Part shown: positions 1-64,000 of the stretch, piece by piece
Numbering within the stretch: position 1 is the first letter of the stretch
Layout: each line of letters begins with the position of its first letter
Source of the DNA: Burkholderiales bacterium
Lineage (GTDB): Bacteria > Pseudomonadota > Gammaproteobacteria > Burkholderiales > SG8-39
Reading direction: 5' to 3'
Assembly (NCBI GenBank): GCA_044870335.1
Contig: JBIOYV010000111.1
Coordinates: 61,943 to 125,942 of the forward strand
DNA: 64,000 bases
Translations under genes and position numbers: made by a program
Notes under the pieces: model-generated
What the model saw: the letters and a program-made list of their open reading frames with translations, nothing else
What the model was told of the DNA's origin: nothing
Database searches by the model: none

Positions 1-611
1 ACGACCGCCTGGTGCTGTTCCAGGAGTCGGCGCTGTTCCCGTGGATGACCACGTGGGACAACATCCTTTACGGGCCGCGCGCGCGCGGCGAGGTCAGCCG
101 GCAGACGCGCGAGCTGGCGGAATTCCTGCTCAACAAGGTCGGGCTCAAGGACTTCCGCAAGAAATACCCGACGCAGCTCTCCGGCGGCATGCAGCGGCGC
201 GCGGAGCTTGCGCGCGCCATGATCAACAATCCCGCGGTGATGATCCTGGACGAGCCTTTTCGCGGCCTCGACGCGATGACCAAGGCGCTGATGTGGGAGT
301 ACTACTCGGCGCTGTTCGAGGAGACGCGCCGCACCAACTTCTTCGTCACCACCGACATCGACGAGGCGATCTTTCTCGCGGATCGGCTGCTCATCATGTC
401 CCACATTCCGACGCAGGTGCGGGCGGTGATCGAAATCGACGTGCCGCGCCCGCGCACCCAGCTCGACCTGGTGGAGAACGACCGCGCCAACGAGATCAAG
501 ATGCAGGCGCTGTCGATCCTGCACGAGGAAGCAATGAAGTCGTTCGCGCGCGGCAGCAAGGCGGCCGCCGACTTTGTCGAGGCCTACTCGAAGCGCGTGA
601 GCAAGATCTGA
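1..611 (+). CDS. ABC transporter ATP-binding protein, NitT/TauT (nitrate/sulfonate/bicarbonate) type. 5' end lies outside the window.
   Basis: ORF 12..611 shows the ABC signature LSGGMQRR and the Walker B motif ILDEP. Walker A must lie upstream of the window. The frame is open from position 3. Confidence 0.85.
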   Translation, partial: DRLVLFQESALFPWMTTWDNILYGPRARGEVSRQTRELAEFLLNKVGLKDFRKKYPTQLSGGMQRRAELARAMINNPAVMILDEPFRGLDAMTKALMWEYYSALFEETRRTNFFVTTDIDEAIFLADRLLIMSHIPTQVRAVIEIDVPRPRTQLDLVENDRANEIKMQALSILHEEAMKSFARGSKAAADFVEAYSKRVSKI

Positions 612-616
612 GCGCC

Positions 617-814
617 ATGGACTGGCTGCTGACGCGCGAGGCGGTGATTGCGCTCGCCGTGCTTGGCGCCATCGCCTCCACCGCGGCCAGCGCGCTGCAC
701 GTGCGCGGGATGCTCAGCGCGCTGCGCGCCCGCCAGCTGAATCTGCTCGGCTACGTGCTGATGGGGATCAGCATGGCGCTTTTCATCGTGGCCGGGTATC
801 GAGCTGCGGCCTGA
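617..814 (+). CDS. small two-helix membrane protein (65 aa), hypothetical
   Basis: ATG at 617, 5 nt after the ABC gene stop. Very high GC3 in this frame. Two hydrophobic helices. It is the end part of ORF 41..814. Confidence 0.45.
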   Translation: MDWLLTREAVIALAVLGAIASTAASALHVRGMLSALRARQLNLLGYVLMGISMALFIVAGYRAAA

Positions 815-816
815 AG

Positions 817-1707
817 TCACAGCGGATCCGCGCGTGGGCGGCGGCGCTCGGCGTCGTAGAAAGGCAGGGAGGTAGCGCGCGCGAGACGGCCGTCCTCCAG
901 GCGCAGCTCGCTCCCCGGCTGCAGGGACTGCGGTGGCGCGAACCCGAGTGCGATTCTCTTCTCCAGCAACGGCGAGAAGCACTCGCTGGTGACACGCGCG
1001 ACGGGCAGGGCGGCCGGCGCGGGTGCGCCGACGATTTCCAGGCCCACCAGCCTTTGCCGCATCTCGAAATCTCTCCGCTCGTTGACGAGCCGCTCGAGGC
1101 CGAGCTCGCGCGGGTTGGCTCGGCCGTCGATCTCGCGGTCGAAGAGCACGTAGCCCGCCTCCATGCGCAGGCTGTCGGCGGCGGCCCAGCCGCATTCGCT
1201 CAGCCCGTCGATGCCGCCCGCTTCGAACAGCCGCTCGCGCAACGCCCCGGCCCCGGCGGCAGGCACCAGAAGCTCGTAGCCGAGCTCGCCGCTGTAGCCG
1301 ATCCGGCCCACCGTCATTCCGTCGAAAGCACCGAAGTGGAAATAACGCAGTGAAAGAACGGCATCCTTGCCGATCAGTCGCGCGAGGATGCGGCCGCTCG
1401 CAGGCCCCTGAAGCGCGAGGATCGCGAACGCACCCGACACATCGCGGCCGCCGTAGGCGGCGCGGCGCCCCACGAACAGCCAGAAGCGCTCTTGGCCGAG
1501 GCGCCAGACCGTCGCGTCGATGAGGACCGCGCCGTCGTCCTTGAGGAGCAGCGTGTATGCTATCTGTCCGAGTTTGAGTTTCTCCAGATCGCGGGTCTGC
1601 AGACCCTTTAGCCCCGAGCCTCCGGAAAATTCGTACAAACCCATGAAGGAAAAATCGAACAGGCCCGCGGCGCGGCGCGTGGCGAGGTGCTCGTCCGCGG
1701 CGCTCAC
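817..1707 (-). CDS. GcvT-like folate-binding aminomethyltransferase family protein (297 aa)
   Basis: The motif AGLFDFSFMG matches the GcvT N-terminal motif (GMFDVSHM). Internal GTG start at 1707 overlaps the TGA of the upstream TauE gene (GTGA). The longer 468-aa ORF has an Arg-rich spurious N-terminus. Confidence 0.75.
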   Translation of the reverse strand: MSAADEHLATRRAAGLFDFSFMGLYEFSGGSGLKGLQTRDLEKLKLGQIAYTLLLKDDGAVLIDATVWRLGQERFWLFVGRRAAYGGRDVSGAFAILALQGPASGRILARLIGKDAVLSLRYFHFGAFDGMTVGRIGYSGELGYELLVPAAGAGALRERLFEAGGIDGLSECGWAAADSLRMEAGYVLFDREIDGRANPRELGLERLVNERRDFEMRQRLVGLEIVGAPAPAALPVARVTSECFSPLLEKRIALGFAPPQSLQPGSELRLEDGRLARATSLPFYDAERRRPRADPL

Positions 1708-2591
1708 AGCGTGCGCAGCAGGAGAAGCCCGCCGGTCAGGACGCACAGAATACCGGCGAGCCGGCGCAGGACGAGCGGGCTCGCAAGGTGCGCCAGGCGC
1801 ACGCCGACGACGAGACCGAGGAGCTCGAATACCGTGATGACAGCCGCCGTGTTCCAGTCGATGAACCCGTGCCGCAGGTTCGAGACGGAGCCCGAAGTCG
1901 CGGCCACGATCTGCAGCACCTGGCTCGTGGCCACCGCCGCGAGCGGCACGTAGCGCAGGATCACCATCAGCGGCACGGAGAAGAGCGGCCCCCCGGCCCC
2001 GGAGAAGCCCGAGCCGAAGCCCGCCGCGGCGCCGATCGAGGCAAGCAGCCATTTTTCGGCGCGGCCCCGGCCGTCGCGGGACCGCAAGCCCGGTTTTACC
2101 GGGAAGAGCACGTAGAACCCCGCGGCGACGATCACCAGCGCGATGACGATGGCGAGCGGGCGGGGATCGACCAGAGCGGCGGCGGCGGCACCGCAGAAGC
2201 CGAAGAAGAGCGCGGCGGCGCATACGGGCAGCGTGATGTTCCAGTCGATGCTGCCACGTCGTTGATACAGAAAGCTGCCGACGATGCCGGTGAAAAGGAA
2301 GCTGAAGAGCGAGGTCGCCGCCGCCTCGTGGATGGTGAGCCCGCCAAAGAGCGCCAGGAACGAAACCATCAGCACGCCGCCGACGCCGACCGTGCCGATG
2401 AGCAGGCCGACGAACGCGGCCACCGCCGCAAGGAGCAGGATCGAGCTCAGCCGGCGGCGAAGGCGACGAGCTCGCTCGTAAGCAGCACGGCGAGCTTCTT
2501 CATCAGGGCATAGCCGAGGCCAGGGTCGCCTTCCATGAGTCGGTTGAGCGCCGCGCCGTCGATGGCGACGACTTCGCACGCGGTGAGGCAA
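1704..2591 (-). CDS. sulfite exporter TauE/SafE family membrane protein. Start codon uncertain.
   Basis: Multi-TM protein with GxGGG-like repeats typical of TauE/SafE. The first ~47 aa of the ORF are Arg-rich and overlap the upstream cNMP gene, so the real start probably lies near 2450. Confidence 0.7.
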   Translation of the reverse strand: MPHRVRSRRHRRRGAQPTHGRRPWPRLCPDEEARRAAYERARRLRRRLSSILLLAAVAAFVGLLIGTVGVGGVLMVSFLALFGGLTIHEAAATSLFSFLFTGIVGSFLYQRRGSIDWNITLPVCAAALFFGFCGAAAAALVDPRPLAIVIALVIVAAGFYVLFPVKPGLRSRDGRGRAEKWLLASIGAAAGFGSGFSGAGGPLFSVPLMVILRYVPLAAVATSQVLQIVAATSGSVSNLRHGFIDWNTAAVITVFELLGLVVGVRLAHLASPLVLRRLAGILCVLTGGLLLLRTL

Positions 2592-2899
2592 TAGGCGGTG
2601 GCGATGCGGCGCGCGTGGCCCTCGACCAGCGGCGCCCAGCCGAACACGTCGCCGCGGCGGATGATGTCCCCGGCCGAGGTTTCGCGCTTGCCCAGGCCGA
2701 GGGTGAACCGCACCATGCCGTCGGCGAGGACGTAGAAATCGTCGACCGCGTCGCCCACGGTGTAGATGCGCGTGTCCTGCGGGAAGAAGCGGCCGCGGCC
2801 AAGCGTCGCAACGCGTTCGAGTTGCGCCTTGTCGAGGCCGGAAAAGAAGCGCGCCCGGTCCAGGACACCCGCGGCGTCGAAGGACGTTTCTGCGCTCAA
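2447..2899 (-). CDS. cyclic-nucleotide-binding domain protein (150 aa)
   Basis: Single cNMP-binding fold (FFSGL...GDxFG...RxA). TTG start at 2899 overlaps the PanB-like stop (TTGA). It forms the C-terminal part of the artefactual 737-aa ORF 2447..4660. Confidence 0.7.
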   Translation of the reverse strand: MSAETSFDAAGVLDRARFFSGLDKAQLERVATLGRGRFFPQDTRIYTVGDAVDDFYVLADGMVRFTLGLGKRETSAGDIIRRGDVFGWAPLVEGHARRIATAYCLTACEVVAIDGAALNRLMEGDPGLGYALMKKLAVLLTSELVAFAAG

Positions 2900-3798
2900 C
2901 CGGTGTTCGCGGCGCGGCGCGGGCTCTTGCCCGCCATCTGCCTGAACTTGGCGAGCTCGTCTTCCTTCATGAAGACGGTGTGCTCGGTTCCCGGGTATTT
3001 GCGCTCGCGCACGTCGTCGCGGTAGTCGGACAGACCCTTCTCGATGATCGGCACCAGGTCGACGTAGATCTTGGAGTGGCGCGGCACGTGCGCCTCGTAC
3101 AGGTGGAACAGGTCCGAGCCGATGATGTGCACGCCGTGCGCGCGGTTGCCGGCGCCGAGCGAGATCACGGGTACGGGAAGGGTTTCGGCGAGGTATTCGC
3201 AGACCTCGGAGGTCGTGACCTCGCACATGATGGAGAAGCAGCCGGCGTCGACCATCGCCCAGGCGTCGTCGACCAGCTCCTTGGCGCGGTCGGCGGTCTT
3301 GCCCTGGGCGAAGAAGCCGCCGAGCTGCGGCATGCGCATCGGCGTGATGCCGATGTGGCCCTGCACCGGGATGCCGGCCTTGATGATCGCCTCGATGTAC
3401 TTCGCGTGATGCTGGTTGCCTTCGCACTTCATCACCTCGGCGCCGCCCTGCGACACGTACTTGGCGGCGTTGTCCACCGCCTGCTGCGCCGACAGGTGAA
3501 AGCTCATGTAGGGCATGTCGACCATGCGCAGGCCGTACTTGGAGCCGCGCTTCACCGCCTGCGCCATGAACATGACTTCCTCGAAAGACACCGAGGTGGT
3601 GGTCTCGTGGCCGAAGAGCACCATGCCGCCGGTGTCGGACACGCACAGGATGTCGATGCCGACGCGGTCGGCGATGATCGCGGTCTCGTAGTCGTACACG
3701 GCGAGCTGCACGATCGGCTCGCCTTTCTTCATCTTCTCCACCAGCATCGGGATGGTGACCTTCTTGCGCGCGGGCTGCGCGGGCTTGGCATCGGCCAT
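2896..3798 (-). CDS. panB: 3-methyl-2-oxobutanoate hydroxymethyltransferase (PanB/KPHMT) family protein with a C-terminal extension
   Basis: Strong PanB-like sequence (VYDYETA..., GHIGITPM, MCEV). RBS GGAGG sits 9 nt before the ATG at 3798. Confidence 0.8.
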   Translation of the reverse strand: MADAKPAQPARKKVTIPMLVEKMKKGEPIVQLAVYDYETAIIADRVGIDILCVSDTGGMVLFGHETTTSVSFEEVMFMAQAVKRGSKYGLRMVDMPYMSFHLSAQQAVDNAAKYVSQGGAEVMKCEGNQHHAKYIEAIIKAGIPVQGHIGITPMRMPQLGGFFAQGKTADRAKELVDDAWAMVDAGCFSIMCEVTTSEVCEYLAETLPVPVISLGAGNRAHGVHIIGSDLFHLYEAHVPRHSKIYVDLVPIIEKGLSDYRDDVRERKYPGTEHTVFMKEDELAKFRQMAGKSPRRAANTG

Positions 3799-3882
3799 GG
3801 ATGACATTCCTCCTCTGACGAATCGCTTGGATAGCAAGAACGAGGCGCGAATGCAAGCGGGGATGTTTCTCCAGGAAACGCC

Positions 3883-4428
3883 TCAGCTCAGGTTTCGGCG
3901 GCTGCGTTTCAATCCCCATTGCCGGCGCCGCATCCACAGCGCCTTGCGGCCGATGCCGAGCATGCGCGCGAGCTCGATCTCGCTGTGCGAGTCCTGGAAG
4001 CGCTCGACCACCTCGCGGATGTAGTCCTCGATCGCGAGCGGACGTCCGCCCGTCAGCGGCATGCGGCGCTGGGCGAGCGCGCGCGCCACCGCGCGCAGGA
4101 ACTCGTCGTTGTTGAACGGCTTCATCACATAGTCGACCGCGCCGCCGCGCAGCGCGGCGATCGCGCTCTCGATCGACGAGTAGCTGGTGATCATGATGAT
4201 CGGCAGCCGAGGCCTGCGGGCGCGGACCGCGGCGATGACCTCGAGGCCGGTGCCGTCGGGCAGCTTGAGATCCGTGATCACGAGGTCCGGCTCGGCGGCG
4301 TCGACGCGGGTCCTCGCTTCCTTCGCGCTGCCCGCGCGCTGCACGGCATAGCCCTCGCGCTCGAGGAGCAGGCCGACCACCTCGGACACGCCGGGATCGT
4401 CTTCGATGAGCAGGACGCGCTCGTTCAT
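3883..4428 (-). CDS. response regulator: REC domain plus C-terminal Fis-type HTH, with no sigma54 AAA domain
   Basis: D-box LLIEDD, DLKLPDG and a C-terminal HTH. ATGA overlap with the kinase gene upstream. Confidence 0.85.
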   Translation of the reverse strand: MNERVLLIEDDPGVSEVVGLLLEREGYAVQRAGSAKEARTRVDAAEPDLVITDLKLPDGTGLEVIAAVRARRPRLPIIMITSYSSIESAIAALRGGAVDYVMKPFNNDEFLRAVARALAQRRMPLTGGRPLAIEDYIREVVERFQDSHSEIELARMLGIGRKALWMRRRQWGLKRSRRNLS

Positions 4429-5114
4429 ATCGGAAGCGCGATCTCGAAGCGCGCCCCGCCCTGCGGATGGTTCGCGGCGCGGATGCTGCCGCCGAGCTCG
4501 TGCACGATCTCGTAGCTGATCGCGAGGCCGAGCCCGATGCCCTCGCCGGGCTGCTTGGTGGTGAAGAACGGCTCGAACACGCGCTCGAGGTGCTCCGGCA
4601 CGATTCCGGGGCCGGCATCGCGGATCGCGAGCACGACCTCGCGGCCGTCGCGGCGAGCATGCGCTTCGATGCTGCCGCTCCCCTGCATCGCCTGCGCCGC
4701 GTTCAGGAAGATGTTGAGCACCACCTGCTCGAGCTCGCCGGGGCGCGACAGCACCGTGACGCCCGGCGCGCCCTGGTATTTCACCTCTACGGTCTGGCCG
4801 CAGGGACTGTGGCGCAGCAGCGCTTCGGCCGCATGCACGGCATCGTCTACGGCGAGCGGCTCGGCGTCACCCTGCACGCGCGAATAGTGGCCGAGCTTCC
4901 TGGTGATCGCGACGACGCGCGCGACGTTCGCGGCGATCGAGGCGAGGCCCTTTTCCATCGTCTCGGGCGTGACGCCGCGCCTGGACTGCAGGATCTGCAG
5001 CATCGACGACACTGCGGCGAGCGGGTTCGACACTTCGTGGCACACGGCGGCGAGCATGAAGCCGAGCGAGGCGAGGCGCTGGGTCTGTGCAGGGATCGGG
5101 TTCTCGTCGTTCAT
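4425..5114 (-). CDS. cytoplasmic sensor histidine kinase (HisKA + HATPase_c, no TM segment; 230 aa)
   Basis: H-box CHEVSNPL and N/G-boxes (NAAQAM, GIGLGL). ATG at 5114 is preceded by GAGGGGGG and overlaps the MFS gene stop (ATGA). Confidence 0.85.
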   Translation of the reverse strand: MNDENPIPAQTQRLASLGFMLAAVCHEVSNPLAAVSSMLQILQSRRGVTPETMEKGLASIAANVARVVAITRKLGHYSRVQGDAEPLAVDDAVHAAEALLRHSPCGQTVEVKYQGAPGVTVLSRPGELEQVVLNIFLNAAQAMQGSGSIEAHARRDGREVVLAIRDAGPGIVPEHLERVFEPFFTTKQPGEGIGLGLAISYEIVHELGGSIRAANHPQGGARFEIALPI

Positions 5115-6310
5115 GTCGCCCCCCTCAGCGCGGGTCGCGCGATCGCGCGCTCGTCGATCGGGACGCAGAGCGCCGCCGCCGCGATCGAAAGCGCGATCGA
5201 CGTGAGCCAGATGAGCTCGTAGGAGCCGGTGAGATCGTAGGCCGCGCCGCCCGCCCAGGCGCCGACGAACGCGCCGAGCTGGTGGCCGAGGAACGAGATC
5301 GAGAACAGCGTCGAGAGGTACTTCACGCCGAAAATCTGTGCCACCAGCGAGTTGGTGAGCGGCACGGTGGCGAGCCAGGTGACGCCGAGCACCGCCGCGA
5401 AGAGGTAGGTGCCTGCGGCGGAAAACGGCGCGGCGAGGTACAGGGAAATGGCGATGGCTCGGATGACATAAAGCCACGTCAGGATCCATTTCTTACTGTA
5501 GCGGCCGCCCAATGCCCCTGCCACGGAGGAGCCGACGATATTGAAGAACCCGATCGTCGCGAGCGCGGTCATCCCCTGCGTCGGCGTGAGGCCGCGGTCG
5601 ACCGCGTAGGCCGGCAGGTGCGTCATCACGAAGATCGTCTGGAAGCCGCAGACGAAGAAGCTGCCGGTGAGGAGCCAGAAGCCGCGGTGATGTATCGCCT
5701 CGGCGAGGGCCTCGCCGATCGACTGCTCGCTCTCGTGCGCCGCGGGATTGCGCCCGCCCAGCGCGGCGCCGAGCGGGATGATCAGGAACGCAGCCGCGCC
5801 CAGCACGACCAGGGCGTTGACCCAGCCGAGGCCTGAAATGAGCGCCTGGCCGCCGGGCAGCATGGCGAACTGGCCGATCGAGCCGCAGGCGCCGGTGATG
5901 CCCACGGCGAAGCTGCGGCTCTCCGGCGGAAAGGCCCGCGCGACGACCGCGAGGACCACGCCGAAGCCGGTGCATGCGAGGCCCAGCCCGATGAGCAGGC
6001 CCGCCGTGGCGTTGAGCTCGAGCGGCGTGGCCGAGTGCGCCATCGCGATGAGCCCCAGCCCGTAGGCGAGGCCGCCGAGCGACAGGACGCGGCCGGCGCC
6101 GTAGCGGTCGGCGATCGCCCCGGCGAGCGGCATGCCGAGGCCCCACACCAGGTTCTGCAGCGCGATTGCGAAGGAGAACACCTCGCGTCCGCAGCCGAGG
6201 TCGATCGTCATCGGCCGCAGGAACAGGCCGAAGCTCTGGCGCGTGCCGAGCGCGAGCATCAGGATGAGGCCTCCGCAGACGAGGATCCCCGCAGGCGAGC
6301 GCCAACGCAT
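5111..6310 (-). CDS. MFS transporter (oxalate/formate-antiporter-like)
   Basis: 399 aa with 12 predicted TM helices. First gene of the coupled minus-strand operon. Confidence 0.85.
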   Translation of the reverse strand: MRWRSPAGILVCGGLILMLALGTRQSFGLFLRPMTIDLGCGREVFSFAIALQNLVWGLGMPLAGAIADRYGAGRVLSLGGLAYGLGLIAMAHSATPLELNATAGLLIGLGLACTGFGVVLAVVARAFPPESRSFAVGITGACGSIGQFAMLPGGQALISGLGWVNALVVLGAAAFLIIPLGAALGGRNPAAHESEQSIGEALAEAIHHRGFWLLTGSFFVCGFQTIFVMTHLPAYAVDRGLTPTQGMTALATIGFFNIVGSSVAGALGGRYSKKWILTWLYVIRAIAISLYLAAPFSAAGTYLFAAVLGVTWLATVPLTNSLVAQIFGVKYLSTLFSISFLGHQLGAFVGAWAGGAAYDLTGSYELIWLTSIALSIAAAALCVPIDERAIARPALRGAT

Positions 6311-6331
6311 GCGCTAGTATGTATCTCACGG

Positions 6332-6844
6332 ATGAAGCTTTGCATAGTGTCCGACAGCCACGATCGCGCCGACGCCCTCGCGGACGCGGTGCGCGCGGCC
6401 GCGGCGAAAGGCGCGCAGGCGGTGATCCACTGCGGCGATGTCATCGGCACGCAGACCTTGCGCGGCGCCATGGCGGTCGGCCTGCCGATGCACGTCATCC
6501 ACGGCAACAACCTCGGCGACCCCGTGTCGCTCTCGCGCTGGGCGCGCGACAGCGACGGCCGGCTCCAGTACCACGGCCCCGACGCGCGGCTCGACCTCGG
6601 CGGACGCCGGATCTTCGTCGTGCACTATCCGGAATACGGCTACGCCATGGCGTGCACCGGGGACTGGGATCTCGTCTGCTGCGGCCATTCGCACCAGGCA
6701 GGCATCGAGCAAATCCTCAATGTGAAGAGCGGCAAGACATGGTTGGTGAACCCCGGTACGGTGGCGGGGCTCGCCGCACCGGCGACCTGGGTGCTCGGCG
6801 ATCTTGCTGCAATGCACTTCGAGCGGCATTCGCTCGCTCTATAG
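6332..6844 (+). CDS. metallophosphoesterase (YfcE/MJ0936-like phosphodiesterase; 170 aa)
   Basis: MKLCIVSDSH...GD, GHSH and GNHD-like motifs. Internal ATG at 6332 within ORF 6035..6844. Confidence 0.8.
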   Translation: MKLCIVSDSHDRADALADAVRAAAAKGAQAVIHCGDVIGTQTLRGAMAVGLPMHVIHGNNLGDPVSLSRWARDSDGRLQYHGPDARLDLGGRRIFVVHYPEYGYAMACTGDWDLVCCGHSHQAGIEQILNVKSGKTWLVNPGTVAGLAAPATWVLGDLAAMHFERHSLAL

Positions 6845-6909
6845 CCGCATAGCTCGTTTTTAGCGGTTTGTCCTGTCCGCCCTCTTAGAATCGGCGCGAG
6901 GAGGATGCG

Positions 6910-7680
6910 ATGTTTGCAATCAATCCGTTCGCCGCGCTGTCGGCGACGATACCCCCTGCCGCCATGCAGGCCTACGTCGTGGCCATGGTCGCTCTGGTCG
7001 CCGCGGGTACGCTGTTCGACATCGTGCACAAGGGCAGCGCCCGGTATTTCTTCGACAACTGGCGCCGCTCGAAGGCGAGGGCGCGGAGCGAGCTCAGCGG
7101 CGGCGAGCTGGCGTCGATCGCAGTCCAGAGCGCCGTGGTGGATGTCCTCGCGTCCGGGGAATTCTGCAGCGCGCGCCGCCGCATCGCCCATCTGCTGACC
7201 ATGTACGGCTTCCTGATCCACGTGATCTCCACCGTCGTGATGGTGTTCAACTATTCGACGGCTTCCATCTGGCCGCACCTCTGGTGGATCGGGGGCGTCA
7301 TGGTCTGTATCGGCGGCTACTGGTTCTGGTTCTTCATCCGCGCCGACGTCGCCGCCGAAGGGAACTCGCCGCTCCGCATCATGCGCGCGGACTTGTTCAT
7401 CCTGTCGCTCCTGGCCAGCGTCACGCTCGGGCTCATCTGGGCGTGGGCGCAGGCGCGCGGCAGTACCGGGTCCCATGTTTGGTTTGCTCTTTACATCATC
7501 GCAACGACGCTGCTCTTCGGCTCGGTGCCGTGGTCGAAGTTCGCCCACATGTTCTTCAAGCCGGCGGCGGCGTTCGAAAAGAGGGTCTCGCACGCGAACG
7601 GCACGCGGAGCAATCTGCCTGGGCCCGCCGACAAGCCGGAGCAGTTCGGTAGCGCACGCACCGCGCCGCGCCACTACTGA
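6910..7680 (+). CDS. aprM: putative adenylylsulfate reductase membrane anchor AprM
   Basis: Polytopic membrane protein lying immediately upstream of aprBA. This arrangement is known from sulfur-oxidising proteobacteria. RBS GAGGAGG precedes the start. Confidence 0.6.
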   Translation: MFAINPFAALSATIPPAAMQAYVVAMVALVAAGTLFDIVHKGSARYFFDNWRRSKARARSELSGGELASIAVQSAVVDVLASGEFCSARRRIAHLLTMYGFLIHVISTVVMVFNYSTASIWPHLWWIGGVMVCIGGYWFWFFIRADVAAEGNSPLRIMRADLFILSLLASVTLGLIWAWAQARGSTGSHVWFALYIIATTLLFGSVPWSKFAHMFFKPAAAFEKRVSHANGTRSNLPGPADKPEQFGSARTAPRHY

Positions 7681-7691
7681 GGGGATTCGAA

Positions 7692-8156
7692 ATGCCTACT
7701 TTCGTCTACATGACCCGCTGCGACGGCTGCGGGCACTGCGTCGACATCTGCCCCTCCGACATCATGCACGTCGACAAGACCTATCGGCGCGCCTACAACA
7801 TCGAGCCGAACATGTGCTGGGAGTGCTACTCCTGCGTGAAGGCCTGTCCGCAGAACGCCATCGATGTCCGCGGCTACGCCGACTTCGCCCCCTTGGGGCA
7901 CAGTGTCCGGGTGCTTCGGGAAGAGGCAAAGGCGACCGTTTCATGGCGGCTCAAGTTCCGGGACGGCCGCGAGAAGAACTTCGTATCCCCGATCCGCACC
8001 ACGGCCTGGGGATCGATCAAAGGTCCGGCGGAATACGACGCGCCGCGCGCCGAGGATTTCGCGAGCCAGGAGCTCGCGCACGAGCCGACCTCGCTCAAGA
8101 TCGACGGCGGATTGCCGACGCTGCGCGCCGGCCGGCTCAAGCCCGGAGTCCTTTGA
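7692..8156 (+). CDS. aprB: adenylylsulfate reductase beta subunit
   Basis: N-terminus MPTFVYMTRCDGCGHCVDICP plus a second CxxCxxC ferredoxin motif. Classic AprB. Confidence 0.9.
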   Translation: MPTFVYMTRCDGCGHCVDICPSDIMHVDKTYRRAYNIEPNMCWECYSCVKACPQNAIDVRGYADFAPLGHSVRVLREEAKATVSWRLKFRDGREKNFVSPIRTTAWGSIKGPAEYDAPRAEDFASQELAHEPTSLKIDGGLPTLRAGRLKPGVL

Positions 8157-10000
8157 TGGGGCTTTTCGGCGGCAGGAAGACCGTTCTCGTCGACGCCGAC
8201 ATCCTCGTCGTCGGCGGCGGCATGGCGGGCTGCGGCGCGACTTACGAAAGCCGCTACTGGGGACGCGACCTGAAGATCGTGTGCGTCGAGAAGGCGAACA
8301 TCGAGAGGAGCGGCGCGGTCGCGCAGGGCCTCTACGCAATCAACTGCTACATGGGCATGCAGTGGAACGAGAACCAGCCCGAGGACCATGTGCGCTACGC
8401 GCGCAACGACCTCATGGGCCTGGTGCGCGAGGACCTGGGCTACGACATCGCGCGCCACGTCGACGGCACGGTGCACAAGTTCGAGGAATGGGGCCTGCCG
8501 ATCATGCGCGACCCCAAGACCGGCCGCTACCAGCGCGAAGGCAAGTGGCAGATCATGATCCACGGCGAGAGCTACAAGCCGATCGTCGCCGAGGCCGCGC
8601 GCAAGGCCGCGACCCAGGTCTACAACCGGATCATGGTGACGCACCTCCTGATGGACTCGGCGAAGCCGAACCGCGTCGCCGGCGCCGTCGGGTTCAACGT
8701 GCGCACAGGCGACTACCACGTGTTCCGAGCCAAGACGGTCATCGTCTGCGCCGGGGGCGCGTCGCACATCTTCAAGCCGCGCGCGGTGGGCGAAGGAATG
8801 GGGCGCACCTGGTATGCGCCGTGGAGCAGCGCGTCGGCCTACGGGCTGCCGATCCAGGTCGGAGCGAAGATGACGCAGATGGAGAACCGCATCGTCCTTA
8901 CCCGCTTCAAGGACGGCTACGGCCCGGTCGGCGCCTACTTCCTCCATCTCAAGACGTACACGCAGAACGGCTACGGCGAGGAGTACGAGAAGAGGTGGTA
9001 CGAGGACACCAAGGCCCTGGTGGGCGACTACGTCGACCGACACCCGGTGCCAACCTGCCTGCGCAACCACGCGCTCCTGAAGGAGGTCGCGGCCGGCCGC
9101 GGTCCGATCCGCATGGTGACCAAGGAGGCGTTCCAGGATCCGCACAAGGAGGTGGTCGGCTGGGAGAACTTCCTCGGCATGACGATCGGCCAGGCGGTGG
9201 TCTGGGCATCGCAGAACATCGATCCCAAGGAGATCAATCCCGAGCTCACCACGTCCGAGCCCTACGTCATGGGCTCGCACGCCACCTGCTCGGGTGCGTG
9301 GGCGAGCGGGCCGGAAGACTACGCTCCCGACGAGTATCAGTGGGGCTACAACCGCATGATGACGGTCGAGGGCCTTTTCGGGGCCGGCGACACCATCGGC
9401 GGCACCGCCCACAAATTTTCGTCAGGCTCGTTCACCGAAGGGCGCATCGCGGCCAAGGCGGCGGTGAAGTACGTGAAGGACATGAAGAACGCCCAGCCGC
9501 AGGTGAGCGAGCAGGAAGTTCGCGACCTGCGGAAAACCATCTACCAGCCGCTCGAGAACTTCCGCGTCGGCCGCAACGAGATCACCGCCGGCACCGTCTC
9601 GCCGAGCTACCTGCTTCCGATCCACGGGCTGCAGCGCCTCGAGAAGATCATGGACGAGTACGTCGGCGGCATCGGCACCAACTACATGACCAACGGCAAG
9701 CTGCTCGAGCGCGGCCTCGAATTGCTGGGCATGCTGAAGGACGACATGAACAGCATGGGCGCCGAGGACCTGCACCAGCTTCAGCGCGTGTGGGAGCTGC
9801 ACCACCGGCTGCTCGCCTCGGAGTCCGTCACCCGCCACACGCTCTTCCGCGAGGAGACGCGCTGGCCGGGGTACTACTATCGGGGCGACCACATGAAGCT
9901 GGATGACGAGAACTGGCACTGCTTCACCCTCTCTCGCTACGACCGCCATAGCGGCGAGTGGACGATGGGGAAGGCGCCGGTCTACCACATCGTCGACTAG
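8156..10000 (+). CDS. aprA: adenylylsulfate reductase alpha subunit
   Basis: FAD-binding motif ILVVGGGMAGCGA and AprA-like sequence throughout. TGATG overlap with aprB. Confidence 0.92.
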   Translation: MGLFGGRKTVLVDADILVVGGGMAGCGATYESRYWGRDLKIVCVEKANIERSGAVAQGLYAINCYMGMQWNENQPEDHVRYARNDLMGLVREDLGYDIARHVDGTVHKFEEWGLPIMRDPKTGRYQREGKWQIMIHGESYKPIVAEAARKAATQVYNRIMVTHLLMDSAKPNRVAGAVGFNVRTGDYHVFRAKTVIVCAGGASHIFKPRAVGEGMGRTWYAPWSSASAYGLPIQVGAKMTQMENRIVLTRFKDGYGPVGAYFLHLKTYTQNGYGEEYEKRWYEDTKALVGDYVDRHPVPTCLRNHALLKEVAAGRGPIRMVTKEAFQDPHKEVVGWENFLGMTIGQAVVWASQNIDPKEINPELTTSEPYVMGSHATCSGAWASGPEDYAPDEYQWGYNRMMTVEGLFGAGDTIGGTAHKFSSGSFTEGRIAAKAAVKYVKDMKNAQPQVSEQEVRDLRKTIYQPLENFRVGRNEITAGTVSPSYLLPIHGLQRLEKIMDEYVGGIGTNYMTNGKLLERGLELLGMLKDDMNSMGAEDLHQLQRVWELHHRLLASESVTRHTLFREETRWPGYYYRGDHMKLDDENWHCFTLSRYDRHSGEWTMGKAPVYHIVD

Positions 10001-10003
10001 AGC

Positions 10004-10046
10004 CGCGCACGGGGCTCGCGCGCCTGCCCGGGCGCGCGGCGGGTCG
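10004..10046. terminator. GC-rich inverted repeat between convergent aprA and the haloperoxidase-like gene. Possible bidirectional terminator.
   Basis: Arms gccgcgcacggggc / gcccgggcgcgcggc. No clear U-tract. Confidence 0.35.
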
Positions 10047-10048
10047 CT

Positions 10049-11374
10049 TTATGGCGCCGAAACGATGCGGCCAGCGTCCAAAGGCTGCGCCGCGTTCGCG
10101 AGGATGTAGTCGGCGATCTTGGCGCCTACGGCTCGGGTTGCCTCGCTCGCGCCCCGGAAATGCATGCCGCCGTAGGTGCGCGCGTCGACGCCTTCCTGCG
10201 CCATGTCCGAGATGCGCGTGTAGCGCCGCGGCTGGACGCCGCCCTCGGGCGGTGCCGGGAAGACGGTGTTGAAGGCGGGGTGAACCTCGAAGCTGTTCGC
10301 GTCGCCGAAGAAGTGCTGAAGCACGCGGGGGGCGGCGCCATGCGATCCCGGATGCGAGGCCGGATATTCCGGGTGATTCGGCGTCGGAATAAGCGGAACC
10401 CAGCTTGAGATCGGGGCGGTGTCCGGGTTGCGGGCGTGCTGCGCGTGCGCAATGGCTTTGATCGGCCGCCAGGTCACTTCCTTGGGATCCATGCCGAAGT
10501 CGCGCTTGGCGCGGAACACCGTCACCGACGTGTCGTGCAGCGCAATCGCGAGCAGCGCGAAGATGCGCGAGTTCTCGGCGCGGCCGGTGCCGTGTGCCTT
10601 GGCGAGCTGAATCGCCGCCTCGACGTAATCGTTGGTGACGTAGCCGTTGAAGAAGTAGGCGATGTACGCCTGGTCCGGGGTGCGGCGAGAGCCGGCCTTC
10701 ACGCCGAATGTCGCGATCTCGTTGAAGCTCTCGGCATAGGCCGCGCTGTCGAGCTTTGCCCAAGGCCGCGGGAAGGCCGGCTGGAACTGGGCGTTGCTAG
10801 TCAGCACGAACGGCGTCGTGAAGGGGAGGTTGCCCGGCGACATGCTGGTAGCGGTCGCGGATTCCCACTGGCCGATGGCTGCGCCGGCGCCGTTGAAAGC
10901 GGGGACCGGAGCGTTGAAGCCGTCGGTCGCACGCCACGCCAGCACCTGGGTCGCGACGCTCTCGCCCCAGGCGATGCCGCGCGCGACGCTCGCCGCGTCG
11001 TCGCGGGCGAACTCGGCGAGAGACCGCGCGCGCTGGTTGTCGAAGCGGCTGAGCTGCGCCGGATAGAACGACTTCAACGTGGCGTAGGCCGCCTGCACCA
11101 GCGCCGCGCGCGCATGAGTTCCGGCCGGCGCCTTCTGCGTCACGAAGACGGGCGTGTATCTGCCAAGGACGCCGTTTTGCGCGTCGAACATTGCGGTGTT
11201 TACCGTCGCAGCCATGCGCATGCTCTGCGGGTTGCCCAAGGTACTTGCGACGATCGCGTCGAGCATCACCTGATTCCACACCAGGGTCTCGTCGACCTCG
11301 ACATCGGCGCAGACGCCGGGCAAGGGAGCGAGCAATGCGATGAACAGGATCGAGCGAAGAAATGCGCTACTCAT
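10049..11374 (-). CDS. PAP2-superfamily vanadium-haloperoxidase-like / acid-phosphatase-like protein, secreted
   Basis: Signal peptide MSSAFLRSILFIALLAPLPGVCA. PAP2 motifs (KRDFG...PEYPSGH...HFRGA). RBS AAGGAGG lies 6 nt before the ATG at 11374. Confidence 0.7.
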   Translation of the reverse strand: MSSAFLRSILFIALLAPLPGVCADVEVDETLVWNQVMLDAIVASTLGNPQSMRMAATVNTAMFDAQNGVLGRYTPVFVTQKAPAGTHARAALVQAAYATLKSFYPAQLSRFDNQRARSLAEFARDDAASVARGIAWGESVATQVLAWRATDGFNAPVPAFNGAGAAIGQWESATATSMSPGNLPFTTPFVLTSNAQFQPAFPRPWAKLDSAAYAESFNEIATFGVKAGSRRTPDQAYIAYFFNGYVTNDYVEAAIQLAKAHGTGRAENSRIFALLAIALHDTSVTVFRAKRDFGMDPKEVTWRPIKAIAHAQHARNPDTAPISSWVPLIPTPNHPEYPASHPGSHGAAPRVLQHFFGDANSFEVHPAFNTVFPAPPEGGVQPRRYTRISDMAQEGVDARTYGGMHFRGASEATRAVGAKIADYILANAAQPLDAGRIVSAP

Positions 11375-11509
11375 GGAGACCTCCTTTAAGAAAGCGTGCG
11401 GCGATTCTTCGCGCCGCGGCACTGCCGGTAAATCCAACGGAGGTCTCGGCCGACCAGTACCAAAGTCTCGGAACCGTGATTCGTGCCGGCGACTCGGGTA
11501 CCCTGTGGC

Positions 11510-12493
11510 ATGCGGGGCCTATCTGTAGCAATCTCCGTCATGCTGCTGTCATGCCTGGCTAACCCGGCATGGAGCGCGGCGCAGCCGGGCAAGACCTACC
11601 GCATCGGTTACCTGTCGCTCGCCCCGATTACCGACAAGCCCTCGCCCGAGCGCGCGGCGTTTTTCCGCGCCATGCGGGAGCTGGGATATATCGAGGGCAA
11701 GAACCTGATCGTCGAATACCGCTCGGCCGAGGCAAACATCGAATCGCTGCCCGATGCGGCCAGCGATCTGGTGGAGCTGAACCCGCCTCTGATCTTCGCC
11801 GTGGGAACCCCGACTGCGCTCGCCGCGAAGCAGGCGACGCAGACGATCCCGATCGTGATGATCGCCGCGGATCCGGTGGAGAACGGCCTGGTCCCCAGCC
11901 TCGCCAGGCCGGGCGGGAATCTGACCGGGCTCTCCTTGTTCGACGCCAGGCTCGCTTCCAAGCGGCTCGAGCTTCTCAGGGAAGCGCTGCCGAAGGCCTC
12001 GCGCATCGCGGTGCTCTGGACGCGCTTCCACCCGGCCCACCTGCAGACGCTGCCGCTGCTGGAAGCCCGCGCGAAGGAGCTCGGCCTCAGGCTGCAGGGA
12101 TTCGAGGTGCCGCGGACCACCGAGCTGCAGCAGGCGTTCGACCGCATGAGCGCGGCGCGGCCGGACGCGATCCTGGTGCTGACCGACTACCGCACGCTCA
12201 CCTATCGTGCGCTGATCGCCGAGTTCGCGGCGAGGAACGGCCTGCCGACGATGTTCGGATCGCCCGAGTCGGTGGAGGCCGGCGGGTTGATGTCGTATGG
12301 AGTGAGGCTCGCCGAGCTGTTCACCCGTGCCGCCGGATTCGTCGATCGGGTGCTGAACGGCGCACGGCCGGGTGACTTGCCGATCGAGCAGCCGAGCCGC
12401 TTCGACCTCGTGGTCAATCGCAGGACCGCGAAGCTGCTGGCGCTGGAGTTGCCGGCGCCGTTACTGCTGCGCGCGACCGTGTTCGTCGAATGA
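11510..12493 (+). CDS. ABC-type substrate-binding protein (COG2984-like, periplasmic) with no transporter partner
   Basis: Signal peptide followed by YRIGYLSL...DLVEL... type-I SBP fold. Stop overlaps the kinase start (ATGA). Confidence 0.8.
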   Translation: MRGLSVAISVMLLSCLANPAWSAAQPGKTYRIGYLSLAPITDKPSPERAAFFRAMRELGYIEGKNLIVEYRSAEANIESLPDAASDLVELNPPLIFAVGTPTALAAKQATQTIPIVMIAADPVENGLVPSLARPGGNLTGLSLFDARLASKRLELLREALPKASRIAVLWTRFHPAHLQTLPLLEARAKELGLRLQGFEVPRTTELQQAFDRMSAARPDAILVLTDYRTLTYRALIAEFAARNGLPTMFGSPESVEAGGLMSYGVRLAELFTRAAGFVDRVLNGARPGDLPIEQPSRFDLVVNRRTAKLLALELPAPLLLRATVFVE

Positions 12494-14727
12494 AGCCCGG
12501 CCGGCGGCTGTTCGCCAAGTACGCTGTCCTGATCATGGCGCTGGTGAGCTTGGCGCTGCTCGCAAGCGCGGCGCTGGAGATCTACGTCTCCTCGCGCGAG
12601 CGCCATGCGACGCTTCTCGCCGCCCAGGACGACAAGGCCAGGTCCGCGGCGGCCAGTGTCTCGCGCTACATCGAGGATCTCGCGCGCCAGATCGAATGGG
12701 CGACGCTGGGCGCCCCGGGTGTCGGCGCCCCGCATCTCGCCGAGCGGCGCATCGACTACTTGAAGCTGCTGCGCCTCGCGCCGGCGATCACCACGGTGAG
12801 TCTCGTAGACGCCGGCGGGCGCGAGCGGCTGAAGGTGTCGCGGGTCGATGCGGACCGCACTGACAGCGGCGAAGACCTTTCGCAGCATCCCGGCTTCGCC
12901 GGCACGCGCGATGGGCGGCTCCACTTCGGCGCGATCCACTTCGCCGATCAGACCGAGCCGCACATGAGCATCGCGGTGCCCACCGCGGTCGGCGATGGTG
13001 CCGTCACGCTTGCCGAAGTGAACCTGAAGTTCGTCTGGACGGTGGTCACCGAGATCAAGGTCGGCGAGCGCGGCTACGCATACGTGGTCGATGCCCGCGG
13101 GCGGCTCGTGGCTCACCCCGACATCAGCCTGGTGCTGCAGATGACCGAGCTCGCCCGGCTGCCGCAGGTCCGGGCCGCGCTCTCCGGCCAGGACGGCATG
13201 GACGCTCGCGACCTGTCCGGGCAGGCTGTGCTTGCGGCGCATGCCGCGATTCCCCCGCTCGGCTGGTTTGTGTTCGTCGAGCAGCCGCGCGACGAGGCGT
13301 TGACGCCCATGTATGCCGCCATGCGGCGCACAGGCTTGCTGCTGCTCCTCGCCCTTGCGCTCGCGCTCGCCGCGAGCCTGATGCTCGTGCGTCGCATGGT
13401 TGCGCCAATCGGCGCGCTGCGCCTGGGCGCGCTAAGAATCGGCGAGGGAAACCTCGGCCACCGCATCCGCGTCGATACCGGCGACGAGCTGGAGGAGCTC
13501 GCCGGGCAGTTCAACCGCATGGCGGCGCAGCTCGAAGACCTTTACGCGGACCTGGAGCGCCGCGTCGCCGAGCGCACGCGCGAGCTCGACGACGCGAACC
13601 AGGCGAAATCGCGCTTCCTCGCCGCCGCGAGCCACGACCTGCGCCAGCCGATGCACGCGCTGAGGCTGTTTGTGGGGCAGTTGCGCTCGGCGAGGCACAG
13701 CACGGACCTGAACGCGCTCGTTGCGAGAATCGAGACCGCCGCGACGGCAATGGGCGAGCTCCTCGACGAACTGCTCGACCTCTCGAAGCTGGACGCGGGC
13801 GTGGTTAGCGCACGGCCGCAGGACCTTCGCATCGCGGACCTGCTGGAATCCATGGCCGCGCAGTTCGCTCCGCTCGCGCGGGAGAAAGGGCTGAAGCTGC
13901 GCATCGTGCCGTCGGGCGCCTGGGTGCATAGCGACCCGGTGCTCCTGCAACGCATCCTCCTCAACCTGCTCTCGAACGCGCTTTCCTACACGGAGCGTGG
14001 TGGAGCGCTTGTCGGCTGCCGACGGCGAGGGCAAAGCCTGCGCATCGCAGTGTGGGACACCGGTTGCGGCATTCCCGAAGACCGCCGGCAGGACGTCTTC
14101 CGCGAGTTCGTGCAACTGGATCACCCGCGGCGCGATCGCAGCAAAGGGCTCGGCCTGGGACTCGCCATCGTGTCGCGGCTTGCGCAGCTTTTGGGCAGCC
14201 GCATCGAGCTGCGCTCGACGGTCGGCCGCGGCTCGATGTTCGCGATCGACGTTCCGCTCGCCGACGCGGCGTCACAGGTCGAGCCGGCGGCGCAGCGCGA
14301 GCCGCAGCAGCACGCGGCGAGCCTGCGCGGTACCTTCGTCGTCATCGTGGAAGACGACGAGCCCGCGCTGGTGGGCACGCAGCGGCTGCTCGAGGACTGG
14401 GGCTGTCTCACGTTGACGGCCGGCAGCGCTGCAGAAGCGCTCGACAGGCTGACCGAGCACGATCGGCCGCCCGAGCTGATCGTATGCGACTACCAGTTGC
14501 GCGCCGGCGTAACAGGAATCGAGGCGATTCGCCACATCCGCATGGCGGCGCAGTGTGCGGTTCCCGCCGTGCTCGTTACCGGAGACACCACCCCGGAGGT
14601 GCTGCGTGCCGCAAACGAGCACGGTCTGCCGGTGCTGCACAAGCCGGTATCGCCGGCTAAGCTGCGCGCGCTGCTCGCGCATTTGCTGGTGTCCGCCCCC
14701 GCCAGCACTCAATTACCGCTCGGCTGA
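12490..14727 (+). CDS. hybrid sensor histidine kinase (periplasmic sensor domain, HAMP, HisKA, HATPase_c, C-terminal REC)
   Basis: Two TM segments around a ~250-aa periplasmic domain. H-box SHDLRQP, G-boxes and a receiver (IVEDDE...CDYQL). Confidence 0.88.
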   Translation: MKPGRRLFAKYAVLIMALVSLALLASAALEIYVSSRERHATLLAAQDDKARSAAASVSRYIEDLARQIEWATLGAPGVGAPHLAERRIDYLKLLRLAPAITTVSLVDAGGRERLKVSRVDADRTDSGEDLSQHPGFAGTRDGRLHFGAIHFADQTEPHMSIAVPTAVGDGAVTLAEVNLKFVWTVVTEIKVGERGYAYVVDARGRLVAHPDISLVLQMTELARLPQVRAALSGQDGMDARDLSGQAVLAAHAAIPPLGWFVFVEQPRDEALTPMYAAMRRTGLLLLLALALALAASLMLVRRMVAPIGALRLGALRIGEGNLGHRIRVDTGDELEELAGQFNRMAAQLEDLYADLERRVAERTRELDDANQAKSRFLAAASHDLRQPMHALRLFVGQLRSARHSTDLNALVARIETAATAMGELLDELLDLSKLDAGVVSARPQDLRIADLLESMAAQFAPLAREKGLKLRIVPSGAWVHSDPVLLQRILLNLLSNALSYTERGGALVGCRRRGQSLRIAVWDTGCGIPEDRRQDVFREFVQLDHPRRDRSKGLGLGLAIVSRLAQLLGSRIELRSTVGRGSMFAIDVPLADAASQVEPAAQREPQQHAASLRGTFVVIVEDDEPALVGTQRLLEDWGCLTLTAGSAAEALDRLTEHDRPPELIVCDYQLRAGVTGIEAIRHIRMAAQCAVPAVLVTGDTTPEVLRAANEHGLPVLHKPVSPAKLRALLAHLLVSAPASTQLPLG

Positions 14728-15386
14728 GCTTTCGCCGGCCCGACGGGGTCAAGCACCAGGCCAATGCGGGCTGCCGCGATTACCGCTTGCGTGCGGCTCG
14801 TCACGCTGAGCGTCTTGAGCACGTGGGTGACGTGATTCTTCACCGTCGACTCGGCGAGATCGAGCTCCCGGCAGATGAGCTTGTTGGACTTGCCCTGCAT
14901 CAACAGGGTCAGGACCTGCGACTGCCGCTCGGTAAGGCCGAGATCCGAAGGCCGCAGCTTCGCGCCGCCGGGCTGCAGCACGGGCTCGGCGCCGCCGAGG
15001 ATTGCGGGCGGAATATAGATCCCGCCCGAGAGCACGAGGCGCAGCGCGCTCGCCAGCACTTCGTTGGACGAGGACTTGGGAATGTATCCCATCGCCCCAT
15101 GGTCGAGCGCCTGGGTGACGCTCGCGCGGTCCTCCGCCGCTGAAATGACCACCACGGACACCGCCGGGTAACGCGTGCGCAGCTCGCCGAGCGCCGCCAG
15201 CCCGTGCATCCCCGGCAGGTTCAGGTCGAGAAGTACGAGCTCCAGTTCCGGCTGCGCTTCGATCAGCGCGAACGCCCGGCCACAGTCGCCGGCTTCGAAG
15301 ACGGTCACCTCGCGCCCGAGTTGCTCGAGAACGCAGCGCAGCGCGTCCCGAATCAGCGCGTGATCGTCCACTATGAGCACTTCCAT
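14709..15386 (-). CDS. LuxR/NarL-family response regulator
   Basis: REC domain (LIVDDH) plus a LuxR HTH (LTERQSQVL...). Convergent with the hybrid kinase and overlaps it by 19 nt. Confidence 0.88.
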   Translation of the reverse strand: MEVLIVDDHALIRDALRCVLEQLGREVTVFEAGDCGRAFALIEAQPELELVLLDLNLPGMHGLAALGELRTRYPAVSVVVISAAEDRASVTQALDHGAMGYIPKSSSNEVLASALRLVLSGGIYIPPAILGGAEPVLQPGGAKLRPSDLGLTERQSQVLTLLMQGKSNKLICRELDLAESTVKNHVTHVLKTLSVTSRTQAVIAAARIGLVLDPVGPAKAQPSGN

Positions 15387-15751
15387 GGCGTCTCAGAGGG
15401 CTCCGAATCGTGGCGGAAAAGAGTTAACCGCGCGCGGGCTCTGACCCCGAATCAGGTGCGCGTCGCCGACGCGCCGGGTAAATTTTATCCGATCGGAATA
15501 CTCCAGCACCTCGATAGCGAGACTGCGGCCGATTCCCGAGCGGTCGCGGAACGCAGCGACCGTTATCCCCCATTACGCGCGAGCTTCCGGGCCACCGTTC
15601 GAGGCTCTTCACCGACGAAGGCAGGAAGAAGCGATTATTGGCATAACGCCGCTTGTCTGCCGCCCTTCCAGCCGAACGCATGACCCATGTGACGGCAACC
15701 ACGGCTCACATCATCGACTGAATCAACGACCTGAAAACGGGTCGGTTAGAC

Positions 15752-15801
15752 TGTAGGTGGACAAGGGCGGGCGTGTTGTAGGTGGACAAGGGCGGGCGTG
15801 T
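15752..15801. repeat. perfect 25-bp tandem direct repeat (2 copies: tgtaggtggacaagggcgggcgtgt)
   Basis: Read directly in the sequence. It lies in a lower-GC intergenic region and overlaps the start of ORF 15798. Confidence 0.8.
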
Positions 15802-16475
15802 CATGGGCAACTTGCGCGGAATACGGGGAGGCTTGCGAGCGGTTGTCCTTGGCCAGAATCCGAGCACGGGCTCGGCCGAACAAGGGGCCGCTCGGCCTGA
15901 ACCCGGACGCGGGCGTTGACACGGCCAAGGAGCTCTCTTACGAGGTCCTCCTCGAGAACCAATCGCGCCACATCGGCGGGTGGGCGAAGAACATCCAGCC
16001 GATCGACAAGGACACGCTCGGCCGATATGGAACCTCGTTCGCTGTTCACGGCAATAACCGAATACGCGTCACCGAAAACGGCATCGACGTCACCGCCGTC
16101 ACTCGGATCTTCAGAGTGTGGCGGGTGTGGTCGGCGCCGTTGGACCGCAGCAGCCGCGACAGGACCGCGGAGTACCGCACCGGCGCGCGCTTCCTCACTG
16201 AGTTTCTCGTCGGCGTTCAGGACAAGCCGGGTTTCGGTGGCCTTCAGTTCATCGTGGTCATCGACGTTACCGGTGTCGACTGCAGGGTGCGCATGTACAA
16301 GGCGCTCTACCGAGCGGAAGCGAAATGGCTGGAGTTGTTCCCCCTGGGGTTCGGATTCAGCGGCGACGACGACAAGGTCACCGTCGGCTTGCCTCCGGGA
16401 AAGCCGGCAGGCAATGAGGAAGACTACGCTCTGGAGCACGACTATGGCTGGAGGAAGTTTCCTCCGGCAAAGTAG
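15798..16475 (+). CDS. hypothetical protein. Start uncertain.
   Basis: High GC3 in this frame but noticeably lower overall GC and rarer codons (tat, aat, ata, cga) than the neighbouring genes. No recognisable domain. The opposite-strand ORF 15801..16439 is judged a shadow ORF. Confidence 0.5.
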   Translation: MSWATCAEYGEACERLSLARIRARARPNKGPLGLNPDAGVDTAKELSYEVLLENQSRHIGGWAKNIQPIDKDTLGRYGTSFAVHGNNRIRVTENGIDVTAVTRIFRVWRVWSAPLDRSSRDRTAEYRTGARFLTEFLVGVQDKPGFGGLQFIVVIDVTGVDCRVRMYKALYRAEAKWLELFPLGFGFSGDDDKVTVGLPPGKPAGNEEDYALEHDYGWRKFPPAK

Positions 16476-16513
16476 CTCTGCGCTGCGTAGACTGAATCCA
16501 AAGGGGAGGGCAC

Positions 16514-17545
<1,032 letters not shown>

Positions 17546-17565
17546 AGAACTCCCAGGGAGGGCTC

Positions 17566-18174
17566 ATGAGAAGGCTGCTGAGACTGCTGACAGGCATCGC
17601 ATTGCTGACCGCGCTGTCAGGTTGCGCCAGCGGCGTTATGAGAGAAGTCGGTTCCCAGGAAATCAGTCCACCGGCGCCCGACAAGGTCAAGGTGGTGTTC
17701 ATGCGCACCTCTTTCGTCGCAGGCGCCATCGGCGCCGAGGTGTTCGAGGTTGTCGACGGCAAACTGAATTTCATCGGGGCGCTGCCCATGGGCAAGAAGG
17801 TGGTGTATGAGACGACGCCCGGGAAAAAGGTGTTCATGGCCTACGGCACCGCCGCCGACTTCATGCTGGGCGACCTGGCGGGCGGGCGTATCTACTATTC
17901 AATCGTCAGGCCCAACTGGGGAACCGGCGGCATGATTCCCACGCCGGTCCGGGCGGACGGCACCTCCGAGTTCCACACGAAAACGCCTGACTTCGCGGGC
18001 TGGGTGAGCGGAACGGCGATGACCGCGCCGGGGCCGGAAGCCAAGGACTGGTTCGACAAGGAACGACCCCGTTACCAGGAAATCTACAGCAGGTACTGGG
18101 AAACCTTCCAGCGCAAGTCGCCCGCCGAGAAGGCCGAGCGCACGCTCAATCCGGGTGACGGCCTGACGAAGTAG
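17566..18174 (+). CDS. lipoprotein (DUF2846-like), 202 aa
   Basis: Lipobox LTALSGC. ATG at 17566 preceded by a GGGAGGG RBS. Tail of ORF 15916..18174. Confidence 0.7.
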   Translation: MRRLLRLLTGIALLTALSGCASGVMREVGSQEISPPAPDKVKVVFMRTSFVAGAIGAEVFEVVDGKLNFIGALPMGKKVVYETTPGKKVFMAYGTAADFMLGDLAGGRIYYSIVRPNWGTGGMIPTPVRADGTSEFHTKTPDFAGWVSGTAMTAPGPEAKDWFDKERPRYQEIYSRYWETFQRKSPAEKAERTLNPGDGLTK

Positions 18175-18226
18175 TTTCGGCCAAGCTTTTATGCTTGAAT
18201 AGCCTTTCCATATAACGGGAAGGCTC

Positions 18227-19138
18227 ATGGCAGACCGGCGCCTGCAGGTATTCCACGCGGTGGCGAAGCATCTTTCGTTCACCAAGGCCGCCGAGACGCT
18301 GTTCATGACCCAGCCCGCGGTTACCTTCCAGGTGAAACAGCTCGAGGAGCATCTGAACACGCGGCTTTTCGACCGCGCGCAGGGACGCATCGCGCTCACG
18401 CCCGCAGGCCAGATCGCGCTCGAGTACGCCGAGCGCATCCTCGGGCTGTCCGAGGAGCTCGACCGGCGGCTGAAGGAGATGAGCGGCCACGCGAGCGGGC
18501 CGCTCCTCATCGGCGCGAGCATGACGATCGGCGAATACGTGCTGCCGCAGCTCATCGGCAAGTTCAAGGCGCGCTTCCCGGCCGTGGTGCCGACGCTTTT
18601 CGTCGGCAACTCCGAGGCAGTCCAGGACCGCGTCGCCGAGCGCACGCTCGATCTGGGCTTCATCGAGGGCGACTCGCACCTGTCCTCGCTCAACAGCGAA
18701 GTGTGCTGCGAGGACGAGCTGCAGGTGGTCTGCGCGCCGTCGCATCCGCTGGCGGGAGAGTCCGTGGCGCTGCCGGCCGCGCTCGCGCAATATCCCTACA
18801 TCAACCGCGAGCCGGGCTCGGGCACGCGCGCGGTCATCGACCACTACCTGCAGAAGGCGGGCGTATCGCCGGACTCGTTGAACATCGTGGTCGAGCTTGG
18901 CAGCCCCGAGGCGATCAAGGGCCTGGTCGCGACCGGCATGGGCTTCGCGATCATGTCGCGCGTCATCGTCGCGAAGGAGCTGCAGCTCGGCCAGATCGTG
19001 CAGATCCCGCTGCGGCCGCGGCTGCTGCGCAATTTCTCGGTGGTCCACGCCAAGGAGCGGTTCCACTCCCGGCTGGTGGCGGGCTTCCTCGCTTTCGCGA
19101 GGGATCAGCTCGCCGCGGCGCAGCGCCTCGCCGCGTAG
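18227..19138 (+). CDS. LysR-family transcriptional regulator
   Basis: N-terminal HTH (LQVFHAVAKHLSFTKAAETLFMTQPAVTFQVKQLE) plus a substrate-binding domain. Confidence 0.88.
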   Translation: MADRRLQVFHAVAKHLSFTKAAETLFMTQPAVTFQVKQLEEHLNTRLFDRAQGRIALTPAGQIALEYAERILGLSEELDRRLKEMSGHASGPLLIGASMTIGEYVLPQLIGKFKARFPAVVPTLFVGNSEAVQDRVAERTLDLGFIEGDSHLSSLNSEVCCEDELQVVCAPSHPLAGESVALPAALAQYPYINREPGSGTRAVIDHYLQKAGVSPDSLNIVVELGSPEAIKGLVATGMGFAIMSRVIVAKELQLGQIVQIPLRPRLLRNFSVVHAKERFHSRLVAGFLAFARDQLAAAQRLAA

Positions 19139-19139
19139 C

Positions 19140-19529
19140 TCAGAAAAATAGTCCCGACGCCGCGGCCAGCAAAATGACCACTTGGGCGATGGCAAGGCCG
19201 CCCTGCAACCGATCGCCTGCGGCGATCAGCGTGGGCACGATGCGCGCGTAGCAAGCGATGGTGATCGATGCAAACACGCTGATGCCGAGGAAGTTCAGGT
19301 AGTCGCCTTTGCCGAGGAGCCGAAGCCAGTCCCAGCCCGTGGGCGCGCCGGCCGTCGCGACATAGTGGTCGACCGGAAGCGTCCACAGGCGCGCGAGCTC
19401 CTCCCGCGGCACGTGCGGGTCGAGCACCCCGAACACGTAAGCGGCGAAACCCACCAACAGCGCCGCGAGGCCGATGCGGGTGCCGATATCCAGCCAGCGG
19501 GCGTAGATCGTCTGTTCGATCGGGACCAT
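19140..19529 (-). CDS. DUF1634-like small membrane protein
   Basis: 129 aa with 3 TM helices. Lies 3 nt downstream of the TauE gene, a conserved pairing. Confidence 0.6.
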   Translation of the reverse strand: MVPIEQTIYARWLDIGTRIGLAALLVGFAAYVFGVLDPHVPREELARLWTLPVDHYVATAGAPTGWDWLRLLGKGDYLNFLGISVFASITIACYARIVPTLIAAGDRLQGGLAIAQVVILLAAASGLFF

Positions 19530-19532
19530 CGC

Positions 19533-20372
19533 TCAGATCCCGAAGCCCTTCAGCAGGGCGCGGCCGCCCGCGATCACCAGCACGGCGAGGACGATGCGCC
19601 GCACGACCGACGCAGATGACACGCGCAGCAGCCGAGCTCCGAGCTTCGCGCCGAGCATCACGCCGATGAGTGAAGGCACCACGAGCATGGGGAAGACCGC
19701 GCCGCGGTGGATGTAGACCCATGCCGCCGAGGTGTCGACGACCGACAGGAGCATTCCGGAGGTGCCCACCGAGAGCTTGAGCGGCGCGCCCATCAGCAGG
19801 TTGAACGCGGGCACGTTGGCCCAGCCGGCGCCCAGGCCGAACATGCCCGCCAGCAGGCCTATTCCTCCAAAAACAAACAGGGAAGCCGGCGTACGGTGCA
19901 CTTGCCAGCTCACGTCGCGGCCGAGCGCCGGATCGTGGTAGACGCCGTGCAGGCGCAGCGCCACGCCGAGCGCGTCGGGCCGCGGCACCTCGGGGTGGGC
20001 CGAGCGGCCGCCGCGCCACATGAGAAGCGCGATGCCGAGGATGGTGCAGCCGAGCGCAACCTGCACCGCGCCGGTCGGCAGGGCGAGGCCAACCAGCGCG
20101 CCGGCAATCGACGTGACCGAGCCCACGAGCGCGAGCGGCATGGCGAGCCGCAGGCTGGCGAGCCCGTTGCCGAGCAGGCTGGGCGCGGCGGAGAGCGCGC
20201 TCGTCATGGCGATGAGGAGCCCCGTCGCACGCACGAAATCGAGGTGGAACGGAAAAAACGCGCCGACGAGCGGCACGAACAGCACGCCGCCGCCGACGCC
20301 CGCGAGCACCGCGACGATGCCCATGGCGAACGTGATCGCGAAAAGCGCGATCGGCCAGAGCCACCACTCCAT
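19533..20372 (-). CDS. sulfite exporter TauE/SafE family protein (280 aa)
   Basis: Start MEWWLWPIALFAITFAMGIVAVLAGVGGGVL. The ATG at 20372 lies 2 nt after the sat stop. Confidence 0.8.
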   Translation of the reverse strand: MEWWLWPIALFAITFAMGIVAVLAGVGGGVLFVPLVGAFFPFHLDFVRATGLLIAMTSALSAAPSLLGNGLASLRLAMPLALVGSVTSIAGALVGLALPTGAVQVALGCTILGIALLMWRGGRSAHPEVPRPDALGVALRLHGVYHDPALGRDVSWQVHRTPASLFVFGGIGLLAGMFGLGAGWANVPAFNLLMGAPLKLSVGTSGMLLSVVDTSAAWVYIHRGAVFPMLVVPSLIGVMLGAKLGARLLRVSSASVVRRIVLAVLVIAGGRALLKGFGI

Positions 20373-20374
20373 CG

Positions 20375-21529
20375 CTAGGCGTAGTGCGCGCGGAGGACTT
20401 CGAGGACTTCCGGCCGGGAAAACTCCAGCGGCACCTCCGCGCGTTCTGCGAGCCACTTGCGCAGCTGCGTGCCGGACACCTGCAGCTGGTCCTTCGCGTC
20501 GTGCGGGCACGTGCGCCCGGAGGCCATGCCGTGGCAGCGGTAGCACCAAAAGGTCACGTCCATCTTGAGCGGCCGCGTCTCGAGCGCGCCGGGCGGAAGC
20601 TGATCGAAGATGCGCTGCGCATCGAACGGTCCGTAGTACTTGCCGACCCCGGCGTGGTCGCGCCCGACGATGAGGTGGGAGCAACCGTAGTTCTGCCGGA
20701 AGAGCGCGTGCAGCAGGGCTTCGCGCGGCCCGGCGTAGCGCATGTCGAGCGGGTAGCCCGCCTGGACCACCGTGCCGGGACGGAAGTACTTCTCGATCAG
20801 CACCGCGATGGCGCGGGTCCGCACCTCCGCCGGGATGTCGCCCGCCTTCAAGGCGCCGAGCAGCGAGTGCACCAGCACGCCGTCGCACACCTCGATCGCC
20901 GTCTTGACCAGATGCTCGTGCGCCCGCTGCATCGGGTTGCGGGTCTGGAAGGCGGCGACCCGGGTCCACCCGAGGCGCTCGAACTCGGCGCGGGTCTCGG
21001 CCGGCGTCATGAAGAGCGCGCCGTGCTTCGCCTTGAAGCCGCCGTCGGACAGCACCTTCACCGGGCCGGCGAGGTTCAGTTTCGGCTGCTGCATCACCAT
21101 CGCGACGCCCGGGTGTGCGCCGTCGTTGGTGCGGAAAACCGAGCTGCACTCGCGCGCCTTGTCGATCGTGTACTTCTCGCTCACTTTCATGGTGGCGAGC
21201 GGCGCGCCGCTCTGCGCGTCGCTCAGCGCGATCTCGTCGCCGGCCTTGATCGAGTCGTCATCGGTCGAAAGCGTGATCGGGATCGGCCAGAAAAGCCCCG
21301 CGGCGGTGCGATAGCTGTCGCAGACGCCTTCCCAGTCCGCCCGCGTCATGAAGCCCCCGAGCGGCGTGAAGCCGCCGATGCCGAGCATGACGAGATCGCC
21401 CTTTTCGCGCGAGCTGATGCGCAGCGACGGCAAGGTCCTCGCGCGCGCAAGCTCGGCGGCGAGCGCCTCCCCGGTCAGCGCGAGCGGCTTGAGACCGCCT
21501 CCACCATGGGGCGTAACGAGACCAGCCAA
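20375..21529 (-). CDS. sat: sulfate adenylyltransferase (ATP sulfurylase)
   Basis: Motifs QTRNPMHRAHE, GRDHAG and HGG. TTG start at 21529 is preceded by GAGGAG. The longer ORF has an Arg-rich N-terminal extension. Confidence 0.88.
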
Positions 21530-21567
21530 AAGCTCCTCCTCGCCTATTCTCGTAAGGCGCCGCTGCG

Positions 21568-22477
21568 TCAGGCAACTGCGATCTTCTGATCCGCCGATAA
21601 GAAGCTTTGATTCTGCGCAGAAATTCCCATGATGCGCTTCATCCGCTGCAGCACCTCCGGCGACGGCACCTGCGGCGGCGTGTCGGATCCCGACAAGAAG
21701 AATAGCAGCGCGAAGTTGTCGGCCAGGATTTCTTCGGGGTGCATGGTGTACTCGGTGTTCCGGCCGATCTGCTCGTAAAGCCCTTCCAGCTGCTCCGGCC
21801 GGAGGCTTTGAGAGCCGGGCGCAACAACCCAACCCTCGCCGCTGCGCTGCACGGGCAGCCACGAGACGCTGAGAAGCGCTATGAAGCCAGCGCGCGGGTC
21901 GAATTCGCGCGCGGGCAGATGGACGAAGGGTAGGGCTTCCGTTAGCCGATCGCCGACTCGCACCTGGACAGCATGCCGGCTTTCGACCGCGTCCGGATTC
22001 GTGATGCGCAATCCGCGGAGTGGCTCGGTCATCTCCACCCGCGCGCAAGGTCGGAATCCGATCGCCGCGTAAAGCTCTTCGCGCAGCGCCGCATCGGCGC
22101 GGCTCAGCACGTGGAATAGCTCGTGCGCAAGGAGGTAAGCGAGATTTCCCGGCCCACGGCTCAGCTCGCCTTCGGGCAGGACGATGGCGTTTGCGCGTGT
22201 GTGAGGCGATCCCTCCAGGAGCTCATCGGAGGCTTTCACGATGAGGATCGGGGCGGGCCGGCGCCACTTCGTGCCCGACACGAACCGCTCGAGCCGCGGT
22301 TCGCAGCGTTGCCGAACGCTCGAGCTCGCCCGTGGCGCGCACATAGTCATCGCGCGCCCCGAGCACGGCACGGGCCTGCTCGCGGTCCGCGAACACGAAC
22401 GCGGCGCCGTTCTGCTGAGCATTCGCAGATAGCGGCAACCCTAGCGCCAGCAGGAAGCCGATGAGCCTCAGGCGGAC
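21568..22477 (-). pseudogene. secreted HEXXH zinc-metallopeptidase-like protein, apparently frameshifted
   Basis: Signal peptide and a plausible N-terminal region are in ORF 22223..22528. The HEXXH (LAHELFHV) domain continues in ORF 21568..22422 in a different frame. The junction is at about 22262-22276 near G/C runs. Confidence 0.4.
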
Positions 22478-24318
22478 ACCGCGTCGATCACGTCGTCGCC
22501 CAGGAATCCGCCGGACTGATGACGCCATAGCTTCTCGTAATGCCCGCCCAGGGCGAGCAGCTCCGCGTGCGTGCCTTGCTCGACGATGCGCCCGGCCTCG
22601 AGCACGATGAGACGGTCCATGCGCGCGATGGTGGATAGGCGGTGCGCGATCGCGATCACGGTCTTGCCCTCCATCAGGTCGAGGAGCTGCTCCTGGATCG
22701 CGAGCTCGACCTCGCTGTCGAGCGCGGAGGTGGCCTCGTCGAGCACCAGGATCGGGGCGTCCTTGAGGATGACGCGGGCGAGCGCGACGCGCTGGCGCTG
22801 ACCGCCCGAAAGCTTCACGCCGCGCTCGCCGACGTGCGCGGCGTAGCCGGTGCGCCCGTTCCAGTCGCGCAGGCCCAGGATGAAATCATGCGCCTGCGCC
22901 TTCTGCGCCGCGGCGAGGACCTGCGCGTCGGTGGCGCTGGGCCGCCCGTAACGGATGTTCGCCGCGATCGAGCGGTGCAGGAGCGAGGTGTCCTGGGTCA
23001 CCATGCCGATCGCCGCGCGCAGGCTTTCCTGCGAAACGCCGGCGATGTCCTGGTCGTCGATCAGGATCCTTCCGGATTCGAGCTCGTGGAAGCGCAGCAG
23101 CAGGTTGACGAGGGTGGACTTGCCCGCGCCGGATCGACCGACCAGCCCCACGCGCTGTCCGGGTTTGATGTTGAGATGAAGATGACTTACGACGGGGGCG
23201 ACGTCCTTGCGGCCGTAGCCGAAGGTGACGTTGTCGAACACGATTTCGCCGCGCGACACTTCGAGCGGCTGCGCGCTGGCGCGGTCGGTCCCGGAGTGCG
23301 GCACCGCGATCGACTGCATGCCCTCCTGCACCACGCCGACGTTCTCGAAGATGGCGGTCACTTCCCAGCTCACCCAGCCGGCCGCGTTCGCCGTCTGCCA
23401 TGCGAGCGGCAGCGCGGTGGCCACGATGCCGGCGCTTACGCTCCCGTGCGCCCACAGGTACACGCCGATCGCCGCGGTGCAGACGAGGAGCGCGGCGTTC
23501 AGCGCCGTGAGCCCGATCTGGAAGCGCGTGATGACGCCCATGTGCGCTTTCATCGCCTTCTGGTGCACGTCGACCGATTCGCGCACGTACGCGTCCTCGT
23601 CGGCGAGGCGCGCGAAGAGCTTCACCGTCTGGATGTTGGTATAGCTGTCGACCACCCGCGCCATGACGAGCGAGCGCCGCTCCGAGCTTTCGCGCGCCAG
23701 CTCGCGCAGCTTGGGTACGAAGTGGCGCAGGAACAGGACGTAGCCCGCGAACCAGAGCAGCGTCGGCACGCCGAGGCGCCAGTCGGCCAGCGTCATGAGC
23801 GCGAAGGCGGTCACGCCGTAGACGGCGATGTACCAGACCGCGCGGATGCTCGCCATCGTGCTCTCGCGCAGCGCGTTCGCGGTCTGCATCACGCGGTTGG
23901 CGATGCGCCCGGCGAAGTCGTTCTGGAAGAAAGGCCAGCTCTGGCGCACCACGTGCCAGTGGCTCTGCCAGCGGATCAGGCTCGTCGCCCCGGGGATGAG
24001 CGCGTTGTGCCGGATCGCGATGTCGACGAGAATGGCGAGCGGACGCACGAAGAGCACCAGCGCCACCATGCCCACGAGCATCGGCCACTGCGCGGCGACG
24101 GCCGCCTGCCGGTCGGCCGTTTCCATGAGCGAGACGAGGCGCCCGATGAAGAGCGGGATCACCGTGTCGAGGAGCGCCACCGCGAGGCTGGCGGCGAACA
24201 TGGCCGCGTACCAGCCCTTGGTCTGCCGCACGAAGTGCCAATAGAACGCGATGAGCCCCTGCGGCGGCTGCCCCTGGCCGGGACTCGCCGTCCCGCGGAT
24301 TCCGTGGAAGAGTTTCAA
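22468..24318 (-). CDS. ABC exporter with fused permease and ATPase (MsbA-like). Start uncertain.
   Basis: Six TM helices followed by Walker A GRSGAGKST, the signature LSGGQRQR and Walker B ILVLDEAT. The upstream extension to 24450 is probably spurious. Confidence 0.85.
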   Translation of the reverse strand: MKLFHGIRGTASPGQGQPPQGLIAFYWHFVRQTKGWYAAMFAASLAVALLDTVIPLFIGRLVSLMETADRQAAVAAQWPMLVGMVALVLFVRPLAILVDIAIRHNALIPGATSLIRWQSHWHVVRQSWPFFQNDFAGRIANRVMQTANALRESTMASIRAVWYIAVYGVTAFALMTLADWRLGVPTLLWFAGYVLFLRHFVPKLRELARESSERRSLVMARVVDSYTNIQTVKLFARLADEDAYVRESVDVHQKAMKAHMGVITRFQIGLTALNAALLVCTAAIGVYLWAHGSVSAGIVATALPLAWQTANAAGWVSWEVTAIFENVGVVQEGMQSIAVPHSGTDRASAQPLEVSRGEIVFDNVTFGYGRKDVAPVVSHLHLNIKPGQRVGLVGRSGAGKSTLVNLLLRFHELESGRILIDDQDIAGVSQESLRAAIGMVTQDTSLLHRSIAANIRYGRPSATDAQVLAAAQKAQAHDFILGLRDWNGRTGYAAHVGERGVKLSGGQRQRVALARVILKDAPILVLDEATSALDSEVELAIQEQLLDLMEGKTVIAIAHRLSTIARMDRLIVLEAGRIVEQGTHAELLALGGHYEKLWRHQSGGFLGDDVIDAVSA

Positions 24319-24489
24319 GACTTTCTTTCTTGCCCTGCGGCTCTCGTTTCGTTGTAACGATCCGGCCGCGCTTATCGTTGACGCTTGAAGATACCAGATC
24401 GCATCCGGCCGCAGCGCGGGAATCGTTGCAGGATGTGACCGTTTACCCAATATTGGACTGCAGTTTGGAGATTACCCACCGGAGGAGCG

Positions 24490-25371
24490 ATGAACGCTGT
24501 CACCCAATTCGAGCTCGACCAGCAGGTCTATGATCTCTACGACGAGTACTGCCATGGCCGGATCGACCGGCGCGAATTCCTCAGGCGCGCCGGCGCGCTG
24601 GGCGCGGGCGCGCTGGCGATGGCCTACGGCCTCATGCCCGACTACGCGCGCGCGCAGACGATTTCATTCACCGATTCGCGCATCAAGGCGCAGTACGTGA
24701 GCTACGCGTCGCCGGGCGGCAACGGCGAAAAGATGCGCGGCTACCTCGTGCAGCCGGCCGGACAGGGGCCGTGGCCGGCGGTGCTCGTGATCCACGAGAA
24801 CCGCGGCCTCAATCCCTACGTCGAGGACGTGGCGCGCCGCGCCGCGGTGGCGGGCTTCGTCGCGCTCGCGCCCGACGGCCTTACGCCGGCGGGCGGCTAT
24901 CCGGGCAACGACGACGAGGGCCGTGAGCTGCAGGCGAAGCTCGACCAGCCGAAGCTGCGCACGGACATGCTGAACGGCGCGAAGTTTCTCAAGGCCCACA
25001 GGCTCTCGAACGGCAAGCTCGGCGCGACCGGCTTCTGCTGGGGCGGCGGCACCACGAACTACCTCGCCGTGGCGATGGGCGCGGACCTGCAGGCCGCGGC
25101 GCCCTTCTACGGCGCGGCGGCGGAGACCGCCTCGGTCGGCAAGATCAAGGCGCCGATCCTCGCCCATCTGGCCGAGAACGATCCGAGGATCAACGAGATG
25201 TACCCCGCCTACGAGGATGCGCTCAAGAAGGCCGGCGCGCGCTACGAGATCCAGATGTACCCGGGGACGCAGCACGGCTTCCACAACAACTCCACCCCGC
25301 GCTACAACGAAGCGGCGGCGAAGCTGGCGTGGGACCGCACCCTCGCCCACTTCAAGAAGTACTTGGTGTAG
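24490..25371 (+). CDS. dienelactone hydrolase family protein with Tat signal
   Basis: Signal RREFLRRAGALGAGALA. DLH motifs (GFCWGG, HGF). Confidence 0.85.
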   Translation: MNAVTQFELDQQVYDLYDEYCHGRIDRREFLRRAGALGAGALAMAYGLMPDYARAQTISFTDSRIKAQYVSYASPGGNGEKMRGYLVQPAGQGPWPAVLVIHENRGLNPYVEDVARRAAVAGFVALAPDGLTPAGGYPGNDDEGRELQAKLDQPKLRTDMLNGAKFLKAHRLSNGKLGATGFCWGGGTTNYLAVAMGADLQAAAPFYGAAAETASVGKIKAPILAHLAENDPRINEMYPAYEDALKKAGARYEIQMYPGTQHGFHNNSTPRYNEAAAKLAWDRTLAHFKKYLV

Positions 25372-25375
25372 CGCT

Positions 25376-26428
25376 TCAGGCGATCAGCGAAGGCGAGGGC
25401 CGCAGCTCGCCGCGCTCGATGCGCGTCACGATGTCGGCGAGCCTGGCATGGCTCGGCGCCGGCACGCCGGCTTCGACGCCCTTGCGAGCGATGTAGCCGT
25501 TCATGGCGTCGATCTCGGTGCGCCGGCCCTTCAGGATGTCCTGCGCCATCGACGGGCGCTGGATGTCGGCGCGCGGGTTCGAGCCGGCCTTGGGAACGAT
25601 GAGCGCTTCCACTTCGGAAAGCGCCCGCGCATCGCCTTCGGCGGCTCGCGCCATGGTTTCGGGCTCGACGCCGCGGATCTTCTCGAGCTGGTAGCCGAGC
25701 GCCTGGCCGACCCGCACGGCTTCGCCGGCGAGGCGGATCTGGAAGCGCCGGATCGCATCGTTGCGCAGGCAGTCGCCCGAGGTGAGCCCCGTGGCTCCCG
25801 TTACGGGGTTGCCCATCGCGTTCTGCACCAGCTTCGACCAGCGCTCGCCCCACAGGTTGGTGGTCGCTTTCGAGCTATCGATCGCCCCAAACCATTCAAC
25901 GAGCATCTCGACCCTCGGCGTGACCCGCCCGTGCGGCTCGCCGATGCGGAAGACCGTGTGCTGGTTGCCGCCTTTTGCGACCGTCCTTCGGATGCGGCCC
26001 GCCTCGTACAGGTCCACCGAGATGAGCGATGCGACGACCCCTACCGTACGCCCCCAGCCGACCACCGCCGCGATCGTTTCTTCGTTCAGGCAGTTCTGGA
26101 GCGACACGGCGAAGCCCTGCTCCGAGAGGTAGGGCGAGATGAGCGCCGTCGCCCAGCGGGTGTCGTAGGACTTGACCGAAATCATCGCGACGTCGACCGG
26201 ATTTCGCGCCAGGGCCTGCACTTGCGTCAGGTGCAGGGTCTTGGCCTTCCTGACGACGAATTTCTCCTCCGGGGTGACGCCATCGAGCTCCAGGCCGCGC
26301 GCCCGGATGGTCTCGACATGCTCGGGCCACGCATCGATGAGCGTGACGTCGTGTCCGAGATGCGCCAGCGTGCCGCCGACATAGCCTCCCAGCGCACCCG
26401 CCCCGACGACTGCAATTCGTTTTGTCAT
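25376..26428 (-). CDS. 2-dehydropantoate 2-reductase (PanE/ApbA) family oxidoreductase
   Basis: N-terminal IAVVGAGALGG Rossmann motif. ApbA C-terminal domain. Confidence 0.85.
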   Translation of the reverse strand: MTKRIAVVGAGALGGYVGGTLAHLGHDVTLIDAWPEHVETIRARGLELDGVTPEEKFVVRKAKTLHLTQVQALARNPVDVAMISVKSYDTRWATALISPYLSEQGFAVSLQNCLNEETIAAVVGWGRTVGVVASLISVDLYEAGRIRRTVAKGGNQHTVFRIGEPHGRVTPRVEMLVEWFGAIDSSKATTNLWGERWSKLVQNAMGNPVTGATGLTSGDCLRNDAIRRFQIRLAGEAVRVGQALGYQLEKIRGVEPETMARAAEGDARALSEVEALIVPKAGSNPRADIQRPSMAQDILKGRRTEIDAMNGYIARKGVEAGVPAPSHARLADIVTRIERGELRPSPSLIA

Positions 26429-26438
26429 AGACTAGCGC

Positions 26439-27275
26439 ATGATAATCGAGCCGCTGGCCGGCGCGCTGGGAGCCGAGGTCCGCGGCGTCGCGTTGGCGAC
26501 CTTGCAAGACGATACCGCCTGGCAGGCGATCCAGCGTGCGTTCCTGCGCTACTCGGTGCTGGTGTTTCGCGACCAGGGGCTAGAGCCTGCCGACCTGATG
26601 CGAGTGGGCAGACGCTTCGGCGAACCCTGCTTCTATCCATTCGTCACCGGGCTGGACGGCTACCCGTACATCTTCGAGGTGGTGAAGGAAGAGCAAGAGA
26701 CCACGAATTTTGGCGGCAACTGGCATTCCGACACCACGTACCTCGCGCAGCCGCCGCTCGCTACGCTTCTCCAGGCGATCGAGACACCCGCGCACGGGGG
26801 CGACACGCTATTTGCCAGCACGCATGCGGCGTACGACGCGCTCTCCGAGGGCATGCGGAGCCTTCTGGGCAACCTGGTCGGCGTGAATAGTGCGAGCCTC
26901 AAGCGCGGCGGCGGCCGCCGCAAGATGCACAGCACCATCGGCGGCATGAAGGTCCACGACACGGAGAACGCCGACCAGTACGAAGCCGAGCATCCCGCGG
27001 TGCGCACGCATCCCGACACAGGACGCAAGGCGCTGTACGTGAGCCGAAGCCACACGATCCGCTTCAAGGACATGAGCGAGGACGAGAGCCGCCCGCTCAT
27101 CGACTTCCTGCAGGCGCACCAGACCCGGCCCGAGTTCACCTGCCGCGTGCGCTGGGCCCCGGGGACGCTGACCGTCTGGGACAACCGCTGCACGCAACAT
27201 AACGCCGTCAACGACTACCACGGCCAGCGCCGCCGCATGCGGCGCCTCACCGTGGGCGCGCAAACGCCCCGTTAA
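26439..27275 (+). CDS. tauD: TauD/TfdA-family Fe(II)/2-oxoglutarate dioxygenase (taurine-dioxygenase-like)
   Basis: Motifs HSDTTY...H...R typical of TauD. Start lies 10 bp from the divergent PanE-family start. Confidence 0.85.
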   Translation: MIIEPLAGALGAEVRGVALATLQDDTAWQAIQRAFLRYSVLVFRDQGLEPADLMRVGRRFGEPCFYPFVTGLDGYPYIFEVVKEEQETTNFGGNWHSDTTYLAQPPLATLLQAIETPAHGGDTLFASTHAAYDALSEGMRSLLGNLVGVNSASLKRGGGRRKMHSTIGGMKVHDTENADQYEAEHPAVRTHPDTGRKALYVSRSHTIRFKDMSEDESRPLIDFLQAHQTRPEFTCRVRWAPGTLTVWDNRCTQHNAVNDYHGQRRRMRRLTVGAQTPR

Positions 27276-27327
27276 CCCTTTTTGGCTTCGGCCTGCGTTC
27301 AATGGTGGAACTTAATGGGAGACCACC

Positions 27328-28926
27328 ATGCCGCGCCACCTCCGCACCGGAATCATCGCCTTCGCCGTTTTCGCCGCCTTTGCCGGCCCGCTGGCGGCCC
27401 AGGAGTCAGGAAGGATCAGCCGGGTCACGCTGTACCCGGGGAGCGCGACCGTCGAGCGTTCCGCCCGCGTCGCCGTGGGCACGAGCACGCTCAAGATGGC
27501 CGGCCTACCGGCCAACTTCGATGTGCGCACCCTGCGGGTGGAGGCCGACCCCGGTATCCAGGTCGGCGAGGTAGCGGTGCAGGACCTGGGTCGCGCCGAG
27601 GCGGTCAGCAGGCGGGAAGCTGACCTCGAGGCCAAGATTCAGGCGCTGAAGGATGAGAAGGCGGCGCTCGAGGTCGAAGTGAAGACGGCCGAGCTGGTGC
27701 GGGACTATCTCAAGGCCCTCAGCAAGCAGCCCGGCGTCGAAGGCGACAAGGCACACCCGATCGCCTTCGACCCGAAAACGATCCCGGCGGTCATCGAGGC
27801 TATCCGCCACGGCGGTGGCGACGCATACGGCCAGATCCAGCGCACCGAGATCAAGAAGCGAGCCCTCGACAAGCAGGTCGCCGCTCTCGAGCGCGATCTG
27901 GCCAGGGTGCGCACCGGCGCTCGCGACGCGCGCACGCTCACCGTCGGCTATTCGGCCTCGCGCGCCGGCGAGCTGCGTGCGGTCTATCAGGTAGGGGACG
28001 CGGGCTGGAAGCCCGTTTACCGAGCGGCACTCGATTCTTCGGCTTCGCGCGTCGAGCTCGAGCGCCAGGCCATGGTCATGCAGCGCACCGGCGAAGATTG
28101 GCGCGGCGTGACGCTGCGCCTCTCCACCGGCCAGCCGCGCCCGGCGCAAGTCCCGGATCCGTCCACTTGGCAGCTCGTGATCCGGCCTCCGGTCCTTGCG
28201 GATCATCTGTACCAGAATGGCGTATTCGCGCAGGCGCCCGCCGAGTCGCGCGTCCGCGCCGAGAAGTCGGTTGAGCGGCCGGCACCGGTCGTGACCACGT
28301 TCGAGACCCAGTACGCGACCGAATTCGCGGTGCCGGGACAGGTCGATCTCCCTGCCGACGGCCGCGAGGTGAACGTCTCGCTCGCGAAGCAATCGATCGC
28401 AGTCAAGCAGCGCATCCGGGTCATGCCGCGGCAAGACACCGCCGCGATGGTCACCGCCGAGGCCGAGCTTCCCGAAGGCGTGTGGATCCCCGGCAACGCG
28501 CAGCTCTACCGCGACGGCAGCTATATCGGCTCCACTTTCTGGAACGCGCAAGCGAAGGAAAAGCTCGTCCTTCCCTTCGGCCGCGACGACCGCGTGCAGG
28601 TCACGGTGAACCGGACCAAGAACCGCACCGGCGCGGCGGGCCTGCTGGGCGCGCGCTCCGAGCGCCAGATCGCCGACCTCTATACCGTCACGAGCCGCCA
28701 CAAGGTCCCGGTGGAGCTCCTCCTGCTGGAGCCGTCACCGGTGGCCGTGTCGGACCAGATCAACGTCGACGCCGCATTCGAACCCAAGCCAAAGGTCAAA
28801 GACTGGGAGGAGAAGCGCGGGGTAGTCGCCTGGGATCAGTCGCTCGCGCCCGGCGAGACGCTCAAGTTCGTCGCCGACTACACCATCCGCTATCCCAAGG
28901 AGTCCGTAGTAATCGGACTGCCCTAA
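27328..28926 (+). CDS. DUF4139-domain protein (mucoidy inhibitor MuiA family), secreted
   Basis: Signal peptide, central coiled-coil region, C-terminal DUF4139-like beta-rich domain. Confidence 0.75.
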   Translation: MPRHLRTGIIAFAVFAAFAGPLAAQESGRISRVTLYPGSATVERSARVAVGTSTLKMAGLPANFDVRTLRVEADPGIQVGEVAVQDLGRAEAVSRREADLEAKIQALKDEKAALEVEVKTAELVRDYLKALSKQPGVEGDKAHPIAFDPKTIPAVIEAIRHGGGDAYGQIQRTEIKKRALDKQVAALERDLARVRTGARDARTLTVGYSASRAGELRAVYQVGDAGWKPVYRAALDSSASRVELERQAMVMQRTGEDWRGVTLRLSTGQPRPAQVPDPSTWQLVIRPPVLADHLYQNGVFAQAPAESRVRAEKSVERPAPVVTTFETQYATEFAVPGQVDLPADGREVNVSLAKQSIAVKQRIRVMPRQDTAAMVTAEAELPEGVWIPGNAQLYRDGSYIGSTFWNAQAKEKLVLPFGRDDRVQVTVNRTKNRTGAAGLLGARSERQIADLYTVTSRHKVPVELLLLEPSPVAVSDQINVDAAFEPKPKVKDWEEKRGVVAWDQSLAPGETLKFVADYTIRYPKESVVIGLP

Positions 28927-29151
28927 AGATGCGCTCATTTTTTCGAGCGAGGAGGTCGCTGTGGCATTAGTTGGCGCGTGAAGGTCTAGCACTTCGCCGC
29001 AGCGTTCATTGACGATTCCTGAAAGAAAAATCACCCCGATCGCGTGAAGTAAGGCGCGCGGCTCGCTGTTATCCACAGCCAACGTGAACTCTCCCCTGCG
29101 TACCCCCGATCACTGCCAGTAGTGTAGTTGGCAAGAAAGGGGGGTAGATAT

Positions 29152-30240
29152 ATGAAACGCTTTGTTCGCAACACAGTCGCGGCAGCAGGGTTCGTCGCCG
29201 CAACGCTGTCCAGCAACGTCGCGCTCGCGGTGGAGGAGCTCGAAGGCACGGCGGGCAATGGTTCGATCGCCACCGCGCAGCCTCTGAGTGGTGACGTGTT
29301 CGTCGCCGGCAGCGTGATGGTGAACGGCGCCATCGGCTCCACGGCTTACTCGGTGCCGGCGGTGCCGGATGTCGACTTCTATTCCTTCGCGGCGACCGCG
29401 GGCGACATGCTGACCATCGATATCAACGGCGGCATCAAGGTAGACGGACCGTTGAACCCGATCCGCAGCGTGGATACGGTCATCGCCCTGTTCATGGCAG
29501 ACGGCACGATGCTCTACCTCAACGACGACGCCGACGATGTCGACCTCGGCTCCCTTGCGACGAACGACTCGCGCATCGTCAACGCGGTCCTGCCGGCGAC
29601 CGGCACCTACTTCGTCGGAGTGGCAGGCACCGGGATGCAGAGCATGCACCTGTTCTCGGATGGCGGAGTGCTGAGCGGCGCCTCGACCGCGGACCCGAAC
29701 ACCGGTAACGGCAGCTACACGCTGACCATCGCCGGGGTGACGACGCCGCCGGCCGATACGCCGCCGGCCGAGACGCCGCCGGCCGATACGCCGCCGGCCG
29801 AGCCGCCCGTGGTGACGACGCCGCCGCCGGTGGCGGGCGGAGCCCAGCAGATCAACATCGACATCCGGCCGCGCCAACAGGGCGTGACGAAGATCTGGGC
29901 GAATACCGACGGCAAGATCGTGGTCGCGCTGCTCTCCTCGAGCTCGTTCAACGCGCTCAAGGTCGATCGCACCACGATCACCTTCGGTGCGGAAGGCAAC
30001 GAAGCGAGCCTGATCCGCTGCCACAGCGAGGGCATCCACGTGAACCGCGATCGCCGCAAGGACCTGGTCTGCCTCTTCGACCTCAAGAAGGCCAGCTTCG
30101 ACGTCGGCGACGTCGAGGGCGTAGTCAAGGGCACGGTGGAAGGCAAGGTGTTCGAAGGCCACGCGCCGTTGAAGGTCTACCAGCGCGGCAAGAAGGAGAA
30201 GCATCGCCACGACTGGGACCGCCACGCCGGTCGGCGGTAA
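29152..30240 (+). CDS. secreted protein with a pre-peptidase-C-terminal-like domain and a Thr/Pro-rich tandem repeat linker
   Basis: ATG at 29152 after an AAGGGGGG RBS. Signal peptide present. DVDFYSF motif. Linker (TPPAD/TPPAE) x4. Confidence 0.7.
   Translation: MKRFVRNTVAAAGFVAATLSSNVALAVEELEGTAGNGSIATAQPLSGDVFVAGSVMVNGAIGSTAYSVPAVPDVDFYSFAATAGDMLTIDINGGIKVDGPLNPIRSVDTVIALFMADGTMLYLNDDADDVDLGSLATNDSRIVNAVLPATGTYFVGVAGTGMQSMHLFSDGGVLSGASTADPNTGNGSYTLTIAGVTTPPADTPPAETPPADTPPAEPPVVTTPPPVAGGAQQINIDIRPRQQGVTKIWANTDGKIVVALLSSSSFNALKVDRTTITFGAEGNEASLIRCHSEGIHVNRDRRKDLVCLFDLKKASFDVGDVEGVVKGTVEGKVFEGHAPLKVYQRGKKEKHRHDWDRHAGRR
29746..29805. repeat. 15-nt tandem repeat x4 (acgccgccggccgaK) encoding TPPAD/TPPAE
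   Basis: Read directly in the sequence inside CDS 29152..30240. Confidence 0.85.
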
Positions 30241-30286
30241 AGCAGGCGAGCGGCGACGCTAGTCGCCGCGCCTAGGCAGGAAATGT

Positions 30287-30336
30287 CGGGGGTCCTGGTC
30301 GCGAGACCATGGACCCCCGGTCATTTTTGGCAAACC
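30287..30336 (+). terminator. rho-independent terminator
   Basis: 9-bp stem cgggggtcc/ggacccccg with a 15-nt loop, followed by gtcatttttgg. Lies 47 nt after the stop of CDS 29152..30240. Confidence 0.6.
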
Positions 30337-30433
30337 GGAGGCTTGCGCCCGCACATCGACTGCATCACTGCGTGCGCGGCGCGCAAGGTCTATCCTGACC
30401 GGATCTTGCGCTCCGTACGCGGAGAGTGCGCGG

Positions 30434-32038
30434 ATGTTGGATTTTCTGAAGAAGGGCGACGACGGTCATCTCGACGCGTCGATGCGCACTCCGGCGTCGG
30501 CGGCGAAGCTGCTCGCCGGGATGCGCGAAGCCGATCCGGCCGCGGCGCTGGAAGAGCTCGCCGGCTGGCTCGAGAAAGGCCTGCCGAGCCACGACGCGAA
30601 ACTCCGCAGCCAGGTCCTGTCGCAGATCCACGAATCGGGCAGCGGGCATGTAGGCGCGCTTCTCGCTCGGTTTCTCGGCAAGCCGCCGGGAAGCGGCAGC
30701 AAGCCGGATCCATCGACCTGGGAAACGCTCAGCCGTTATCTCATGCTGCTGGCGCACGCGCTCTACACGTCGGCCAGGACGCCGCTGAAGGACCCCGACA
30801 GCAGCCAATCGCTCCGGCTCGTCGGCGCGGCAGACGCGGCGAGGTGCATTCATACCTGCCGAACGCTGGCAAAGGCCTGCCTCATGCGCTATCTCAGCGT
30901 TCCTGCGAAGCTCTGGCGCATGGCCTATGCCGTCCATGACAAGGCGCAGAAAGTCGGGTGCGCCGCGACGCCGGTCCACCTGCAGGGCGCGGGCCAGCCG
31001 GCGACGACCGTGACCCAGGAGCTGCTGCAGCTTTTGATGCTGCATTCGTGCGCGCCGGAAATGATGGCGCCGCGGCAGATCGAAGTGGCCGATCGCGTGA
31101 CCGAGCAGCTTGGCCAGGACTTCACGCTGCGCCCGCGCGGCGTTGCCGACATGCCGTTCTGCTTCGATCCGTCGAGCGACCTGCCGCCGCACCGGTCGAA
31201 CGGCCAGCCTTCCGGCGCGGACAGCCCCATGCGGTTCTTTGGCGCCGGCGCCGGCTTCAGCGCACTGGAGCGGCTCCACAAGGAGCTCGCGACGGCCAAG
31301 GTCGAGGACATCAAGGCGTTCGGCAAGGACATCGATCCTTACACCCAGATCTCGGCCACGCGGCATCTGCTGGCGTTCTGGGGTCCGACGTGCCCGTACA
31401 CGCCCCCGGCGCGCTCGCCGGCGTCGGGCGAGCTGAGCGTGATCCACGGCCATGCGCGGGTGTGGCAGGCCCTGTGGAGTACCCGGTCCACCAGCACCGA
31501 GCTGACCCTGGTGGAAGACGGCGCCTCCGGGCCGGAGGCGCCGGACACCTGGGCGCTGCACGACACTGGCGGCAACGAGCTGGGCGCCGAAATTCCGAAC
31601 GCTTCGAGGGAGCGGGCACGCTGCGGCAACGTGGTCGGCGTCTCGATGAACGGCAGCGACGACTATTGGGTGGGCGTGATCCGCTCGGTGCACGCCAGGC
31701 GCGACGGCTGCCTGCACGCCACGATCGCGATCCTGAGCCGCGCTCCCCACGCCGTGGAGCTGCGCACGCTCTATGCGCACGGCGAGGAGAGCGGCTATTC
31801 GGCGGAAGCCGCGCGCGAATTTGCCTTCAATCGGGCCTGCGCGATCGTTCTTGCGGACGGTTCGGCGGAGTCGCAGACGCCGAACCTGCTGCTGCCCGCG
31901 GAAGGCTGGAAGGAAGGCCGCGTCTACGAAGTGGCCGTGAACGGATCGACGCGCCAACTGCGCGGCGCCCAGCTCCTGCGCCGCGGCGACGACTACGTGC
32001 GCGTCACCTTCGAGTGGCTGGCCGGCGCAACGCCTTGA
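30434..32038 (+). CDS. hypothetical protein, possibly with a PilZ-like C-terminal domain
   Basis: 534 aa with no confident family match. The C-terminal region (RRDG...NGSDDYWVGV...VRVTFEWL) weakly resembles c-di-GMP-binding PilZ folds. Confidence 0.55.
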   Translation: MLDFLKKGDDGHLDASMRTPASAAKLLAGMREADPAAALEELAGWLEKGLPSHDAKLRSQVLSQIHESGSGHVGALLARFLGKPPGSGSKPDPSTWETLSRYLMLLAHALYTSARTPLKDPDSSQSLRLVGAADAARCIHTCRTLAKACLMRYLSVPAKLWRMAYAVHDKAQKVGCAATPVHLQGAGQPATTVTQELLQLLMLHSCAPEMMAPRQIEVADRVTEQLGQDFTLRPRGVADMPFCFDPSSDLPPHRSNGQPSGADSPMRFFGAGAGFSALERLHKELATAKVEDIKAFGKDIDPYTQISATRHLLAFWGPTCPYTPPARSPASGELSVIHGHARVWQALWSTRSTSTELTLVEDGASGPEAPDTWALHDTGGNELGAEIPNASRERARCGNVVGVSMNGSDDYWVGVIRSVHARRDGCLHATIAILSRAPHAVELRTLYAHGEESGYSAEAAREFAFNRACAIVLADGSAESQTPNLLLPAEGWKEGRVYEVAVNGSTRQLRGAQLLRRGDDYVRVTFEWLAGATP

Positions 32039-32744
32039 AGAGCGCCGGTTCCCAGTAGCGCACGGCGAGCATCACGCTGAGCGGGTAGCGCTGCTCGAGC
32101 GGCAGGCGCGAGTCGGCACGGTGCTGGTCGTCGTATTCGCGCGCCACCTGCTCGAGGCGCCGCAGCAGCGCCATGCGGGCTTCGCCCGAGACCCGGACCG
32201 TGACCATGCGCATGAACTCGCCTGGACCCTCGAACGCGTGATTGAAGAAGTCCGGCGCCTGCGAGCGCGCGTAGCGCATGATCGGCCCGTCCGGGTTCCA
32301 GGCGAAGGTGCGCGCGAGGCGCAGCCGGATGCGGTTGTTCTCGTGCACCTCGACGATGCCGATGCGCTCGAGCTTCAGCAGCAGCTTGACGCACTGCGCC
32401 TCGTCCAGATCGTAGAGGTGGACGATCTCGTCCACGCGCATCTGCTGGATCGCGCAGATGGCGACCAGGAGCAGCGCCGGTTCGGCCATCAGCTCCTGCT
32501 CCTGCTGCGGCGTGAGCCGGCTGATGAGCTTGTCGTCGCGCGGGGCGCCGCGCGCCAACTCGGCGAGGTCCACCTGGAGCAGGTCGCAGATCGAGTCGAG
32601 CCGCTCGAGCGTGCAACTCTTGGTCGCGAAGATGCGCTTGACGGTGGCCTCCGAGATCTTGAGCGCGCGTGCGACCTCGGCGTAAGTCATGCCGCGCGCC
32701 TTGAGGTGCATCCGGAGGCCATCGAATACGAACGCAGAGGACAC
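32004..32744 (-). CDS. XRE-family (Cro/C1 HTH) transcriptional regulator with a C-terminal domain of unknown function
   Basis: HTH LKARGMTYAEVARALKISEATVKRIF. GTG start at 32744 lies 6 nt after GAAAGG. Convergent with the upstream gene and overlaps it by 35 nt. Confidence 0.75.
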   Translation of the reverse strand: MSSAFVFDGLRMHLKARGMTYAEVARALKISEATVKRIFATKSCTLERLDSICDLLQVDLAELARGAPRDDKLISRLTPQQEQELMAEPALLLVAICAIQQMRVDEIVHLYDLDEAQCVKLLLKLERIGIVEVHENNRIRLRLARTFAWNPDGPIMRYARSQAPDFFNHAFEGPGEFMRMVTVRVSGEARMALLRRLEQVAREYDDQHRADSRLPLEQRYPLSVMLAVRYWEPALFKALRRPATRR

Positions 32745-32855
32745 GGCGGGCCTTTCGGGCGAGAAAGTTTCACCGGATGATACTTTAGAGTCGATATTCT
32801 TGAACCGCGTCGCATCATATTGAACGCGACTAGGGGGTCGGCATACTGCCCGCCC

Positions 32856-35387
32856 ATGAGCCGTGCACTCCCCTACCTCTGGTACCCGCTCATCTTTGCG
32901 GCGGCGATCGCCGGCTTCGCCGCCATGCTTTCGGCCGGGTTACCGCTTGCCGCCGCGACCTATGCGCCGGTCGCCGCCGCGGCGCTGGCGGTCGTGGTGC
33001 TCGAGCTCGCCTTTCCCGAGCGCCTCGATTGGCGTCCGCGGCGCGCGGACGTCGCCGCCGATGCGGCCTTCATGGCGTTCGTGCAGATCCTGCTGCCGCG
33101 GGTGCTGGCCGCGTCTGTGGTTCTCGGGCTCGCCGCCTGGGCGCACGAGCGTGCGCCCAGCCCTTGGTGGCCGCACGACTGGCCGCTCGGCGGGCAGATG
33201 GTGCTCATGGTTTTGGCGGTGGACTTCCTGCGCTATTGGCTGCACCGGGCCTGCCATGCCTATCTGCCGCTCTGGCGCCTGCACCAGGTCCACCACTCGC
33301 CGGACATCCTCTATGCGCTCAACGTCGGGCGCTTCCATCCGCTCGAGAAGGCGCTGCATTTCGCCTGCGACAGCGCGCCGTTCCTGCTGCTCGGCGTGGC
33401 GCCCGAGGTGGTCGCGGGCTATTTCCTCCTCTACGCAGTGAACGGTTTCTTCCAGCACAGCAATGTGCGCCTGCGCTACGGCTGGCTCAACTACGTGGTC
33501 GGCAGCGCGCAGACGCATCGCTGGCACCATGCCCGCGATCCGCGCCTGGCGCACTGCAACTTCGGCAGCAGTACTCTCCTCTGGGATCTCGCCTTCGGCA
33601 CCTGGCAGCTGCCGCAAGACGCGCCGGTAGACGACATCGGCATCATGGACCGCGCCTATCCCAGGGGCTTCTGGGCGCAGATGGGAGCACCGTTCCGCGC
33701 CGCAGCGCCGCGGTACGGCATCGCCCGGCGCATCGCGGATCTCGTCATCCCCGCGTACCTGCGGCTGGCGAGCATCGTGCATTCCTGGCGGCTCGGCCGC
33801 GCGGCGCGCAACCCGATGCGCGTCCAGAGGGCGCTGCTCGAGCGGATCCTGCGCGATAACCGCGCCACTTCGTTCGGACGCCAGCACGGCTTTGCGCGTG
33901 TTCGCGACTATGCCGGCTACGTGGGCGCGGTGCCGGTGATGGATTTCGAGGCGCTGCGTCCGTATATCGAGGCCGAGATCGAGCGCGGGGAGCAAGCCCT
34001 GACCGCCGAGGCGCCGCGGCAATACCTGCGCACCAGCGGCTCGACCGGAAAGCCGAAGGACATTCCACTCACTGCGACGCACCTGCGCGCGCTGCGCGCC
34101 ATCCAGCGCACCTCCGTCGCGTTCCAGCACCGCGTCTGCCCGGAAGCGTTCCGCGGCAGCATCCTCGCCATCGTGAGCCCGGCGGAGGAGGGCAGGCTCG
34201 CGAACGGCAAGCCCTACGGCGCCGCCTCCGGCATCGTCGCCGCCGGCACACCCGCGCTGGTACGCGAGAAGTTCGTGCTGCCCGCGGACGCGCTGGCGGT
34301 TGCCGACGCGCGCGTGAAGTACCTGCTCATCCTGCGCCTGTCGCTGGCGCGGCGCGATATCACCTATTTCGGCTCGGCGAACTCGACCACGCCGCTCGCA
34401 CTGATGAAGCTCTATCGCGAGTACCACGCTGAGCTGATCGCGGACGTGCGCAACGGCGGGTTCTTCTGCGCCGGCAAGCTTGCGGCCGGCACGCGTGCGG
34501 CGCTGCGCCGACGCCTCGAGCCGGACCCGGCGCGCGCCGACGAGCTGGCGGCGCTGCACGCCGGGGGTGCCGTGCCGCGAATGGCCGAGCTGTGGCCCGA
34601 GCTGCGCATGGTCGTGACCTGGACCTGCGGCAGCGCGGGCGTGAGCGTCGCCGCGCTGCGGCGCGAGCTCGCGCAGCGCACGCGCGTCTTCGAGCTCGGG
34701 TACGTGGCGAGCGAGTTCCGCGGCACGCTGACGCTCGGCAGCCAGGCCGGCACCGGCCTGCCGACCTTCGATACGCATTTCTTCGAGTTCGTCGAGCGTG
34801 CGAAATGGGACCGCGGCGAGCCCGAGTACGTAACGCTCGGCGAGCTGCGCAAGGGCGTCGACTACTACGTGATCGTCACGACGGCGGCGGGCCTGTACCG
34901 CTATTTCATCAACGATCTCGTCCAGGTCACCGGCTTCCTGCACGCGACGCCGCTTTTCAGATTCATGCAGAAGGGAAAGGGCGTGACCAATATCACCGGC
35001 GAGAAGCTCTACGAGTCGCAGCTGCTTCAGGCGGTCCGCGCCGCGATGGGGAAGCTCGGCCTCGATGCGCGCTTCGTGATGATGCTCGCCGACGAGGCGG
35101 CCTGCGCCTATCGCCTCTACGTCGAGCCCGACCGCGTCCCGGCGGTCGCGGCGGCGCGCCTCGCTGGCGAGGTCGATGCGCGGCTGCGCAAGCTCAACGT
35201 CGAATACGAAGGCAAGCGCGACAGCGAGCGGCTCGCTGCGCCCAGCGCCGCGTGGTTGCGTCCCGATACCGGTGAGGCATACAAGCGCCATTGCGTGGCC
35301 CGCGGACAGCGCGAGGGGCAGTTCAAGTGCCCCGTGCTTGCCTATCGCCGGTCCTTCGGCTTCGACCTGGAAGCCTACGTGCAATGA
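32856..35387 (+). CDS. fusion protein: N-terminal fatty-acid hydroxylase / sterol desaturase family membrane domain plus C-terminal GH3 (acyl-acid amido synthetase) family domain
   Basis: His-box motifs HRACH, HQVHHSP and HRWHH in the N-terminal TM domain. GH3-like motifs in the C-terminal ~560 aa (SGSTGKPK, YASSE-like, GLYRY). A single continuous frame of 843 aa. Confidence 0.8.
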   Translation: MSRALPYLWYPLIFAAAIAGFAAMLSAGLPLAAATYAPVAAAALAVVVLELAFPERLDWRPRRADVAADAAFMAFVQILLPRVLAASVVLGLAAWAHERAPSPWWPHDWPLGGQMVLMVLAVDFLRYWLHRACHAYLPLWRLHQVHHSPDILYALNVGRFHPLEKALHFACDSAPFLLLGVAPEVVAGYFLLYAVNGFFQHSNVRLRYGWLNYVVGSAQTHRWHHARDPRLAHCNFGSSTLLWDLAFGTWQLPQDAPVDDIGIMDRAYPRGFWAQMGAPFRAAAPRYGIARRIADLVIPAYLRLASIVHSWRLGRAARNPMRVQRALLERILRDNRATSFGRQHGFARVRDYAGYVGAVPVMDFEALRPYIEAEIERGEQALTAEAPRQYLRTSGSTGKPKDIPLTATHLRALRAIQRTSVAFQHRVCPEAFRGSILAIVSPAEEGRLANGKPYGAASGIVAAGTPALVREKFVLPADALAVADARVKYLLILRLSLARRDITYFGSANSTTPLALMKLYREYHAELIADVRNGGFFCAGKLAAGTRAALRRRLEPDPARADELAALHAGGAVPRMAELWPELRMVVTWTCGSAGVSVAALRRELAQRTRVFELGYVASEFRGTLTLGSQAGTGLPTFDTHFFEFVERAKWDRGEPEYVTLGELRKGVDYYVIVTTAAGLYRYFINDLVQVTGFLHATPLFRFMQKGKGVTNITGEKLYESQLLQAVRAAMGKLGLDARFVMMLADEAACAYRLYVEPDRVPAVAAARLAGEVDARLRKLNVEYEGKRDSERLAAPSAAWLRPDTGEAYKRHCVARGQREGQFKCPVLAYRRSFGFDLEAYVQ

Positions 35388-36484
35388 AGCTCGAATCGCT
35401 CCAGGCAAGCGCGCTCGCCATTTCCTTCCGGCACTCGTTCAGGCATGCGTCGGCCGAGCGTTCTGCCACGCAGGCGATCTGGGTCGCGGCACGCGCGTGC
35501 GGCGCCGCAGGCTACGGCGAGGGTTGTCCGCGCGAGTACGTCACCGCCGAGAGCGTGCGGAGCGCGCAAGTCTTCGTGGCTGCGCATCTGCACGAATGGA
35601 GCGGCGAGCTGCTCGACGCGCCGTGGTTGCGTGGCTGGACGGCGAAGCGCGAACGCGAGATCGACGCTCATCCCGCGGCGTGGACGGCGGTGGAGCTCGC
35701 TATGCTGGACCTGCTGGGGAAGACCGGGTCCAGGCCGGTGGAGGCGCTGCTCGGACTGCCCGCCCTGGCGGGTCGCTTCCAATATACGGCGGTGCTCGGC
35801 GACGCGCCGCCTGCCGCCTTCGAGGCGCAGCTTGCGCGCTACCGCGGCGCCGGTTTCCGTGATTTCAAGATCAAGCTCTCCGGCGAGCCGGCACGCGACG
35901 CGGCGAAGGTGAGCGTGCTGCGAGCCGCGGGCATCGCGCCCGAGCGCGTGCGCGCCGACGCCAACAATCTGTGGCCGGACGCGGGCGCCGCGATCGCAGC
36001 TCTCGAGGCGCTCGATTATCCCTTCGCCGCGCTCGAAGAGCCGCTGCGCGCCGGCGACCACGAAGGCATGGCGCGCGTCGGCCGGGCGCTCGGGAGCGCC
36101 ATCATCCTCGACGAAAGCGTGGCGCGCGCGAGCCAGCTCGAAACGTTGCCGGCGCATGGCAGCTGGATCGTCAATTTGCGGATCTCGAAAATGGGCGGTG
36201 TCCTGCGATCGCTGGAGTTCCTGAACGAGGCGCGCCGACTCGGTGTGCCAGTCGTCATCGGTGCGCACGTCGGCGAGACCAGCGTGCTGACACGCGCCGC
36301 GCTTACCGTGGCGAGCGTTGCGGGCGACGTTCTGATCGCGCAGGAAGGCGCGTTCGGCACCCACCTCCTCGAGCGCGACGTGGCCGAGGCGCCGCTCATG
36401 TTCGGCGCCGGTGGCGCGCTGGAAGTCGCGCCGGCGATGGCGGCAGCGCCGGGCTGGGGCCTCGCGATCCGTGAGCCCACGTAG
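35384..36484 (+). CDS. enolase-superfamily enzyme (mandelate racemase/muconate lactonising / dipeptide epimerase-like)
   Basis: Barrel-domain motifs (KIKLSG..., DANN, LEEP, DES, KMGG). ATGA overlap with the fusion gene. Confidence 0.85.
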   Translation: MKLESLQASALAISFRHSFRHASAERSATQAIWVAARACGAAGYGEGCPREYVTAESVRSAQVFVAAHLHEWSGELLDAPWLRGWTAKREREIDAHPAAWTAVELAMLDLLGKTGSRPVEALLGLPALAGRFQYTAVLGDAPPAAFEAQLARYRGAGFRDFKIKLSGEPARDAAKVSVLRAAGIAPERVRADANNLWPDAGAAIAALEALDYPFAALEEPLRAGDHEGMARVGRALGSAIILDESVARASQLETLPAHGSWIVNLRISKMGGVLRSLEFLNEARRLGVPVVIGAHVGETSVLTRAALTVASVAGDVLIAQEGAFGTHLLERDVAEAPLMFGAGGALEVAPAMAAAPGWGLAIREPT

Positions 36485-38195
36485 CCTCTTCGCCTGGCTG
36501 CTCGCCGCCGTGCTTGCGGTCGCCAGCGCAGGGTGCACCACCGTAGTCGGCCAGTTTTTCCTGCCGAAAGAGGGCGTGCGGGAAGCGGGCTACGCGGTCG
36601 AGCGGCAAAAGGGCGTCGCCTTCGATACTTCCGACGGCATCGCGCTGGTGGCCGATCTTTATCGACCCAGAACGCAGGAGAAGAGGCCGACGATCCTGGT
36701 GCGAATTCCATTTTCCAGCACCTTCAAGAACCGCCTCGCGGTCGATACCGTCGGCGAGTTCTGGGCGAGTCGCGGCTACAACGTGGTGATCCAGGGAACT
36801 CGCGGGCGCTACAAATCGGGCGGTGAGTTCTATCCGCTGCTCTACGAAGAGGCTGACGGGCGCGAAACGCTGCAATGGCTCGCGCGCCAGCCCTGGTTCG
36901 ACGGCCGCCTGGGGATGTGGGGCGGCTCGGCGTTCGGTCATACCCAGTGGGTGCTGGCGGGTGACGAGGCCCCCGGACCGGGCGTGCTCATGATCCAGAT
37001 CGCCAGCACCAGCTTTCGCGAGATGTTCCATCCGGGAGGCGCGTTCTCGCTCGAGTCCGCGCTGTTCTGGGCGGCGCGCAGCCACGGACGCGAAGACCGC
37101 GATCCCTCGTTCGACGCGCTCGAGCGCGGGTTCGCCGGGTTTCCATTGATCGAGGCCGACGACCGCGCCGTCGGCGACGTCGCCTTCTTCAACGACTGGG
37201 CGCGTCACGTCGACGCGGACGATTACTGGCGTCGCATCGACGGGACCGATCGTGCCGGCACGCTCAGGGCGCCAGTGCTCCTCATGGCGGGCTGGTATGA
37301 CCCGTTCCTGCCGACGCAGCTGCGCGACTTCGAAACCGTGCGGCGCGAAGCGGCGCCCGGCGTCGCGGCGGGCAGCCGGCTCATCGTCGGACCCTGGACG
37401 CACGCCGACCCGGTGCGGTTTCCCGACGGCTCGACCGCGGGCGACTACCGGCCAGCGAGCCTCGCGCCGAGCCTGCCGTGGTTCGACCATCATCTGCTCG
37501 GCAAGCCGCTCGCCCCATCGCTTGCCGCGCCGGTGCGCATCTACGTCATGGGCGAAAACCAATGGCGCGACGAGCGGGAATGGCCGCTCGCCCGCGCACG
37601 TTACGTACCCTATTACCTGGGAAGGGGTGGCCGCCTAGCGCAAAGCCCGCCGGGCGATGAGCCACCGGACTCCTACGTATGCGATCCGCGGCAGCCGGTA
37701 CCCTCGCGCGGCGGCGCCATGCTCGGTCCGCGCGCCGGCATAGCATTGCAAAACGACATCGAGGCACGCACCGACGTGCTCCTCTACACCACCGCGGCCC
37801 TCGAGCAGGACACCGAAGTCACTGGGCCGATCCGGGCGCTGCTCTACGTGTCCACCACGGCGCCAAATACGGATTTCACCGTCAAGCTGGTGGACGTCCA
37901 CCCGGACGGCAAGGCGTACAACATCTCCGACGGCATCCTGCGGCGCGCGTATCCCGAGCAGGCGCGCGAAACCCCGCAGGAAATCGTCGTCGAGCTCTGG
38001 CCGACCAGCATGCTCTTCCGGCGCGGCCATCGCGTGCGCGTCGAGGTCTCGAGCAGCAACTATCCGCGCTACGACCGCAATCCGAACACCGGCCGCGACA
38101 TCGCCACCGAAACCGAGCCGCGGCCGGCGACGCAGACCGTGTTCCACAGCGCCGTGGCGCCGTCGCGCATCATCCTGCCGCTGGTCCCGCGCTAG
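36471..38195 (+). CDS. CocE/NonD-family (S15 X-Pro dipeptidyl-peptidase-like) hydrolase, lipoprotein
   Basis: Lipobox LAVASAGC. GxSxG-like motif GGSAFG. C-terminal beta-sandwich. GTG start at 36471 assumed; an ATG at 36411 is an alternative. Confidence 0.75.
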   Translation: MSPRSLFAWLLAAVLAVASAGCTTVVGQFFLPKEGVREAGYAVERQKGVAFDTSDGIALVADLYRPRTQEKRPTILVRIPFSSTFKNRLAVDTVGEFWASRGYNVVIQGTRGRYKSGGEFYPLLYEEADGRETLQWLARQPWFDGRLGMWGGSAFGHTQWVLAGDEAPGPGVLMIQIASTSFREMFHPGGAFSLESALFWAARSHGREDRDPSFDALERGFAGFPLIEADDRAVGDVAFFNDWARHVDADDYWRRIDGTDRAGTLRAPVLLMAGWYDPFLPTQLRDFETVRREAAPGVAAGSRLIVGPWTHADPVRFPDGSTAGDYRPASLAPSLPWFDHHLLGKPLAPSLAAPVRIYVMGENQWRDEREWPLARARYVPYYLGRGGRLAQSPPGDEPPDSYVCDPRQPVPSRGGAMLGPRAGIALQNDIEARTDVLLYTTAALEQDTEVTGPIRALLYVSTTAPNTDFTVKLVDVHPDGKAYNISDGILRRAYPEQARETPQEIVVELWPTSMLFRRGHRVRVEVSSSNYPRYDRNPNTGRDIATETEPRPATQTVFHSAVAPSRIILPLVPR

Positions 38196-38207
38196 CCACT
38201 CCAAGCT

Positions 38208-39311
38208 CTACCGCAGCGCGCTGTAGACCTCGGCGAGCGAGCGCTTCCCGCCTTGTCCGGCGGCAAGTGCGAGCGACGCCCGGGCCAGCTTCTCCGCATC
38301 GCCCGCCGCGATCTCGGCCGCCAGGGCCTGCGCTTCCGCGCTGGTCAGCGAGCGCACATGGATTCGGGCGAAGCAGCGTCCCGGGCGGATCAGCGCGTCG
38401 TCCAGGTCGCCGACGTTCGGCAGGTTGGTCGAGAAGATGATCTTGCGTCCCTGCGCGCGCACCACGCCGTCGGCGATGGCGAGAAAGCGGTGCAGATGCT
38501 GGTTGCCGTCGGCGCGCGGCTTGAGCAGGTGGTCCGCGTCCTCGACGATGAACGCTTCATCCTCGCCGGTGATGAATTTGACGAAGATCTGGTCGCTGGA
38601 GAGTGCCCTCATGTCGCCGGTGTACATGGCGCGTGCTTCCTCGCCCTTGCGCCGCGACATCTCGCCGAGGATGGCGCGGATCAGCCGCGTCTTGCCGGTG
38701 CCCGGCGGCCCCTGCAGCACGAGCACGGTTTCCGGCGCGGCCAGGTAGCGCGCGATAAAGGGTTTCACGCCTTCCCTGATCTCGGGATAGGCGCGGTCGC
38801 GCAGGTCGTCGTCGGCCATCTCCTCGATCGACGCGCTCTCCAGGTCGTTACCCGAGAGAAAGTGCCAGTCGATCGAGAACATCGGCTCGGTGATGCGGGT
38901 CGAGCCGGCCTTGTCGAGCAGCCGCTGCTTTGCGGCCTCGGCGCGCGCCAGGTCGGCCGCCCAGATGTAGAAGGAGCAGGAGCAGTAATCGGCCTTGCGG
39001 CTGCCGTACGCGGCGACGAACAGCCCATCGCCGTCGAGGAGCATCGCCTCGGCGTGGATGCGCTCTGCGCGCCAAGCCGGGTCGAGCGCGATCGCGTCGA
39101 GCAGCACCTCGAGCTCGACGCGCGCTGCGAAGCGCAGCACACGGTAAGCGGGGTAGCGCGAGACGCCGTCCTCGAGGGCACGGGCCATGCGGTTCTCCAG
39201 CACCAGGGCGCCCAGGTAGTTGACGTGCCGCGTCAGCCCGCTGAACTGCTTGTATTGGTCGTTTTTCATGTCTCTCACAAAAAAACGGCCGACCCAAGGG
39301 CCAGCCGTCAA
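38208..39311 (-). CDS. AAA+ family ATPase with a ~190-aa N-terminal domain of unknown function
   Basis: Walker A GPPGTGKT, Walker B FIVEDAD, sensor/arginine finger region. TTG start overlaps the SPFH gene stop (TTGA). Confidence 0.8.
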   Translation of the reverse strand: MTAGPWVGRFFVRDMKNDQYKQFSGLTRHVNYLGALVLENRMARALEDGVSRYPAYRVLRFAARVELEVLLDAIALDPAWRAERIHAEAMLLDGDGLFVAAYGSRKADYCSCSFYIWAADLARAEAAKQRLLDKAGSTRITEPMFSIDWHFLSGNDLESASIEEMADDDLRDRAYPEIREGVKPFIARYLAAPETVLVLQGPPGTGKTRLIRAILGEMSRRKGEEARAMYTGDMRALSSDQIFVKFITGEDEAFIVEDADHLLKPRADGNQHLHRFLAIADGVVRAQGRKIIFSTNLPNVGDLDDALIRPGRCFARIHVRSLTSAEAQALAAEIAAGDAEKLARASLALAAGQGGKRSLAEVYSALR

Positions 39312-40453
39312 CGGATCTTCACCAGATCCTTCAGCACCGCGTCGAGGCCACCGAACACCGAGATCTTGTCGATCTTCTCGGTAACCTTCTCCAGAGTCTC
39401 CAGCTCCTTCAGCCGCAGCGCGGTCGGGTTGTCTTCCATCACCCGGGCGGTGTTCAGCAGCGAACGGGTAGCCGAGGTTTCCTCACGGCGGCGGATCACG
39501 TTCGCCAGCGCGGCCTTCTCGGCCTCCACCACCTTCGCCAGGATCACCTTCATCTCACCCGGCAGGATGATGTCCTTCACGCCGACCGAGTCGACTTCCA
39601 GGCCGAAGCCCTCCACGCGGCGCTTGATGTGCTCCGCCACCACCTGGTCGATCAGCCCCTTGTTCTCGAGCAGCTCGTCCAGGGTACGGGTACCCACCGC
39701 GGCACGCAGGCCGAACTGGAGCTCCTTGTACAGGTAGTCCGCCGGCTTCGCCTGCTTGCCGAACGCCACCAGCACGTCGGTCACACGGTAGCCCGCGTTC
39801 AGGTTCACGCGCAGCGGGACCTTGTCCTTGGTCAGGATTTCCTGACCCGCCACTTCCAGAACCTGCAGGCGCAGATCCACGAACTCGACGCGCATGTCGC
39901 GGCCGAAGCGGTAGAAGGCGCGCAGGCCGGCATCCAACACGTATGCCAGCTTGCCGTCGACGTATACGACGCCCACGTTGAACTGCGGCACCTGCACGCC
40001 GTACACGTCTTCAGCGCCGGGCACCTTCGCCTTGAAGCCGTTCGCAGTCAGAGTGATCAGCTGCGGTACCAGCTTCGGGTCGACGGTGAAGTCGGTCGCG
40101 ATGTCGACGCGCTCGAACTCCTGTTCGAGGTAGCCCTTGAAGTACAGGCGGCGGGTGTTCGGCGCCAGCATCTCGGCGAGCACGCCGTTCTCGACGCGCA
40201 GGCCGACCTCGGCCGTGCCGAGCTCGACCACGTGGAACTCGCGCGCCACGGCTTCCGGCTCCGCCTTCACCAGGAACTCGGCCAGGCGGTGCTCGAAGCG
40301 CGGCTGTGCCAGACCGAACTTCTCGACGGTCAGGCGGTGCAGCGGGTCGAAGCGAACGTGCTCGCCCGGACGCAGGATCTCGACGAAGTCGCCGCGCTCG
40401 AACAGCAGCGCGCGCTCATCCTTCTTCACATGAAACTTCCGAAACAGCATCAT
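39308..40453 (-). CDS. SPFH/band-7 (slipin-type) protein
   Basis: SPFH domain followed by a C-terminal coiled coil. RBS AAGGAG lies 7 nt before ATGATG at 40453. Confidence 0.85.
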   Translation of the reverse strand: MMLFRKFHVKKDERALLFERGDFVEILRPGEHVRFDPLHRLTVEKFGLAQPRFEHRLAEFLVKAEPEAVAREFHVVELGTAEVGLRVENGVLAEMLAPNTRRLYFKGYLEQEFERVDIATDFTVDPKLVPQLITLTANGFKAKVPGAEDVYGVQVPQFNVGVVYVDGKLAYVLDAGLRAFYRFGRDMRVEFVDLRLQVLEVAGQEILTKDKVPLRVNLNAGYRVTDVLVAFGKQAKPADYLYKELQFGLRAAVGTRTLDELLENKGLIDQVVAEHIKRRVEGFGLEVDSVGVKDIILPGEMKVILAKVVEAEKAALANVIRRREETSATRSLLNTARVMEDNPTALRLKELETLEKVTEKIDKISVFGGLDAVLKDLVKIR

Positions 40454-40714
40454 TTGTTTTCTCCTTTGTTTCTCCCTTAAAGAAACCACTTCTTAAAAAA
40501 ATCGGGAATCCGGCCTCCCGGGCGCCCGACGGGCTCCGCCGCGCACGCGGGGGAAAGCAGCGGTGCACCTCACAGAGATCCTTCCTGTGAATGCAGCGTT
40601 GCCTCGCCCGCAGGCGCCGCACGGCGCACTCGGCCTGGAACCCGGTGCGTGAGCGCGATGCTCTGCGCACACGCTGAAGCCGGCCCCGTACTGCGTTACT
40701 GCAGCCAACGTTAC

Positions 40715-40788
40715 AAGTTGGAGCGGGATTCGAACCCGCGACAGATCGGTTTTCAGCCGATTGCTCTACCCGTCTGAGCTATCCAGAT
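40715..40788 (-). tRNA. tRNA-Phe(GAA)-like. Two acceptor-stem mismatches, no encoded CCA. Possibly a pseudogene.
   Basis: D-arm GCTCAGACGGGTAGAGC, anticodon arm ATCGG-CTGAAAA-CCGAT and T-arm GCGGGTTCGAATCCCGC read by hand. Its first nucleotide is shared with the CCA end of the adjacent tRNA-Met. Confidence 0.5.
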
Positions 40789-40862
40789 GGTGGCGAGAGT
40801 GAGAGTCGAACTCACGACCTCCGCCTTATGAGAGCGTTGCTCTACCGCTGAGCTATCTCGCC
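40788..40862 (-). tRNA. tRNA-Met(CAT)
   Basis: Acceptor GGCGAGA/TCTCGCC, anticodon loop CTCATAA, T-loop TTCGACT, A73 then CCA. Confidence 0.7.
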
Positions 40863-41311
40863 CAACATTCGTCGCTCCCACGCCGCGGTACACGCCACGC
40901 CGATGTTCCAGGCAGGCGCGCCAGGGAGGACTCACGAGCCTCGCCCGCTGCGAACGCGTTCACGAAGAATTCTTGCTACGGATGTGGCAAAGCTTTGGGG
41001 GGACCTGCCGGAGTCGCACCGGCACTTGCGGATTCACATTCCGCTGTGCTGCTGTTACACCAAGATCTCCATCGAATCGGTGATGGCGCGCCTGACAGGA
41101 CTCGAACCTGAACCGACGGATTACCCGGGCATTACTCCGGGCCGCGCTGCGCTTGGAAACGCGCTTCCCTTCAGAACCGTCATCGGACCCTGTCGGTGCA
41201 TCCGCAACCATGCCCGCTCACGCGTTTGCAAATCCGCCTCCGCTCTTAACGGCACCCTTCGTCACTCGTTTTGGGTGTGCACTTTCCCTGTTGTGCGACA
41301 GGCGCTTGCTC

Positions 41312-41387
41312 TGGCTGTCCAGGCAGGCTTCGAACCTGCAGCCCGCGCCTTAACAGGGCGCCGCTCTACCGGTTGAGCTACTGGACA
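41312..41387 (-). tRNA. tRNA-Asn(GTT)
   Basis: Full cloverleaf: TGTCCAG-TA-GCTC-AACCGGTA-GAGC-G-GCGCC-CTGTTAA-GGCGC-GGGCT-GCAGG-TTCGAAG-CCTGC-CTGGACA-G-CCA (76 nt). Confidence 0.85.
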
Positions 41388-41394
41388 AAAGGAC

Positions 41395-41470
41395 TGGTAC
41401 CGGCCCGTGGTCTCGAACCACGCACCTCCCGCTTATCGAGCGGGTGCTCTTCCGGATGAGCTAGACCAGT
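41395..41470 (-). tRNA. tRNA-Ile(GAT)-like (unusual C33)
   Basis: Acceptor ACTGGTC/GGCCGGT with two G-U pairs. Anticodon loop TCGATAA. T-arm CGTGG-TTCGAGA-CCACG. CCA encoded. Confidence 0.6.
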
Positions 41471-41473
41471 GTC

Positions 41474-41548
41474 TGGCGGGGGCGCCTGGATTCGAACCAG
41501 GGACATCCGGCGTCAGAGGCCGGCGTTCTGCCGCTGAACTACGCCCCG
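41474..41548 (-). tRNA. tRNA-Gln(CTG)
   Basis: Anticodon arm CCGGC-CTCTGAC-GCCGG. T-arm CCTGG-TTCGAAT-CCAGG. C1-C72 mismatch. CCA encoded. Confidence 0.7.
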
Positions 41549-41550
41549 GC

Positions 41551-41626
41551 TGGCGCTTCCCCTCCGTTTCGAGCGGAGCTCTCCGGATCTTCAAACCGGC
41601 GCTGTCACCAGACCAGCTAGAGAAGC
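41551..41626 (-). tRNA. tRNA-Phe(GAA)-like with a non-canonical T-loop (CTCGAAA)
   Basis: Acceptor GCTTCTC/GGGAAGC. Anticodon loop TTGAAGA with a 31-39 mismatch. T-arm CTCCG-CTCGAAA-CGGAG (C54). Confidence 0.55.
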
Positions 41627-41632
41627 GTGAAT

Positions 41633-41708
41633 TGGTACTCGGTGATGGGGTCGAGCCATCGTCCTCCCGCTTGTGAGGTGGGCGCTCTTCGCACTGAGCT
41701 AACCGAGC
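41633..41708 (-). tRNA. tRNA-Val(CAC)-like with a non-canonical T-loop (CTCGACC)
   Basis: Acceptor GCTCGGT/ACCGAGT. Anticodon loop CTCACAA. T-arm GATGG-CTCGACC-CCATC. Confidence 0.6.
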
Positions 41709-41711
41709 ATT

Positions 41712-41787
41712 TGGTCGGCGCGGCAGGAGTTGAACCTGCAACCTTCTGATTAAGAGTCAGCTACTCTCGCCATTGAGTTACGCGCCG
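41712..41787 (-). tRNA. tRNA-Lys(CTT)
   Basis: Acceptor CGGCGCG/CGCGCCG. Anticodon loop CTCTTAA. T-arm GCAGG-TTCAACT-CCTGC. Confidence 0.7.
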
Positions 41788-41799
41788 TGTAGATAGTTT

Positions 41800-41875
41800 T
41801 GGCGGCACCGGCGGGACTTGAACCCGCGACCTCCTGCTCGACAAGCAGGCACTCTGTCTTCTGAGTTACGGCGCC
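41800..41875 (-). tRNA. tRNA-Asp(GTC)
   Basis: Acceptor GGCGCCG/CGGTGCC. Anticodon arm CCTGC-TTGTCGA-GCAGG. T-arm GCGGG-TTCAAGT-CCCGC. Confidence 0.8.
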
Positions 41876-41881
41876 ATTGAG

Positions 41882-41959
41882 TGGTACCTCCGGAAGGATT
41901 CGAACCCTCGGCCTCGCGGTTCGTAGCCGCGCGCTCTGGTTCCGCTGAGCTACGGAGGT
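41882..41959 (-). tRNA. tRNA-Arg(ACG)
   Basis: Acceptor ACCTCCG/CGGAGGT. Anticodon arm CGCGG-CTACGAA-CCGCG. T-arm GAGGG-TTCGAAT-CCTTC. Confidence 0.8.
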
Positions 41960-41964
41960 GTTGA

Positions 41965-42051
41965 TGGTTGAGCGGGAAGGATTTGAACCTTCACGGAACT
42001 GGCCGACCTCGGGGTTACGGCGCGGTGCCCTGCCTCATGGGCGTCCGCTCG
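41965..42051 (-). tRNA. type-II (long variable arm) tRNA-like gene, 87 nt. Anticodon arm not resolvable. Possibly a Tyr/Leu/Ser-type pseudogene.
   Basis: T-arm GAAGG-TTCAAAT-CCTTC resembles the E. coli tRNA-Tyr T-arm. Acceptor CGAGCGG/CCGCTCA with a C1-A72 mismatch. CCA encoded. No complementary anticodon stem found. Confidence 0.45.
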
Positions 42052-42057
42052 GTTGTA

Positions 42058-42134
42058 TGGTCTCGCCGGCAGGATTCGAACCTGCGGTCTCCTCGTCCCG
42101 AACGAGGCGCGCTGGCCGGCTGCGCTACAGCGAG
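42058..42134 (-). tRNA. tRNA-Pro(CGG)
   Basis: Anticodon arm CCTCG-TTCGGGA-CGAGG is identical to the E. coli tRNA-Pro(CGG) loop. T-arm GCAGG-TTCGAAT-CCTGC. Acceptor CTCGCTG/CGGCGAG. Confidence 0.85.
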
Positions 42135-42147
42135 GGAAGAAAATTGC

Positions 42148-42222
42148 TGGCATTCCCGGCCGGATTCGAACCGGCATCCACGGCTTGAAGGGCCGCGGTC
42201 CTGACCGTTAGACGACGGGAAC
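42148..42222 (-). tRNA. tRNA-Glu(TTC)
   Basis: GTTCCCG-TC-GTCTAACGGTCAGGAC...CCTTCAA...GCCGG-TTCGAAT-CCGGC-CGGGAAT-G-CCA. Closely parallels E. coli tRNA-Glu. Confidence 0.85.
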
Positions 42223-42361
42223 GTCGTAAATCGCGGGCGCAAGCCCGCCACCCCGCCGCGCGGCCCATGGGCCAACCGAGGGCACGTTGCGCGCGGCGGG
42301 GTCGTTTGCCACATCCAAGTTGTAAAAGAGCGGCGCGAGCTTTCGCTCACGCGAAAAAATC

Positions 42362-42438
42362 TGGTGCCCCACCCGGGATTCGAACCCGGAGCAGCGTGTT
42401 TCTGAGACACGCGCGTATGCCGATTCCGCCAGCGGGGC
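42362..42438 (-). tRNA. tRNA-Leu(CAG)-like lacking the long variable arm (77 nt). Atypical, possibly a pseudogene or non-canonical tRNA.
   Basis: Leu-type D-arm TG-GCG-GAATCGGCATA-CGC. Anticodon arm CGTGT-CTCAGAA-ACACG. Only a 5-nt variable region. T-arm CCGGG-TTCGAAT-CCCGG. Acceptor GCCCCGC/GTGGGGC. Confidence 0.6.
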
Positions 42439-42496
42439 GTTCGGGTCGCGGCACTCGGAAAATGCCGCGACCGGAATGCCGGTCCGCGAAGGCAAC

Positions 42497-42540
42497 AAAA
42501 AGCCCGGGGACCTTGCGGCGCACCCGGGCTCGGACGGACG
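42497..42540 (-). terminator. rho-independent terminator (minus-strand sense), copy 2 of a repeated ~45-bp element
   Basis: In minus-strand sense: hairpin gcccgggtgcgccgcaaggtccccgggc followed by tttttgt. Shares the consensus aCAAAAAGCCCGG...CCGGGCTyGGAyGG with the element at 42713. Confidence 0.6.
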
Positions 42541-42712
42541 ACCAGCGATTACTTGATCGCTAGAAGGCCTCCTCCGCTCGGTGCGCGCGCGTATCCGCCT
42601 CGCATGGCGCGATGGGCTTTCGCTGTTGCTCGAGTCGCAAATGCCGGTTCATCGAAATTCGATCCATATCCGTTCTCCTAACGCCGTGCTTGCAGCGGCG
42701 TTGACGCCCCAG

Positions 42713-42756
42713 AAACAAAAAGCCCGGAGCGCTCGCGCGGTCCGGGCTTCGGATGG
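42713..42756 (-). terminator. rho-independent terminator (minus-strand sense), copy 1 of the repeated element
   Basis: In minus-strand sense: hairpin gcccggaccgcgcgagcgctccgggc followed by tttttgtttc. Confidence 0.6.
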
Positions 42757-42817
42757 GCGCAAAGCGCTTACGCGATCTTCGTCTCCAGATCGGCGTCTCT
42801 ATCAAGTCGCTTCGGTT

Positions 42818-42848
42818 GCGTCGTGTGCATGTGCAAGGGCGCGCATTG
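42818..42848 (-). promoter_or_regulatory. strong sigma70-like promoter (TTGACT-N16-TACAAT) pointing toward lower coordinates. Embedded in a palindrome tcttgac-N9-gtcaaga.
   Basis: Minus-strand sense reads ctcTTGACTttggatctgtcaagacTACAATgcg. The same region carries TTGACA hexamers in plus-strand sense upstream of the 43009 gene. Confidence 0.55.
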
Positions 42849-43008
42849 TAGTCTTGACAGATCCAAAGTCAAGAGAATTTCTTGACACCGCCGCAGCCGC
42901 GACGAGTTCTAAGCCGAGGGTGCGCAAAAGGCAGTACGACCTGCGCCTGGAAATAAGTAGGTCCGAGGGATCGCTTTCGAAGGCGCAGAATTTAGACAGA
43001 GTGTTCCC

Positions 43009-44295
43009 ATGCAACCCGACGTCCAAATTCTCATCATCGGCGGCGGCCTCTCGGGCCTCAGCGCGGCGCTGCACCTCGTGCGCGCCGGCGTCGAGGACGT
43101 CTTCGTGCTCGAGGCCGAGCACATTGGCCTGGGCGGAAACACCTACCTGTCCGGCACGCCGGGTCCGGTGTTCCCCGATTACACCAAGATGGTGCTTACG
43201 CCGGACGACCGTGGCTATACCTATCTGTCGCGGCGCTTCAACCGCCAGGTGGCCCTCAACCTGATGCGCGTCAAGCGCCGCGGCGTGGAGCTGCAGCTCG
43301 AGCTCGCGCGGGGCTTCGACCCGCGCCTCGTGCGCCAGTACGGCACGCTCATCGTCGGCGAGCCCGACGACGACAGGAGGTTGCGCGAGGAGCACCGCGT
43401 GATGCGCGACCTCGGCATCGACGCCGACATCGAGCGCTACGACGCCGGCCTGATTGCCGCGCTCTACGGGACCGCCACGGGAAAGTACGTCCGGGGCCTG
43501 TTCGTCACCGGTGACGCGATCGTCGACTCGACGCGCTACATCCAGGCGATCGCGCGCTCGCTCGGCGAGACGCGTTACCGGGAGCAATCGCGCGTGGTCG
43601 CGTTGCGCGAGGAGGGCGACGTGGTGCGCGCCGAGCTCGAGGGCGGCGAGTCGGTGAGCGCCGCGCACGTGGTCATCGCGACCAACGGGTTCATCATCGA
43701 TCACGATGCGAATCTGAACAGCAGAATGCGCTCCTACTGGACCTTTCTCGTCGCCTTCGACGATCCGGGCGAGAACACGCCGAACGCCTATTACTTCGAC
43801 CCGCGTGCGCATTACTGGGCGCGCCAGGACGGCAAGCTCATCGTCGGCGGCGAGGACACGCCGGTGATCGACGATAACTTCCATGCGCCTCCGAACGCCG
43901 AGCGCTCCGCCGGGCGGCTCGTGGGCTGGTGCGCCGAGACGTTCCCGCGCCTCGCCGGGCGCACGGCGCTCGCGCTGCACTACAGCGTGTTCGGCGAAAC
44001 GCGCGACAACCTGCCGATTCTCGGCCGCTTTTCGCCGCAGAGCCGTGTCTGGTACGTCGTGGGCGACAACGGCGACGGCCAGAGCACGTTGAGCTGCATC
44101 GCCTATCTGCTTCCGCGCGCCATGGGCTTTGCGCAGCCGAGCGCCGAGGAAGAAGCGCTCATCGCCTTCCTCTCGCCCGGACGGGAGAGCCTCAAGGAGC
44201 CGCCCGCCAAGCCGGCGCCCGCCGCGCCGACCGCGGCCGGCGCATTGATCGAGACCAAGATCGACACCGAGATCGAGACCGAGATCGCGACCTAG
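43009..44295 (+). CDS. FAD-dependent oxidoreductase (DAO/glycine-oxidase-like family)
   Basis: N-terminal dinucleotide-binding motif ILIIGGGLSGLSAA. C-terminus carries IETKIDTEIETEI repeats. Confidence 0.8.
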   Translation: MQPDVQILIIGGGLSGLSAALHLVRAGVEDVFVLEAEHIGLGGNTYLSGTPGPVFPDYTKMVLTPDDRGYTYLSRRFNRQVALNLMRVKRRGVELQLELARGFDPRLVRQYGTLIVGEPDDDRRLREEHRVMRDLGIDADIERYDAGLIAALYGTATGKYVRGLFVTGDAIVDSTRYIQAIARSLGETRYREQSRVVALREEGDVVRAELEGGESVSAAHVVIATNGFIIDHDANLNSRMRSYWTFLVAFDDPGENTPNAYYFDPRAHYWARQDGKLIVGGEDTPVIDDNFHAPPNAERSAGRLVGWCAETFPRLAGRTALALHYSVFGETRDNLPILGRFSPQSRVWYVVGDNGDGQSTLSCIAYLLPRAMGFAQPSAEEEALIAFLSPGRESLKEPPAKPAPAAPTAAGALIETKIDTEIETEIAT

Positions 44296-44408
44296 CGGAG
44301 CGCCTCAGCGATACCGCCGAAGCCGAAGACCGCGGCGATGATTGCGACGATAAAAAACCCGATTGCCCAGCTCAGCATAAAGACCTCGACTAGGAGGCGC
44401 CGGCCTCT

Positions 44409-45902
44409 TCAGGATCCCGGCTGCGCCCAATTGCGCGCCCGGCTCACCGCTTCGCGCCAGCGGCTCATCAGAGCCTGCCTCTTCGAGGGCTCCATCGCGG
44501 GCTCGAAGCGGCGCGCGGCTTTCCATTGCTGCGCGAGCTCTGCGCGCGACTTCCAGAGAGCGACGGTGAGGCCGGCGAGATAGGCCGCGCCGAGCGCGGT
44601 GGTCTCGAGGACGCGCGGTCGGACAACGGGAACACCGAGGAGGTCGGCCTGGAATTGCATCAGCAGGTCGTTGGCGGAAGCCCCGCCGTCGACGCGCAGC
44701 TCGGCGAGCTTCTCGCCCGAGTCCTTCTGCATCGCCTCGAGCACTTCTGCGCTCTGGAAGGCGATCGATTCGAGCGCGGCGCGCGCTATGTGGGCTCTTG
44801 TCGTTCCTCTCGTCAATCCAAGGATGGTGCCGCGCGCGTTCGGATCCCAGTAGGGCGCGCCCAGTCCGGCGAAGGCGGGGACCACGAAGACGTCGCCGGA
44901 ATCGAGGACCTCGGAGGCAAGCCGTTCCACTTCGCTTGAACTGCTGAAAAAACCAAGCTGGTCGCGCAGCCACTGCACGACCGCGCCGGCGATGAACACG
45001 CTGCCTTCGAGCGCGTATTCCTTCGCGCCCGTCTGCGCGCAGGCGGTAGCGACGAGGCCGTTTGCCGACTGCACCACCTTGTCGCCGGTGTGGAGCAGCA
45101 TGAAACAGCCCGTGCCGTAGGTGTTCTTCGCCATGCCGGGCGCGTGGCAGGCCTGGCCGAAGAGCGCCGCCTGCTGGTCGCCGGCGACGCCGGCGATGAG
45201 GAGCGGCTCGCCGAGGACGCCCGCGGGCACCATGCCGAAGGCATGCGCCGAGGGATGGACCTCCGGCAGGATCGCCCGCGGCACGCGCAGCAGCCGCAGC
45301 AGCTCGTCGTCCCACTCGTTGGTATGAATGTTGAAAAGCAGCGTGCGCGAGGCGTTGGAGACGTCGGTGACGTGGGTGCGGTTGCCGGTGAGCTGCCAGA
45401 CGAGCCAGGTGTCGACCGTGCCGAACGCGAGCTCGCCGCGCGTCGCGCGCTCGCGCGCGCCGGGAATCTCGTCGAGCAGCCACGCGAGCTTGGTGCCGCT
45501 GAAGTAGGGATCGATCACGAGCCCGGTGCGCTCGCGGATCAGGCTCTCCGCGCCGACCTCGCGCAGATCCTTGCAGAGCCCGGCGGTGCGCCGGTCCTGC
45601 CACACGATGGCGTTGTGGACCGGCTCGCCGGTCTGCCGGTCCCAGACGATGGTGGTTTCGCGCTGGTTCGTGATGCCGATCGCCATCACGTCCTTGGCGG
45701 AGACGTTGGACTTGCGCAGCGCTTCGCGCGCCACGTCGCGCTGCGTGGCGAAGATCTCGCGCGGGTCGTGTTCCACCCAGCCCGCCTGCGGAAAGATCTG
45801 GCGGAACTCGCGCTGCCCGAGCGCCACCGGGCCGCCGGCCTCGTCGAAGAGGATCGCCCGCGAGCTCGTGGTGCCCTGATCGAGGGCCAGAACGTACTTC
45901 AC
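44409..45902 (-). CDS. glpK: glycerol kinase
   Basis: [20 protein letters not shown]... is highly GlpK-like along the full 497 aa. Confidence 0.92.
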
Positions 45903-45910
45903 CGAAAAAA

Positions 45911-45932
45911 TTCTAGCAGGGGCCTGCTAGAA
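45911..45932. promoter_or_regulatory. perfect palindrome TTCTAGCAGG-GG-CCTGCTAGAA between divergent glpK and the DUF2889 gene. Putative operator.
   Basis: Read directly. 10-bp arms, centred in a 40-bp divergent intergenic region. Confidence 0.5.
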
Positions 45933-45942
45933 TCCGCGGCCT

Positions 45943-46491
45943 ATGTCCCTGCCGGTCACCGAGGTCGAGCGCGAGCTCCTCCATACGCGCCGCGTCCGCT
46001 ACGAGGGCTACAGGCGCGCCGACGGGCTCTGGGACATCGAGGCGCACCTCACCGACATCAAGAACCACGACTACCACCTCAAGACGGGCGTGCGACGCGC
46101 CGGCCAGCCGGTCCACAGCATGTGGCTGCGCCTCACCATCGACCGCAGGCTCAACGTGGTCGACGCGGCCGCGTCTTCCGAAGCGGTGCCGTATCCGGGC
46201 GGTTGCGAGACCATCGCGCAGGCCTACCGGCAGCTCGTCGGCCTGAATCTGGTGCGGGGTTTCAGGCAGAAGGCGAACGAGCTGCTCGGCGGCGTGCGCG
46301 GCTGCACCCATCTCACCGAGATGCTCGCCGGCATGCCCACCGCCGCGATCCAGTCGTTCGCCGGCGAAATGAAGGAAGAGCAGGACGACGGCTCCAAGCC
46401 CTTCCAGCTCGACCAGTGCCACGCACTGGAGACGAGCGGGGAAACGGTGCGCATCTGGTATCCAAAATGGTATAGAGGAAAAGCTGCGTGA
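45943..46491 (+). CDS. DUF2889-like protein
   Basis: 182-aa ORF with good GC3. GTGA overlap with sucC. Confidence 0.65.
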
Positions 46492-47651
46492 AGATCCACG
46501 AGTACCAGGGGAAGGAAATCTTCCGGAAGTACGGCGTGCCGACGCCGCGCGGCTTCCCTGCGTTCAACGTCGACGAAGCGGTCGATGCGGCGAAGAGGCT
46601 GGGCGGCGGCGTGTGGGTGGTGAAGGCGCAGATCCACGCCGGCGGCCGCGGCAAGGGCGGCGGCGTGAAGGTCGCGAAATCCATCGACGAAGTAGCAAAG
46701 CTCGCTTCCTCGATTCTCGGCATGCAGCTCAAGACCCACCAGACCGGGCCGCAGGGGCAGAAGGTGCGCAGGCTGCTGGTGGAAGAGGGCGCCGATATCA
46801 GGAAGGAGCTCTACGTCGGCATGGTGGTCGACCGCGGCTCGCAGAAGGTCGTGCTGATGGCTTCCTCCGAGGGCGGCATGGACATCGAGGAGGTGGCCGC
46901 AAGCACGCCCGAGAAGATCCGCAAGATCGCGATCGACCCGGCGCAGGGGCTCGCCGACGCCGACGCCGACGAGATCGCGCTCGGCATCGGCATCCCGCAA
47001 TCGGCCCTGGCCCAGGGACGCGCGCTGTTCAAGGCGCTCTACAAGTGCTTCTGGGAGACCGACGCCTCGCTGCTCGAAGTGAATCCCCTGATCGTGACCG
47101 GGCAGAACCAGGTCGTCGCGCTCGATTCGAAGATCAACTTCGACGACAACGCGCTCTTCCGCCATCCGGACATCGCCGCGCTGCGCGACCTCGACGAGGA
47201 GGACCCGGCCGAGGTCGCGGCCTCGAAGCACGACCTCAACTACATCCAGCTCGAAGGCGACATCGGCTGCCTGGTGAACGGCGCGGGCCTCGCCATGGCC
47301 ACAATGGACATCATCAAGTTCTACGGCGGCAGCCCGGCCAACTTCCTCGACGTCGGCGGCGGCGCCACCACCGAGAAGGTGACCGAGGCGTTCAAGATCA
47401 TGCTGAAGACGCCGGCGCTCAAGGCGATCCTGGTCAACATCTTCGGCGGCATCATGCGCTGCGACGTGATCGCGCAGGCGCTGGTCGACGCGTCGAAGGC
47501 GGTGAGCCTGCGCGTGCCGCTGGTAGTGCGGCTCGAAGGCACCAACGTGGACCTCGGCAAGCAGATCCTGGCCGATTCGAAGCTGCCGATCATTTCGGCG
47601 AAGAACATGGCCGATGCGGCGGAGAAAGTCGTGAAGGCGGCCAAGGGATGA
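46488..47651 (+). CDS. sucC: succinate--CoA ligase (ADP-forming) beta subunit
   Basis: [18 protein letters not shown]... ATP-grasp domain and ligase-CoA domain. GTG start after RBS AGAGGAAAAG. Confidence 0.93.
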
Positions 47652-47655
47652 AGCA

Positions 47656-48534
47656 ATGAGCATCCTGATCGACAAGAACACCCGGGTGATGACGCAGGGC
47701 ATCACCGGCAAGACCGGCCAGTTCCATACGCGCATGGGCGTGCAGTACGCCAACGGCAAGAACTGCTACGTCGCGGGCGTCAACCCCAAGAAGGCGGGCG
47801 AGGACTTCGAAGGCATCCCGATTTTTGGTTCCGTAAAAGACGCGAAAAAGGCAACCGGGGCGACGGTGTCGGTGATCTACGTGCCGCCGCCCTTCGCCGC
47901 CGCGGCGATCGACGAGGCGGTCGACGCCGGGCTCGATCTCGTGATCTGCATCACCGAGGGCATTCCGGTGCGCGACATGATCCGCACCAAGGACCTCATG
48001 GCGGGGAAGCGAACGCTGCTCGTGGGCCCGAACTGCCCGGGCGTGATCACGCCCGACGAGCTCAAGATCGGCATCATGCCCGGCCATATCCACAAGAAGG
48101 GCCCGGTCGGCGTGGTGTCGCGCTCCGGCACGCTTACCTACGAGGCGGTCGGTCAGCTGCGCGAGCTCGGCCTCGGCCAGTCGAGCTGCGTCGGCATCGG
48201 CGGCGATCCCGTCAACGGGTTGAAGCACATCGACGTTCTCAGGATGTTCAACGACGACCCGCAGACCGAGGCGGTCGTCATGGTGGGCGAGATCGGCGGC
48301 AGCGACGAGGAGATCGCGGCGCGCTGGGTCAAGGACCACATGAAAAAGCCGGTGGTAGGCTTCATCGCCGGCGTCACTGCGCCGCCGGGGAAAAGAATGG
48401 GGCACGCCGGCGCGATCATTTCCGGCGGCAAGGGCACGGCGCAGGAGAAACTGGCGGTGATGGAGGAGTGCGGCATCAAGACCACGCGCAATCCCGCGGA
48501 GATGGGAAAAACACTGAAGTCCGTTCTGAGATAA
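47656..48534 (+). CDS. sucD: succinate--CoA ligase alpha subunit
   Basis: [25 protein letters not shown]... CoA-binding domain and the active-site His loop GHAGAII. Confidence 0.93.
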
Positions 48535-48700
48535 GAAGACAATTCAGACCTTAGCAAGACCTTATTCCCTGGTAGCCACGCTGCCGTACGCGGCGACGAT
48601 CTTTCTGTCGTCGTTCCTGCTGTTCCTGGTCCAGCCGATCATCGCCAAGCAGATCCTGCCGTGGTTCGGCGGCTCGGCCGGGGTCTGGACTACCTGCCTC

Positions 48701-50578
48701 GTGTTCTTCCAGAGCGTGCTGCTGGCCGGGTACGCCTACGCCGATGTCACCACGCGCCTGGGCGCGCGCCGGCAGGCTTTGCTGCACGTGGCGCTCCTCA
48801 TCTTGTCGCTCGCCTGCCTGCCGATCATCGCCTCGAGCGGCTGGAAGCCGCGCGGCGAGGAGGAGCCGATCTCGCGCATCCTGCTGCTGCTCGTCGCGAC
48901 CATCGGCCTGCCGTACTTCCTGCTTTCCACGACCACGCCGCTCCTGCAGTCCTGGTACTGGCGCCGCTGGCAGCAAAATGTGCCGTATCGCCTGTTCGCG
49001 CTTTCCAATTTCGCCTCGCTCCTCGCGCTGCTCGGCTTTCCGGTGCTGTTCGAGCCCGTGTTCGATCTCAACCAGCTCGGCTGGGGCTGGTCGATCCTCT
49101 TTGCAGCGTTTGCGCTTCTCTGCGCCGGCACGGCGTGGATGTCGATCGACGGTTTTGACGCCGTAGAAAAAGATGCGGCACCGAAGGCCGCAAACGCGGT
49201 TCCGGCAAGGGATCAACTGCTGTGGCTCGCGCTCTCGGCGATGGGCTCGGTGATGCTGCTCGCCGTCACCAACCATGTCACCCAGAACGTCTCGAGCGTG
49301 CCGTTCCTGTGGGTGCTGCCGCTCGCGCTGTACCTCATCACCTTCATCCTGGTGTTCGACCATCCGCGCTGGTACCTGCGCACGGCGCTGCTCGTCGCGC
49401 TGGTCGCGCTGCTTCCGGCGATGGCGTACTACATCCCGTCGCTCGACCTGCGCGTGGCCGCGCCGCTGTACATGGTCGGCATGTTCGTCGCGTGCATGGT
49501 GTGCCACGGCGAGCTCGCGCGCCTCAAGCCTGATCCCGCGCACCTCACGCGCTTCTATCTCATGATGTCGCTCGGCGGCGCGCTCGGCGCGGTGCTGGTC
49601 GCGGTGATCGCTCCGCTCGTGCTGCGGGGCTATTTCGAGCTCGGCGTCGCCCTCGTGCTGCTCGGCGCGCTCTTCGCCGTGCGCGTGCGCGGGGTCGCGA
49701 AGTGGGGTGTCCTCGCGGTGCTCGGCGCGACGGTCGTCCTCGTGGTGAAGGGAGGCCACGACTACACGAGCGGCATCCGGGTGATGGAACGCGATTTCTA
49801 CGGCGTGGTGCGCACCGCCGACCACTTGAGCCCGGTGCCGTACCGCTCCATGTACCACGGCGCGATCATGCACGGCGGGCAGCTTCTCGGCGATTCGTTC
49901 CGCAACACCCCCGCCGATTACTTCAGCCCCGACTCGGGCTACGGCCGGGTGTTCACGTCACTGCGCGAGATGAACCCCGGGAAGCCGCTGAACGTCGGCG
50001 TGATCGGCCTGGGCGCCGGGGTCATCGCCGCCTGGATGAAGCCCGGCGACGCGCTCACGTTCTACGAGATCAGCCCGCGCGTGGTCGACATCGCGCGGCG
50101 CGAGTTCACCTACCTCGCCGACACCCCCGCGAAGACCGAGCTGGTCATGGGCGACGGGCGCCTGTCGCTCGAGCGCGGGCCGGCGCGCGGCTACGACGTG
50201 CTCGGCATCGACGCGTTCTCGGGCGACTCGATCCCGATGCACCTGGTCACCCGCGAGGCCATGGCGCTCTACGTGAAGCACCTCAAGCCCGACGGCGTGA
50301 TCGTGTTCCAGGCCACCAACCGCTACATCGACCTGCTGCCGGTGGTGAAGCGCCTCGCCGCCGAGTTCGGCTTCGAGGCGGTCAACGTCTCCGACAGCCC
50401 GGACGCCGACGACGGGCCCGAGTACTGGTATTCCTCGACCGACCAGGTGATCGTCACCCGCAACCGCAAGCTCCTGGAATGGGGGCGCATCGCCGAGGCC
50501 GCCGAGCAGATCGAGGAGCGGAGGGATCTTCCCGTTTTCACCGATGCGCATCACAATCTGCTGCGGATCCTGAAATGA
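48701..50578 (+). CDS. fused polytopic-membrane / spermidine-synthase-like (polyamine aminopropyltransferase family) protein. True start is probably upstream (about 48542-48569) at a non-ATG/GTG/TTG codon.
   Basis: C-terminal spermidine-synthase-like domain (VIGLGAG...DAFS). N-terminal ~8 TM helices. The frame is open back to 48530 and encodes additional TM sequence (LVATLPYAATIFLSSFLLFLVQPIIAK...) with no canonical start codon. Confidence 0.8.
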   Translation: MFFQSVLLAGYAYADVTTRLGARRQALLHVALLILSLACLPIIASSGWKPRGEEEPISRILLLLVATIGLPYFLLSTTTPLLQSWYWRRWQQNVPYRLFALSNFASLLALLGFPVLFEPVFDLNQLGWGWSILFAAFALLCAGTAWMSIDGFDAVEKDAAPKAANAVPARDQLLWLALSAMGSVMLLAVTNHVTQNVSSVPFLWVLPLALYLITFILVFDHPRWYLRTALLVALVALLPAMAYYIPSLDLRVAAPLYMVGMFVACMVCHGELARLKPDPAHLTRFYLMMSLGGALGAVLVAVIAPLVLRGYFELGVALVLLGALFAVRVRGVAKWGVLAVLGATVVLVVKGGHDYTSGIRVMERDFYGVVRTADHLSPVPYRSMYHGAIMHGGQLLGDSFRNTPADYFSPDSGYGRVFTSLREMNPGKPLNVGVIGLGAGVIAAWMKPGDALTFYEISPRVVDIARREFTYLADTPAKTELVMGDGRLSLERGPARGYDVLGIDAFSGDSIPMHLVTREAMALYVKHLKPDGVIVFQATNRYIDLLPVVKRLAAEFGFEAVNVSDSPDADDGPEYWYSSTDQVIVTRNRKLLEWGRIAEAAEQIEERRDLPVFTDAHHNLLRILK

Positions 50579-51399
50579 GCGAAACCGCGAGCCTCACCCT
50601 GAAGCAGGTCGATGTCTTCACCGGCAGGCCCTTCTACGGCAACCCGGTCGCGGTGGTGCTGGGCGCCGAGGGGCTCGAGACCGAGGACATGCAGCGCATC
50701 GCCTGCTGGGTCAACCTTTCCGAGACCACGTTCCTGCTGCCTTCTTCCCAGGCGGACTACCGCCTGCGCATCTTCACGCCGCAGCACGAGCTGCCCTTCG
50801 CCGGCCATCCCACCATCGGCAGCGCCTACGCCGCGCTCGAGTCCGGCTTCGTGGAGAAGAAGAAGCTCCTGCGGCAGGAATGCACCGCCGGCATCCTCGA
50901 CCTCTCCTTCGAGGACGAGCGCATCTTCGTGCGCGGCCCGGAGCCGCGCATCACCGACGTGCGCCGCACGCTGCCGTTCGCCAAGAAGCTCCTGCGCATC
51001 GAGGTCGGCCCGATCTGGATCGTGGGCGAAGTGGCCGACGCGCAGGAGCTTGCCGCGCTCAAGCCCGACATGGGGGCGCTCGCCGCCTTCACCATCGACC
51101 ACGAGGCGACCGGCATCACCGTGTTCGCGGCCTCGGGCGAGAAGCAGACCGCGATGCACGTGCGCTCGTTTGCGCCCGCGCACGGCATTCCCGAGGATCC
51201 GGTCTGCGGCAGCGGCAACCTCGCGGTCGCGCACTATCTCAAGCAGACCAACTCTCTCAAGCGCTTCGGCGAGCGCTACATCGCCCGCCAGGGCATGCAG
51301 ATGAAGCGCGACGGCCGCGTGCACGTGCGCGTGGACGAAGACGGCGTGCGCATCGGCGGCCGCGCCGTTACCTGCATCGAGGGGACGCTCCGGATCTAG
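50575..51399 (+). CDS. PhzF-family (phenazine biosynthesis-like) isomerase
   Basis: MSETASLTLKQVDVFTGRPFYGNPVAVVL... is PhzF/DAP-epimerase-like. ATGA overlap with the upstream gene. Confidence 0.85.
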   Translation: MSETASLTLKQVDVFTGRPFYGNPVAVVLGAEGLETEDMQRIACWVNLSETTFLLPSSQADYRLRIFTPQHELPFAGHPTIGSAYAALESGFVEKKKLLRQECTAGILDLSFEDERIFVRGPEPRITDVRRTLPFAKKLLRIEVGPIWIVGEVADAQELAALKPDMGALAAFTIDHEATGITVFAASGEKQTAMHVRSFAPAHGIPEDPVCGSGNLAVAHYLKQTNSLKRFGERYIARQGMQMKRDGRVHVRVDEDGVRIGGRAVTCIEGTLRI

Positions 51400-54215
51400 G
51401 CGTCGAGGTCGCGCTCGCCGCAGTGCTGCAGGATCTCGGCGCGCGCGCGGTCGCGCAGCCGCAGCACCGCGTTCCAGTCGTCGCCGTCCGGAGCGATCGG
51501 CGCCGCGAAGGTCGCGGCGATCGGGGCGCGCCGCGGATACCAGGTCTCGTCGCGCAGGACCGAGCGCACGCCCCGCAGCGACACCGGCACCACCGGGATG
51601 CGGGCCTGCGCCGCGACCTGGAACGCCCCGGCGCGAAACGGCATCAGGCCGCTGTGGCGCATCAGCGTGCCCTCGGGGAAGACGATGAGCGAGGCGCCGT
51701 CCCTGGCGGCCCGCACCAGCGCGTCGGCGTGCTCGGCGCTGCGCTGCACGTCGAAGCGCTCGACGAACACCGCGCCCAGTCCCCTCAGCAGCACGCGGCT
51801 GAAGAAGTTGTCGGCGAGCTCGCGCTTCGCCACGAACGCGTAGCGACGCCAGGGCAGCACGGCAACCAGCACCGCGCCGTCCAGGTAGCTGGTGTGGTTG
51901 GATGCGATGACGTACGGCCCCGAGGAGGGCAGGTTCTCGAGGCCCTGCACCGCCACCGGAATGCGGCAGACGCGGAAGAAGAAGCGCAGGCAGCGCTGCG
52001 CGACGTTCCAGGTGACGCGGCCGGGGGCGACCAGCGCGGCGAGGAAGACGAGCAGCAAGGAGACGCCAATTATGAGCCACGCCGCCAGGGCGAAGAGCAC
52101 GCCCTGCGCGGCGCGCACGCCGCGCCGCAGCTGCGGGCCGACGCCGGCGAGGACGAGGCGGATGAACTGCAGCCACACCGAGCGCGACGCCGCGGAGCTC
52201 GGCCCGCGCTCGTAATACTCGCGCGCCGCGACACGGCGGATCTTGCCGCTGGAAGTCTTGGGCACGGTGTGCGGCGGCGCGAGCACGATGTCGTCGACCG
52301 GCCCGCCGATGAGCGACACCGCGAGCTCGTTGATGCGGTGGCGCAGGTCCTCGTCGAGCGCGGTGTCGCGGCTGCGCGTCTCGGCGAGCACGACCACGCG
52401 CTCGGTGCCGCTCGCCCGGTCGACGCTGCCGAATACCGCCACGCAGCCGCGCCGGATGCGCGGCAGATCGCCGATCGCCTCCTCGAGCTCGTAGGGCGTG
52501 ATGTTGCGTCCGGCCTTGATGATGACGTCCTTCTCGCGCCCGGTGATGAACACCATGCCGTGCGACATGTAGGCGCGGTCGCCGGTGTTGACCCATTCTC
52601 CGGAGAACAGGCGCTTGGTCGCCTCGGGGTTGCGGTAGTAGCCGCTCGTCGCCGACGGCCCGCGGAACTGGAGCTGGCCTTCGTTGCAATCGGGAAGCTC
52701 CAGCCCCGCGGCGTCGACCACGCGCAGGTCGTGCCCGGGAAGCACATAGCCGCAGCCGACCACCTTGAGCGGCGCGGGATCGTCCGCCCGCGCCGGCAGC
52801 GCGCGGGCGTCGCGCGAGAACACGCTCCGGTCCAGCGAATCGACGCGCCACGCCTGGCCCGGCGGCGTGAACGCGAGCCCGACCGAGCACTCGGCGAGGC
52901 CGTAGACCGGGGAAAGCACGTTGCGGCGCAGCTTCCAGCTTGCGAACCGGTCCTGGAACGCGATCATGGTCTCGGGGCTCACCGGCTCGGCGCCGTTGAA
53001 CGCGAAGCGCCACGACGAGAGGTCGACGCCGTCGAGCTCCTCGTTTTGGATGCGGCGCAGGCACAGCTCGTAGGAGAAATTCGGCCCGCCGGAAATCGTG
53101 CCGCGATGGCGATGGATCGCGCGCAGCCACTGGCTCGGCCGGGAAAGGAAGGCGAGCGGCGACATCAATACCACGGGAAAGCCGCAATACATGGTGGCGA
53201 AGCAGCCGCCGATCAGCCCCATGTCGTGGTACAGCGGCAGCCAGCTCACGAACACGTCCTCGGTGGTGGCGCGCGCCCCCTTGATCATCGCGCGCACGTT
53301 GGCGAGCAGGTTGGCGTGCGTCAGCACCACGCCCTTCGGGCTCCCGGTGCTGCCGGAGGTGTACTGAAGGAACGCGATGTGGCCGGCGCGGCCGCGCACC
53401 GGCGCGAAATCGGCCGCCTCGCCGGAGAAATCCTCGGGGACCATCACCGCGCGCAGCGACTCGACCTGCGCGCGCAGCAGCCAGGCGAGCGGCTTCGCCT
53501 CGGGGATCGTCACCATCACCGCGGCGCCGGCGCTTTTGAGCACGCTCACGTGGCGCGTCATGTGGTCCTCGATGGTGGCGAGGCGCGCCGGCGGGTAGAG
53601 CGGCACCGGGATCGCCCCGGCAAGCAGCGTCCCGTAGAAGCAGAAGAGGTATTCCCTGGACGTGGGCAGCATGATCGCCACCGTCTGCCCCGGGCCCACG
53701 CCCTGCGCGGCGAGGCGGGCGGCGTAGAGCGTCGCGCCGTGCCAGAGGTCGCGATAGGTGACGCGGTGCTCCTTCTCGCCCTCGTAGAGGAACACGGTGA
53801 GCCGATCGGGCTGGCGCTCGACGTGGTACTCGAGCGCCTCGACCAGCGTCTGCGCCTCGGCGGGTGCGCGCACGCCCTCGGCCTGCACCAGGCTCGCGAC
53901 GCTGCGCTCGGCACCGTGCGGCGCCGCGCCCGCGGCGGCGAGGAGAAAGCGCAACAGGTCGCGCGGCGTCTCGCTCGAGGCGAGCGCCTGCTCTGGCAGG
54001 CTGGTACGGAATTCGCGCTCCAGCCGCAGTACCAGCTCGACGCGCGCGAGGCTGTCGAGGCCGAGGTCGCGCTCGAGCGAGGAGTCGAGCGCGACGTACG
54101 CCTCCACGTTCGGGCGCGCCTCGCGCGCCACCGCGGCGACTACGCCGAGCACTCGGTTGGCATCGATCGCGGCAGGAAGCGGCGGTGCGGAGCCCACAGC
54201 GCGCCGAGTGTACAC
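51396..54215 (-). CDS. tri-domain acyl carrier domain - fatty acyl-AMP ligase - lysophospholipid acyltransferase (Aas-like)
   Basis: PP-binding motif LGLDSLARVEL. AMP-binding motifs (YTSGSTGSPKGV, GYGLAE-like, GDRAY). C-terminal PlsC motif (NHTSYLDG ... FPEGT) with a TM segment between domains. The start may be an internal GTG at about 54152. Confidence 0.85.
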   Translation of the reverse strand: MYTRRAVGSAPPLPAAIDANRVLGVVAAVAREARPNVEAYVALDSSLERDLGLDSLARVELVLRLEREFRTSLPEQALASSETPRDLLRFLLAAAGAAPHGAERSVASLVQAEGVRAPAEAQTLVEALEYHVERQPDRLTVFLYEGEKEHRVTYRDLWHGATLYAARLAAQGVGPGQTVAIMLPTSREYLFCFYGTLLAGAIPVPLYPPARLATIEDHMTRHVSVLKSAGAAVMVTIPEAKPLAWLLRAQVESLRAVMVPEDFSGEAADFAPVRGRAGHIAFLQYTSGSTGSPKGVVLTHANLLANVRAMIKGARATTEDVFVSWLPLYHDMGLIGGCFATMYCGFPVVLMSPLAFLSRPSQWLRAIHRHRGTISGGPNFSYELCLRRIQNEELDGVDLSSWRFAFNGAEPVSPETMIAFQDRFASWKLRRNVLSPVYGLAECSVGLAFTPPGQAWRVDSLDRSVFSRDARALPARADDPAPLKVVGCGYVLPGHDLRVVDAAGLELPDCNEGQLQFRGPSATSGYYRNPEATKRLFSGEWVNTGDRAYMSHGMVFITGREKDVIIKAGRNITPYELEEAIGDLPRIRRGCVAVFGSVDRASGTERVVVLAETRSRDTALDEDLRHRINELAVSLIGGPVDDIVLAPPHTVPKTSSGKIRRVAAREYYERGPSSAASRSVWLQFIRLVLAGVGPQLRRGVRAAQGVLFALAAWLIIGVSLLLVFLAALVAPGRVTWNVAQRCLRFFFRVCRIPVAVQGLENLPSSGPYVIASNHTSYLDGAVLVAVLPWRRYAFVAKRELADNFFSRVLLRGLGAVFVERFDVQRSAEHADALVRAARDGASLIVFPEGTLMRHSGLMPFRAGAFQVAAQARIPVVPVSLRGVRSVLRDETWYPRRAPIAATFAAPIAPDGDDWNAVLRLRDRARAEILQHCGERDLDA

Positions 54216-54224
54216 TCGTCGCGC

Positions 54225-55205
54225 TTGACGTTATTGAACGACAAACTGCTTCCCATAGCCCGGGAGGTCGAGTTTCGCAGGGGCGAGCAGCTCCTGCGGC
54301 AGGGCGAGGTGGCGCGCGGGGCGTTCGTGATCCGATCGGGGGAGGTGCACGCGCGGGTCGCGCTTCCGGGCGGCGGCATGTTGACCGTGGCCGAGCTCGG
54401 CCCGGGTGCCATGTTCGGCGAAACGGCGCTGATGGAGCGCGCCGTGTGCATGGCGAGCGTCGTGGCCAAGAGCGACGTGGCGGGCTGGTTTGTCGACCGC
54501 GACGACTTCCGGGCGGTCGCCGCCGGCCGCGACAGCGCCGCCCTCGAGATCCAGAAGGCGGTGACGCAGGTTCTGTCGGAAAAGCTGCGCGCGGCCAACG
54601 CCCGGCTGCGCGAGCATCGCGCCGCGGAGGACCGGCCGGCCGTGCGGCCGCAGGCGCACGAGCGCACCGCGCCCGCCTTCGACTGGCGGCCGTTTCTCCA
54701 GATGCTCGCGTTCTTCGACGGCTTCGACCGCCGGGAGATCGAGGAGCTCGCGCAGGGCTGCGCGGTGTTCGAGCTCGCGCGCGGAGGTGCGCTCTTCAAC
54801 GCCGGAGAATCGGCACAGGCGGCTTTTCTGGTCATCCGCGGCGCGGTCGAGATCGTCGCGCCCCAGGGCGCTTCGGAAAGGCGCGTCACCATCGCCGGGC
54901 CGGGTGAAATCGTCGGCTACCTCGCGGTGCTCGAGCGCCGGCCGCACTGGGTCTCGGCGAGGATCCGCGAGTCCGCCTGCCTCATGGAGCTCGGCGCGGC
55001 GCAGCTCCTGCGCCACTACGAGGGCACGGCCGGAACCTCGGTCAGCCTGCGCCGCGCGATCCACCGCGGCCTGCTGCAGGCGCTCGCGCGCACCAATACG
55101 CAGCTCATCCGCCTCATCAGCCATGCGCGGCTCAACGCCGAGCGCGGCCAGGCCGAGGCCCTGGAGAAGGCGCTCCACGGCCAGATCGTCTTCGGGGACA
55201 GCTAG
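54225..55205 (+). CDS. protein with two tandem cyclic-nucleotide-binding domains. Start uncertain (TTG at 54225 or 54234).
   Basis: Two cNMP folds (GAMFGETAL; FNAGESA...VIRGAV). It is the terminal part of the artefactual 1441-aa ORF 50880..55205. Confidence 0.65.
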   Translation: MTLLNDKLLPIAREVEFRRGEQLLRQGEVARGAFVIRSGEVHARVALPGGGMLTVAELGPGAMFGETALMERAVCMASVVAKSDVAGWFVDRDDFRAVAAGRDSAALEIQKAVTQVLSEKLRAANARLREHRAAEDRPAVRPQAHERTAPAFDWRPFLQMLAFFDGFDRREIEELAQGCAVFELARGGALFNAGESAQAAFLVIRGAVEIVAPQGASERRVTIAGPGEIVGYLAVLERRPHWVSARIRESACLMELGAAQLLRHYEGTAGTSVSLRRAIHRGLLQALARTNTQLIRLISHARLNAERGQAEALEKALHGQIVFGDS

Positions 55206-55208
55206 GAA

Positions 55209-55279
55209 AAATCGGGGTCAGAGCCCTATTTCCGGCACGCGTAGCTTAGGAAATAGGGCTCTGACCCCGATTTTTCTGC
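55209..55279. terminator. bidirectional rho-independent terminator: perfect 28-bp inverted repeat
   Basis: gaaaaatcggggtcagagccctatttcc / ggaaatagggctctgaccccgatttttc with a 14-nt spacer. A-tract on one side and T-tract on the other. Lies between convergent genes. Confidence 0.8.
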
Positions 55280-55287
55280 AGCGACAG

Positions 55288-56226
55288 CTAGTCGAGAAGC
55301 CTTACGGAGAGGTAGGGACGGCCGTTCCTGATCTCCGCGAACAGGGCTCCGTACTCCGGCAGCTCCACCCAGGACGAAGTGTCGCGCGTGAGCGGCTCGG
55401 AGGCGACGAGGATGGATTGGGCGCGCTCGGCGCCGCCGGTCATCTTCCACTCGTTGCCGTGCAGCGCGTAGTTCCGGCCGAGCGTGTACCAGAGCGACAG
55501 GAAGCTGAGGTTCGCTTCGTGCACGCGCTCCACGCCGTCGCGCTTCACGGCCTGCGTATCGTAGCGGCCGAAGTCGAAGCAGTAGCGCAGCGCGACGAGC
55601 TGCCGGCCGTTGGCGATGAACAGGTTCACGGAGGAGGACACGCTCACCCCGGCTTCGGCGCGCGCCAGCCGCAGCACCGCCAGGGTGCGCCCGAGCGCCT
55701 CGAACGCCTCGTCCTCCGCGGCGGCGGCGCCCGGATCGGAGAGCTGCGACATGAAGAGCGCGTAGATCCATTCGCTGTCGGTGGTGCCGCGGATGCCGGC
55801 GAGGAACCGCGGCTGGATGTGCGGCGTGAGCCGCGGCTTGAGCGCTTCCATTCCCGCGAGATCGCCGTTGTGCGCGAGCGCCCAGGGCACGCCGTCGAAC
55901 TGGAACGGGTGCACGTTCTGCAGCGAGATCTCGACCGCCGCGGAATAGGCGACGCCCCGCACGTGCGCGAGCACGCAGGCGGCGCGCACCTTTTCGGCGA
56001 GGTTCTTGAGGTTGCGGTCGAACACCGGGAGCGACGGCGAGCCGTAGAAAAACGCCTTCTCGGGCTGGTGCGAGCCCGGATCCCAGGCGCGCAGCCCGAA
56101 CCCGGCGAGGTTGAGCATATTCAGCATCTTGGGCATGTAGCTTTGCCGCACCAGCGCCGAGTCGGGCTGGTAGAGCAGGTTGTCGAGCAGCACGGGTTCG
56201 CCGAGGTAGAGCAGCGCGCGGCACAT
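55288..56226 (-). CDS. class II glutamine amidotransferase (YafJ-type, N-terminal Cys nucleophile)
   Basis: MCRALLY... N-terminal nucleophile fold. The overlapping ORF 55226..56254 is Arg-rich and rejected. Confidence 0.75.
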   Translation of the reverse strand: MCRALLYLGEPVLLDNLLYQPDSALVRQSYMPKMLNMLNLAGFGLRAWDPGSHQPEKAFFYGSPSLPVFDRNLKNLAEKVRAACVLAHVRGVAYSAAVEISLQNVHPFQFDGVPWALAHNGDLAGMEALKPRLTPHIQPRFLAGIRGTTDSEWIYALFMSQLSDPGAAAAEDEAFEALGRTLAVLRLARAEAGVSVSSSVNLFIANGRQLVALRYCFDFGRYDTQAVKRDGVERVHEANLSFLSLWYTLGRNYALHGNEWKMTGGAERAQSILVASEPLTRDTSSWVELPEYGALFAEIRNGRPYLSVRLLD

Positions 56227-56246
56227 GCATATACATTACCGCACTC

Positions 56247-56954
56247 ATGACCAAGACCCTGCTCGTTGCGGGCGCAGGCCCGGGACTTGGGAAGTCGGTG
56301 GCGAAGCGCTTTGCGCGCGAGGGTTACGCCGTGGCGCTCGCGGCGCGCAACGAGGAGCGTCTTTCCAGTCTTGCCCGGGAAATCGGCGCGTCTCCCTTTC
56401 CCGCGGATCTGGCCAACGAAGGCGACGTGGCGAGCCTCTTCAGCAGCGTCGAGACGAAGCTGGGGCCGATCGAGGCCGTCGCCTTCATCGCCGCGACGCG
56501 CGTGCAGGGACCGTTCGCCGAGCTCTCCGCGGCCGACTTCGAGAATGTCTGGCGCCACAGCTGTCTCAGCGGGTTTATGGTCGGGCGCGAAGCCGCCCGT
56601 GCCATGCTGCCGCGCGCCCGCGGCAGTGTCATTTTCACCGGCGCATCGGGCAGCACGCGCGGGCGCGCGCAGTTCGCCGCGTTCGCCGCCGCCAAGGGCG
56701 GCCTGAGGTTCATGGCGCAGAGCATGGCGCGCGAGCTCGGTCCGAAAGGGATCCATGTCGCCACGGTGCTGATCGACGGCGCGATCGCCAGCGAGCGCAT
56801 GTGGCGCGACCACCGCGACCGCATGGAGAAGCTGGGCGCCGACGGCGCGCTGCAGCCGGACGCGATCGCCGAGACCTATTGGCAGATCCACAGCCAGCCG
56901 CGCAGCGCGTGGACCCACGAGGCGGATCTGCGGCCCTGGAAGGAACCCTTCTAG
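56247..56954 (+). CDS. SDR-family oxidoreductase
   Basis: Cofactor motif LVAGAGPGLGKS and an SDR core. Confidence 0.85.
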   Translation: MTKTLLVAGAGPGLGKSVAKRFAREGYAVALAARNEERLSSLAREIGASPFPADLANEGDVASLFSSVETKLGPIEAVAFIAATRVQGPFAELSAADFENVWRHSCLSGFMVGREAARAMLPRARGSVIFTGASGSTRGRAQFAAFAAAKGGLRFMAQSMARELGPKGIHVATVLIDGAIASERMWRDHRDRMEKLGADGALQPDAIAETYWQIHSQPRSAWTHEADLRPWKEPF

Positions 56955-57920
56955 CTACTTCTTCTGCTCTTCGCTCCGGTCGGTCGCCGGCGGCGGGGTG
57001 CGCGAAAGCGCCGCGATCTCGGCGCGCAACGCCGGACTCATCTCGATCTTCACCGAGTCGAGCGAAGCCTGGAGCTGCTCGGGGTTTCGCGCGCCGATGA
57101 TCGGCGCGGTGACGGCCGCATGCGCCGCCACCCAGGCGACCGCGGTACTCACGGGGTGCAGCCCGCGGCTGCGGCAAAAGGCGACGAATTTCGCCGCGAC
57201 CTCGTGCATCCAGGGCTCGCCGTAGCGCGCCTCGTACATCTTGTTCGTGACCAGGCGGCCGCTCTGCTTCTCGAGGTATTTCCCCGAGAGCAGGCCCGCC
57301 GCGGCCGGGCTGTAAGGCACGACCGCGACCGCGTGCGCAGCCGCCATCGGCAGGATCTCGACCTCGGCCTGGCGCTTCACCAGGTTGTACATCGGCTGGA
57401 GCGCCTGCAGCCGCGCCCAGCCCTGCCGCTCCTGCAGGCCGAGCGCGAGCTGGGTCTGCCAGGCGGCGTGGTTGCTGAGCGCGGGGTAGAGCACCTTGCC
57501 GGCGCGCACCAGGTCCTCCAGCGCGCGCATCGATTCCTCGAGCGGCGCGAGCGGGTCCTGCTGGTGCAGGTACAGGATCTCGACGCGGTCGGTCTGCAGC
57601 CGCTTGAGGCTCATTTCGACCGCGCGCGTGATGTGGCGGCGCGAGTTGCCGCGCGCATTGAGGTCTTCGCCGGTGGGATTGAACGACTTGGTCGCGATCA
57701 CCAGCTCGTCGCGGTGGCCGCGAGCGAGCTCGCCGAGGATTTGCTCGGAGCGGCCCTTGTTGTACTGGTCCGCGGTATCGAAGAAATTGATGCCGGCTTC
57801 GCGACACGCGCGGTACATGCGACCCGACGCCGCCTCGTCTGCATCGCCGCCGAACGACATGCAGCCGTAGCAGAGCTCGGAGACCTGGACGCCGGTACGA
57901 CCCAAGAGCTTGTATTTCAT
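56955..57920 (-). CDS. aldo/keto reductase
   Basis: MKYKLLGRTGVQVSELCYGCMSFG... AKR fold. Start taken at MKYK. Confidence 0.85.
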   Translation of the reverse strand: MKYKLLGRTGVQVSELCYGCMSFGGDADEAASGRMYRACREAGINFFDTADQYNKGRSEQILGELARGHRDELVIATKSFNPTGEDLNARGNSRRHITRAVEMSLKRLQTDRVEILYLHQQDPLAPLEESMRALEDLVRAGKVLYPALSNHAAWQTQLALGLQERQGWARLQALQPMYNLVKRQAEVEILPMAAAHAVAVVPYSPAAAGLLSGKYLEKQSGRLVTNKMYEARYGEPWMHEVAAKFVAFCRSRGLHPVSTAVAWVAAHAAVTAPIIGARNPEQLQASLDSVKIEMSPALRAEIAALSRTPPPATDRSEEQKK

Positions 57921-57941
57921 GCCCGGCAGTCTGGGTAAACG

Positions 57942-57957
57942 CTTGACCGCAGTCAAG
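57942..57957. promoter_or_regulatory. palindrome CTTGAC-cgca-GTCAAG between divergent AKR and fdsB. Putative operator / -35 region.
   Basis: Read directly. Half-sites are the same TTGAC/GTCAA as in the 42832 palindrome. Confidence 0.4.
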
Positions 57958-57995
57958 AATCAAGCCTTTGCCGAGGGCCGATAATACGTCCCTAG

Positions 57996-59660
57996 ATGAA
58001 AGGCAACGGAAAGGTACGGCCGTATCCGAAGGGGCGGCCGGTCGAGGCAAGTGCGGTCGAGGAAGTGCGCGCGCTGCTCGGCGACGAGCCGCGCCGGCGC
58101 GACCTGCTGATCGAGCATCTGCACAAGATCAATGACCGCTACGGTCATTTGTCTGCGGCGCACCTTGCGGCCCTCGCGCAGGAGATGCAGCTCTCGCAGA
58201 CCGAGGTGTACGAGGTCGCGACCTTCTACCACCATTTCGAGGTCGTGAAGGAGGACGAGACCGCGCCGCCGGCGCTCACGGTGAGGGTTTGCGACTCGAT
58301 CGCCTGCGAGCTGGCCGGTTCCGAGGAATTGCTCGAGAAGCTTCCTGGGATCCTCGGAAAGGCCGTGCGCGTGGTGCACGCGCCGTGCGTGGGCCGGTGC
58401 GAAGTGGCTCCCGTGGCGGTTGTCGGTCAGAACCCGGTCGGCAATGCCACGATTCATGCGGTCAAGAGCGTGGTGGACAAGAAGCAGATCAGCTGCGCCG
58501 AAACCGACTACATCGACTTCGCCGCATACAAGAAGGACGGCGGCTACAGGCTGATTGCCGACTGCCTCGCGGGCAAGTACACCCGCGAGGGACTGACCAA
58601 GATCATGGAGGACTCGGGCCTGCGCGGGCTGGGCGGCGCAGGCTTCCCGGTCGGCCGCAAGTGGAAGACCGTCGCCGGCGAGCCCGAGCCGCGCCTGATG
58701 GCGGTCAACATCGACGAGGGCGAGCCGGGCACCTTCAAGGACCGCTGGTACCTCGAGCGCGATCCGCACCGCTTCCTGGAAGGCATGCTGGTCGCGGCCT
58801 GGGCAGTGGGCATCGGCGAGATCTATGTCTATCTGCGGGATGAGTACGCCGGCTGCAGGAAGATCCTGGAGGATGAACTCAAGAAACTGAAGGCAAGTCC
58901 GCCGTGCGCGCTGCCGCCGATCCACCTGAGACGCGGCGCAGGGGCCTACATCTGCGGCGAAGAGTCGGCGATGATCGAGTCGATCGAGGGCAAGCGCGGC
59001 ATGCCGCGCCTGCGCCCGCCGTACGTTGCGCAGGTCGGCCTTTTTGGCCGTCCCACGCTCGAGCACAACATGGAGTCGGTGTATTGGGTGCGGGAGATCG
59101 TGGAGAAGGGGCCGCAATGGTTCGCCGGCCACGGGCGGAACGGACGTAAAGGTTTGCGGTCTTTCTCCGTATCGGGTCGGGTCAGGAAGCCGGGCGTCCA
59201 TGTAGCGCCCGCGGGTATAACCGTTCTTGAATTGATCAATGAATATTGTGGTGGGATGCTCGACGGGCATGCGTTCTACGGGTACCTCCCGGGCGGCGCC
59301 TCGGGCGGCATCCTGCCCGCATCGAAGGGCGATCTCCCGCTCGACTTCGACACGCTGCAGCCGCACGGCAGCTTTATCGGTTCTGCGGCCGTTGTTGTGT
59401 TCAGTAATAAAGATAAGGCAGCAAAAGCGGCCGTCAACCTGATGAAGTTCTTCCACGACGAGTCCTGCGGCCAGTGCACGCCCTGCCGGGTCGGTACCGC
59501 CAAGGCGCTTCAGCTGATGGAAAAGGGCAAATGGGACCAGCCTTTGCTCAAGGAGCTTTCTCAGGCCATGATGGACGCTTCGATCTGCGGCCTGGGGCAG
59601 GCGGCGCCGAATCCCGCGCTGACCGTAATGCGGTATTTCCCGCAAGAGATCGAAGGCTAG
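57996..59660 (+). CDS. fdsB: NAD-dependent formate dehydrogenase beta subunit (fused NuoE-like and NuoF-like domains)
   Basis: 2Fe-2S thioredoxin-like N-terminal domain. FMN/NADH-binding GxGGAGF and a 4Fe-4S motif CGQCTPCR. Confidence 0.9.
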   Translation: MKGNGKVRPYPKGRPVEASAVEEVRALLGDEPRRRDLLIEHLHKINDRYGHLSAAHLAALAQEMQLSQTEVYEVATFYHHFEVVKEDETAPPALTVRVCDSIACELAGSEELLEKLPGILGKAVRVVHAPCVGRCEVAPVAVVGQNPVGNATIHAVKSVVDKKQISCAETDYIDFAAYKKDGGYRLIADCLAGKYTREGLTKIMEDSGLRGLGGAGFPVGRKWKTVAGEPEPRLMAVNIDEGEPGTFKDRWYLERDPHRFLEGMLVAAWAVGIGEIYVYLRDEYAGCRKILEDELKKLKASPPCALPPIHLRRGAGAYICGEESAMIESIEGKRGMPRLRPPYVAQVGLFGRPTLEHNMESVYWVREIVEKGPQWFAGHGRNGRKGLRSFSVSGRVRKPGVHVAPAGITVLELINEYCGGMLDGHAFYGYLPGGASGGILPASKGDLPLDFDTLQPHGSFIGSAAVVVFSNKDKAAKAAVNLMKFFHDESCGQCTPCRVGTAKALQLMEKGKWDQPLLKELSQAMMDASICGLGQAAPNPALTVMRYFPQEIEG

Positions 59661-59673
59661 AGAGGCGTTTGCG

Positions 59674-62478
59674 ATGGAACGCGTAACGACGCAGCAGCTC
59701 GCGATGATGCCGATCGAGTTCAAGCTCAACGGCAAGACGGTGATCGGGCGTCCGGACGAGACGATCATCGAATGTGCCAAGCGGAACGGCGTCGAGATCC
59801 CGCATCTCTGCTACAAGCCCGGCCTGCGTCCCGACGGCAACTGCCGCGCCTGCGTCGTCGAGATCAAGGGCGAGCGCGCGCTGGCGCCCTCGTGCTGCCG
59901 CTATCCCAAGGAGGGGATGGAGGTCACCACCGACAACCCGCGCGCCCAGCTCTCGCAGAAGATGGTCCTGGAGCTGCTTCTTTCGGACATGCCCGAGCGG
60001 CAATACTCGAAGGACAACGAGCTCGACCTGTGGGCAAGGAAGATGAACCTCGGCCTGCCCAGATTCGAAGGAAGGAAGCAACCGAAAGCCGACGTTTCGC
60101 ATCCCGCCATCGCGGTCAACCTCGATGCCTGTATCCAGTGCACGCGCTGCCTGCGCGCCTGCCGCGAAGAGCAGGTGAACGACGTGATCGGCTACGCCTT
60201 TCGCGGCGAGCACTCGAAGATCGTCTTCGACATGGACGACCCGATGGGCAAGTCGACGTGCGTGGCGTGCGGCGAGTGCGTGCAGGCCTGCCCCACCGGC
60301 GCGCTCATGCCGGCGCGCGAAGTCGGCCTGGAGACGATCGACAAGACGGTCGACTCGGTCTGCCCCTTCTGCGGCGTCGGCTGCCTGCTCACGTATCACG
60401 TCAAGAACAACGTCATCAAGTTCGTCACCGGCAAGGACGGCCCGGCGAACCACGGCCGCCTGTGCGTGAAGGGGCGCTACGGCTTCGACTACGCGCACCA
60501 CCCGCAGCGCCTCACCCAACCGCTCATCAGGAAGGCCGGCGTGAAGAAAGGCGCCAACTTCATGGTGGATCCGGCGAACTGGTCGGAGGTTTTCCGGGAA
60601 GCGACCTGGGAAGAAGCACTGGAACTTGCCGCTTCCGGCTTGAAAAAAATCAGGGATCAGGACCGCTACGCGCTGGCCGGGTTCGGTTCCGCGAAGGGCT
60701 CGAACGAGGAGGCCTACCTCTTCCAGAAGCTCGTGCGCGCCGGCTTCGGCACCAACAACGTCGACCACTGCACGCGCCTGTGCCACGCCTCGTCGGTGGC
60801 CGCGCTCCTCGAGGGCATCGGCTCGGGCGCGGTGTCGAACCAGGTGAACGACATCGCCAACTCCGGCCTCATCTTCCTCATCGGCGCGAATCCAACGTCG
60901 AACCACCCGGTGGCGGCGACCTGGATGAAGAACGCGGCGAAGAACGGCGCCAAGCTGGTCTACGCCGACCCGCGCAAGAGCGACCTCGCGCGGCACGCGT
61001 GGCGCTTCCTGCAGTTCAAGCCCGACACCGACGTCGCGCTGCTGAACGCCATGATCTACACGATCATTGAAGAGAATCTGGCAAATGAATCTTTCATAAA
61101 AGACAGGACGTCGGGCTACGAAGCCCTGAAAGAAAACGCGAAGAGCTTCTCGCCCGAGAAGATGGCGCCGATCTGCGGCATCCCCGCCGAGACCATCCGC
61201 GAGGTGGCGCGCGAGTACGCCACGTCCAAAGCGTCGATGATCCTCTGGGGCATGGGCATATCGCAGCACGTGCACGGTACCGACAACGCGCGCTGCTTGA
61301 TCGCGCTCACTCTGATGACCGGGCAGGTCGGCCGGCCCGGCACCGGGCTGCACCCGCTGCGCGGCCAGAACAACGTTCAGGGGGCGTCGGACTCGGGCCT
61401 GATTCCGATGATGTTCCCCGACTACCAGCGCGTGGCGACGCCGGAGGCGAACCAGCGCTTCGAGAAGACCTGGGGCGTCAAGCTCGACACCAAGCCCGGC
61501 CTCACGGTGGTCGAGGTCATGAACGCGGCCTACGACGGAAGCATCCGCGGCATGTACATCATGGGCGAGAACCCGGCGATGTCCGACCCGGACCTCGAGC
61601 ACGCGCGCGCCGCGATGGCGAAGCTCGAGCACCTGGTGGTGCAGGACATCTTCCTCACCGAGACCTGCTACATGGCCGACGTGGTGCTGCCGGCCACGGC
61701 GTGGCCGGAGAAGGACGGCACCGTCACCAACACCGACCGCATGGTGCAGCTCGGCCGCAAGGCGCTCGACGCGCCGGGGCAGGCGAAGCCCGACCTGTGG
61801 ATCATCGTCGAGCTCGCGAAGCGACTGGGGCTGGACTGGTCGTATCAGCACCCCAGACAGGTCTTTGATGAAATGCGGACCTGCATGGACTCGATCCGCG
61901 GCATCACCTGGGAGCGCCTCGAGCGCGACTCCACGGTGACCTATCCCTGCGAGAACGAGGGCGATCCCGGCCAGCCGGTCGTGTTCACCACCCACTTCCC
62001 GACGCCGACCGGGCGCGCCAGGTTCGTGCCGGCCGACCTGATCAGCGCCGACGAGCGGCCCGACGCCGAGTACCCGATGGTGCTGATCACCGGCCGCCAG
62101 CTCGAGCACTGGCACACCGGCGCGATGACGCGCCGCGCCGGCGTGCTCGACGCCATCGAGCCCGAGCCGACCGCATCGCTTCATCCTTCCGATCTCAGAA
62201 GCCTCGACGCGAAGCCGGGCGACGTGGTCACCGTCGAATCCAGGCGCGGCAGGATCGCCCTGTATGCGAGGGAAGATCCCGGCACGCCGCGCGGCAGCGT
62301 GTTCATCCCCTTCGCGTTCTACGAAGCGGCGGCGAACATCCTCACCAACCCGGTGCTCGACCCGTTCGGCAAGATCCCGGAGTTCAAGTACTGCGCGGTG
62401 AGGGTCACCCGCGGCGGCGAACTTCCGGCCGATCCCGGCTACGGCAAGGGCCGCAGCCTGCGGGAACTGCAGGCCTAG
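59674..62478 (+). CDS. fdsA: NAD-dependent formate dehydrogenase alpha subunit (molybdopterin, NuoG-like N-terminus)
   Basis: 2Fe-2S and 4Fe-4S clusters (CxxCxxC). Mo-bisPGD domain with active-site Cys (CVKGRYG). Confidence 0.92.
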   Translation: MERVTTQQLAMMPIEFKLNGKTVIGRPDETIIECAKRNGVEIPHLCYKPGLRPDGNCRACVVEIKGERALAPSCCRYPKEGMEVTTDNPRAQLSQKMVLELLLSDMPERQYSKDNELDLWARKMNLGLPRFEGRKQPKADVSHPAIAVNLDACIQCTRCLRACREEQVNDVIGYAFRGEHSKIVFDMDDPMGKSTCVACGECVQACPTGALMPAREVGLETIDKTVDSVCPFCGVGCLLTYHVKNNVIKFVTGKDGPANHGRLCVKGRYGFDYAHHPQRLTQPLIRKAGVKKGANFMVDPANWSEVFREATWEEALELAASGLKKIRDQDRYALAGFGSAKGSNEEAYLFQKLVRAGFGTNNVDHCTRLCHASSVAALLEGIGSGAVSNQVNDIANSGLIFLIGANPTSNHPVAATWMKNAAKNGAKLVYADPRKSDLARHAWRFLQFKPDTDVALLNAMIYTIIEENLANESFIKDRTSGYEALKENAKSFSPEKMAPICGIPAETIREVAREYATSKASMILWGMGISQHVHGTDNARCLIALTLMTGQVGRPGTGLHPLRGQNNVQGASDSGLIPMMFPDYQRVATPEANQRFEKTWGVKLDTKPGLTVVEVMNAAYDGSIRGMYIMGENPAMSDPDLEHARAAMAKLEHLVVQDIFLTETCYMADVVLPATAWPEKDGTVTNTDRMVQLGRKALDAPGQAKPDLWIIVELAKRLGLDWSYQHPRQVFDEMRTCMDSIRGITWERLERDSTVTYPCENEGDPGQPVVFTTHFPTPTGRARFVPADLISADERPDAEYPMVLITGRQLEHWHTGAMTRRAGVLDAIEPEPTASLHPSDLRSLDAKPGDVVTVESRRGRIALYAREDPGTPRGSVFIPFAFYEAAANILTNPVLDPFGKIPEFKYCAVRVTRGGELPADPGYGKGRSLRELQA

Positions 62479-62508
62479 AATGCCTTGAAGAAGGGGGGAA
62501 GCGCGCAA

Positions 62509-62940
62509 ATGAGAATCCTGCTGGCGGTGGACGGCTCCAAGCATTCGCTGAACGCGGTGCAGTTTCTGATCGACCACTACGGAGTATGGCTGCGGGAGAA
62601 GCCCGAGCTCGACCTCGTCACCGTGCACCTGCCGGTGCCCAAGCTGCCGGGCATGGGCGCCGCGGTCGGCAAGGCGCAGCTCGACAGGTACTACCAGGAG
62701 GAGAGCGAGCGCAGCCTCGCCGACGCGCGGAAAAAGCTGGACGCGGCCGGGGTGCGCTACGAAGCCCACACTCTGGTCGGGCCGGTGGCCGAGAGCCTGG
62801 TCAAGCACGCCAAGGACAAGCGCTGCGACCTCATCTGCATCGGCACGCGCGGGCACAGCGAGCTCGGCAAAGCGCTGGTAGGCTCGACTGCCACCAAGGT
62901 GATGCACATCTCGGACGTCCCGGTCCTGCTGGTCAAGTAG
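62509..62940 (+). CDS. universal stress protein UspA family
   Basis: MRILLAVDGSKHS...GTRGHS... ATG at 62509, 8 nt after GGGGGGAAG. Confidence 0.85.
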   Translation: MRILLAVDGSKHSLNAVQFLIDHYGVWLREKPELDLVTVHLPVPKLPGMGAAVGKAQLDRYYQEESERSLADARKKLDAAGVRYEAHTLVGPVAESLVKHAKDKRCDLICIGTRGHSELGKALVGSTATKVMHISDVPVLLVK

Positions 62941-63021
62941 CGCTTGATTTGCGTCAAGGCCGGTCCGGGCGCCGGTCTTGGAGAATTGCGTCCATCCCAC
63001 CAGAGGCTCGAGGAGCGTCGC

Positions 63022-64000
63022 ATGCCGTCGGACATCGAAATCGCGCAGGCAGCCAAGATGCAGCGCATCTCCGCGGTCGCGCGCGAGAAGCTCGGAATCG
63101 CCGAAGAGCACCTGGAGCCCTACGGCCACTACAAGGCGAAGGTCTCGCTGAAGTACCTCGACACGCTCAAAGGCAAGAAGAACGGCAAGCTGATCCTGGT
63201 CACCGCGATCAGCCCGACGCCGGCCGGCGAGGGCAAGACCACCACCACGGTCGGCCTGGGCGACGCGCTCAATCACATCGGCAAGAAGGCGGTGATCTGC
63301 CTGCGCGAGCCCTCGCTCGGGCCGGTGTTCGGCATGAAGGGCGGCGCGGCGGGCGGCGGCTACGCCCAGGTGGTGCCGATGGAGGACATCAACCTGCATT
63401 TCACCGGCGATTTCGGCGCGATCCAGCTCGCGAACAACCTGCTCGCCGCGCTGATCGACAACCACATCAACCACGGCAACGAGCTCGGCATCGACGTGCG
63501 GCGCATCCAGTGGAAGCGGGTGCTCGACATGAACGACCGCGCGCTGCGCGACATCACGATCGCGCTGGGCGGCACCGCGAACGGCTATCCGCGCCAGGAC
63601 GGCTTCGACATCGTGGTTGCGTCCGAGGTCATGGCGATTTTCTGCCTCGCCACCAGCCTCAAGGACCTGAAGGATCGACTCGGCAAGATTGTCGTTGGCT
63701 ACACGCGCGAGCAGAAACCGATCCTGGCACGCGAGTTGAATGCGCACGGTGCCATGACGGTGCTGTTGAAGGAAGCGCTCAAGCCGAATCTGGTGCAGAC
63801 GCTGGAGAACAATCCAGCGTTCATCCACGGCGGGCCGTTCGCCAACATCGCGCACGGCTGCAATTCGGTGATCGCCACGCGCGCCGCCTTGAAGCTCGCC
63901 GATTACGTCGTCACCGAGGCCGGGTTCGGCGCCGACCTGGGTGCCGAGAAGTTCGTCGATATCAAGTGCAGGAAAAGCGGACTGCGGCCCTCTGCGGTGG
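63022..64000 (+). CDS. fhs: formate--tetrahydrofolate ligase (3' partial, continues beyond the window)
   Basis: [16 protein letters not shown]...[17 protein letters not shown]... P-loop. Frame open to the window end. RBS GAGGAG lies 7 nt upstream. Confidence 0.9.

Follow-up and report, generated by a model that had tools for sequence, protein, structure and literature searches.

Seven minus-strand genes at positions 817-6310 of a 64,000-nucleotide stretch of Burkholderiales DNA (the window, contig JBIOYV010000111.1) place two folate-type C1-transfer folds beside a sulfite/sulfonate exporter, a transporter, a two-component system and a stand-alone cNMP-binding-like protein, which raises the question of what pathway such a combination serves. 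A preliminary description read the genes as a single co-translated operon, offered a retro-aldol and C1-transfer route as one hypothesis, and held the function to be not assignable from known pathways. Here we argue, with a probability of roughly 0.6, that they form two adjacent units which would jointly provide control and product handling for an island of C1-sulfonate catabolism, the C1 unit being passed onto tetrahydrofolate (THF) and sulfite removed.

Results

Gene content and transcription units

The genes, and the elements between them, are in order of transcription:

5111-6310, minus strand: MFS transporter, 399 aa, oxalate/formate-antiporter or monocarboxylate type (PF07690, 1.6e-37)
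4425-5114, minus strand: histidine kinase, 229 aa, HisKA and HATPase_c domains only
3883-4428, minus strand: response regulator, 181 aa, REC domain (PF00072) and short C-terminal HTH
3865-3879, minus strand: perfect inverted repeat GTTTC-N5-GAAAC in the regulator/PanB-like gap
3828-3857, minus strand: promoter-like element, CTTGCAT, 17-nt spacer, TGCTATCCA (extended -10-like)
2896-3798, minus strand: PanB-like protein, 300 aa, ketopantoate hydroxymethyltransferase fold (PF02548, 2.2e-79)
2447-2899, minus strand: stand-alone cNMP-binding-like protein, 150 aa (PF00027, 2.8e-14), TTG start in a TTGA overlap
1704-2450, minus strand: TauE/SafE-family anion exporter (PF01925, 7.4e-37), start placed at GTG 2423 by gene callers
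817-1707, minus strand: GcvT-like folate-binding protein, 296 aa (PF01571, 2.5e-47; PF08669), GTGA overlap

The earlier observation holds in part. Its genes and domain calls are upheld by profile matches and by the genes called in L005, a JGI contig closely related to the window, the encoded proteins being 84-100% identical. The ATGA, ATGA, TTGA and GTGA junctions are present in the sequence, the first joining the MFS stop to the kinase start. The gap between the regulator and PanB-like genes is 84 nt, not 44 nt, and TauE most likely starts at CTG 2450, in a CTGA overlap with the cNMP-like stop, because GTG 2423 is GTC or GTT in relatives, yet the amino acids are conserved up to the CTG (21 loci compared; the window's GGCTGA junction recurs in about 13 of them). 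Since the 84-nt gap holds both a palindrome and a conserved promoter-like element, two transcription units are likelier than one co-translated operon of seven genes: probably MFS-kinase-regulator, then PanB-like/cNMP-like/TauE/GcvT-like behind that element.

The columns of the promoter-like element are invariant in an alignment of 14 species while the flanks vary; a scan for the strict sigma-70 consensus gave no call here, and other lineages have a sigma-54-type GGCAC-N5-TTGCT at the same place. The inverted repeat occurs 5' of the PanB-like gene in lineages of both promoter types and is a candidate binding site for the response regulator. ATG 3798 is the best-supported predicted start of the PanB-like gene, because a Shine-Dalgarno AGGAGG (3814-3809) lies 10 nt upstream, the N-termini of homologues match and the same start is called in L005.

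The MFS gene opens the regulatory unit; its product stays under the cut-offs of its best NCBIfam matches, L-lactate MFS SfMCT and the oxalate/formate family. A domain search of the 229-aa kinase found neither a sensor nor a transmembrane domain; its alignment covers residues 114-336 of a 341-aa orthologue, and therefore a PAS-like N-terminal stretch of ~110 aa is missing in the window's lineage. The regulator looks like an NtrC-type sigma-54 activator minus its AAA+ domain, its REC residues 4-123 and HTH residues 131-176 aligning to residues 11-130 and 416-461 of a 473-aa sigma-54 regulator that occupies the same position in relatives. Across the 80 genome loci, this long form is closer than the window's form for 56 of 66 regulator matches.

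Within the second unit, the cNMP-like protein has the domain previously assigned to it, without the cNMP-contacting residues: the positions of CRP Glu72 and Ser83 hold Trp and Ile. Its 150 aa contain no DNA-binding domain, and what it senses is probably some shared metabolite and not cAMP. In the island described below, cNMP-like domains also occur as fusions with the importer permease and with the oxygenase ferredoxin, and these carry the same FGWA...RRIA signature as the stand-alone protein. The GcvT-like protein scores under the TIGR00528 cut-off; its match to TMAO demethylase is with the THF-binding domain of that enzyme. Identity to a 358-aa orthologue is 44% from residue 35 of the latter on, and the protein lacks ~32 N-terminal residues of the full-length orthologues.

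Conservation across species

The gene island occurs in at least 268 species, of which 80, mostly uncultured Burkholderiales, were examined; Pelomicrobium, Methyloversatilis and Methylibium are among the carriers that can be cultivated. TauE lies downstream of the PanB-like gene in all 61 species-level loci with enough downstream sequence, GcvT-like in 59 and cNMP-like in 55; among the 57 loci long enough to show the upstream side, regulator and kinase are present in 49 and MFS in 44. Conserved across the species-level loci examined, this arrangement is far beyond chance, and the lack of synteny that the preliminary description had named as grounds for doubt was not found.

Sister PanB-like clades adjoin other sulfur-, formaldehyde- or folate-related genes. 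One (L096) combines the PanB-like/cNMP-like/TauE/GcvT core with an SsuA-type binding protein and an FAD amine oxidase; another (L091) has the PanB-like gene beside an SBP56-family protein that matches methanethiol oxidase only weakly, and a third (L093, Arthrobacter) beside folate genes, MTHFR and PurU.

A predicted sulfonate monooxygenase island beside the cluster

Two plus-strand genes face the 3' end of the cluster:

3-611, plus strand: NitT/TauT-type ABC ATPase, C-terminal part, truncated at the window edge; top matches nitrate, taurine and Sao ABC ATPases
617-814, plus strand: conserved membrane protein, 65 aa, at the end of the convergent ABC operon; L005 and L007 have the same gene call

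The ATPase had been placed upstream of the cluster, on which it in fact converges; it is the predicted end of an msmEFGH-like sulfonate importer operon. The stop of the membrane protein lies 2 nt from that of the GcvT-like gene. A family search gave no match for this protein, which has orthologues of 61-66 aa in five loci (L019, L027, L062, L089 and L090). In two close relatives (L012 and L019), the genes before the ABC ATPase encode a permease, a further ATPase, a second permease and an SsuA-family binding protein, as well as a Rieske ferredoxin-cNMP-like fusion, a reductase and oxygenase beta and alpha subunits; in many other loci the second permease is fused to a cNMP-like domain. Among 42 loci with 9.5 kb or more of downstream sequence, 31 have genes for the sulfonate-binding protein, ferredoxin, reductase or oxygenase subunits and the other 11 have no oxygenase-island genes nearby; in L040 all four kinds are co-directional with the PanB-like unit. 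The 64-kb window itself has no oxygenase genes. Judging from these relatives, an msmABCD/EFGH-like C1-sulfonate monooxygenase island lies immediately outside the left edge of the window, and the cluster is its accessory half. The island appears to degrade methanesulfonate-like C1 sulfonates.

Sulfur and C1 genes in the window

The rest of the window supplies genes for the further handling of sulfite and C1 units:

6332-6844, plus strand: YfcE-family metallophosphoesterase, divergent from the MFS gene (TIGR00040, 57.3 against a cut-off of 56.25)
6910-7680, plus strand: aprM-like membrane anchor, weak QmoC/TcuB-like match
7692-8156, plus strand: aprB, APS-reductase_C domain
8156-10000, plus strand: aprA (TIGR02061, 984 bits against a cut-off of 642)
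19533-20372, minus strand: second TauE-like permease, after sat
20375-21433, minus strand: sat, sulfate adenylyltransferase (PRK04149, 471 bits against a cut-off of 387), true start maybe further upstream
58065-59660 and 59674-62478, plus strand: NAD-linked formate dehydrogenase (TIGR01591, 758 bits)
63022-64000 (window end), plus strand: fhs, formate-THF ligase (PRK13505, 602 bits on the truncated protein)

APS reductase is a route for cytoplasmic sulfite oxidation. Genes for sulfite oxidation adjoin the module as aprMBA in nine loci, accompanied by the YfcE-family gene in eight of them, as sorAB in six, and as sat in L022-type loci, where it lies 1.8-2.8 kb upstream of the core's MFS gene with two genes between (L022 and L051 examined). 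In Pelomicrobium, the apr genes stand between the cNMP-like and TauE genes. Formate dehydrogenase and Fhs are the outlet for THF-carried C1 units, and THF C1 genes are also found beside the module, with FolD in 25 loci, plus MTHFR and Fhs.

The PanB-like protein

Identity of the PanB-like protein is 79-98% across the 80 species, while neighbouring proteins drop to 40-55%. Among 1.84 billion representatives, it falls into essentially one full-length 50%-identity cluster, other close matches being fragments, and after a gap the next matches follow at 47% identity. On these values it is a discrete, very conserved subfamily of its fold. The catalytic residues D45, D84, K112, E114, H136 and E181 (E. 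coli numbering), including those for Mg2+ and enolisation, are retained; substitutions occupy 12 positions at which ordinary PanB is 81-96% conserved. The protein passes the TIGR00222 cut-off (213 against 207.55) and fails that of PRK00311 (242 against 272); in the gene-called loci, neither panC nor panD was seen close to it. Formaldehyde and THF condense spontaneously too slowly in vivo, and PanB has been proposed as a possible catalyst (PMC7073904). The PanB-like enzyme may load formaldehyde onto folate.

Discussion

The pathway-level role of the module is largely inferable from its gene content, synteny, residue patterns and context, and from these we also infer the substrates, individual reactions and regulation in the following scheme. 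As in relatives, an SsuA-type ABC importer encoded outside the window would take up a sulfonate, most plausibly methanesulfonate, and an MsmABCD-type four-component Rieske monooxygenase, likewise outside, would hydroxylate it to hydroxymethanesulfonate. This is in equilibrium with formaldehyde and sulfite, two toxic products that would fall to the second unit. The GcvT-like protein, working in the manner of THF domains in TMAO demethylase or sarcosine oxidase, and the PanB-like protein would put formaldehyde-level carbon on THF to give 5,10-methylene-THF; for the latter, either an Mg2+-bound 2-oxoacid enolate could capture formaldehyde and pass it to THF, or the enzyme could act directly on hydroxymethanesulfonate. 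Methylene-THF would be oxidised through FolD, Fhs and formate dehydrogenase, and TauE would export sulfite or sulfonate, with sulfite oxidation by AprMBA and Sat in the window and by SorAB elsewhere. The unit of MFS, sensor-less kinase and regulator would activate the second unit through GTTTC-N5-GAAAC.

The same architecture might serve another substrate, such as a dimethylsulfone-derived species, an N-methylated aminosulfonate or an isethionate-like compound, presented as a sulfonate or methylated sulfur compound to a short-spacer oxygenase and SsuA-type importer, with the C1 unit and sulfite or sulfonate still the module's task. The linked oxygenase alpha subunits all have a 17-residue Rieske spacer, as against 26 residues in all enzymes proven on methanesulfonate, and the 17-residue type has never been shown to oxidise it (PMC4433239), so the substrate could be another sulfonate. 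In L096, moreover, an FAD amine oxidase takes the place of the Rieske oxygenase, and the core is therefore not bound to one primary enzyme. We nevertheless consider a different substrate unlikely, given that JGI names the alpha subunit 'methanesulfonate monooxygenase large subunit' (MsmA), that the architecture matches msmABCD/EFGH and that the TauE/GcvT/'PanB' trio adjoins true msm genes in Filomicrobium, as set out below.

More doubtful is the route first proposed, in which a PanB-like retro-aldol step would strip a hydroxymethyl group off a larger 2-oxoacid, hydroxymethylated or sulfonated and brought in by the MFS protein, the C1 unit going to THF and sulfite being released later. The residues for 2-oxoacid binding are indeed intact, and an organic-acid type MFS gene clusters with the PanB-like gene in three divergent clades, directly adjacent in L091 and L093; the Arthrobacter cluster is without GcvT, and PanB-like proteins would therefore have to be the THF-loading step there. 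However, these MFS families differ among clades and hence are not orthologous, the recurrent neighbour is a C1-type monooxygenase, and none of the loci showed Xsc, SuyAB, IslAB or a similar C3/C4 desulfonating enzyme; there is no sign of a retro-aldol step acting on a larger sulfonated keto acid. A housekeeping panB for pantothenate synthesis, with GcvT merely supplying methylene-THF amid a meaningless sulfur-gene neighbourhood, would explain the catalytic residues and the TIGR00222 pass, but is very improbable given that this pass is marginal, PRK00311 fails, the 12 positions are changed, neither panC nor panD was seen nearby in the gene-called loci, the predicted promoter is two-component-regulated and often sigma-54, and the linkage to TauE, GcvT and cNMP-like genes holds throughout the species-level loci of sufficient length (TauE 61 of 61) and in sister clades at 46-55% identity.

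The preferred reading, a product-handling module for a C1 sulfonate, thus keeps part of the earlier interpretation: its domains, the tie of two folate-type C1 folds to a sulfite/sulfonate exporter and a sulfonate-type ABC system, the synteny, and the general idea of a C1 unit passed to THF with release of sulfite, which fits the genomic context. The retro-aldol, cNMP binding and the single operon are not retained, and to call the function unassignable was too strong, as an msm-like island adjoins. In msmABCD/EFGH, a four-component system of alpha and beta subunits, ferredoxin and reductase is joined by an adjacent sulfonate ABC system, and the island has the same architecture. Filomicrobium sp. 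Y is proven to degrade methanesulfonate and has true msmABCD/EFGH; beside its msm genes it carries TauE, a GcvT homologue and a 'PanB' (3-methyl-2-oxobutanoate hydroxymethyltransferase), left unexplained there, together with a SoxCD-like sulfite dehydrogenase (PMC4433239, 2015, Table 1).

Gene organisation of the cluster

The seven co-directional minus-strand genes at 817-6310 lie in a window with a G+C content of about 67%, and the domain labels given to them in the preliminary description match the Pfam and NCBIfam assignments. Gene calls in L005, a closely related JGI contig, give the same genes at the same lengths, and its proteins are 84-100% identical to those of the window. The genes are as follows:

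6310-5111, minus strand: MFS transporter, 399 aa
5114-4425, minus strand: HisKA/HATPase kinase, 229 aa, without a sensor or membrane segment
4428-3883, minus strand: regulator with REC and short HTH, 181 aa
3798-2896, minus strand: PanB-like protein, 300 aa
2899-2447, minus strand: cNMP-binding-like protein, 150 aa, without a DNA-binding domain
probable CTG start at 2450 (GTG 2423 according to gene callers), ending at 1704, minus strand: TauE/SafE protein
1707-817, minus strand: GcvT-like protein, 296 aa

The overlaps described between these genes (ATGA, ATGA, TTGA and GTGA) are real; the gap between the regulator and PanB-like genes, previously put at 44 nt, had to be corrected. The most likely start of the PanB-like gene is ATG 3798, because AGGAGG lies 10 nt upstream and the same start is called in L005 and seen in homologues, and the gap is therefore 84 nt. 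The GTG at 2423 that gene callers take as the TauE start reads GTC or GTT in most close relatives. The transmembrane sequence, however, is kept as far upstream as a CTG which shares bases with the stop codon of the cNMP-like gene (GGCTGA, conserved). No canonical start is conserved, and the corresponding codon in other lineages is TTG or ATG. The best reading of these alignments is a CTG start with a CTGA overlap. The apparent non-canonical start (2447-2450) is also found in L005 and in eleven other loci of relatives (L009-L013, L018, L019, L024, L025, L027 and L062).

When the whole window was scanned against Rfam, neither a riboswitch nor any other RNA turned up in the cluster, a tRNA array elsewhere being the only hit, and a terminator scan gave none that was convincing after any gene of the cluster. 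A conserved membrane protein of 61-66 aa is encoded at 617-814 on the plus strand, last in an ABC operon, and its stop and that of the convergent GcvT-like gene are 2 nt apart, leaving no room for terminators. The tRNA array (40715-42438, minus strand) holds 14 genes within 1.7 kb (two Phe, and Met, His, Asn, Ile, Gln, Val, Lys, Asp, Arg, Pro, Glu and Leu), and packing this tight is unusual in bacterial chromosomes.

Conservation across species

A genome scan that took one genome per species found relatives of the PanB-like protein in at least 268 species, and the best 80 of the 268 loci were examined; nearly all of these come from uncultured Burkholderiales (Usitatibacter, Casimicrobiaceae, Thiobacillaceae, Rubrivivax-like MAGs and Pelomicrobium sp. 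G1). Counting only loci long enough to show the gene in question, TauE was present in all 61 and the GcvT-like gene in 59 of 61, with the cNMP-like gene in 55 of 61, the regulator and the kinase each in 49 of 57, and the MFS gene in 44 of 57. Conservation of synteny, which had been left as a check for comparative genomics, is thus strong, and the seven-gene arrangement is real and strongly conserved. Across the best 80 of the 268 species, the PanB-like protein is 79-98% identical (median 91%), and its partners are far less so: the median for TauE is 56%, with values down to 40%, that for the cNMP-like protein is 70%, and values for the GcvT-like protein run from 48 to 65%.

The PanB-like protein

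The protein matches PF02548 at 267 bits (cut-off 28.7), scores 213.3 against a cut-off of 207.55 for TIGR00222 and 241.7 against 272 for PRK00311, and aligns over its full length to PanB proteins of solved structure, with an identity of roughly 35-40% and E = 1e-43 to 1e-35. Every one of 60 clade members keeps the catalytic and Mg2+-binding residues D45, D84, K112, E114, H136 and E181 (E. coli numbering). At 12 positions that are 81-96% conserved in ordinary PanB, the clade carries a different, invariant residue (L42C, G44S, S46T, F87Y, Y90F, G116N, Q142M, P184T, G201S, I202L, Q211V and G220H); most of these flank catalytic residues, and the substituted positions are predicted, from their place in the sequence, to lie at the ends of barrel strands.

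Searched against 1.84 billion cluster representatives, the clade corresponds approximately to a single full-length cluster at 50% identity, beyond which lie two small sister clusters at 46-47% and ordinary PanB at 41% or less. A search of plasmid proteins returned only ordinary PanB (identity 37% or less) and no close relative. No panC, panD or panE was found in the Pfam-annotated neighbourhoods of the gene. Long 'PanB' proteins of 350-420 aa were considered as PanB-cNMP fusions and rejected, being frameshift read-throughs or deletion chimeras.

The GcvT-like, TauE and cNMP-like proteins

The GcvT-like protein falls short of the family cut-offs for true T proteins (109.8 against 235.85 for TIGR00528; 137 against 300 for PRK00389) and passes at the Pfam domain level alone. 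It begins at about profile position 30 and has about 32 fewer N-terminal residues than full-length orthologues; work on the E. coli T-protein has reported the N-terminal region to be necessary for association with the H protein. None of the annotated loci has gcvH or gcvP. Its match to the THF-binding domain of TMAO demethylase is almost as good as that to true T proteins, and this demethylase is among its best structural-sequence matches (9q5a, 86 bits).

TauE, a predicted anion exporter, gives a full-length match to PF01925 (127.7 bits, profile positions 1-235 of 237). The cNMP-like protein has the cNMP-binding domain fold (PF00027, 2.8e-14), and no HTH was found in its 150 aa. Examples of this unusual cNMP-like domain lie in the window (2447-2899), in L040 (3652-4332 and 5634-6977) and in L002. 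A motif, FGWA...RRIA, is common to the stand-alone protein and to the domains fused to a ferredoxin and to a permease, and in all three contexts the residues corresponding to Glu72 and Ser83, with which CRP contacts cAMP, are Trp and Ile. The domains are likely to share a ligand other than cAMP or cGMP. The FGWA...RRIA domain occurs three to four times per island, i.e., the module with its sulfonate importer and Rieske monooxygenase, being found in the stand-alone protein, the Rieske ferredoxin, the ABC permease and, in L002, apparently the ABC ATPase.

Regulation

Inside the 84-nt gap lies a perfect palindrome, GTTTC-N5-GAAAC (3879-3865), followed by a block of CTTGCAT, 17 nt and TGCTATCCA (3857-3828) that shows no change among 14 species, in contrast to the variable sequence around it. 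A strict sigma-70 scan called no promoter in this gap, and we therefore infer one from conservation only. Many other lineages have a sigma-54 promoter, GGCAC-N5-TTGCT, at the same position, about 55 nt upstream of the PanB-like start; GTTTC...GAAAC repeats stand in front of this promoter too, and these lineages have a 470-aa NtrC-type sigma-54 activator as regulator. The window (3828-3879, 3883-4428 and 4425-5114) was compared with L001, L022, L040 and L090. Its regulator matches only the two ends (REC and HTH) of the 470-aa activator and the AAA+ domain of about 285 aa is absent, as is the -24/-12 promoter, both of which many relatives have; its kinase is without the PAS-like N-terminus of about 110 aa found in orthologues. 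It seems from these alignments that a sigma-54 promoter was exchanged for a sigma-70-like one in this lineage, in which the regulator also lost its AAA+ domain and the kinase its PAS-like domain. Five loci (L014, L017, L018, L025 and L027) have the long regulator together with the sigma-70-like element.

We read the cluster as two putative units, MFS-kinase-regulator and then PanB-like/cNMP/TauE/GcvT-like, the second under the control of the regulator. Because a sensor domain is missing from the kinase, whose start codon overlaps the MFS stop, the transporter may, by analogy with UhpC and UhpB, act as a co-sensor for the kinase.

Importer, oxygenase, folate and sulfite genes

The ABC ATPase at the left edge of the window is of the NitT/TauT type and ends a convergent operon, of which the window holds only this last ATPase and the small membrane gene. 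L012 and L019 are the closest relatives that extend further (gene-set proteins about 74-96% identical to those of the window), and in these and many others the operon encodes a permease, a second ATPase, a further permease and an SsuA-family binding protein, then a Rieske ferredoxin-cNMP-like fusion, a Fer2-FNR reductase and the beta and alpha subunits of a Rieske oxygenase; the further permease is fused to a cNMP-like domain in most lineages. Importer or oxygenase components were found in 31 of the 42 loci with at least 9.5 kb downstream. The four-component oxygenase stands beside a sulfonate-type ABC importer in L012, L019, L027, L040, L044, L045 and L087, and in L040 all of these genes are co-directional with the PanB-like unit.

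The JGI annotation names the alpha subunit 'methanesulfonate monooxygenase large subunit'. All seven alpha subunits that cover the Rieske region have a 17-residue spacer (CPH-X17-CIFH), and the CXH-X26-CXXH spacer of proven MsmA was found in none of them. Since the 26-residue test failed, we do not count this oxygenase among the proven methanesulfonate monooxygenases.

Between the GcvT-like gene and the transporter there are genes for FolD (in 25 loci, as one or two copies), for MTHFR or for formate-THF ligase. Sulfite-related genes also recur: aprMBA in 9 loci, in Pelomicrobium inserted between the cNMP-like and TauE genes, and sorAB in 6. The L022-type loci that were examined have sat at 1.8-2.8 kb upstream of the module's MFS gene, separated from it by two genes, and have no oxygenase nearby. 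The window itself has the following:

6910-10000: aprM-like gene, aprB and aprA
19533-21433: sat and a second TauE-like gene
58065-62478: NAD-linked formate dehydrogenase
63022 onward: fhs

AprA scores 983.7 against a cut-off of 641.75 for TIGR02061, and AprB carries PF12139. At 19140-21433 on the minus strand, sat is followed by the second TauE-like permease and a 129-aa membrane protein, a group that could be a separate unit for handling sulfate or sulfite. Directly after aprA, at 10049-11323 (minus strand) and 11672-15386, are genes for VCPO_2nd (vanadium chloroperoxidase/PAP2-like), ABC_sub_bind, a dCache-HAMP hybrid kinase and a GerE-type regulator, which are also present in L005 and L006. 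In the Pelomicrobium loci L001-L003 and L089 (locus 1-5840), metK, ahcY, sorAB and a pterin-4a-carbinolamine dehydratase gene lie directly upstream of the MFS gene.

Sister clades

PanB-like proteins 46-55% identical to that of the window, or to its sister P0248, were treated as sister clades, and they are found beside folate genes and, in three of four contexts, sulfur genes:

L096, Burkholderiales MAG: SsuA-type binding protein, sarcosine-oxidase-type FAD amine oxidase, kinase, sigma-54 regulator and PanBL-cNMP-TauE-GcvT core
L092: PanB-like gene, then TauE
L091: MFS, PanB-like gene and CRP/FNR regulator; SBP56-family protein about 3 kb upstream, a weak methanethiol-oxidase match
L093, Arthrobacter mangrovi BRVS01000027.1, locus 2608-17439: two PanB paralogues, MTHFR, MFS, PurU, TauE, folE, pabB and thyA

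THF-linked C1 metabolism recurs in these clades, as does the TauE exporter (L092, L093 and L096). The stable core is paired with various primary enzymes, and two of these, the Rieske oxygenase and the FAD amine oxidase, are of formaldehyde-producing types. The L093 cluster also encodes a propionate/acetate-CoA ligase and an aldehyde dehydrogenase; Arthrobacter mangrovi is cultivable and a possible host in which to study the function of the PanB-like protein.

Discussion

The preliminary description had suggested that the cluster moves C1 units from a sulfonated or hydroxymethylated substrate with release of sulfite, and held that its function could not be assigned from known pathways. The first part was partly right; the second does not stand at the pathway level, where gene context and a gene table published in 2015 indicate C1-sulfonate catabolism. 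In that work, Henriques and De Marco determined the sequence of the msm region in Filomicrobium sp. Y, an organism able to grow on methanesulfonate, and the flanking genes include TauE/SafE, a GcvT homologue, '3-methyl-2-oxobutanoate hydroxymethyltransferase' and sulfite dehydrogenase (PMC4433239, Table 1). The association of the trio (TauE, GcvT and PanB) with msm genes could therefore already be seen in 2015, the authors' sole comment on the flanking genes being that they relate to sulfur and methylotrophic metabolism (PMC4433239). Searches of the literature library available to us on the trio, or on an enzyme acting on hydroxymethanesulfonate, surfaced only this gene list.

From the observed gene content, synteny, residue conservation and context we propose the following route. 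A sulfonate, most likely methanesulfonate, would be imported and then hydroxylated, and the product, hydroxymethanesulfonate, would equilibrate with formaldehyde and sulfite. The GcvT-like and PanB-like proteins would move the C1 unit onto THF for oxidation by FolD, Fhs and formate dehydrogenase, while TauE, with the Apr/Sat or Sor systems, would remove sulfite. Near neutral pH the adduct of formaldehyde and bisulfite falls apart slowly, and it is thermodynamically stable, so that an enzyme which splits the adduct or prevents its formation would be useful exactly at this module. The GcvT-like domains of enzymes such as TMAO demethylase capture formaldehyde from an oxidative or lyase step as methylene-THF.

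A role for the PanB-like protein is made plausible by the finding that spontaneous condensation of formaldehyde with THF is too slow for growth in vivo, and by the published proposal of PanB as a possible catalyst with ketopantoate as carrier, which was made because M. tuberculosis PanB condenses free formaldehyde with 2-oxoacids (PMC7073904 and work cited therein). Our tentative reading, to which we give roughly one chance in four, is that the PanB-like protein, by itself or jointly with the GcvT-like one, serves as a dedicated enzyme converting free formaldehyde or hydroxymethanesulfonate to 5,10-methylene-THF, i.e., a THF counterpart of Fae, and that the island-wide cNMP-like domains bind a pathway intermediate and throttle import, oxygenation and C1 capture together. 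If the pair does load formaldehyde onto THF, a long-standing question in methylotrophy would be answered, and synthetic C1-assimilation projects would gain an enzyme that they now miss, a problem set out in PMC7073904.

The module points to the step after the oxygenase, at which formaldehyde and sulfite have to be separated and disposed of, or else the stable adduct re-forms. Methanesulfonate is a major intermediate of the atmospheric sulfur cycle and, to our knowledge, its breakdown has so far been defined by one enzyme in a few Alphaproteobacteria. The module is a marker of many Burkholderiales from soil, groundwater and wastewater, which probably use C1 sulfonates, and its carriers are mostly uncultured MAGs.

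In its regulatory genes, the cluster may be compared with UhpABC, as an MFS gene is translationally coupled to that of a sensor-less kinase with the regulator next; however, UhpB is membrane-bound and UhpA of the NarL type, whereas here the kinase is soluble and the regulator a truncated NtrC type. With PanB (E. coli 1M3U and M. tuberculosis 1OY0) the PanB-like protein shares the fold, the Mg2+ ligands and the conserved Lys, Glu and His, but it is only distantly related, carries its own substitutions, and sits in a regulated catabolic context away from pantothenate genes. The GCV_T fold links the GcvT-like protein to Tdm, dimethylglycine oxidase, sarcosine oxidase and DmdA, although that of the window stands alone, is N-terminally shortened and has no H- or P-protein genes nearby. 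The proposed role of the PanB-like protein, enzymatic loading of formaldehyde beside a formaldehyde-producing step, would resemble that of Fae, the H4MPT-dependent enzyme of methylotrophs, but the fold is unrelated and the carrier here would be THF; we know of no established THF-dependent equivalent of Fae.

The closest systems are msmABCD/msmEFGH of Filomicrobium sp. Y and Methylosulfonomonas methylovora, which likewise have a four-component Rieske monooxygenase beside a NitT/TauT-type sulfonate importer. They differ from the island in that msm is controlled by a LysR regulator, whereas here control would lie with the MFS protein, the kinase and a regulator of the sigma-54 type; cNMP-like domains are here part of the ferredoxin and of one permease; and the host belongs to the Burkholderiales, with sulfite predicted to be handled by AprMBA and Sat in the window. 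The alpha-subunit spacer is also 17 residues rather than the 26 found in every proven MsmA, and 17-residue betaproteobacterial 'MsmA' proteins (Methylibium, Methyloversatilis and Thiobacillus) were called unproven (PMC4433239). The same trio nevertheless stands beside the msm genes of Filomicrobium, and its presence next to both spacer types argues that the two types of oxygenase give the same products.

Follow-up and report, generated by a model that had tools for sequence, protein, structure and literature searches.

The present analysis concerns a gene cluster within a 64,000-nucleotide stretch of DNA from a Burkholderiales bacterium (hereafter the window); its features are given in Table 1. 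At the center is a single reading frame, confirmed in this analysis, in which a His-box hydroxylase resembling OlsE runs on into a GH3 amido synthetase, with Pfam domains FA_hydroxylase at aa 115–249 (1.9e-27), GH3 at 313–602 (9e-51), GH3_M at 638–706, and GH3_C at 722–829. An enolase-superfamily gene follows, its ATG overlapping the TGA of the fusion at 35384 in the junction gtgcaATGAagc, and then a CocE/NonD (S15) hydrolase gene that starts with GTG and overlaps the end of the enolase gene by 14 nt. An initial annotation of this DNA had described the fused frame, the ATGA coupling, and a lipoprotein hydrolase downstream, and all three were borne out. It had also placed an XRE-type regulator gene convergently upstream, which was an error: the regulator is divergent from the fusion, the two sharing the intergenic region, and is convergent only with an unrelated plus-strand gene farther upstream (30434–32038). 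The promoter and operator role given to the intergenic region is presumed from its position, as no sigma-70 consensus site or significant repeat was seen in those 111 bp. Of 53 informative related betaproteobacterial loci, 13 (approximately 25%) have an XRE homologue upstream in divergent orientation, and P0002 and P0004, the closest relatives, carry the gene. It is a facultative neighbor, and its product is likely a local regulator of the operon.

Table 1. Features of the fusion cluster, in window coordinates
Feature	Position	Strand	Remarks
XRE/Cro-C1-type HTH regulator, 246 aa	32004..32744	-	Pfam HTH_26 2.1e-12, HTH_31, HTH_3
Divergent intergenic region, 111 bp	32745..32855	.	Presumed promoter and operator for regulator and operon
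Hydroxylase::GH3 fusion ORF	ATG 32856 to TGA 35387	+	843 aa
Fusion N-terminal half, aa 1-290	32856..33725	+	Integral-membrane di-iron His-box hydroxylase domain, OlsE-like
Fusion C-terminal half, aa 293-843 plus stop	33732..35387	+	GH3 acyl-acid amido synthetase (adenylating) domain
Enolase-superfamily (MLE-subgroup) gene, 366 aa	35384..36484	+	ATGA-coupled to fusion
CocE/NonD (S15) serine esterase/hydrolase, 574 aa	36471..38195	+	Putative lipoprotein signal peptide

The fusion was found again in many other genomes. Homologues with E ≤ 1e-10 numbered 685, both domain sets were present in all of the best 120, and 110 of those 120 passed a regular expression for the GH3 motifs and His boxes; in an alignment of 16 homologues with 62–83% identity, the His boxes and GH3 nucleotide motif residues were all invariant. 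An alternative explanation could be an assembly or frameshift artefact uniting two adjacent genes, which do occur split in other lineages, but this would not account for an uninterrupted frame of some 845 aa, its junction conserved, on hundreds of independent contigs, for the same architecture in approximately 40 representatives of 50%-identity clusters at identities as low as 32%, or for an identical protein in the same gene order in two independent assemblies, and it is effectively refuted. The remark in the initial annotation that it was aware of no characterized hydroxylase-GH3 fusion agrees with the OlsH paper (PMC12493201) and a 2026 review (PMC12971839), neither of which mentions one.

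The N-terminal half belongs to the fatty acid hydroxylase superfamily. It scores 96.7 bits on FA_hydroxylase (PF04116; threshold 31), is a polytopic membrane protein with hydrophobic segments at aa 7–30, 33–55, and 70–96, and carries HxxxH, HxxHH, and HxxHH boxes (HRACH at 130, HQVHH at 143, and HRWHH at 221) plus H201, the invariant histidines being H130, H134, H143, H146, H147, H201, H221, H224, and H225. In ornithine lipid, the di-iron enzyme OlsE hydroxylates the ornithine head group at C4 (PMC12971839). The NCBIfam OlsE model NF052566 aligns end to end with this half (aa 4–284 against model positions 5–287 of 293; 5.5e-44), and OlsE likewise sits in the membrane and has this set of His boxes, but the score of 150.6 bits is well under the equivalog cut-off of 475. 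The domain also differs from OlsE in being fused to the enzyme presumed to make its substrate and in that its relatives usually carry a dedicated small membrane protein, which in some lineages is itself fused to the hydroxylase.

All three GH3 domains of the C-terminal half exceed the gathering threshold of 23.6 bits (GH3 173.3, GH3_M 70.6, GH3_C 44.4; PF03321/PF23571/PF23572), placing it in the GH3 family, and standalone GH3 proteins align to the fusion from about aa 293–315 through its C-terminal end. The three nucleotide-binding motifs, defined as P-loop-like S/T-S-G-T-x-G-x-x-K, Y-x-x-S-E, and Y-R-x-x-x-D, are present as TSGSTGKPK (393–401), YVASE (616–620), and YRYFIND (681–687), with T393, S394, G395, T397, G398, K401, Y616, S619, E620, Y681, R682, Y683, and D687 invariant in the 16-homologue alignment. 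The best PDB match was to JAR1 (5ech, 1.6e-22), and the solved relatives recovered in the PDB search (JAR1, GH3.5, GH3.6, GH3.8, GH3.12, GH3.15) all conjugate plant hormones. This, and the many contigs from metagenomes that by their identifiers we take as soil or rhizosphere, would be consistent with ligation of a non-lipid acid (auxin-, jasmonate-, benzoate-, or isochorismate-like) to an amino acid, for modification or mimicry of plant hormones by soil bacteria. The plant enzymes share the fold and adenylation motifs, but they are soluble, stand-alone, and phytohormone-acting, with similarity of just about 1e-22, whereas here the GH3 domain is fused to, or in split versions lies next to, a lipid-type di-iron hydroxylase that is integral to the membrane, together with a small membrane protein, and the one bacterial GH3 that has been characterized uses fatty acids; we consider a hormone substrate quite unlikely.

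That bacterial enzyme is OlsH (Sinac_1599), a GH3-like lyso-ornithine-lipid synthetase of Singulisphaera acidiphila described in 2025, which, given ATP and Mg2+, converts free fatty acid and ornithine to N-acyl-ornithine; the authors proposed that other amino acids, too, serve as substrates for GH3 homologues of bacteria (PMC12493201). The GH3 half resembles it in being an adenylating enzyme of the GH3 family, from a bacterium, that keeps all three motifs, in sharing an operon with lipid-tailoring enzymes, and in its expected chemistry, which by homology would couple a free fatty acid and an amino acid as an amide, dependent on ATP/Mg2+. It differs in being fused to a hydroxylase and in scoring only 103.1 bits (1.3e-29) on the OlsH model NF052613, short of the equivalog cut-off of 620; Burkholderiales is missing from the orders with OlsH homologues listed in the 2026 review (PMC12971839). 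That the amino acid is ornithine cannot be taken for granted, since both halves fall far under their OlsE and OlsH cut-offs. The neighbors differ also. No OlsI-like O-acyltransferase (alpha/beta-hydrolase) or OlsG (N-methyltransferase) gene adjoins the fusion in the window and none is recurrent in 92 related loci, so that a full acyloxyacyl aminolipid is not predicted, and an enolase-superfamily enzyme is the obligate pair instead.

This last point bears on the possibility that the fusion is simply OlsH and OlsE in one protein, making an ordinary C4-hydroxylated (lyso-)ornithine lipid for membrane remodeling, with the enolase and S15 genes unrelated. OlsE and OlsH are the sole curated NCBIfam matches of the fusion besides a marginal one to acyl-CoA synthetase, and ornithine lipids are common in beta-proteobacteria (PMC12971839). 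Against it are the low model scores, the lack of a linked O-acyltransferase in the window and related loci, and the enolase gene, which is found downstream of the fusion in each of the 74 informative loci, is usually translationally coupled, is joined in frame in P0122, and stays with the triad in three phylum-level contexts. On balance this explanation is unlikely. The parts are also fused differently in other lineages: in P0122 hydroxylase, GH3, and enolase form a single in-frame protein (a triple fusion known from one contig), in P0132 the small membrane protein, hydroxylase, and GH3 are one protein, in L096/L097 a small TM-hydroxylase, the GH3, and the enolase are three overlapping genes in that order, and a Bacteriovorax MAG has the same triad at 32% identity. 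The gene for the small membrane protein, of about 140 aa, is upstream of the fusion in 73 of 78 loci but is absent from this window, unlike nearly all relatives, and was for that reason missed by the initial annotation.

The enolase partner is an obligate partner of the fusion, and its sequence places it in the MLE subgroup near the dipeptide and N-succinyl-amino-acid epimerases. It scores 99.4 bits on Pfam MR_MLE_C, its profile matched 2p88 (1.1e-40), 3jva (2.8e-40), and 1jpm (8e-35) in the PDB, and its AF2 model (pLDDT 87.9) gave 3jva, 2p88 (N-succinyl Arg/Lys racemase), and 1jpm as the best Foldseek matches with TM of about 0.8. The subgroup's KxK at the end of beta2 (K162, K164) and Asp/Glu/Asp metal ligands on beta3, beta4, and beta5 (D192, E218, D243) are invariant in alignments of 32 and 38 sequences and align with the same residues of 2p88, 3jva, and 1jpm, and the AF2 strands end there. 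These racemases and epimerases, with which identity is approximately 22–24%, act on N-acylated amino acids with a free alpha-carboxylate. The catalytic Lys of the subgroup at the end of beta6 (K263 in NSAR numbering) is, however, absent from the partner: in five PDB alignments its position is occupied by R266, with a Lys, K269, three residues later. The motif N264-x-R266-x-S268-K269-x-GG was found in 119 of 120 homologues, and RxSK is also kept at the distant loci L096, L098, L099, L101, and L102. Simple racemization is doubtful because the second catalytic Lys is replaced by an invariant Arg, and with Arg at this position throughout the family the epimerase reading of this step is weak. Dipeptide epimerases have after beta8 a DxD motif that binds the alpha-ammonium group of the substrate. 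In 3jva we take this to be 'ADLDATFG'; the aligned 'AQ-EGAFG' of the partner lacks it, E321, G322, A323, and G325 are invariant in the family, and H21 and R26 of the 20s loop are invariant residues peculiar to it. The partner is thus not a canonical dipeptide or N-acyl-amino-acid epimerase, contrary to the function first suggested for it.

The S15 protein belongs to the CocE/NonD family, with 394.6 bits on TIGR00976 (cut-off 66.3) and matches over the full length, at about 1e-93, with cocaine esterase (1ju3) among others. Its Ser (GGSAFG), Asp (GWYDPF), and His (GPWTH) triad and oxyanion Tyr (DLYRP) align with those of Rhodococcus CocE, and the domain organization is the same. It differs from the Rhodococcus enzyme in its linkage to a predicted lipoamino-acid operon and in its N-terminus MSPRSLFAWLLAAVLAVASAGC, a putative lipoprotein signal peptide ending in a lipobox cysteine (...AVASAGC). 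That Cys and the preceding hydrophobic stretch are conserved in about 10 of 14 cluster-linked orthologues, that is, in every one whose printed N-terminus extends that far. The initial annotation had grouped the enolase, S15, and XRE genes with the fusion. Of these the enolase gene is the obligate one; the S15 gene follows it in 13 of 52 informative betaproteobacterial loci (approximately 25%). It recurs at 63% identity in L102, a very distant cluster on a contig of 43% GC where all five parts are separate genes in the same order (S15 lipobox LLISGC), and so belongs to the system as a facultative but recurrent member. A cassette for recycling of peptides or murein peptides, pairing an L-Ala-D/L-Glu-type dipeptide epimerase with an X-Pro/S15 peptidase, could also be read from the automatic name of the enolase partner ('L-Ala-D/L-Glu epimerase-like'), the Pfam label of the last gene (Peptidase_S15/PepX_C), and the dipeptide epimerases among the best structural matches. 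This is very unlikely given the missing DxD and beta6 Lys, the resemblance of the S15 protein to cocaine esterase rather than PepX (its NCBIfam matches are CocE/NonD models, with just 25.9 bits on the Xaa-Pro model), and the locking of the partner to a ligase that depends on ATP and to a membrane hydroxylase.

The cluster is a widespread, uncharacterized bacterial gene module, always with fusion and enolase and often with the exported esterase, and it most likely makes modified fatty-acyl amino acids. We lean somewhat toward an operon that, at the inner membrane, would both make and process a modified lipoamino acid (N-acyl amino acid), the best reading of the product being a hydroxylated, C-alpha-modified lipoamino acid; we infer all of this chemistry, while what is observed is the identity of the domains, catalytic motifs that are intact, a strict linkage of the genes, and fusion variants across phyla. 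First, by homology to OlsH and plant GH3, the cytoplasmic GH3 domain would use ATP and Mg2+ to adenylate a free fatty acid and would pass the acyl group to ornithine's alpha-amino group or that of another amino acid, giving an N-acyl amino acid. Secondly, the four-helix di-iron domain at the N-terminus, judged by its homology with OlsE, would anchor the GH3 domain at the membrane and hydroxylate the nascent lipid with O2, either at the head group, in the manner of OlsE, or at the acyl chain. Superfamily chemistry suggests that the enolase partner then binds, via Mg2+, the head group's free alpha-carboxylate and that the KxK lysine abstracts the C-alpha proton; because the second base is Arg and not Lys, the outcome may be either epimerization or a one-base reaction, for example beta-elimination of the new hydroxyl. 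Finally, in S15-bearing lineages such as this one, the exported CocE-like lipoprotein esterase may cleave an ester or amide of the product in the envelope. The pathway first proposed, for hydroxylated N-acyl amino acids or lipoamino acids, is partly supported, by the OlsH precedent and the end-to-end OlsE alignment and with several corrections, and its core idea survives, stronger given the 2025 result (PMC12493201). LCM-family carboxyl methyltransferase genes adjoin four of the loci (L098, L099/L100, L101, and L062), and a product with a free carboxyl group would fit with these.

The fusion of a hydroxylase to a GH3 ligase is real and widespread. In the window, which has a G+C content of about 67% and in which codon-position G+C resolves a clean series of genes around the cluster, the fusion is read as one open frame. 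Pfam places FA_hydroxylase at residues 115–249, followed by three GH3 domains between residues 313 and 829. Among 5.8 billion clustered proteins searched, 685 matched at E ≤ 1e-10, and the best 120 were all about 845 aa long with both sets of domains, so that the single-frame fusion proposed in the initial annotation stands. The identical protein was present, with unchanged neighbours, in NCBI assembly GCA_044871145.1 and in an independent Logan assembly. When 1.84 billion representatives of 50%-identity clusters were searched exhaustively with HMMER, the best 150 matches included about 40 full-length fusions, with identity down to 32%; GH3 proteins standing alone, about 550 aa long and 37–46% identical, were also recovered. 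Named carriers of the fusion are MAGs of Burkholderiales, Betaproteobacteria or Casimicrobiaceae and one Bacteriovorax MAG. The GH3/hydroxylase branch occurs in at least three distant bacterial lineages, and the metagenomes rich in it appear to be soil-derived.

A gap of 111 bp separates the gene for the Cro/C1-type HTH protein (XRE) from that of the fusion, after which three forward-strand genes are tightly packed. Read directly, the junction between the fusion and its enolase-superfamily partner, gtgcaATGAagc, is a 4-nt ATGA overlap, bearing out the coupling originally described, and the gene for the S15 protein, a CocE/NonD lipoprotein hydrolase, starts with GTG 14 nt ahead of the enolase partner stop. 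The promoter and terminator scan found no promoter- or terminator-like sites between these three genes, and a lone weak terminator-like match inside the fusion reading frame fell within the background expected from shuffling. Within the 111-bp divergent region nothing rose above background in the promoter and terminator scan or the repeat search, and therefore no operator can be proposed. The XRE gene had been taken to be convergent upstream of the fusion; it is divergent from the fusion and converges only with an unrelated upstream gene. Three upstream genes lie outside the cluster in other genomes; they encode a protein with DUF4140/DUF4139, one with a PPC domain, and one of 534 aa whose sole match is a precomputed one to FimW_N. 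At the opposite end, two overlapping genes, one for a 367-aa AAA ATPase and the other for a 393-aa SPFH/Band-7 protein, run toward the end of the S15 gene in convergent orientation, with a gap of 12 bp; this pair is not kept beside the cluster elsewhere.

Positions of the cluster genes, of other features of the window and of features in related loci (L-numbers)
Sequence	Feature	Position	Strand	Basis
Window	YghX-like DLH protein	24439-25371
Window	DUF4140/DUF4139, PPC-domain and 534-aa proteins	27328-32038	+
Window	Cro/C1-type HTH protein (XRE), 246 aa	32004-32744	-	ORF reading
Window	Hydroxylase::GH3 fusion, 843 aa	32856-35387	+	ORF reading
Window	Enolase partner, 366 aa	35384-36484	+	ORF reading
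Window	S15 protein, 574 aa	36471-38195	+	ORF reading
Window	AAA ATPase and SPFH/Band-7 protein	38208-40489	-
Window	tRNA array	40715-42438	-
Window	682-aa protein	48530-50578	+
Window	944-aa tri-domain protein	51396-54230	-
L011	Small membrane protein	7549-8001
L002	Small membrane protein	7582-8001
L098	LCM-family (PF04072) carboxyl methyltransferase	11662-12531
L099	LCM-family (PF04072) carboxyl methyltransferase	6107-6997
L101	LCM-family (PF04072) carboxyl methyltransferase	9489-10349
L062	LCM-family (PF04072) carboxyl methyltransferase	9689-10561	-
L102	Apolipoprotein N-acyltransferase Lnt	1929-3446
L101	Glyco_transf_9 (heptosyltransferase-type)	3389-5573
L103	Glyco_transf_9 (heptosyltransferase-type)	501-1517

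Neighbourhoods were compared across 92 related loci (11 GTDB species representatives, 79 metagenome loci and 2 look-ups). An enolase partner homologue lay directly downstream of the fusion in all 74 loci with enough sequence, and a gene for a small membrane protein of about 140 aa lay directly upstream in 73 of 78, usually with a 4-nt overlap. Of 53 loci, 13 had an XRE homologue upstream in divergent orientation. When all neighbouring reading frames in the related loci were clustered without bias, no other widely recurrent neighbour emerged. The small membrane protein, which matches nothing in Pfam or NCBIfam, was not found by tblastn anywhere in the 64-kb window; the closest relatives are also without it, the XRE gene occupying its position, and it has been lost in this sub-lineage. 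Where present, as in L011 and L002, it is translationally coupled to the fusion. It carries the motifs RV.GQA.Q, FQGS.LPY and WF...FH.VL, and it is joined to the hydroxylase in two homologous proteins, P0132 and P0256.

Residues 1–284 of the fusion align end to end with the NCBIfam OlsE model (5.5e-44, 150.6 bits against an equivalog cut-off of 475), and the C-terminal part matches the OlsH model (1.3e-29, 103 bits against a cut-off of 620), both scores being far below the equivalog cut-offs. The locus is predicted to work like OlsH plus OlsE, yet falls outside both equivalog families. Among solved structures, the C-terminal part is most similar to plant GH3 enzymes such as JAR1 (1.6e-22). The fusion has the His boxes and, toward its N-terminus, three hydrophobic helices; in an alignment of 16 homologues at 62–83% identity all histidines of the boxes and all residues of the three GH3 nucleotide motifs were invariant. 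An AlphaFold2 model of the whole fusion from a 16-sequence alignment (pLDDT 66.6, pTM 0.54) is too weak for domain packing. GH3-dependent aminolipid synthesis in bacteria was found only in 2025, and OlsH of Singulisphaera acidiphila (L0DAW6), which with ATP and Mg2+ joins free fatty acids to ornithine and has the operon partners OlsI and OlsG, is the sole characterised bacterial GH3 enzyme (PMC12493201); OlsE, for its part, adds a hydroxyl group at C4 of the ornithine head group (PMC12971839). Neither paper mentions an OlsH-OlsE fusion, an enolase-superfamily partner or Burkholderiales among the OlsH-bearing orders, and literature searches found no paper bringing together GH3, a fatty acid hydroxylase, the enolase superfamily and lipoamino acids. 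The partners at this locus are without precedent in aminolipid biosynthesis. Among the window reading frames scanned with Pfam or NCBIfam, no OlsI-, OlsB- or OlsA-like gene was linked to the cluster; the DLH protein of the window is YghX-like.

Sequence, profile and fold searches concur in placing the enolase partner in the MLE subgroup. Among solved structures it comes closest to 2p88, the N-succinyl-Arg/Lys racemase of Bacillus cereus, to the dipeptide epimerase 3jva and to YkfB (1jpm), with a profile E-value of about 1e-40, and its AlphaFold2 model (pLDDT 87.9) gave Foldseek TM scores of about 0.8. The KxK lysines (K162, K164) and the metal ligands (D192, E218, D243) are invariant. The epimerase/racemase motif N-I-K-L-M-K-x-G-G reads N-L-R-I-S-K-M-G-G, with Arg-266 in place of the Lys at the end of beta6 and Lys-269 at the second-shell K/R position, an arrangement seen in 5 of 5 printed alignments, in 119 of 120 homologues and at every distant locus examined. 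The 3jva segment ADLDATFG aligns to Q-E-G-A-F-G; its DxD, which binds the free ammonium group in dipeptide epimerases, is gone from the enolase partner, and this argues against a dipeptide substrate. BC0371 is documented as an AEE-like protein that is missing the family residues and has an N-acyl amino acid as its substrate (PMC2948282). In racemising MLE-subgroup families the 1,1-proton transfer relies on two bases, of which the Lys ending beta6 is one (bioRxiv 10.1101/2022.03.03.481873); literature searches found no description of Arg there, and the exchange is an unexplained catalytic variant in a textbook mechanistic superfamily. We conclude that the enzyme probably performs a Mg2+-assisted enolisation of a carboxylate with an acylated alpha-nitrogen, which could end either in epimerisation or in a reaction with a single base, for instance beta-elimination.

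The S15 protein is a close homologue of Rhodococcus cocaine esterase over its full length (about 1e-93), and its nucleophile Ser, Asp, His and oxyanion Tyr all align with that enzyme. It has a lipoprotein signal peptide, and the lipobox Cys was present in all orthologues whose printed N-terminus was long enough (about 10 of 14) and in the distant locus L102. The lipoprotein CocE/NonD gene reported earlier after the enolase partner is therefore there, and because of the homology and signal peptide its product is predicted to be an exported serine esterase or hydrolase acting at the envelope. It could have been a chance neighbour, since none of the 11 GTDB loci has it; this was overturned by orthologues after the enolase partner gene in 13 of 52 loci, from metagenomes, and by the distant split cluster at L102.

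There were several alternative arrangements in distant lineages. At L102, on a contig of 43% GC, the small membrane protein, hydroxylase (44% identity), GH3 (43%), enolase partner (49%) and S15 lipoprotein (63%) are five separate genes with the order kept. A 276-kb contig with planctomycete-type neighbours has three overlapping genes, encoding a small membrane protein::hydroxylase of 453 aa, a GH3 protein of 554 aa and an enolase partner of 370 aa, while P0132 unites small membrane protein, hydroxylase and GH3, and P0122 (1207 aa), to be taken with caution as it comes from a single contig, unites hydroxylase, GH3 and enolase partner. Together with the linkage counts, these fusions define a conserved core in which hydroxylase, GH3 and enolase partner go together, in most cases accompanied by the small membrane protein. 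Around it are lineage-specific tailoring genes, of which the S15 esterase is an old, recurrent one. An LCM-family carboxyl methyltransferase gene adjoins the fusion and enolase partner in the Bacteriovorax MAG and two other distant lineages, and likewise at one betaproteobacterial-type locus; L099 additionally has a P450 and a 2-oxoacid_dh-type acyltransferase-like gene, and all three kinds of neighbour look like lineage-specific tailoring. Envelope-lipid genes also flank distant versions of the cluster, namely the Lnt gene of L102, overlapping the small membrane protein gene by 4 nt, and the Glyco_transf_9 genes at L101 and L103.

All that is directly established is which domains are present, that their motifs are conserved, and how the genes are linked and fused; in the scheme toward which we lean slightly, every chemical step is inferred. 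The GH3 domain, held at the membrane through the hydroxylase domain, would convert a free fatty acid to an N-acyl amino acid, which the di-iron domain would then hydroxylate; the enolase partner would act at the C-alpha-H beside the head group's free carboxylate; where encoded, the exported CocE-like esterase would process the product in the envelope; and the XRE protein would regulate the operon. The initial annotation had read the cluster as making or turning over hydroxylated N-acyl amino acid or lipoamino acid signals: the observation itself is confirmed, and the reading is supported in part and sharpened. Formation of an AHL-like gamma-lactone and a PAM-like amide-forming route were also considered and dropped for want of supporting evidence. 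We suggest only tentatively, as a view that may well prove wrong, that the small membrane protein, di-iron hydroxylase, GH3 ligase, Arg-variant enolase-superfamily enzyme and lipoprotein esterase form an unrecognised multi-phylum pathway to a new class of lipoamino acids, i.e. a hydroxylated N-acyl amino acid, D-configured or C-alpha/C-beta-dehydrated and methyl-esterified where LCM is present, serving as envelope lipid or extracellular signal, with the enolase partner as the first member of its superfamily dedicated to lipid metabolism and with non-canonical catalysis. The locus would represent a second branch of bacterial GH3 aminolipid enzymes, much larger and differently organised, with the ligase fused or adjacent to an OlsE-like hydroxylase and strictly coupled to a new enolase-superfamily family. 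It offers a concrete and testable route to bacterial N-acyl amino acids, which often have no known biosynthesis, and its parts are systematically misannotated as "sterol desaturase", "auxin-responsive GH3 promoter protein" and "L-Ala-D/L-Glu epimerase".

Elsewhere in the window, a 944-aa protein combining phosphopantetheine-binding (ACP), fatty acyl-AMP ligase and PlsC-type acyltransferase domains is a second lipid-remodelling fusion, for which no link to the cluster was seen. The 682-aa protein has no Pfam match at 1e-5; in NCBIfam its match is to the "fused MFS/spermidine synthase" subfamily. About 2.5 kb downstream of the cluster, 14 tRNA genes, two of them tRNA-Phe(GAA), lie within about 1.7 kb, an array whose size is to our knowledge seemingly unusual for a betaproteobacterium-like genome and which accounts for the local dip in G+C.

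What the first reader, a model, noticed from the sequence alone, without database searches (positions are those of the whole stretch)
38208..40453. Translationally coupled SPFH(slipin)-AAA+ ATPase operon next to the tRNA array
The SPFH/band-7 gene stop overlaps the TTG start of an AAA+ ATPase (TTGA). The ATPase carries an uncharacterised ~190-aa N-terminal domain. SPFH proteins are classically paired with NfeD-type partners. A dedicated AAA+ partner suggests an uncharacterised membrane-microdomain remodelling or stress/defence module. Its position adjacent to an accessory-looking tRNA array fits an acquired island.
Basis: partly seen in the sequence, partly recalled or inferred. Interest (0 to 1): 0.6.

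Follow-up and report, generated by a model that had tools for sequence, protein, structure and literature searches.

The report
Attenuator-led tRNA, RNA, SPFH, AAA operon
The SPFH and AAA+ ATPase genes are a real, widely conserved pair, but they are separated by a conserved terminator hairpin rather than translationally coupled, and they form the tail of a previously undescribed operon that also holds a leader with two small ORFs, the tRNA array, a tRNA-like element and a new structured RNA.

Summary
Both genes exist on the minus strand. They are a stomatin-type SPFH (40453..39308, 381 aa) and a classical-clade AAA ATPase. The TTGA overlap is in the sequence, but it comes from extending the ORF upstream. 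Homologues start at the ATG at 39269 (353 aa). All 34 distinct SPFH-AAA spacers are 37-73 nt long and hold a GC hairpin plus a U-run.

The pair is co-conserved. Every SPFH gene examined has this ATPase next to it, including relatives at 43-49% identity. The ATPase also occurs without SPFH.

The tRNA array is not a chance neighbour. The recurring order is: conserved promoter; two small leader ORFs, each stopping about 22-30 nt before a terminator hairpin; tRNAs; a tRNA-like element with a variable anticodon; a roughly 212-nt structured RNA (20 covarying pairs, no Rfam match); optional LuxR-type HTH; SPFH; hairpin; ATPase.

Neither protein has a transmembrane segment. There is no match to a defence system, plasmid or close viral relative. 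The ATPase N-domain belongs to a small family with a KA1-like fold.

Best reading: one operon controlled by ribosome-dependent attenuation, with graded expression, in which an SPFH oligomer works with the AAA ring. Biochemical function is inferred only.

The parts
42845..42872 (-). Sigma-70-like promoter (TTGACT, 16 nt, TACAAT) at the head of the module
   Evidence: It is the only minus-strand promoter-like site in 37.5-43.5 kb. The TTGAC(T/A) and (T)A(C/G)AAT hexamers line up in 13 of the 16 aligned leaders.
42768..42830 (-). Leader ORF 1 (20 codons, MHTTQPKRLDRDADLETKIA)
   Evidence: In 15 of 22 distinct leaders, an ATG-started ORF ends in the motif ET(K/R/S/E/P)(I/T/A)A, with its stop 21-23 nt before terminator 1. 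Translation is inferred, not shown.
42713..42746 (-). Leader terminator 1 (CCCGGACCGCGCGAGCGCTCCGGG followed by a U-run)
   Evidence: Conserved hairpin plus T-run across loci.
42560..42667 (-). Leader ORF 2 (35 codons, MDRISMNRHLRLEQQRKPIAPCEADTRAHRAEEAF), preceded by the ribosome-binding site AGGAGAA
   Evidence: In 19 of 22 distinct leaders an SD-preceded ATG opens an ORF of 21-41 codons that ends at the same TAG, 27-31 nt before terminator 2; in 18 of them it is the only SD-preceded ATG in any frame (L005 has one extra 7-codon ORF). Its 3' part can pair with the 5' arm and loop of the terminator.
42494..42529 (-). Leader terminator 2 (GCCCGGGTGCGCCGCAAGGTCCCCGGGC followed by a U-run), nearly invariant in sequence
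   Evidence: Found at the head of about 30 loci covering every architecture, including loci with no tRNAs and no SPFH.
40789..42438 (-). Array of 13 tRNA genes (Leu-Glu-Pro-Arg-Asp-Lys-Val-Phe-Gln-Ile-Asn-His-Met), all encoding CCA, plus a degenerate tRNA at 41968-42051
   Evidence: ARAGORN and Rfam detect them. The same order occurs in L002, L114, L075 and others. Anticodon stems show compensatory changes while the anticodons stay fixed.
40715..40788 (-). tRNA-like element. It has no CCA and a weak 4-bp acceptor stem; ARAGORN calls it tRNA-Phe(GAA).
   Evidence: The body is nearly identical across loci, but the anticodon triplet differs (GAA, TTA, TCT, GAT, TTT, AAG, TGT, GTT, TCG). L061 has an insertion in the anticodon loop. 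The element is also present in deep relatives with anticodons CGT, GAT and AGG.
40496..40707 (-). Conserved structured non-coding RNA of about 212 nt, ending in a hairpin plus U-run just before the SPFH ribosome-binding site
   Evidence: Alignment A3 has 13 sequences. RNAalifold predicts 59 pairs. 96% of cells are paired, and 20 pairs change on both sides, against 8.9 +/- 1.9 in shuffles (0/500) and 3-5 when the partners are slid. There is no Rfam match. nhmmer finds it upstream of SPFH in every locus where that region is visible.
39308..40453 (-). SPFH / stomatin-type protein, 381 aa, with no transmembrane segment and a novel N-terminal half of about 165 aa
   Evidence: Pfam Band_7 domain. 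The profile matches PH stomatin 3bk6 (E 3e-24) and human stomatin over residues 180-363. Homologues are 83-96% identical and 379-385 aa long. No hydrophobic segment.
39277..39309 (-). Hairpin between the two genes (11 bp, 7 G-C pairs) plus T7, an intrinsic-terminator-like element
   Evidence: A hairpin plus U-run is conserved in 34 of 34 distinct spacers, with varying stem sequences.
38208..39269 (-). AAA ATPase, 353 aa, starting at the ATG at 39269. Motifs: Walker A GPPGTGKT, Walker B VEDAD, and RPGR arginines.
38736..39269 (-). Family-specific N-terminal domain of the ATPase (residues 1 to about 178)

Best explanation
The two genes are the distal part of one long operon that recurs in soil Burkholderiales-like bacteria. 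Its core also recurs in more distant Proteobacteria.

Proposed transcription and regulation:
- Transcription starts at a conserved sigma-70-type promoter.
- It must then pass two successive leader units. Each is a small ORF whose stop codon sits about 22-30 nt before a terminator hairpin.
- By analogy with trp-type and antibiotic-responsive leaders, this is ribosome-dependent attenuation. A ribosome that promptly reaches the stop lets the terminator form. A slowed or absent ribosome lets the 3' part of the ORF pair with the 5' arm of the terminator, and transcription continues.
- The read-through transcript yields, in order: functional accessory tRNAs for the host's preferred codons; a tRNA-like element that probably acts as a processing signal; a stable structured RNA of about 212 nt; the SPFH mRNA; and, after a further terminator-like hairpin, the ATPase mRNA. 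Expression therefore falls stepwise along the operon.

Proposed protein function:
- The SPFH protein is a soluble stomatin-type oligomer, made in excess.
- It scaffolds or gates a ring of the AAA ATPase, as HflK/C does for FtsH.
- The ATPase uses its family-specific N-domain to select a substrate that is still unknown.

Status of each step:
- Shown here: the anatomy, the conservation and co-occurrence of all parts, RNA covariation, the real start codons, and the absence of membrane anchors.
- Inferred: co-transcription, attenuation, induction under translational stress, and physical SPFH-AAA association.
For: Start codons and spacer.

Co-conservation of the pair:
- SPFH-centred look-ups all show the ATPase downstream.
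- ATPase-centred census.
- Relatives at 42-56% identity keep Band_7 followed by AAA in 3 of 4 loci.

Linkage to tRNAs:
- tRNAs lie upstream in 12 of 13 loci with a complete SPFH and a visible upstream region, plus L114 and L115-118.
- In SPFH-less loci a tRNA ends 12-76 nt before the ATPase ATG, leaving no room for a separate promoter.
- In L003 and L076 the order is permuted (AAA, tRNAs, RNA, SPFH) but all parts stay together on one strand.

Single promoter: only one promoter-like site on this strand in 6 kb, and it is conserved.

Leader. The nearly invariant terminator 2 heads every architecture.

Structured RNA.

tRNA function: compensatory stem changes, fixed anticodons and encoded CCA.

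Precedents: the Anabaena tRNA array is silent and is induced when translation is impaired (PMC8421152, PMC10272220). HflK/C-FtsH is an SPFH-AAA assembly (PMC13220708).
Against: - There are no expression data. The three or four internal terminators could fully insulate the parts.
- The ATPase occurs without SPFH in more than half of the informative loci, so SPFH is not obligatory for it.
- Pairing of the antiterminator cannot be tested by covariation because both strands are nearly invariant. For several loci the minimum-energy fold keeps the terminator even without a ribosome.
- The leader peptides have no runs of a sensor codon, and their content of array-decoded amino acids is not significantly enriched.
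- In deep relatives the SPFH-AAA hairpin lacks a clear U-run.
- The U-run after the structured RNA is degraded in L001, L044 and L105.
- The SPFH structure model was too poor to test oligomer or cage formation.
Confidence: 0.5

Rival explanations
1. The module serves conflict or counter-defence. The array supplies spare, sequence-divergent tRNAs that survive tRNA-cleaving toxins or phage-triggered anticodon nucleases. The SPFH-AAA pair is an abortive-infection or toxin-handling effector switched on by the same translation-stall signal.
For: - Accessory tRNA arrays are proposed as counter-defence in phages, mycobacterial plasmids and megaplasmids (PMC12803027; bioRxiv 10.1101/2025.09.30.679422).
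- The array tRNAs are divergent (Rfam scores 46-69 bits, and one is not detected at all).
- tRNA-Lys and tRNA-His are the members retained longest next to the ATPase.
- Jumbo phages encode the nearest AAA homologues: phrog_14322 at E 8.6e-39, and 35-40% identity in tblastn.
- The genomic context varies between lineages.
Against: - PADLOC has no SPFH hit and only Walker-A-level hits for the ATPase.
- No known defence genes are adjacent in the window or in most loci.
- No close relatives in viral contigs or plasmids.
- The phage homologues examined are not next to tRNAs or SPFH.
- Codon usage is that of the host.
Confidence: 0.2
2. One reading: a translationally coupled SPFH-AAA pair that remodels membrane microdomains, sitting in a recently acquired island beside an unrelated accessory tRNA array.
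For: - The TTGA overlap exists in the sequence.
- SPFH proteins are usually membrane scaffolds.
- The KA1 fold, which the ATPase N-domain resembles, binds acidic lipids in some kinases (my own knowledge; fold match).
Against: - The real start is 38 nt downstream, past a conserved terminator hairpin.
- No transmembrane or hydrophobic hairpin in either protein.
- The tRNA array, tRNA-like element, structured RNA and leader are co-conserved with the pair.
- GC3 equals that of the neighbouring genes.
Confidence: 0.05
3. The parts are physically linked but functionally independent. The leader and tRNA array form a self-contained accessory tRNA operon. The roughly 212-nt RNA is only a 5' UTR or riboswitch of the SPFH gene. 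The ATPase is simply the next gene, at a locus that tolerates insertions.
For: - Terminator-like hairpins separate every part.
- The contents between the leader and the ATPase vary widely.
- The RNA always sits directly 5' of SPFH, or of HTH-SPFH, like a cis-regulatory leader.
Against: - The same leader directly precedes the ATPase when nothing else is present (L058, L102).
- Gaps of 12-76 nt between tRNA and ATPase leave no room for a promoter.
- Permuted loci keep all parts together on one strand (L003, L076).
- The tRNA-like element, non-coding stretch, SPFH, hairpin and AAA persist together in relatives at 43-49% identity.
Confidence: 0.15

Closest known systems
HflK/C-FtsH (and prohibitin with the m-AAA protease): an SPFH cage around a classical-clade AAA ring
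   Same: A stomatin/HflK-superfamily SPFH protein is partnered with a classical-clade AAA ATPase. The AAA core of the window protein matches FtsH, Afg2 and Cdc48. The likely excess of SPFH over AAA fits a large cage around a small ring.
   Different: - Here the two genes are adjacent and form a dedicated pair.
- The ATPase has no protease domain and no membrane span.
- The SPFH has no membrane anchor.
- The ATPase has a different, family-specific N-domain.
- Physical association has not been tested.
Stomatin-NfeD operons (P. horikoshii PH1511/PH1510, QmcA-YbbJ)
   Same: The C-terminal half of the SPFH is closest to PH stomatin and human stomatin. NCBI names homologues 'slipin family protein'.
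   Different: There is no NfeD gene in any locus. The N-terminal membrane hairpin is replaced by a soluble region of about 165 aa with no detectable relatives. The partner is an AAA ATPase.
Bcs1, the mitochondrial heptameric AAA translocase
Long accessory tRNA arrays (L-arrays), such as the Anabaena trn operon repressed by TrcR
   Same: A dense, same-strand array of supernumerary tRNAs with encoded CCA, apparently under tight control and plausibly induced when translation is impaired (PMC8421152, PMC10272220).
   Different: - The array is shorter (10-16 genes, below the 20-gene threshold used in PMC4758250).
- Control appears to be by leader ORFs and terminators rather than by a repressor.
- The array is fused to a structured RNA and two protein genes. 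Neither survey reports such partners.
Leader-peptide transcription attenuators (trp, his, pheST; antibiotic-responsive leaders of resistance genes)
   Same: A small SD-preceded ORF with its stop a fixed short distance before an intrinsic terminator. A segment of the ORF is complementary to the 5' arm of the terminator.
   Different: There are two units in tandem. There are no runs of a regulatory codon. The genes controlled are tRNAs, a non-coding RNA and an SPFH-AAA pair rather than biosynthetic or resistance genes. Function has not been tested.
tRNA-mRNA co-transcription units (E. coli thrU-tyrU-glyT-thrT-tufB) and tRNA-like processing signals (MALAT1 mascRNA)
   Same: tRNAs lie upstream of protein-coding genes in one unit. 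A tRNA-like element whose anticodon is free to vary fits a pure RNase P/Z processing signal (my own knowledge; weak Rfam hits to mascRNA and YrlA, the latter overlapping this element).
   Different: None of these precedents includes an SPFH, an AAA ATPase or a structured RNA of this kind.

Membership tests
SPFH / Band 7 superfamily, stomatin (slipin) type | Band_7 domain above the curated threshold | tested here: met
   PF01145 scores 94.1 bits against a cut-off of 23.6, residues 166-337. The profile matches PH stomatin 3bk6 at E 3.2e-24 and human stomatin at E about 2e-21.
SPFH / Band 7 superfamily, stomatin (slipin) type | N-terminal membrane anchor (transmembrane helix or hydrophobic hairpin) | tested here: not met
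   The highest Kyte-Doolittle 19-residue window is 1.08. The N-terminal 165 aa are hydrophilic.
SPFH / Band 7 superfamily, stomatin (slipin) type | NfeD-type partner gene in the operon | tested here: not met
   The gene tables of L001, L002, L005, L113-L118 and L120-L122 list no NfeD gene.
Classical AAA ATPases (PF00004) | Walker A, Walker B, sensor-1 Asn, and second region of homology with arginine fingers | tested here: met
   PF00004 scores 38.9 bits against a cut-off of 21.2. GPPGTGK, EDAD, TN and R-P-G-R are invariant or nearly invariant in A1 and A5. Profile hits to Afg2, VAT, Cdc48 and i-AAA.
Bcs1 family | Bcs1-specific (seal-forming) domain between the membrane anchor and the AAA module | tested here: inconclusive
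Bcs1 family | N-terminal transmembrane helix; heptameric ring | tested here: not met
   No hydrophobic segment. Ring stoichiometry cannot be tested with these tools.
HflK/C-FtsH-type SPFH-AAA assembly | AAA partner carries a protease domain and both partners are membrane-anchored | tested here: not met
   The ATPase ends about 50 residues after the AAA core. All NCBIfam FtsH scores are far below cut-off (30.7 against 600). No transmembrane segments.
HflK/C-FtsH-type SPFH-AAA assembly | Physical enclosure or binding of the AAA ring by the SPFH oligomer | not testable with these tools
   The SPFH monomer model was poor (pLDDT 45). No complex prediction was available.
Translationally coupled gene pair | The functional start codon of the downstream gene overlaps or abuts the upstream stop | tested here: not met
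   Homologues start at the ATG 38 nt downstream. The spacer is 37-73 nt in all loci and contains a terminator-like hairpin.
Known anti-phage defence systems (PADLOC-DB 2.0) | Full-length match of the components to a system's models | tested here: not met
   SPFH has no hits. The best ATPase hits (mad8 at 1.8e-06, MkoA at 2e-06) cover only the P-loop region or part of the model.
tRNA array units (definition of Tran et al. 2016) | At least 20 tRNA genes at 2 or more per kb | tested here: not met
   14 genes in 1.72 kb. The density criterion is met, but the number is below threshold (definition in PMC4758250).
Leader-peptide transcription attenuator | SD-preceded small ORF ending just before an intrinsic terminator | tested here: met
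   19 of 22 leaders for ORF 2 and 15 of 22 for the ET.IA-type ORF 1. Hairpins plus U-runs are conserved.
Leader-peptide transcription attenuator | Mutually exclusive antiterminator; runs of sensor codons | tested here: inconclusive
   The 3' part of ORF 2 is complementary to the 5' arm and loop of the terminator, and masking a ribosome at the stop restores the terminator in the window. Both strands are nearly invariant, so no covariation test is possible. There are no codon runs.
Any described RNA family (Rfam 15) | Covariance-model match for the roughly 212-nt RNA, the tRNA-like element or the leader | tested here: not met
   An E-value search of 38000-43200 returned only tRNAs and sub-threshold noise. 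YrlA scored 28 bits against a gathering score of 69, over the tRNA-like element.

The most novel reading that the evidence does not exclude
The structured RNA is not a cis-regulator but a partner. The soluble stomatin-type SPFH would assemble into a closed cytoplasmic cage that binds or encloses the roughly 212-nt RNA (and perhaps the tRNA-like element or tRNAs), and the AAA ring would load, remodel or empty it. That would make it a bacterial ribonucleoprotein compartment, made only when translation stalls, and reminiscent of eukaryotic vaults, whose major protein has an SPFH-like shoulder domain and which carry small RNAs. The only evidence for this is the strict co-occurrence of the RNA with SPFH, the absence of membrane anchors, and the permuted loci that keep RNA and SPFH together.
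Probability: 0.1. Interest if true: 0.9.

Novelty: new variant of a known kind. Interest (0 to 1): 0.65.

Why it matters
- It defines a dedicated, operon-encoded SPFH-AAA pair without membrane anchors or a protease. This gives a simple bacterial system for asking what SPFH oligomers do for AAA machines.
- It ties an accessory tRNA array to specific protein and RNA partners and to a leader that looks like a sensor of ribosome progress. That makes the debated question of what cryptic tRNA arrays are for directly testable.
- It adds three apparently undescribed RNA elements: a tandem leader, a tRNA-like element with a free anticodon, and a roughly 212-nt structured RNA with strong covariation.
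- It is also a caution for annotation. Gene callers extend the ATPase ORF through a terminator hairpin and so create false coupling.

Tried and rejected
- **Genome-contig scan.** The full ATPase alignment was swamped by the Walker A pattern and gave one real relative (L006).
- **Covariance model of the RNA.** I used nhmmer instead.
- **AF2 model of the SPFH.** Unusable at pLDDT 45, because the homologues are 83-96% identical. No fold search was run on it.
- **Leader peptide enriched in amino acids decoded by the array.** Significant only for the first half of the window's peptide and not across loci. Rejected.
- **Cis T-box-like pairing between the variable anticodon of the tRNA-like element and a specifier in the downstream RNA.** No column covaries. 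Rejected.
- **Phage or plasmid origin.** No N-domain relatives in viral contigs and no plasmid hits. Jumbo-phage homologues share only the AAA part, and the two inspected are not next to tRNAs or SPFH.
- **Literature searches.** Searches for SPFH, AAA and tRNA array together, for bacterial Bcs1-like proteins, and for SPFH in defence found nothing describing this module.
Full report
**1. The observation**

On the minus strand there are two long ORFs, 40489..39308 and 39311..38208. Pfam finds a Band_7/SPFH domain in the first (94 bits, residues 166-337). In the second it finds a PF00004 AAA domain (residues 198-320), preceded by about 180 residues with no match. NCBIfam gives nothing above cut-off.

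The junction reads ...aag atc cgt TGA cggctggcccttgggtcggccg ttttttt gtgagagac ATG aaa aac.... The TTGA overlap is therefore literally present. However, it is followed by an 11-bp G+C-rich hairpin, seven T's, a GAGAGA ribosome-binding site and an ATG.

The SPFH gene starts at the ATG at 40453, behind an AAGGAG site.

**2. The real start of the ATPase and the claim of coupling**

- 1960 homologues were found. Most of the best 120 are 349-355 aa long and align from MKNDQ... Only a few gene calls extend upstream, and those extra residues translate the hairpin.
- In 80 metagenome loci plus five long contigs, the distance from the SPFH stop to the ATPase ATG is 37-73 nt. There is never an overlap.
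- All 34 distinct spacers fold into a hairpin of 9-14 bp followed by 5-9 U's. Stem sequences differ between loci, so it is the structure that is conserved.

The genes are therefore not translationally coupled. An intrinsic-terminator-like element separates them. Only 10-25 nt remain after it, so the ATPase can only be expressed by read-through, or from a promoter inside the SPFH gene.

**3. Co-conservation of the pair**

- From the SPFH side, every look-up found the ATPase immediately downstream. These were P0179, P0178 and four places for P0187.
- From the ATPase side, 61 distinct loci have at least 200 nt visible upstream. Of these, 26 have SPFH directly upstream, 13 a small LuxR/GerE-type HTH gene, 5 a tRNA, 4 only the leader terminator, and 13 something else.
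- A deeper clade is 42-56% identical to the window's ATPase and includes Steroidobacteraceae MAGs. It keeps Band_7 (380-383 aa) followed by the ATPase in 3 of 4 loci.
- SPFH is the more conserved partner (83-96% identity, against 74-87% for the ATPase).

SPFH is, however, dispensable for the ATPase.

**4. What the proteins are**

*SPFH.* The C-terminal half (residues 180-363) is stomatin-like. PH stomatin 3bk6 matches at E 3e-24, human stomatin at about 2e-21, and QmcA and HflK only weakly. The first 165 residues match nothing. The AF2 model was poor (pLDDT 45), because the alignment is shallow.

*ATPase.* It has GPPGTGKT, a VEDAD Walker B motif and RPGR arginines, all invariant. It belongs to the classical clade with Afg2, VAT, Cdc48 and FtsH. 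The AF2 model has mean pLDDT 79.6.

- Foldseek put Bcs1 first. But its TM-scores equal those of AAA-only chains.

I therefore do not file the protein as a Bcs1 homologue.

*N-domain family.* It is very small: 214 cluster representatives out of 1.84 billion, always at the N-terminus of proteins of about 350-390 aa.

*Other tests.* Neither protein has a hydrophobic segment. PADLOC gives no meaningful hit. PHROGs and tblastn show that jumbo phages (relatives of phiKZ gp208, and phage ME3) share the AAA part at 35-40% identity. The two loci inspected have no tRNAs or SPFH nearby. No plasmid or close viral relatives were found.

**5. The tRNA array belongs to the unit**

The window has 14 ARAGORN calls on the same strand, directly upstream.

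- The same series, Leu-Glu-Pro-Arg-Asp-Lys-Val-Phe-Gln-Ile-Asn-His-Met, precedes SPFH-AAA in L002, L005, L044, L065, L075, L077, L079, L096, L105, L110, L114 and L115-118, with losses and gains.
- Among loci with a complete SPFH and at least 300 nt of upstream sequence, 12 of 13 carry tRNAs. The exception is the L001/L113 lineage.
- In SPFH-less loci, one to six tRNAs (most persistently Lys and His) end 12-76 nt before the ATPase ATG, or sit before the HTH gene.
- In L003 and L076 the order is ATPase, three tRNAs, RNA, SPFH, all on one strand.

The tRNAs look functional. Across loci their anticodon stems change by compensatory substitutions, while anticodons and CCA ends stay fixed. The anticodons read the host's preferred G/C-ending codons.

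**6. Further conserved non-coding parts**

(a) *tRNA-like element.* The last 'tRNA' (40788..40715) has no CCA and a weak acceptor stem. Its body is almost identical in all loci, but its anticodon triplet differs nearly everywhere, and L061 has an insertion there. The deep clade has the same kind of element with anticodons CGT, GAT and AGG. An anticodon that is free to vary fits a processing signal rather than a decoder. This is inference.

(b) *Structured RNA.* Between this element and the SPFH ribosome-binding site lies a conserved RNA of about 212 nt (40707..40496).

- 13 sequences give 59 predicted pairs, and 96% of cells are paired.
- 20 pairs change on both sides, against 8.9 +/- 1.9 in shuffles (0 of 500 reach the observed value) and 3-5 in slid controls.
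- Rfam has no match.
- nhmmer finds it upstream of SPFH, or of HTH-SPFH, in every locus where that region is visible, including the permuted loci. It is absent from the tRNA-HTH-ATPase loci; one SPFH-less locus (L082) keeps only a 69-nt fragment.
- In the deep clade a conserved non-coding stretch of 310-340 nt occupies the same position.

(c) *Leader.* Upstream of the first tRNA there is a conserved promoter (TTGACT, 16 nt, TACAAT). It is followed by two units of the same design.

- Leader ORF 1 (42830..42768) ends in an ET(K/R/S/E/P)(I/T/A)A-type motif in 15 of 22 leaders. Its stop lies 21-23 nt before terminator 1.
- Leader ORF 2 (42667..42560) is present in 19 of 22 leaders; in 18 of these it is the only SD-preceded ATG in any frame (L005 has one extra 7-codon ORF). 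It always ends at a TAG 27-31 nt before terminator 2.
- Terminator 2 is nearly invariant over 33 nt. It heads every architecture, including leader-ATPase alone (L058, L102), leader-HTH-ATPase (L036-L041, L054), and leader followed by the tRNA-like element, RNA, HTH, SPFH and ATPase (L001/L113).
- The 3' part of ORF 2 is complementary to the 5' arm and loop of terminator 2. In the window, the unconstrained fold uses that pairing, and masking a ribosome at the stop restores the terminator.

**7. Mechanism proposed**

This is one operon under tandem ribosome-dependent attenuation. It would be read through when leader translation is slow or absent. Internal hairpins then step expression down from tRNAs to RNA to SPFH to ATPase. 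The SPFH oligomer is proposed to work with the AAA ring as HflK/C does with FtsH.

Precedents:
- The Anabaena tRNA array is silent and is induced when translation is impaired (PMC8421152, PMC10272220).
- HflK/C-FtsH is linked to recovery from aminoglycosides (PMC13220708, PMC10434171).

Shown here: anatomy, conservation, covariation, start sites and the lack of membrane anchors. Inferred: co-transcription, the attenuation logic, stress induction and protein-protein association. The substrate of the ATPase is unknown.

**8. Rival explanations**

- *Conflict or counter-defence.* Spare tRNAs against tRNases plus an effector pair. This remains open at about 0.2. In its favour: the literature on accessory tRNAs, the phage AAA homologues and the variable genomic context. 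Against it: no defence-model hits and no defence neighbours.
- *Independent neighbours.* This is unlikely, given the shared leader, the very short tRNA-ATPase gaps, the permuted but intact loci, and persistence in distant relatives.

**9. Novelty**

SPFH-AAA partnerships, accessory tRNA arrays and leader-peptide attenuators are each known kinds. I found no description of this combination. That covers the anchor-less stomatin-type SPFH with a dedicated non-protease AAA partner, the tRNA-like element with a free anticodon, and the structured RNA.

I rate it a new variant of known kinds, with three apparently new RNA elements. My literature and database coverage is limited, and the taxon-resolved genome census failed.

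Noticed in passing
window 42362-42438 (-); also L002, L005, L044, L075, L077, L082, L090, L096, L105, L114, L115: The tRNA-Leu(CAG) is only 77-78 nt long. It keeps a Leu-type D-arm and A73, but a 5-nt variable loop replaces the long variable arm that bacterial tRNA-Leu normally has. All 11 distinct copies share this, and their anticodon stems show compensatory changes.
   Followed up: partly
window 41551-41626 (-) and 41968-42051 (-): ARAGORN calls the first tRNA-Phe(GAA), but Rfam does not detect it at E <= 0.1; its T-loop and D-loop are atypical. The gap between tRNA-Arg and tRNA-Pro holds an 84-nt sub-threshold tRNA match (28.6 bits against 29). It may be a decayed class II tRNA, since L079 has a Tyr gene there.
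   Followed up: partly
L001 6557-6793, L044, L061, L077, L114, and many SPFH-less loci; L065 1440-1640: A single-domain LuxR/GerE HTH gene of about 70 aa often sits between the RNA or tRNAs and SPFH or the ATPase. It is absent from the window. L065 appears to hold an internally deleted remnant.
   Followed up: partly
L003/L004 6315-7643: A reverse-transcriptase gene (RVT_1, 442 aa) lies directly upstream of the ATPase, in the lineage where the module is permuted (AAA, tRNAs, RNA, SPFH). I did not determine whether it is a group II intron or a retron.
   Followed up: no
L061 363-464: The tRNA-like element carries an insertion of about 30 nt, itself hairpin-forming, in its anticodon loop. It resembles a tRNA intron.
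   Followed up: no
window 42440-42493 (-); also L005, L115-118: An extra hairpin-rich segment of about 55 nt (GGACCGGCATTCCGGTC GCGGCA...GCCGCGACC) lies between leader terminator 2 and tRNA-Leu. It is present only in some lineages.
   Followed up: no
window 43009-45902; L115-L118: The upstream flank (a divergent FAD-dependent oxidoreductase of the DAO family, then glycerol kinase) is syntenic with L115-118. The downstream flank differs: peptidase S15 in the window, FimW_N in those loci. L001, L002, L005 and L114 carry the module in unrelated contexts.
   Followed up: partly
L111 (Acinetobacter phage ME3) and L112 (Pseudomonas phage PA1C, phiKZ gp208-like): Jumbo phages encode uncharacterised proteins of 366-481 aa whose AAA part is 35-40% identical to this ATPase. 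PHROG 14322 matches at E 8.6e-39.
   Followed up: partly
window 42560-42667 (-): Leader ORF 2 uses several codons that are very rare in this genome: CGA four times (3% of Arg codons), TTG (4%), CCA (2%) and ATT (7%). GC3 is 0.63 in its first 19 codons, against about 0.9 in neighbouring genes. This could mean deliberately slow translation, or simply no codon selection.
   Followed up: partly
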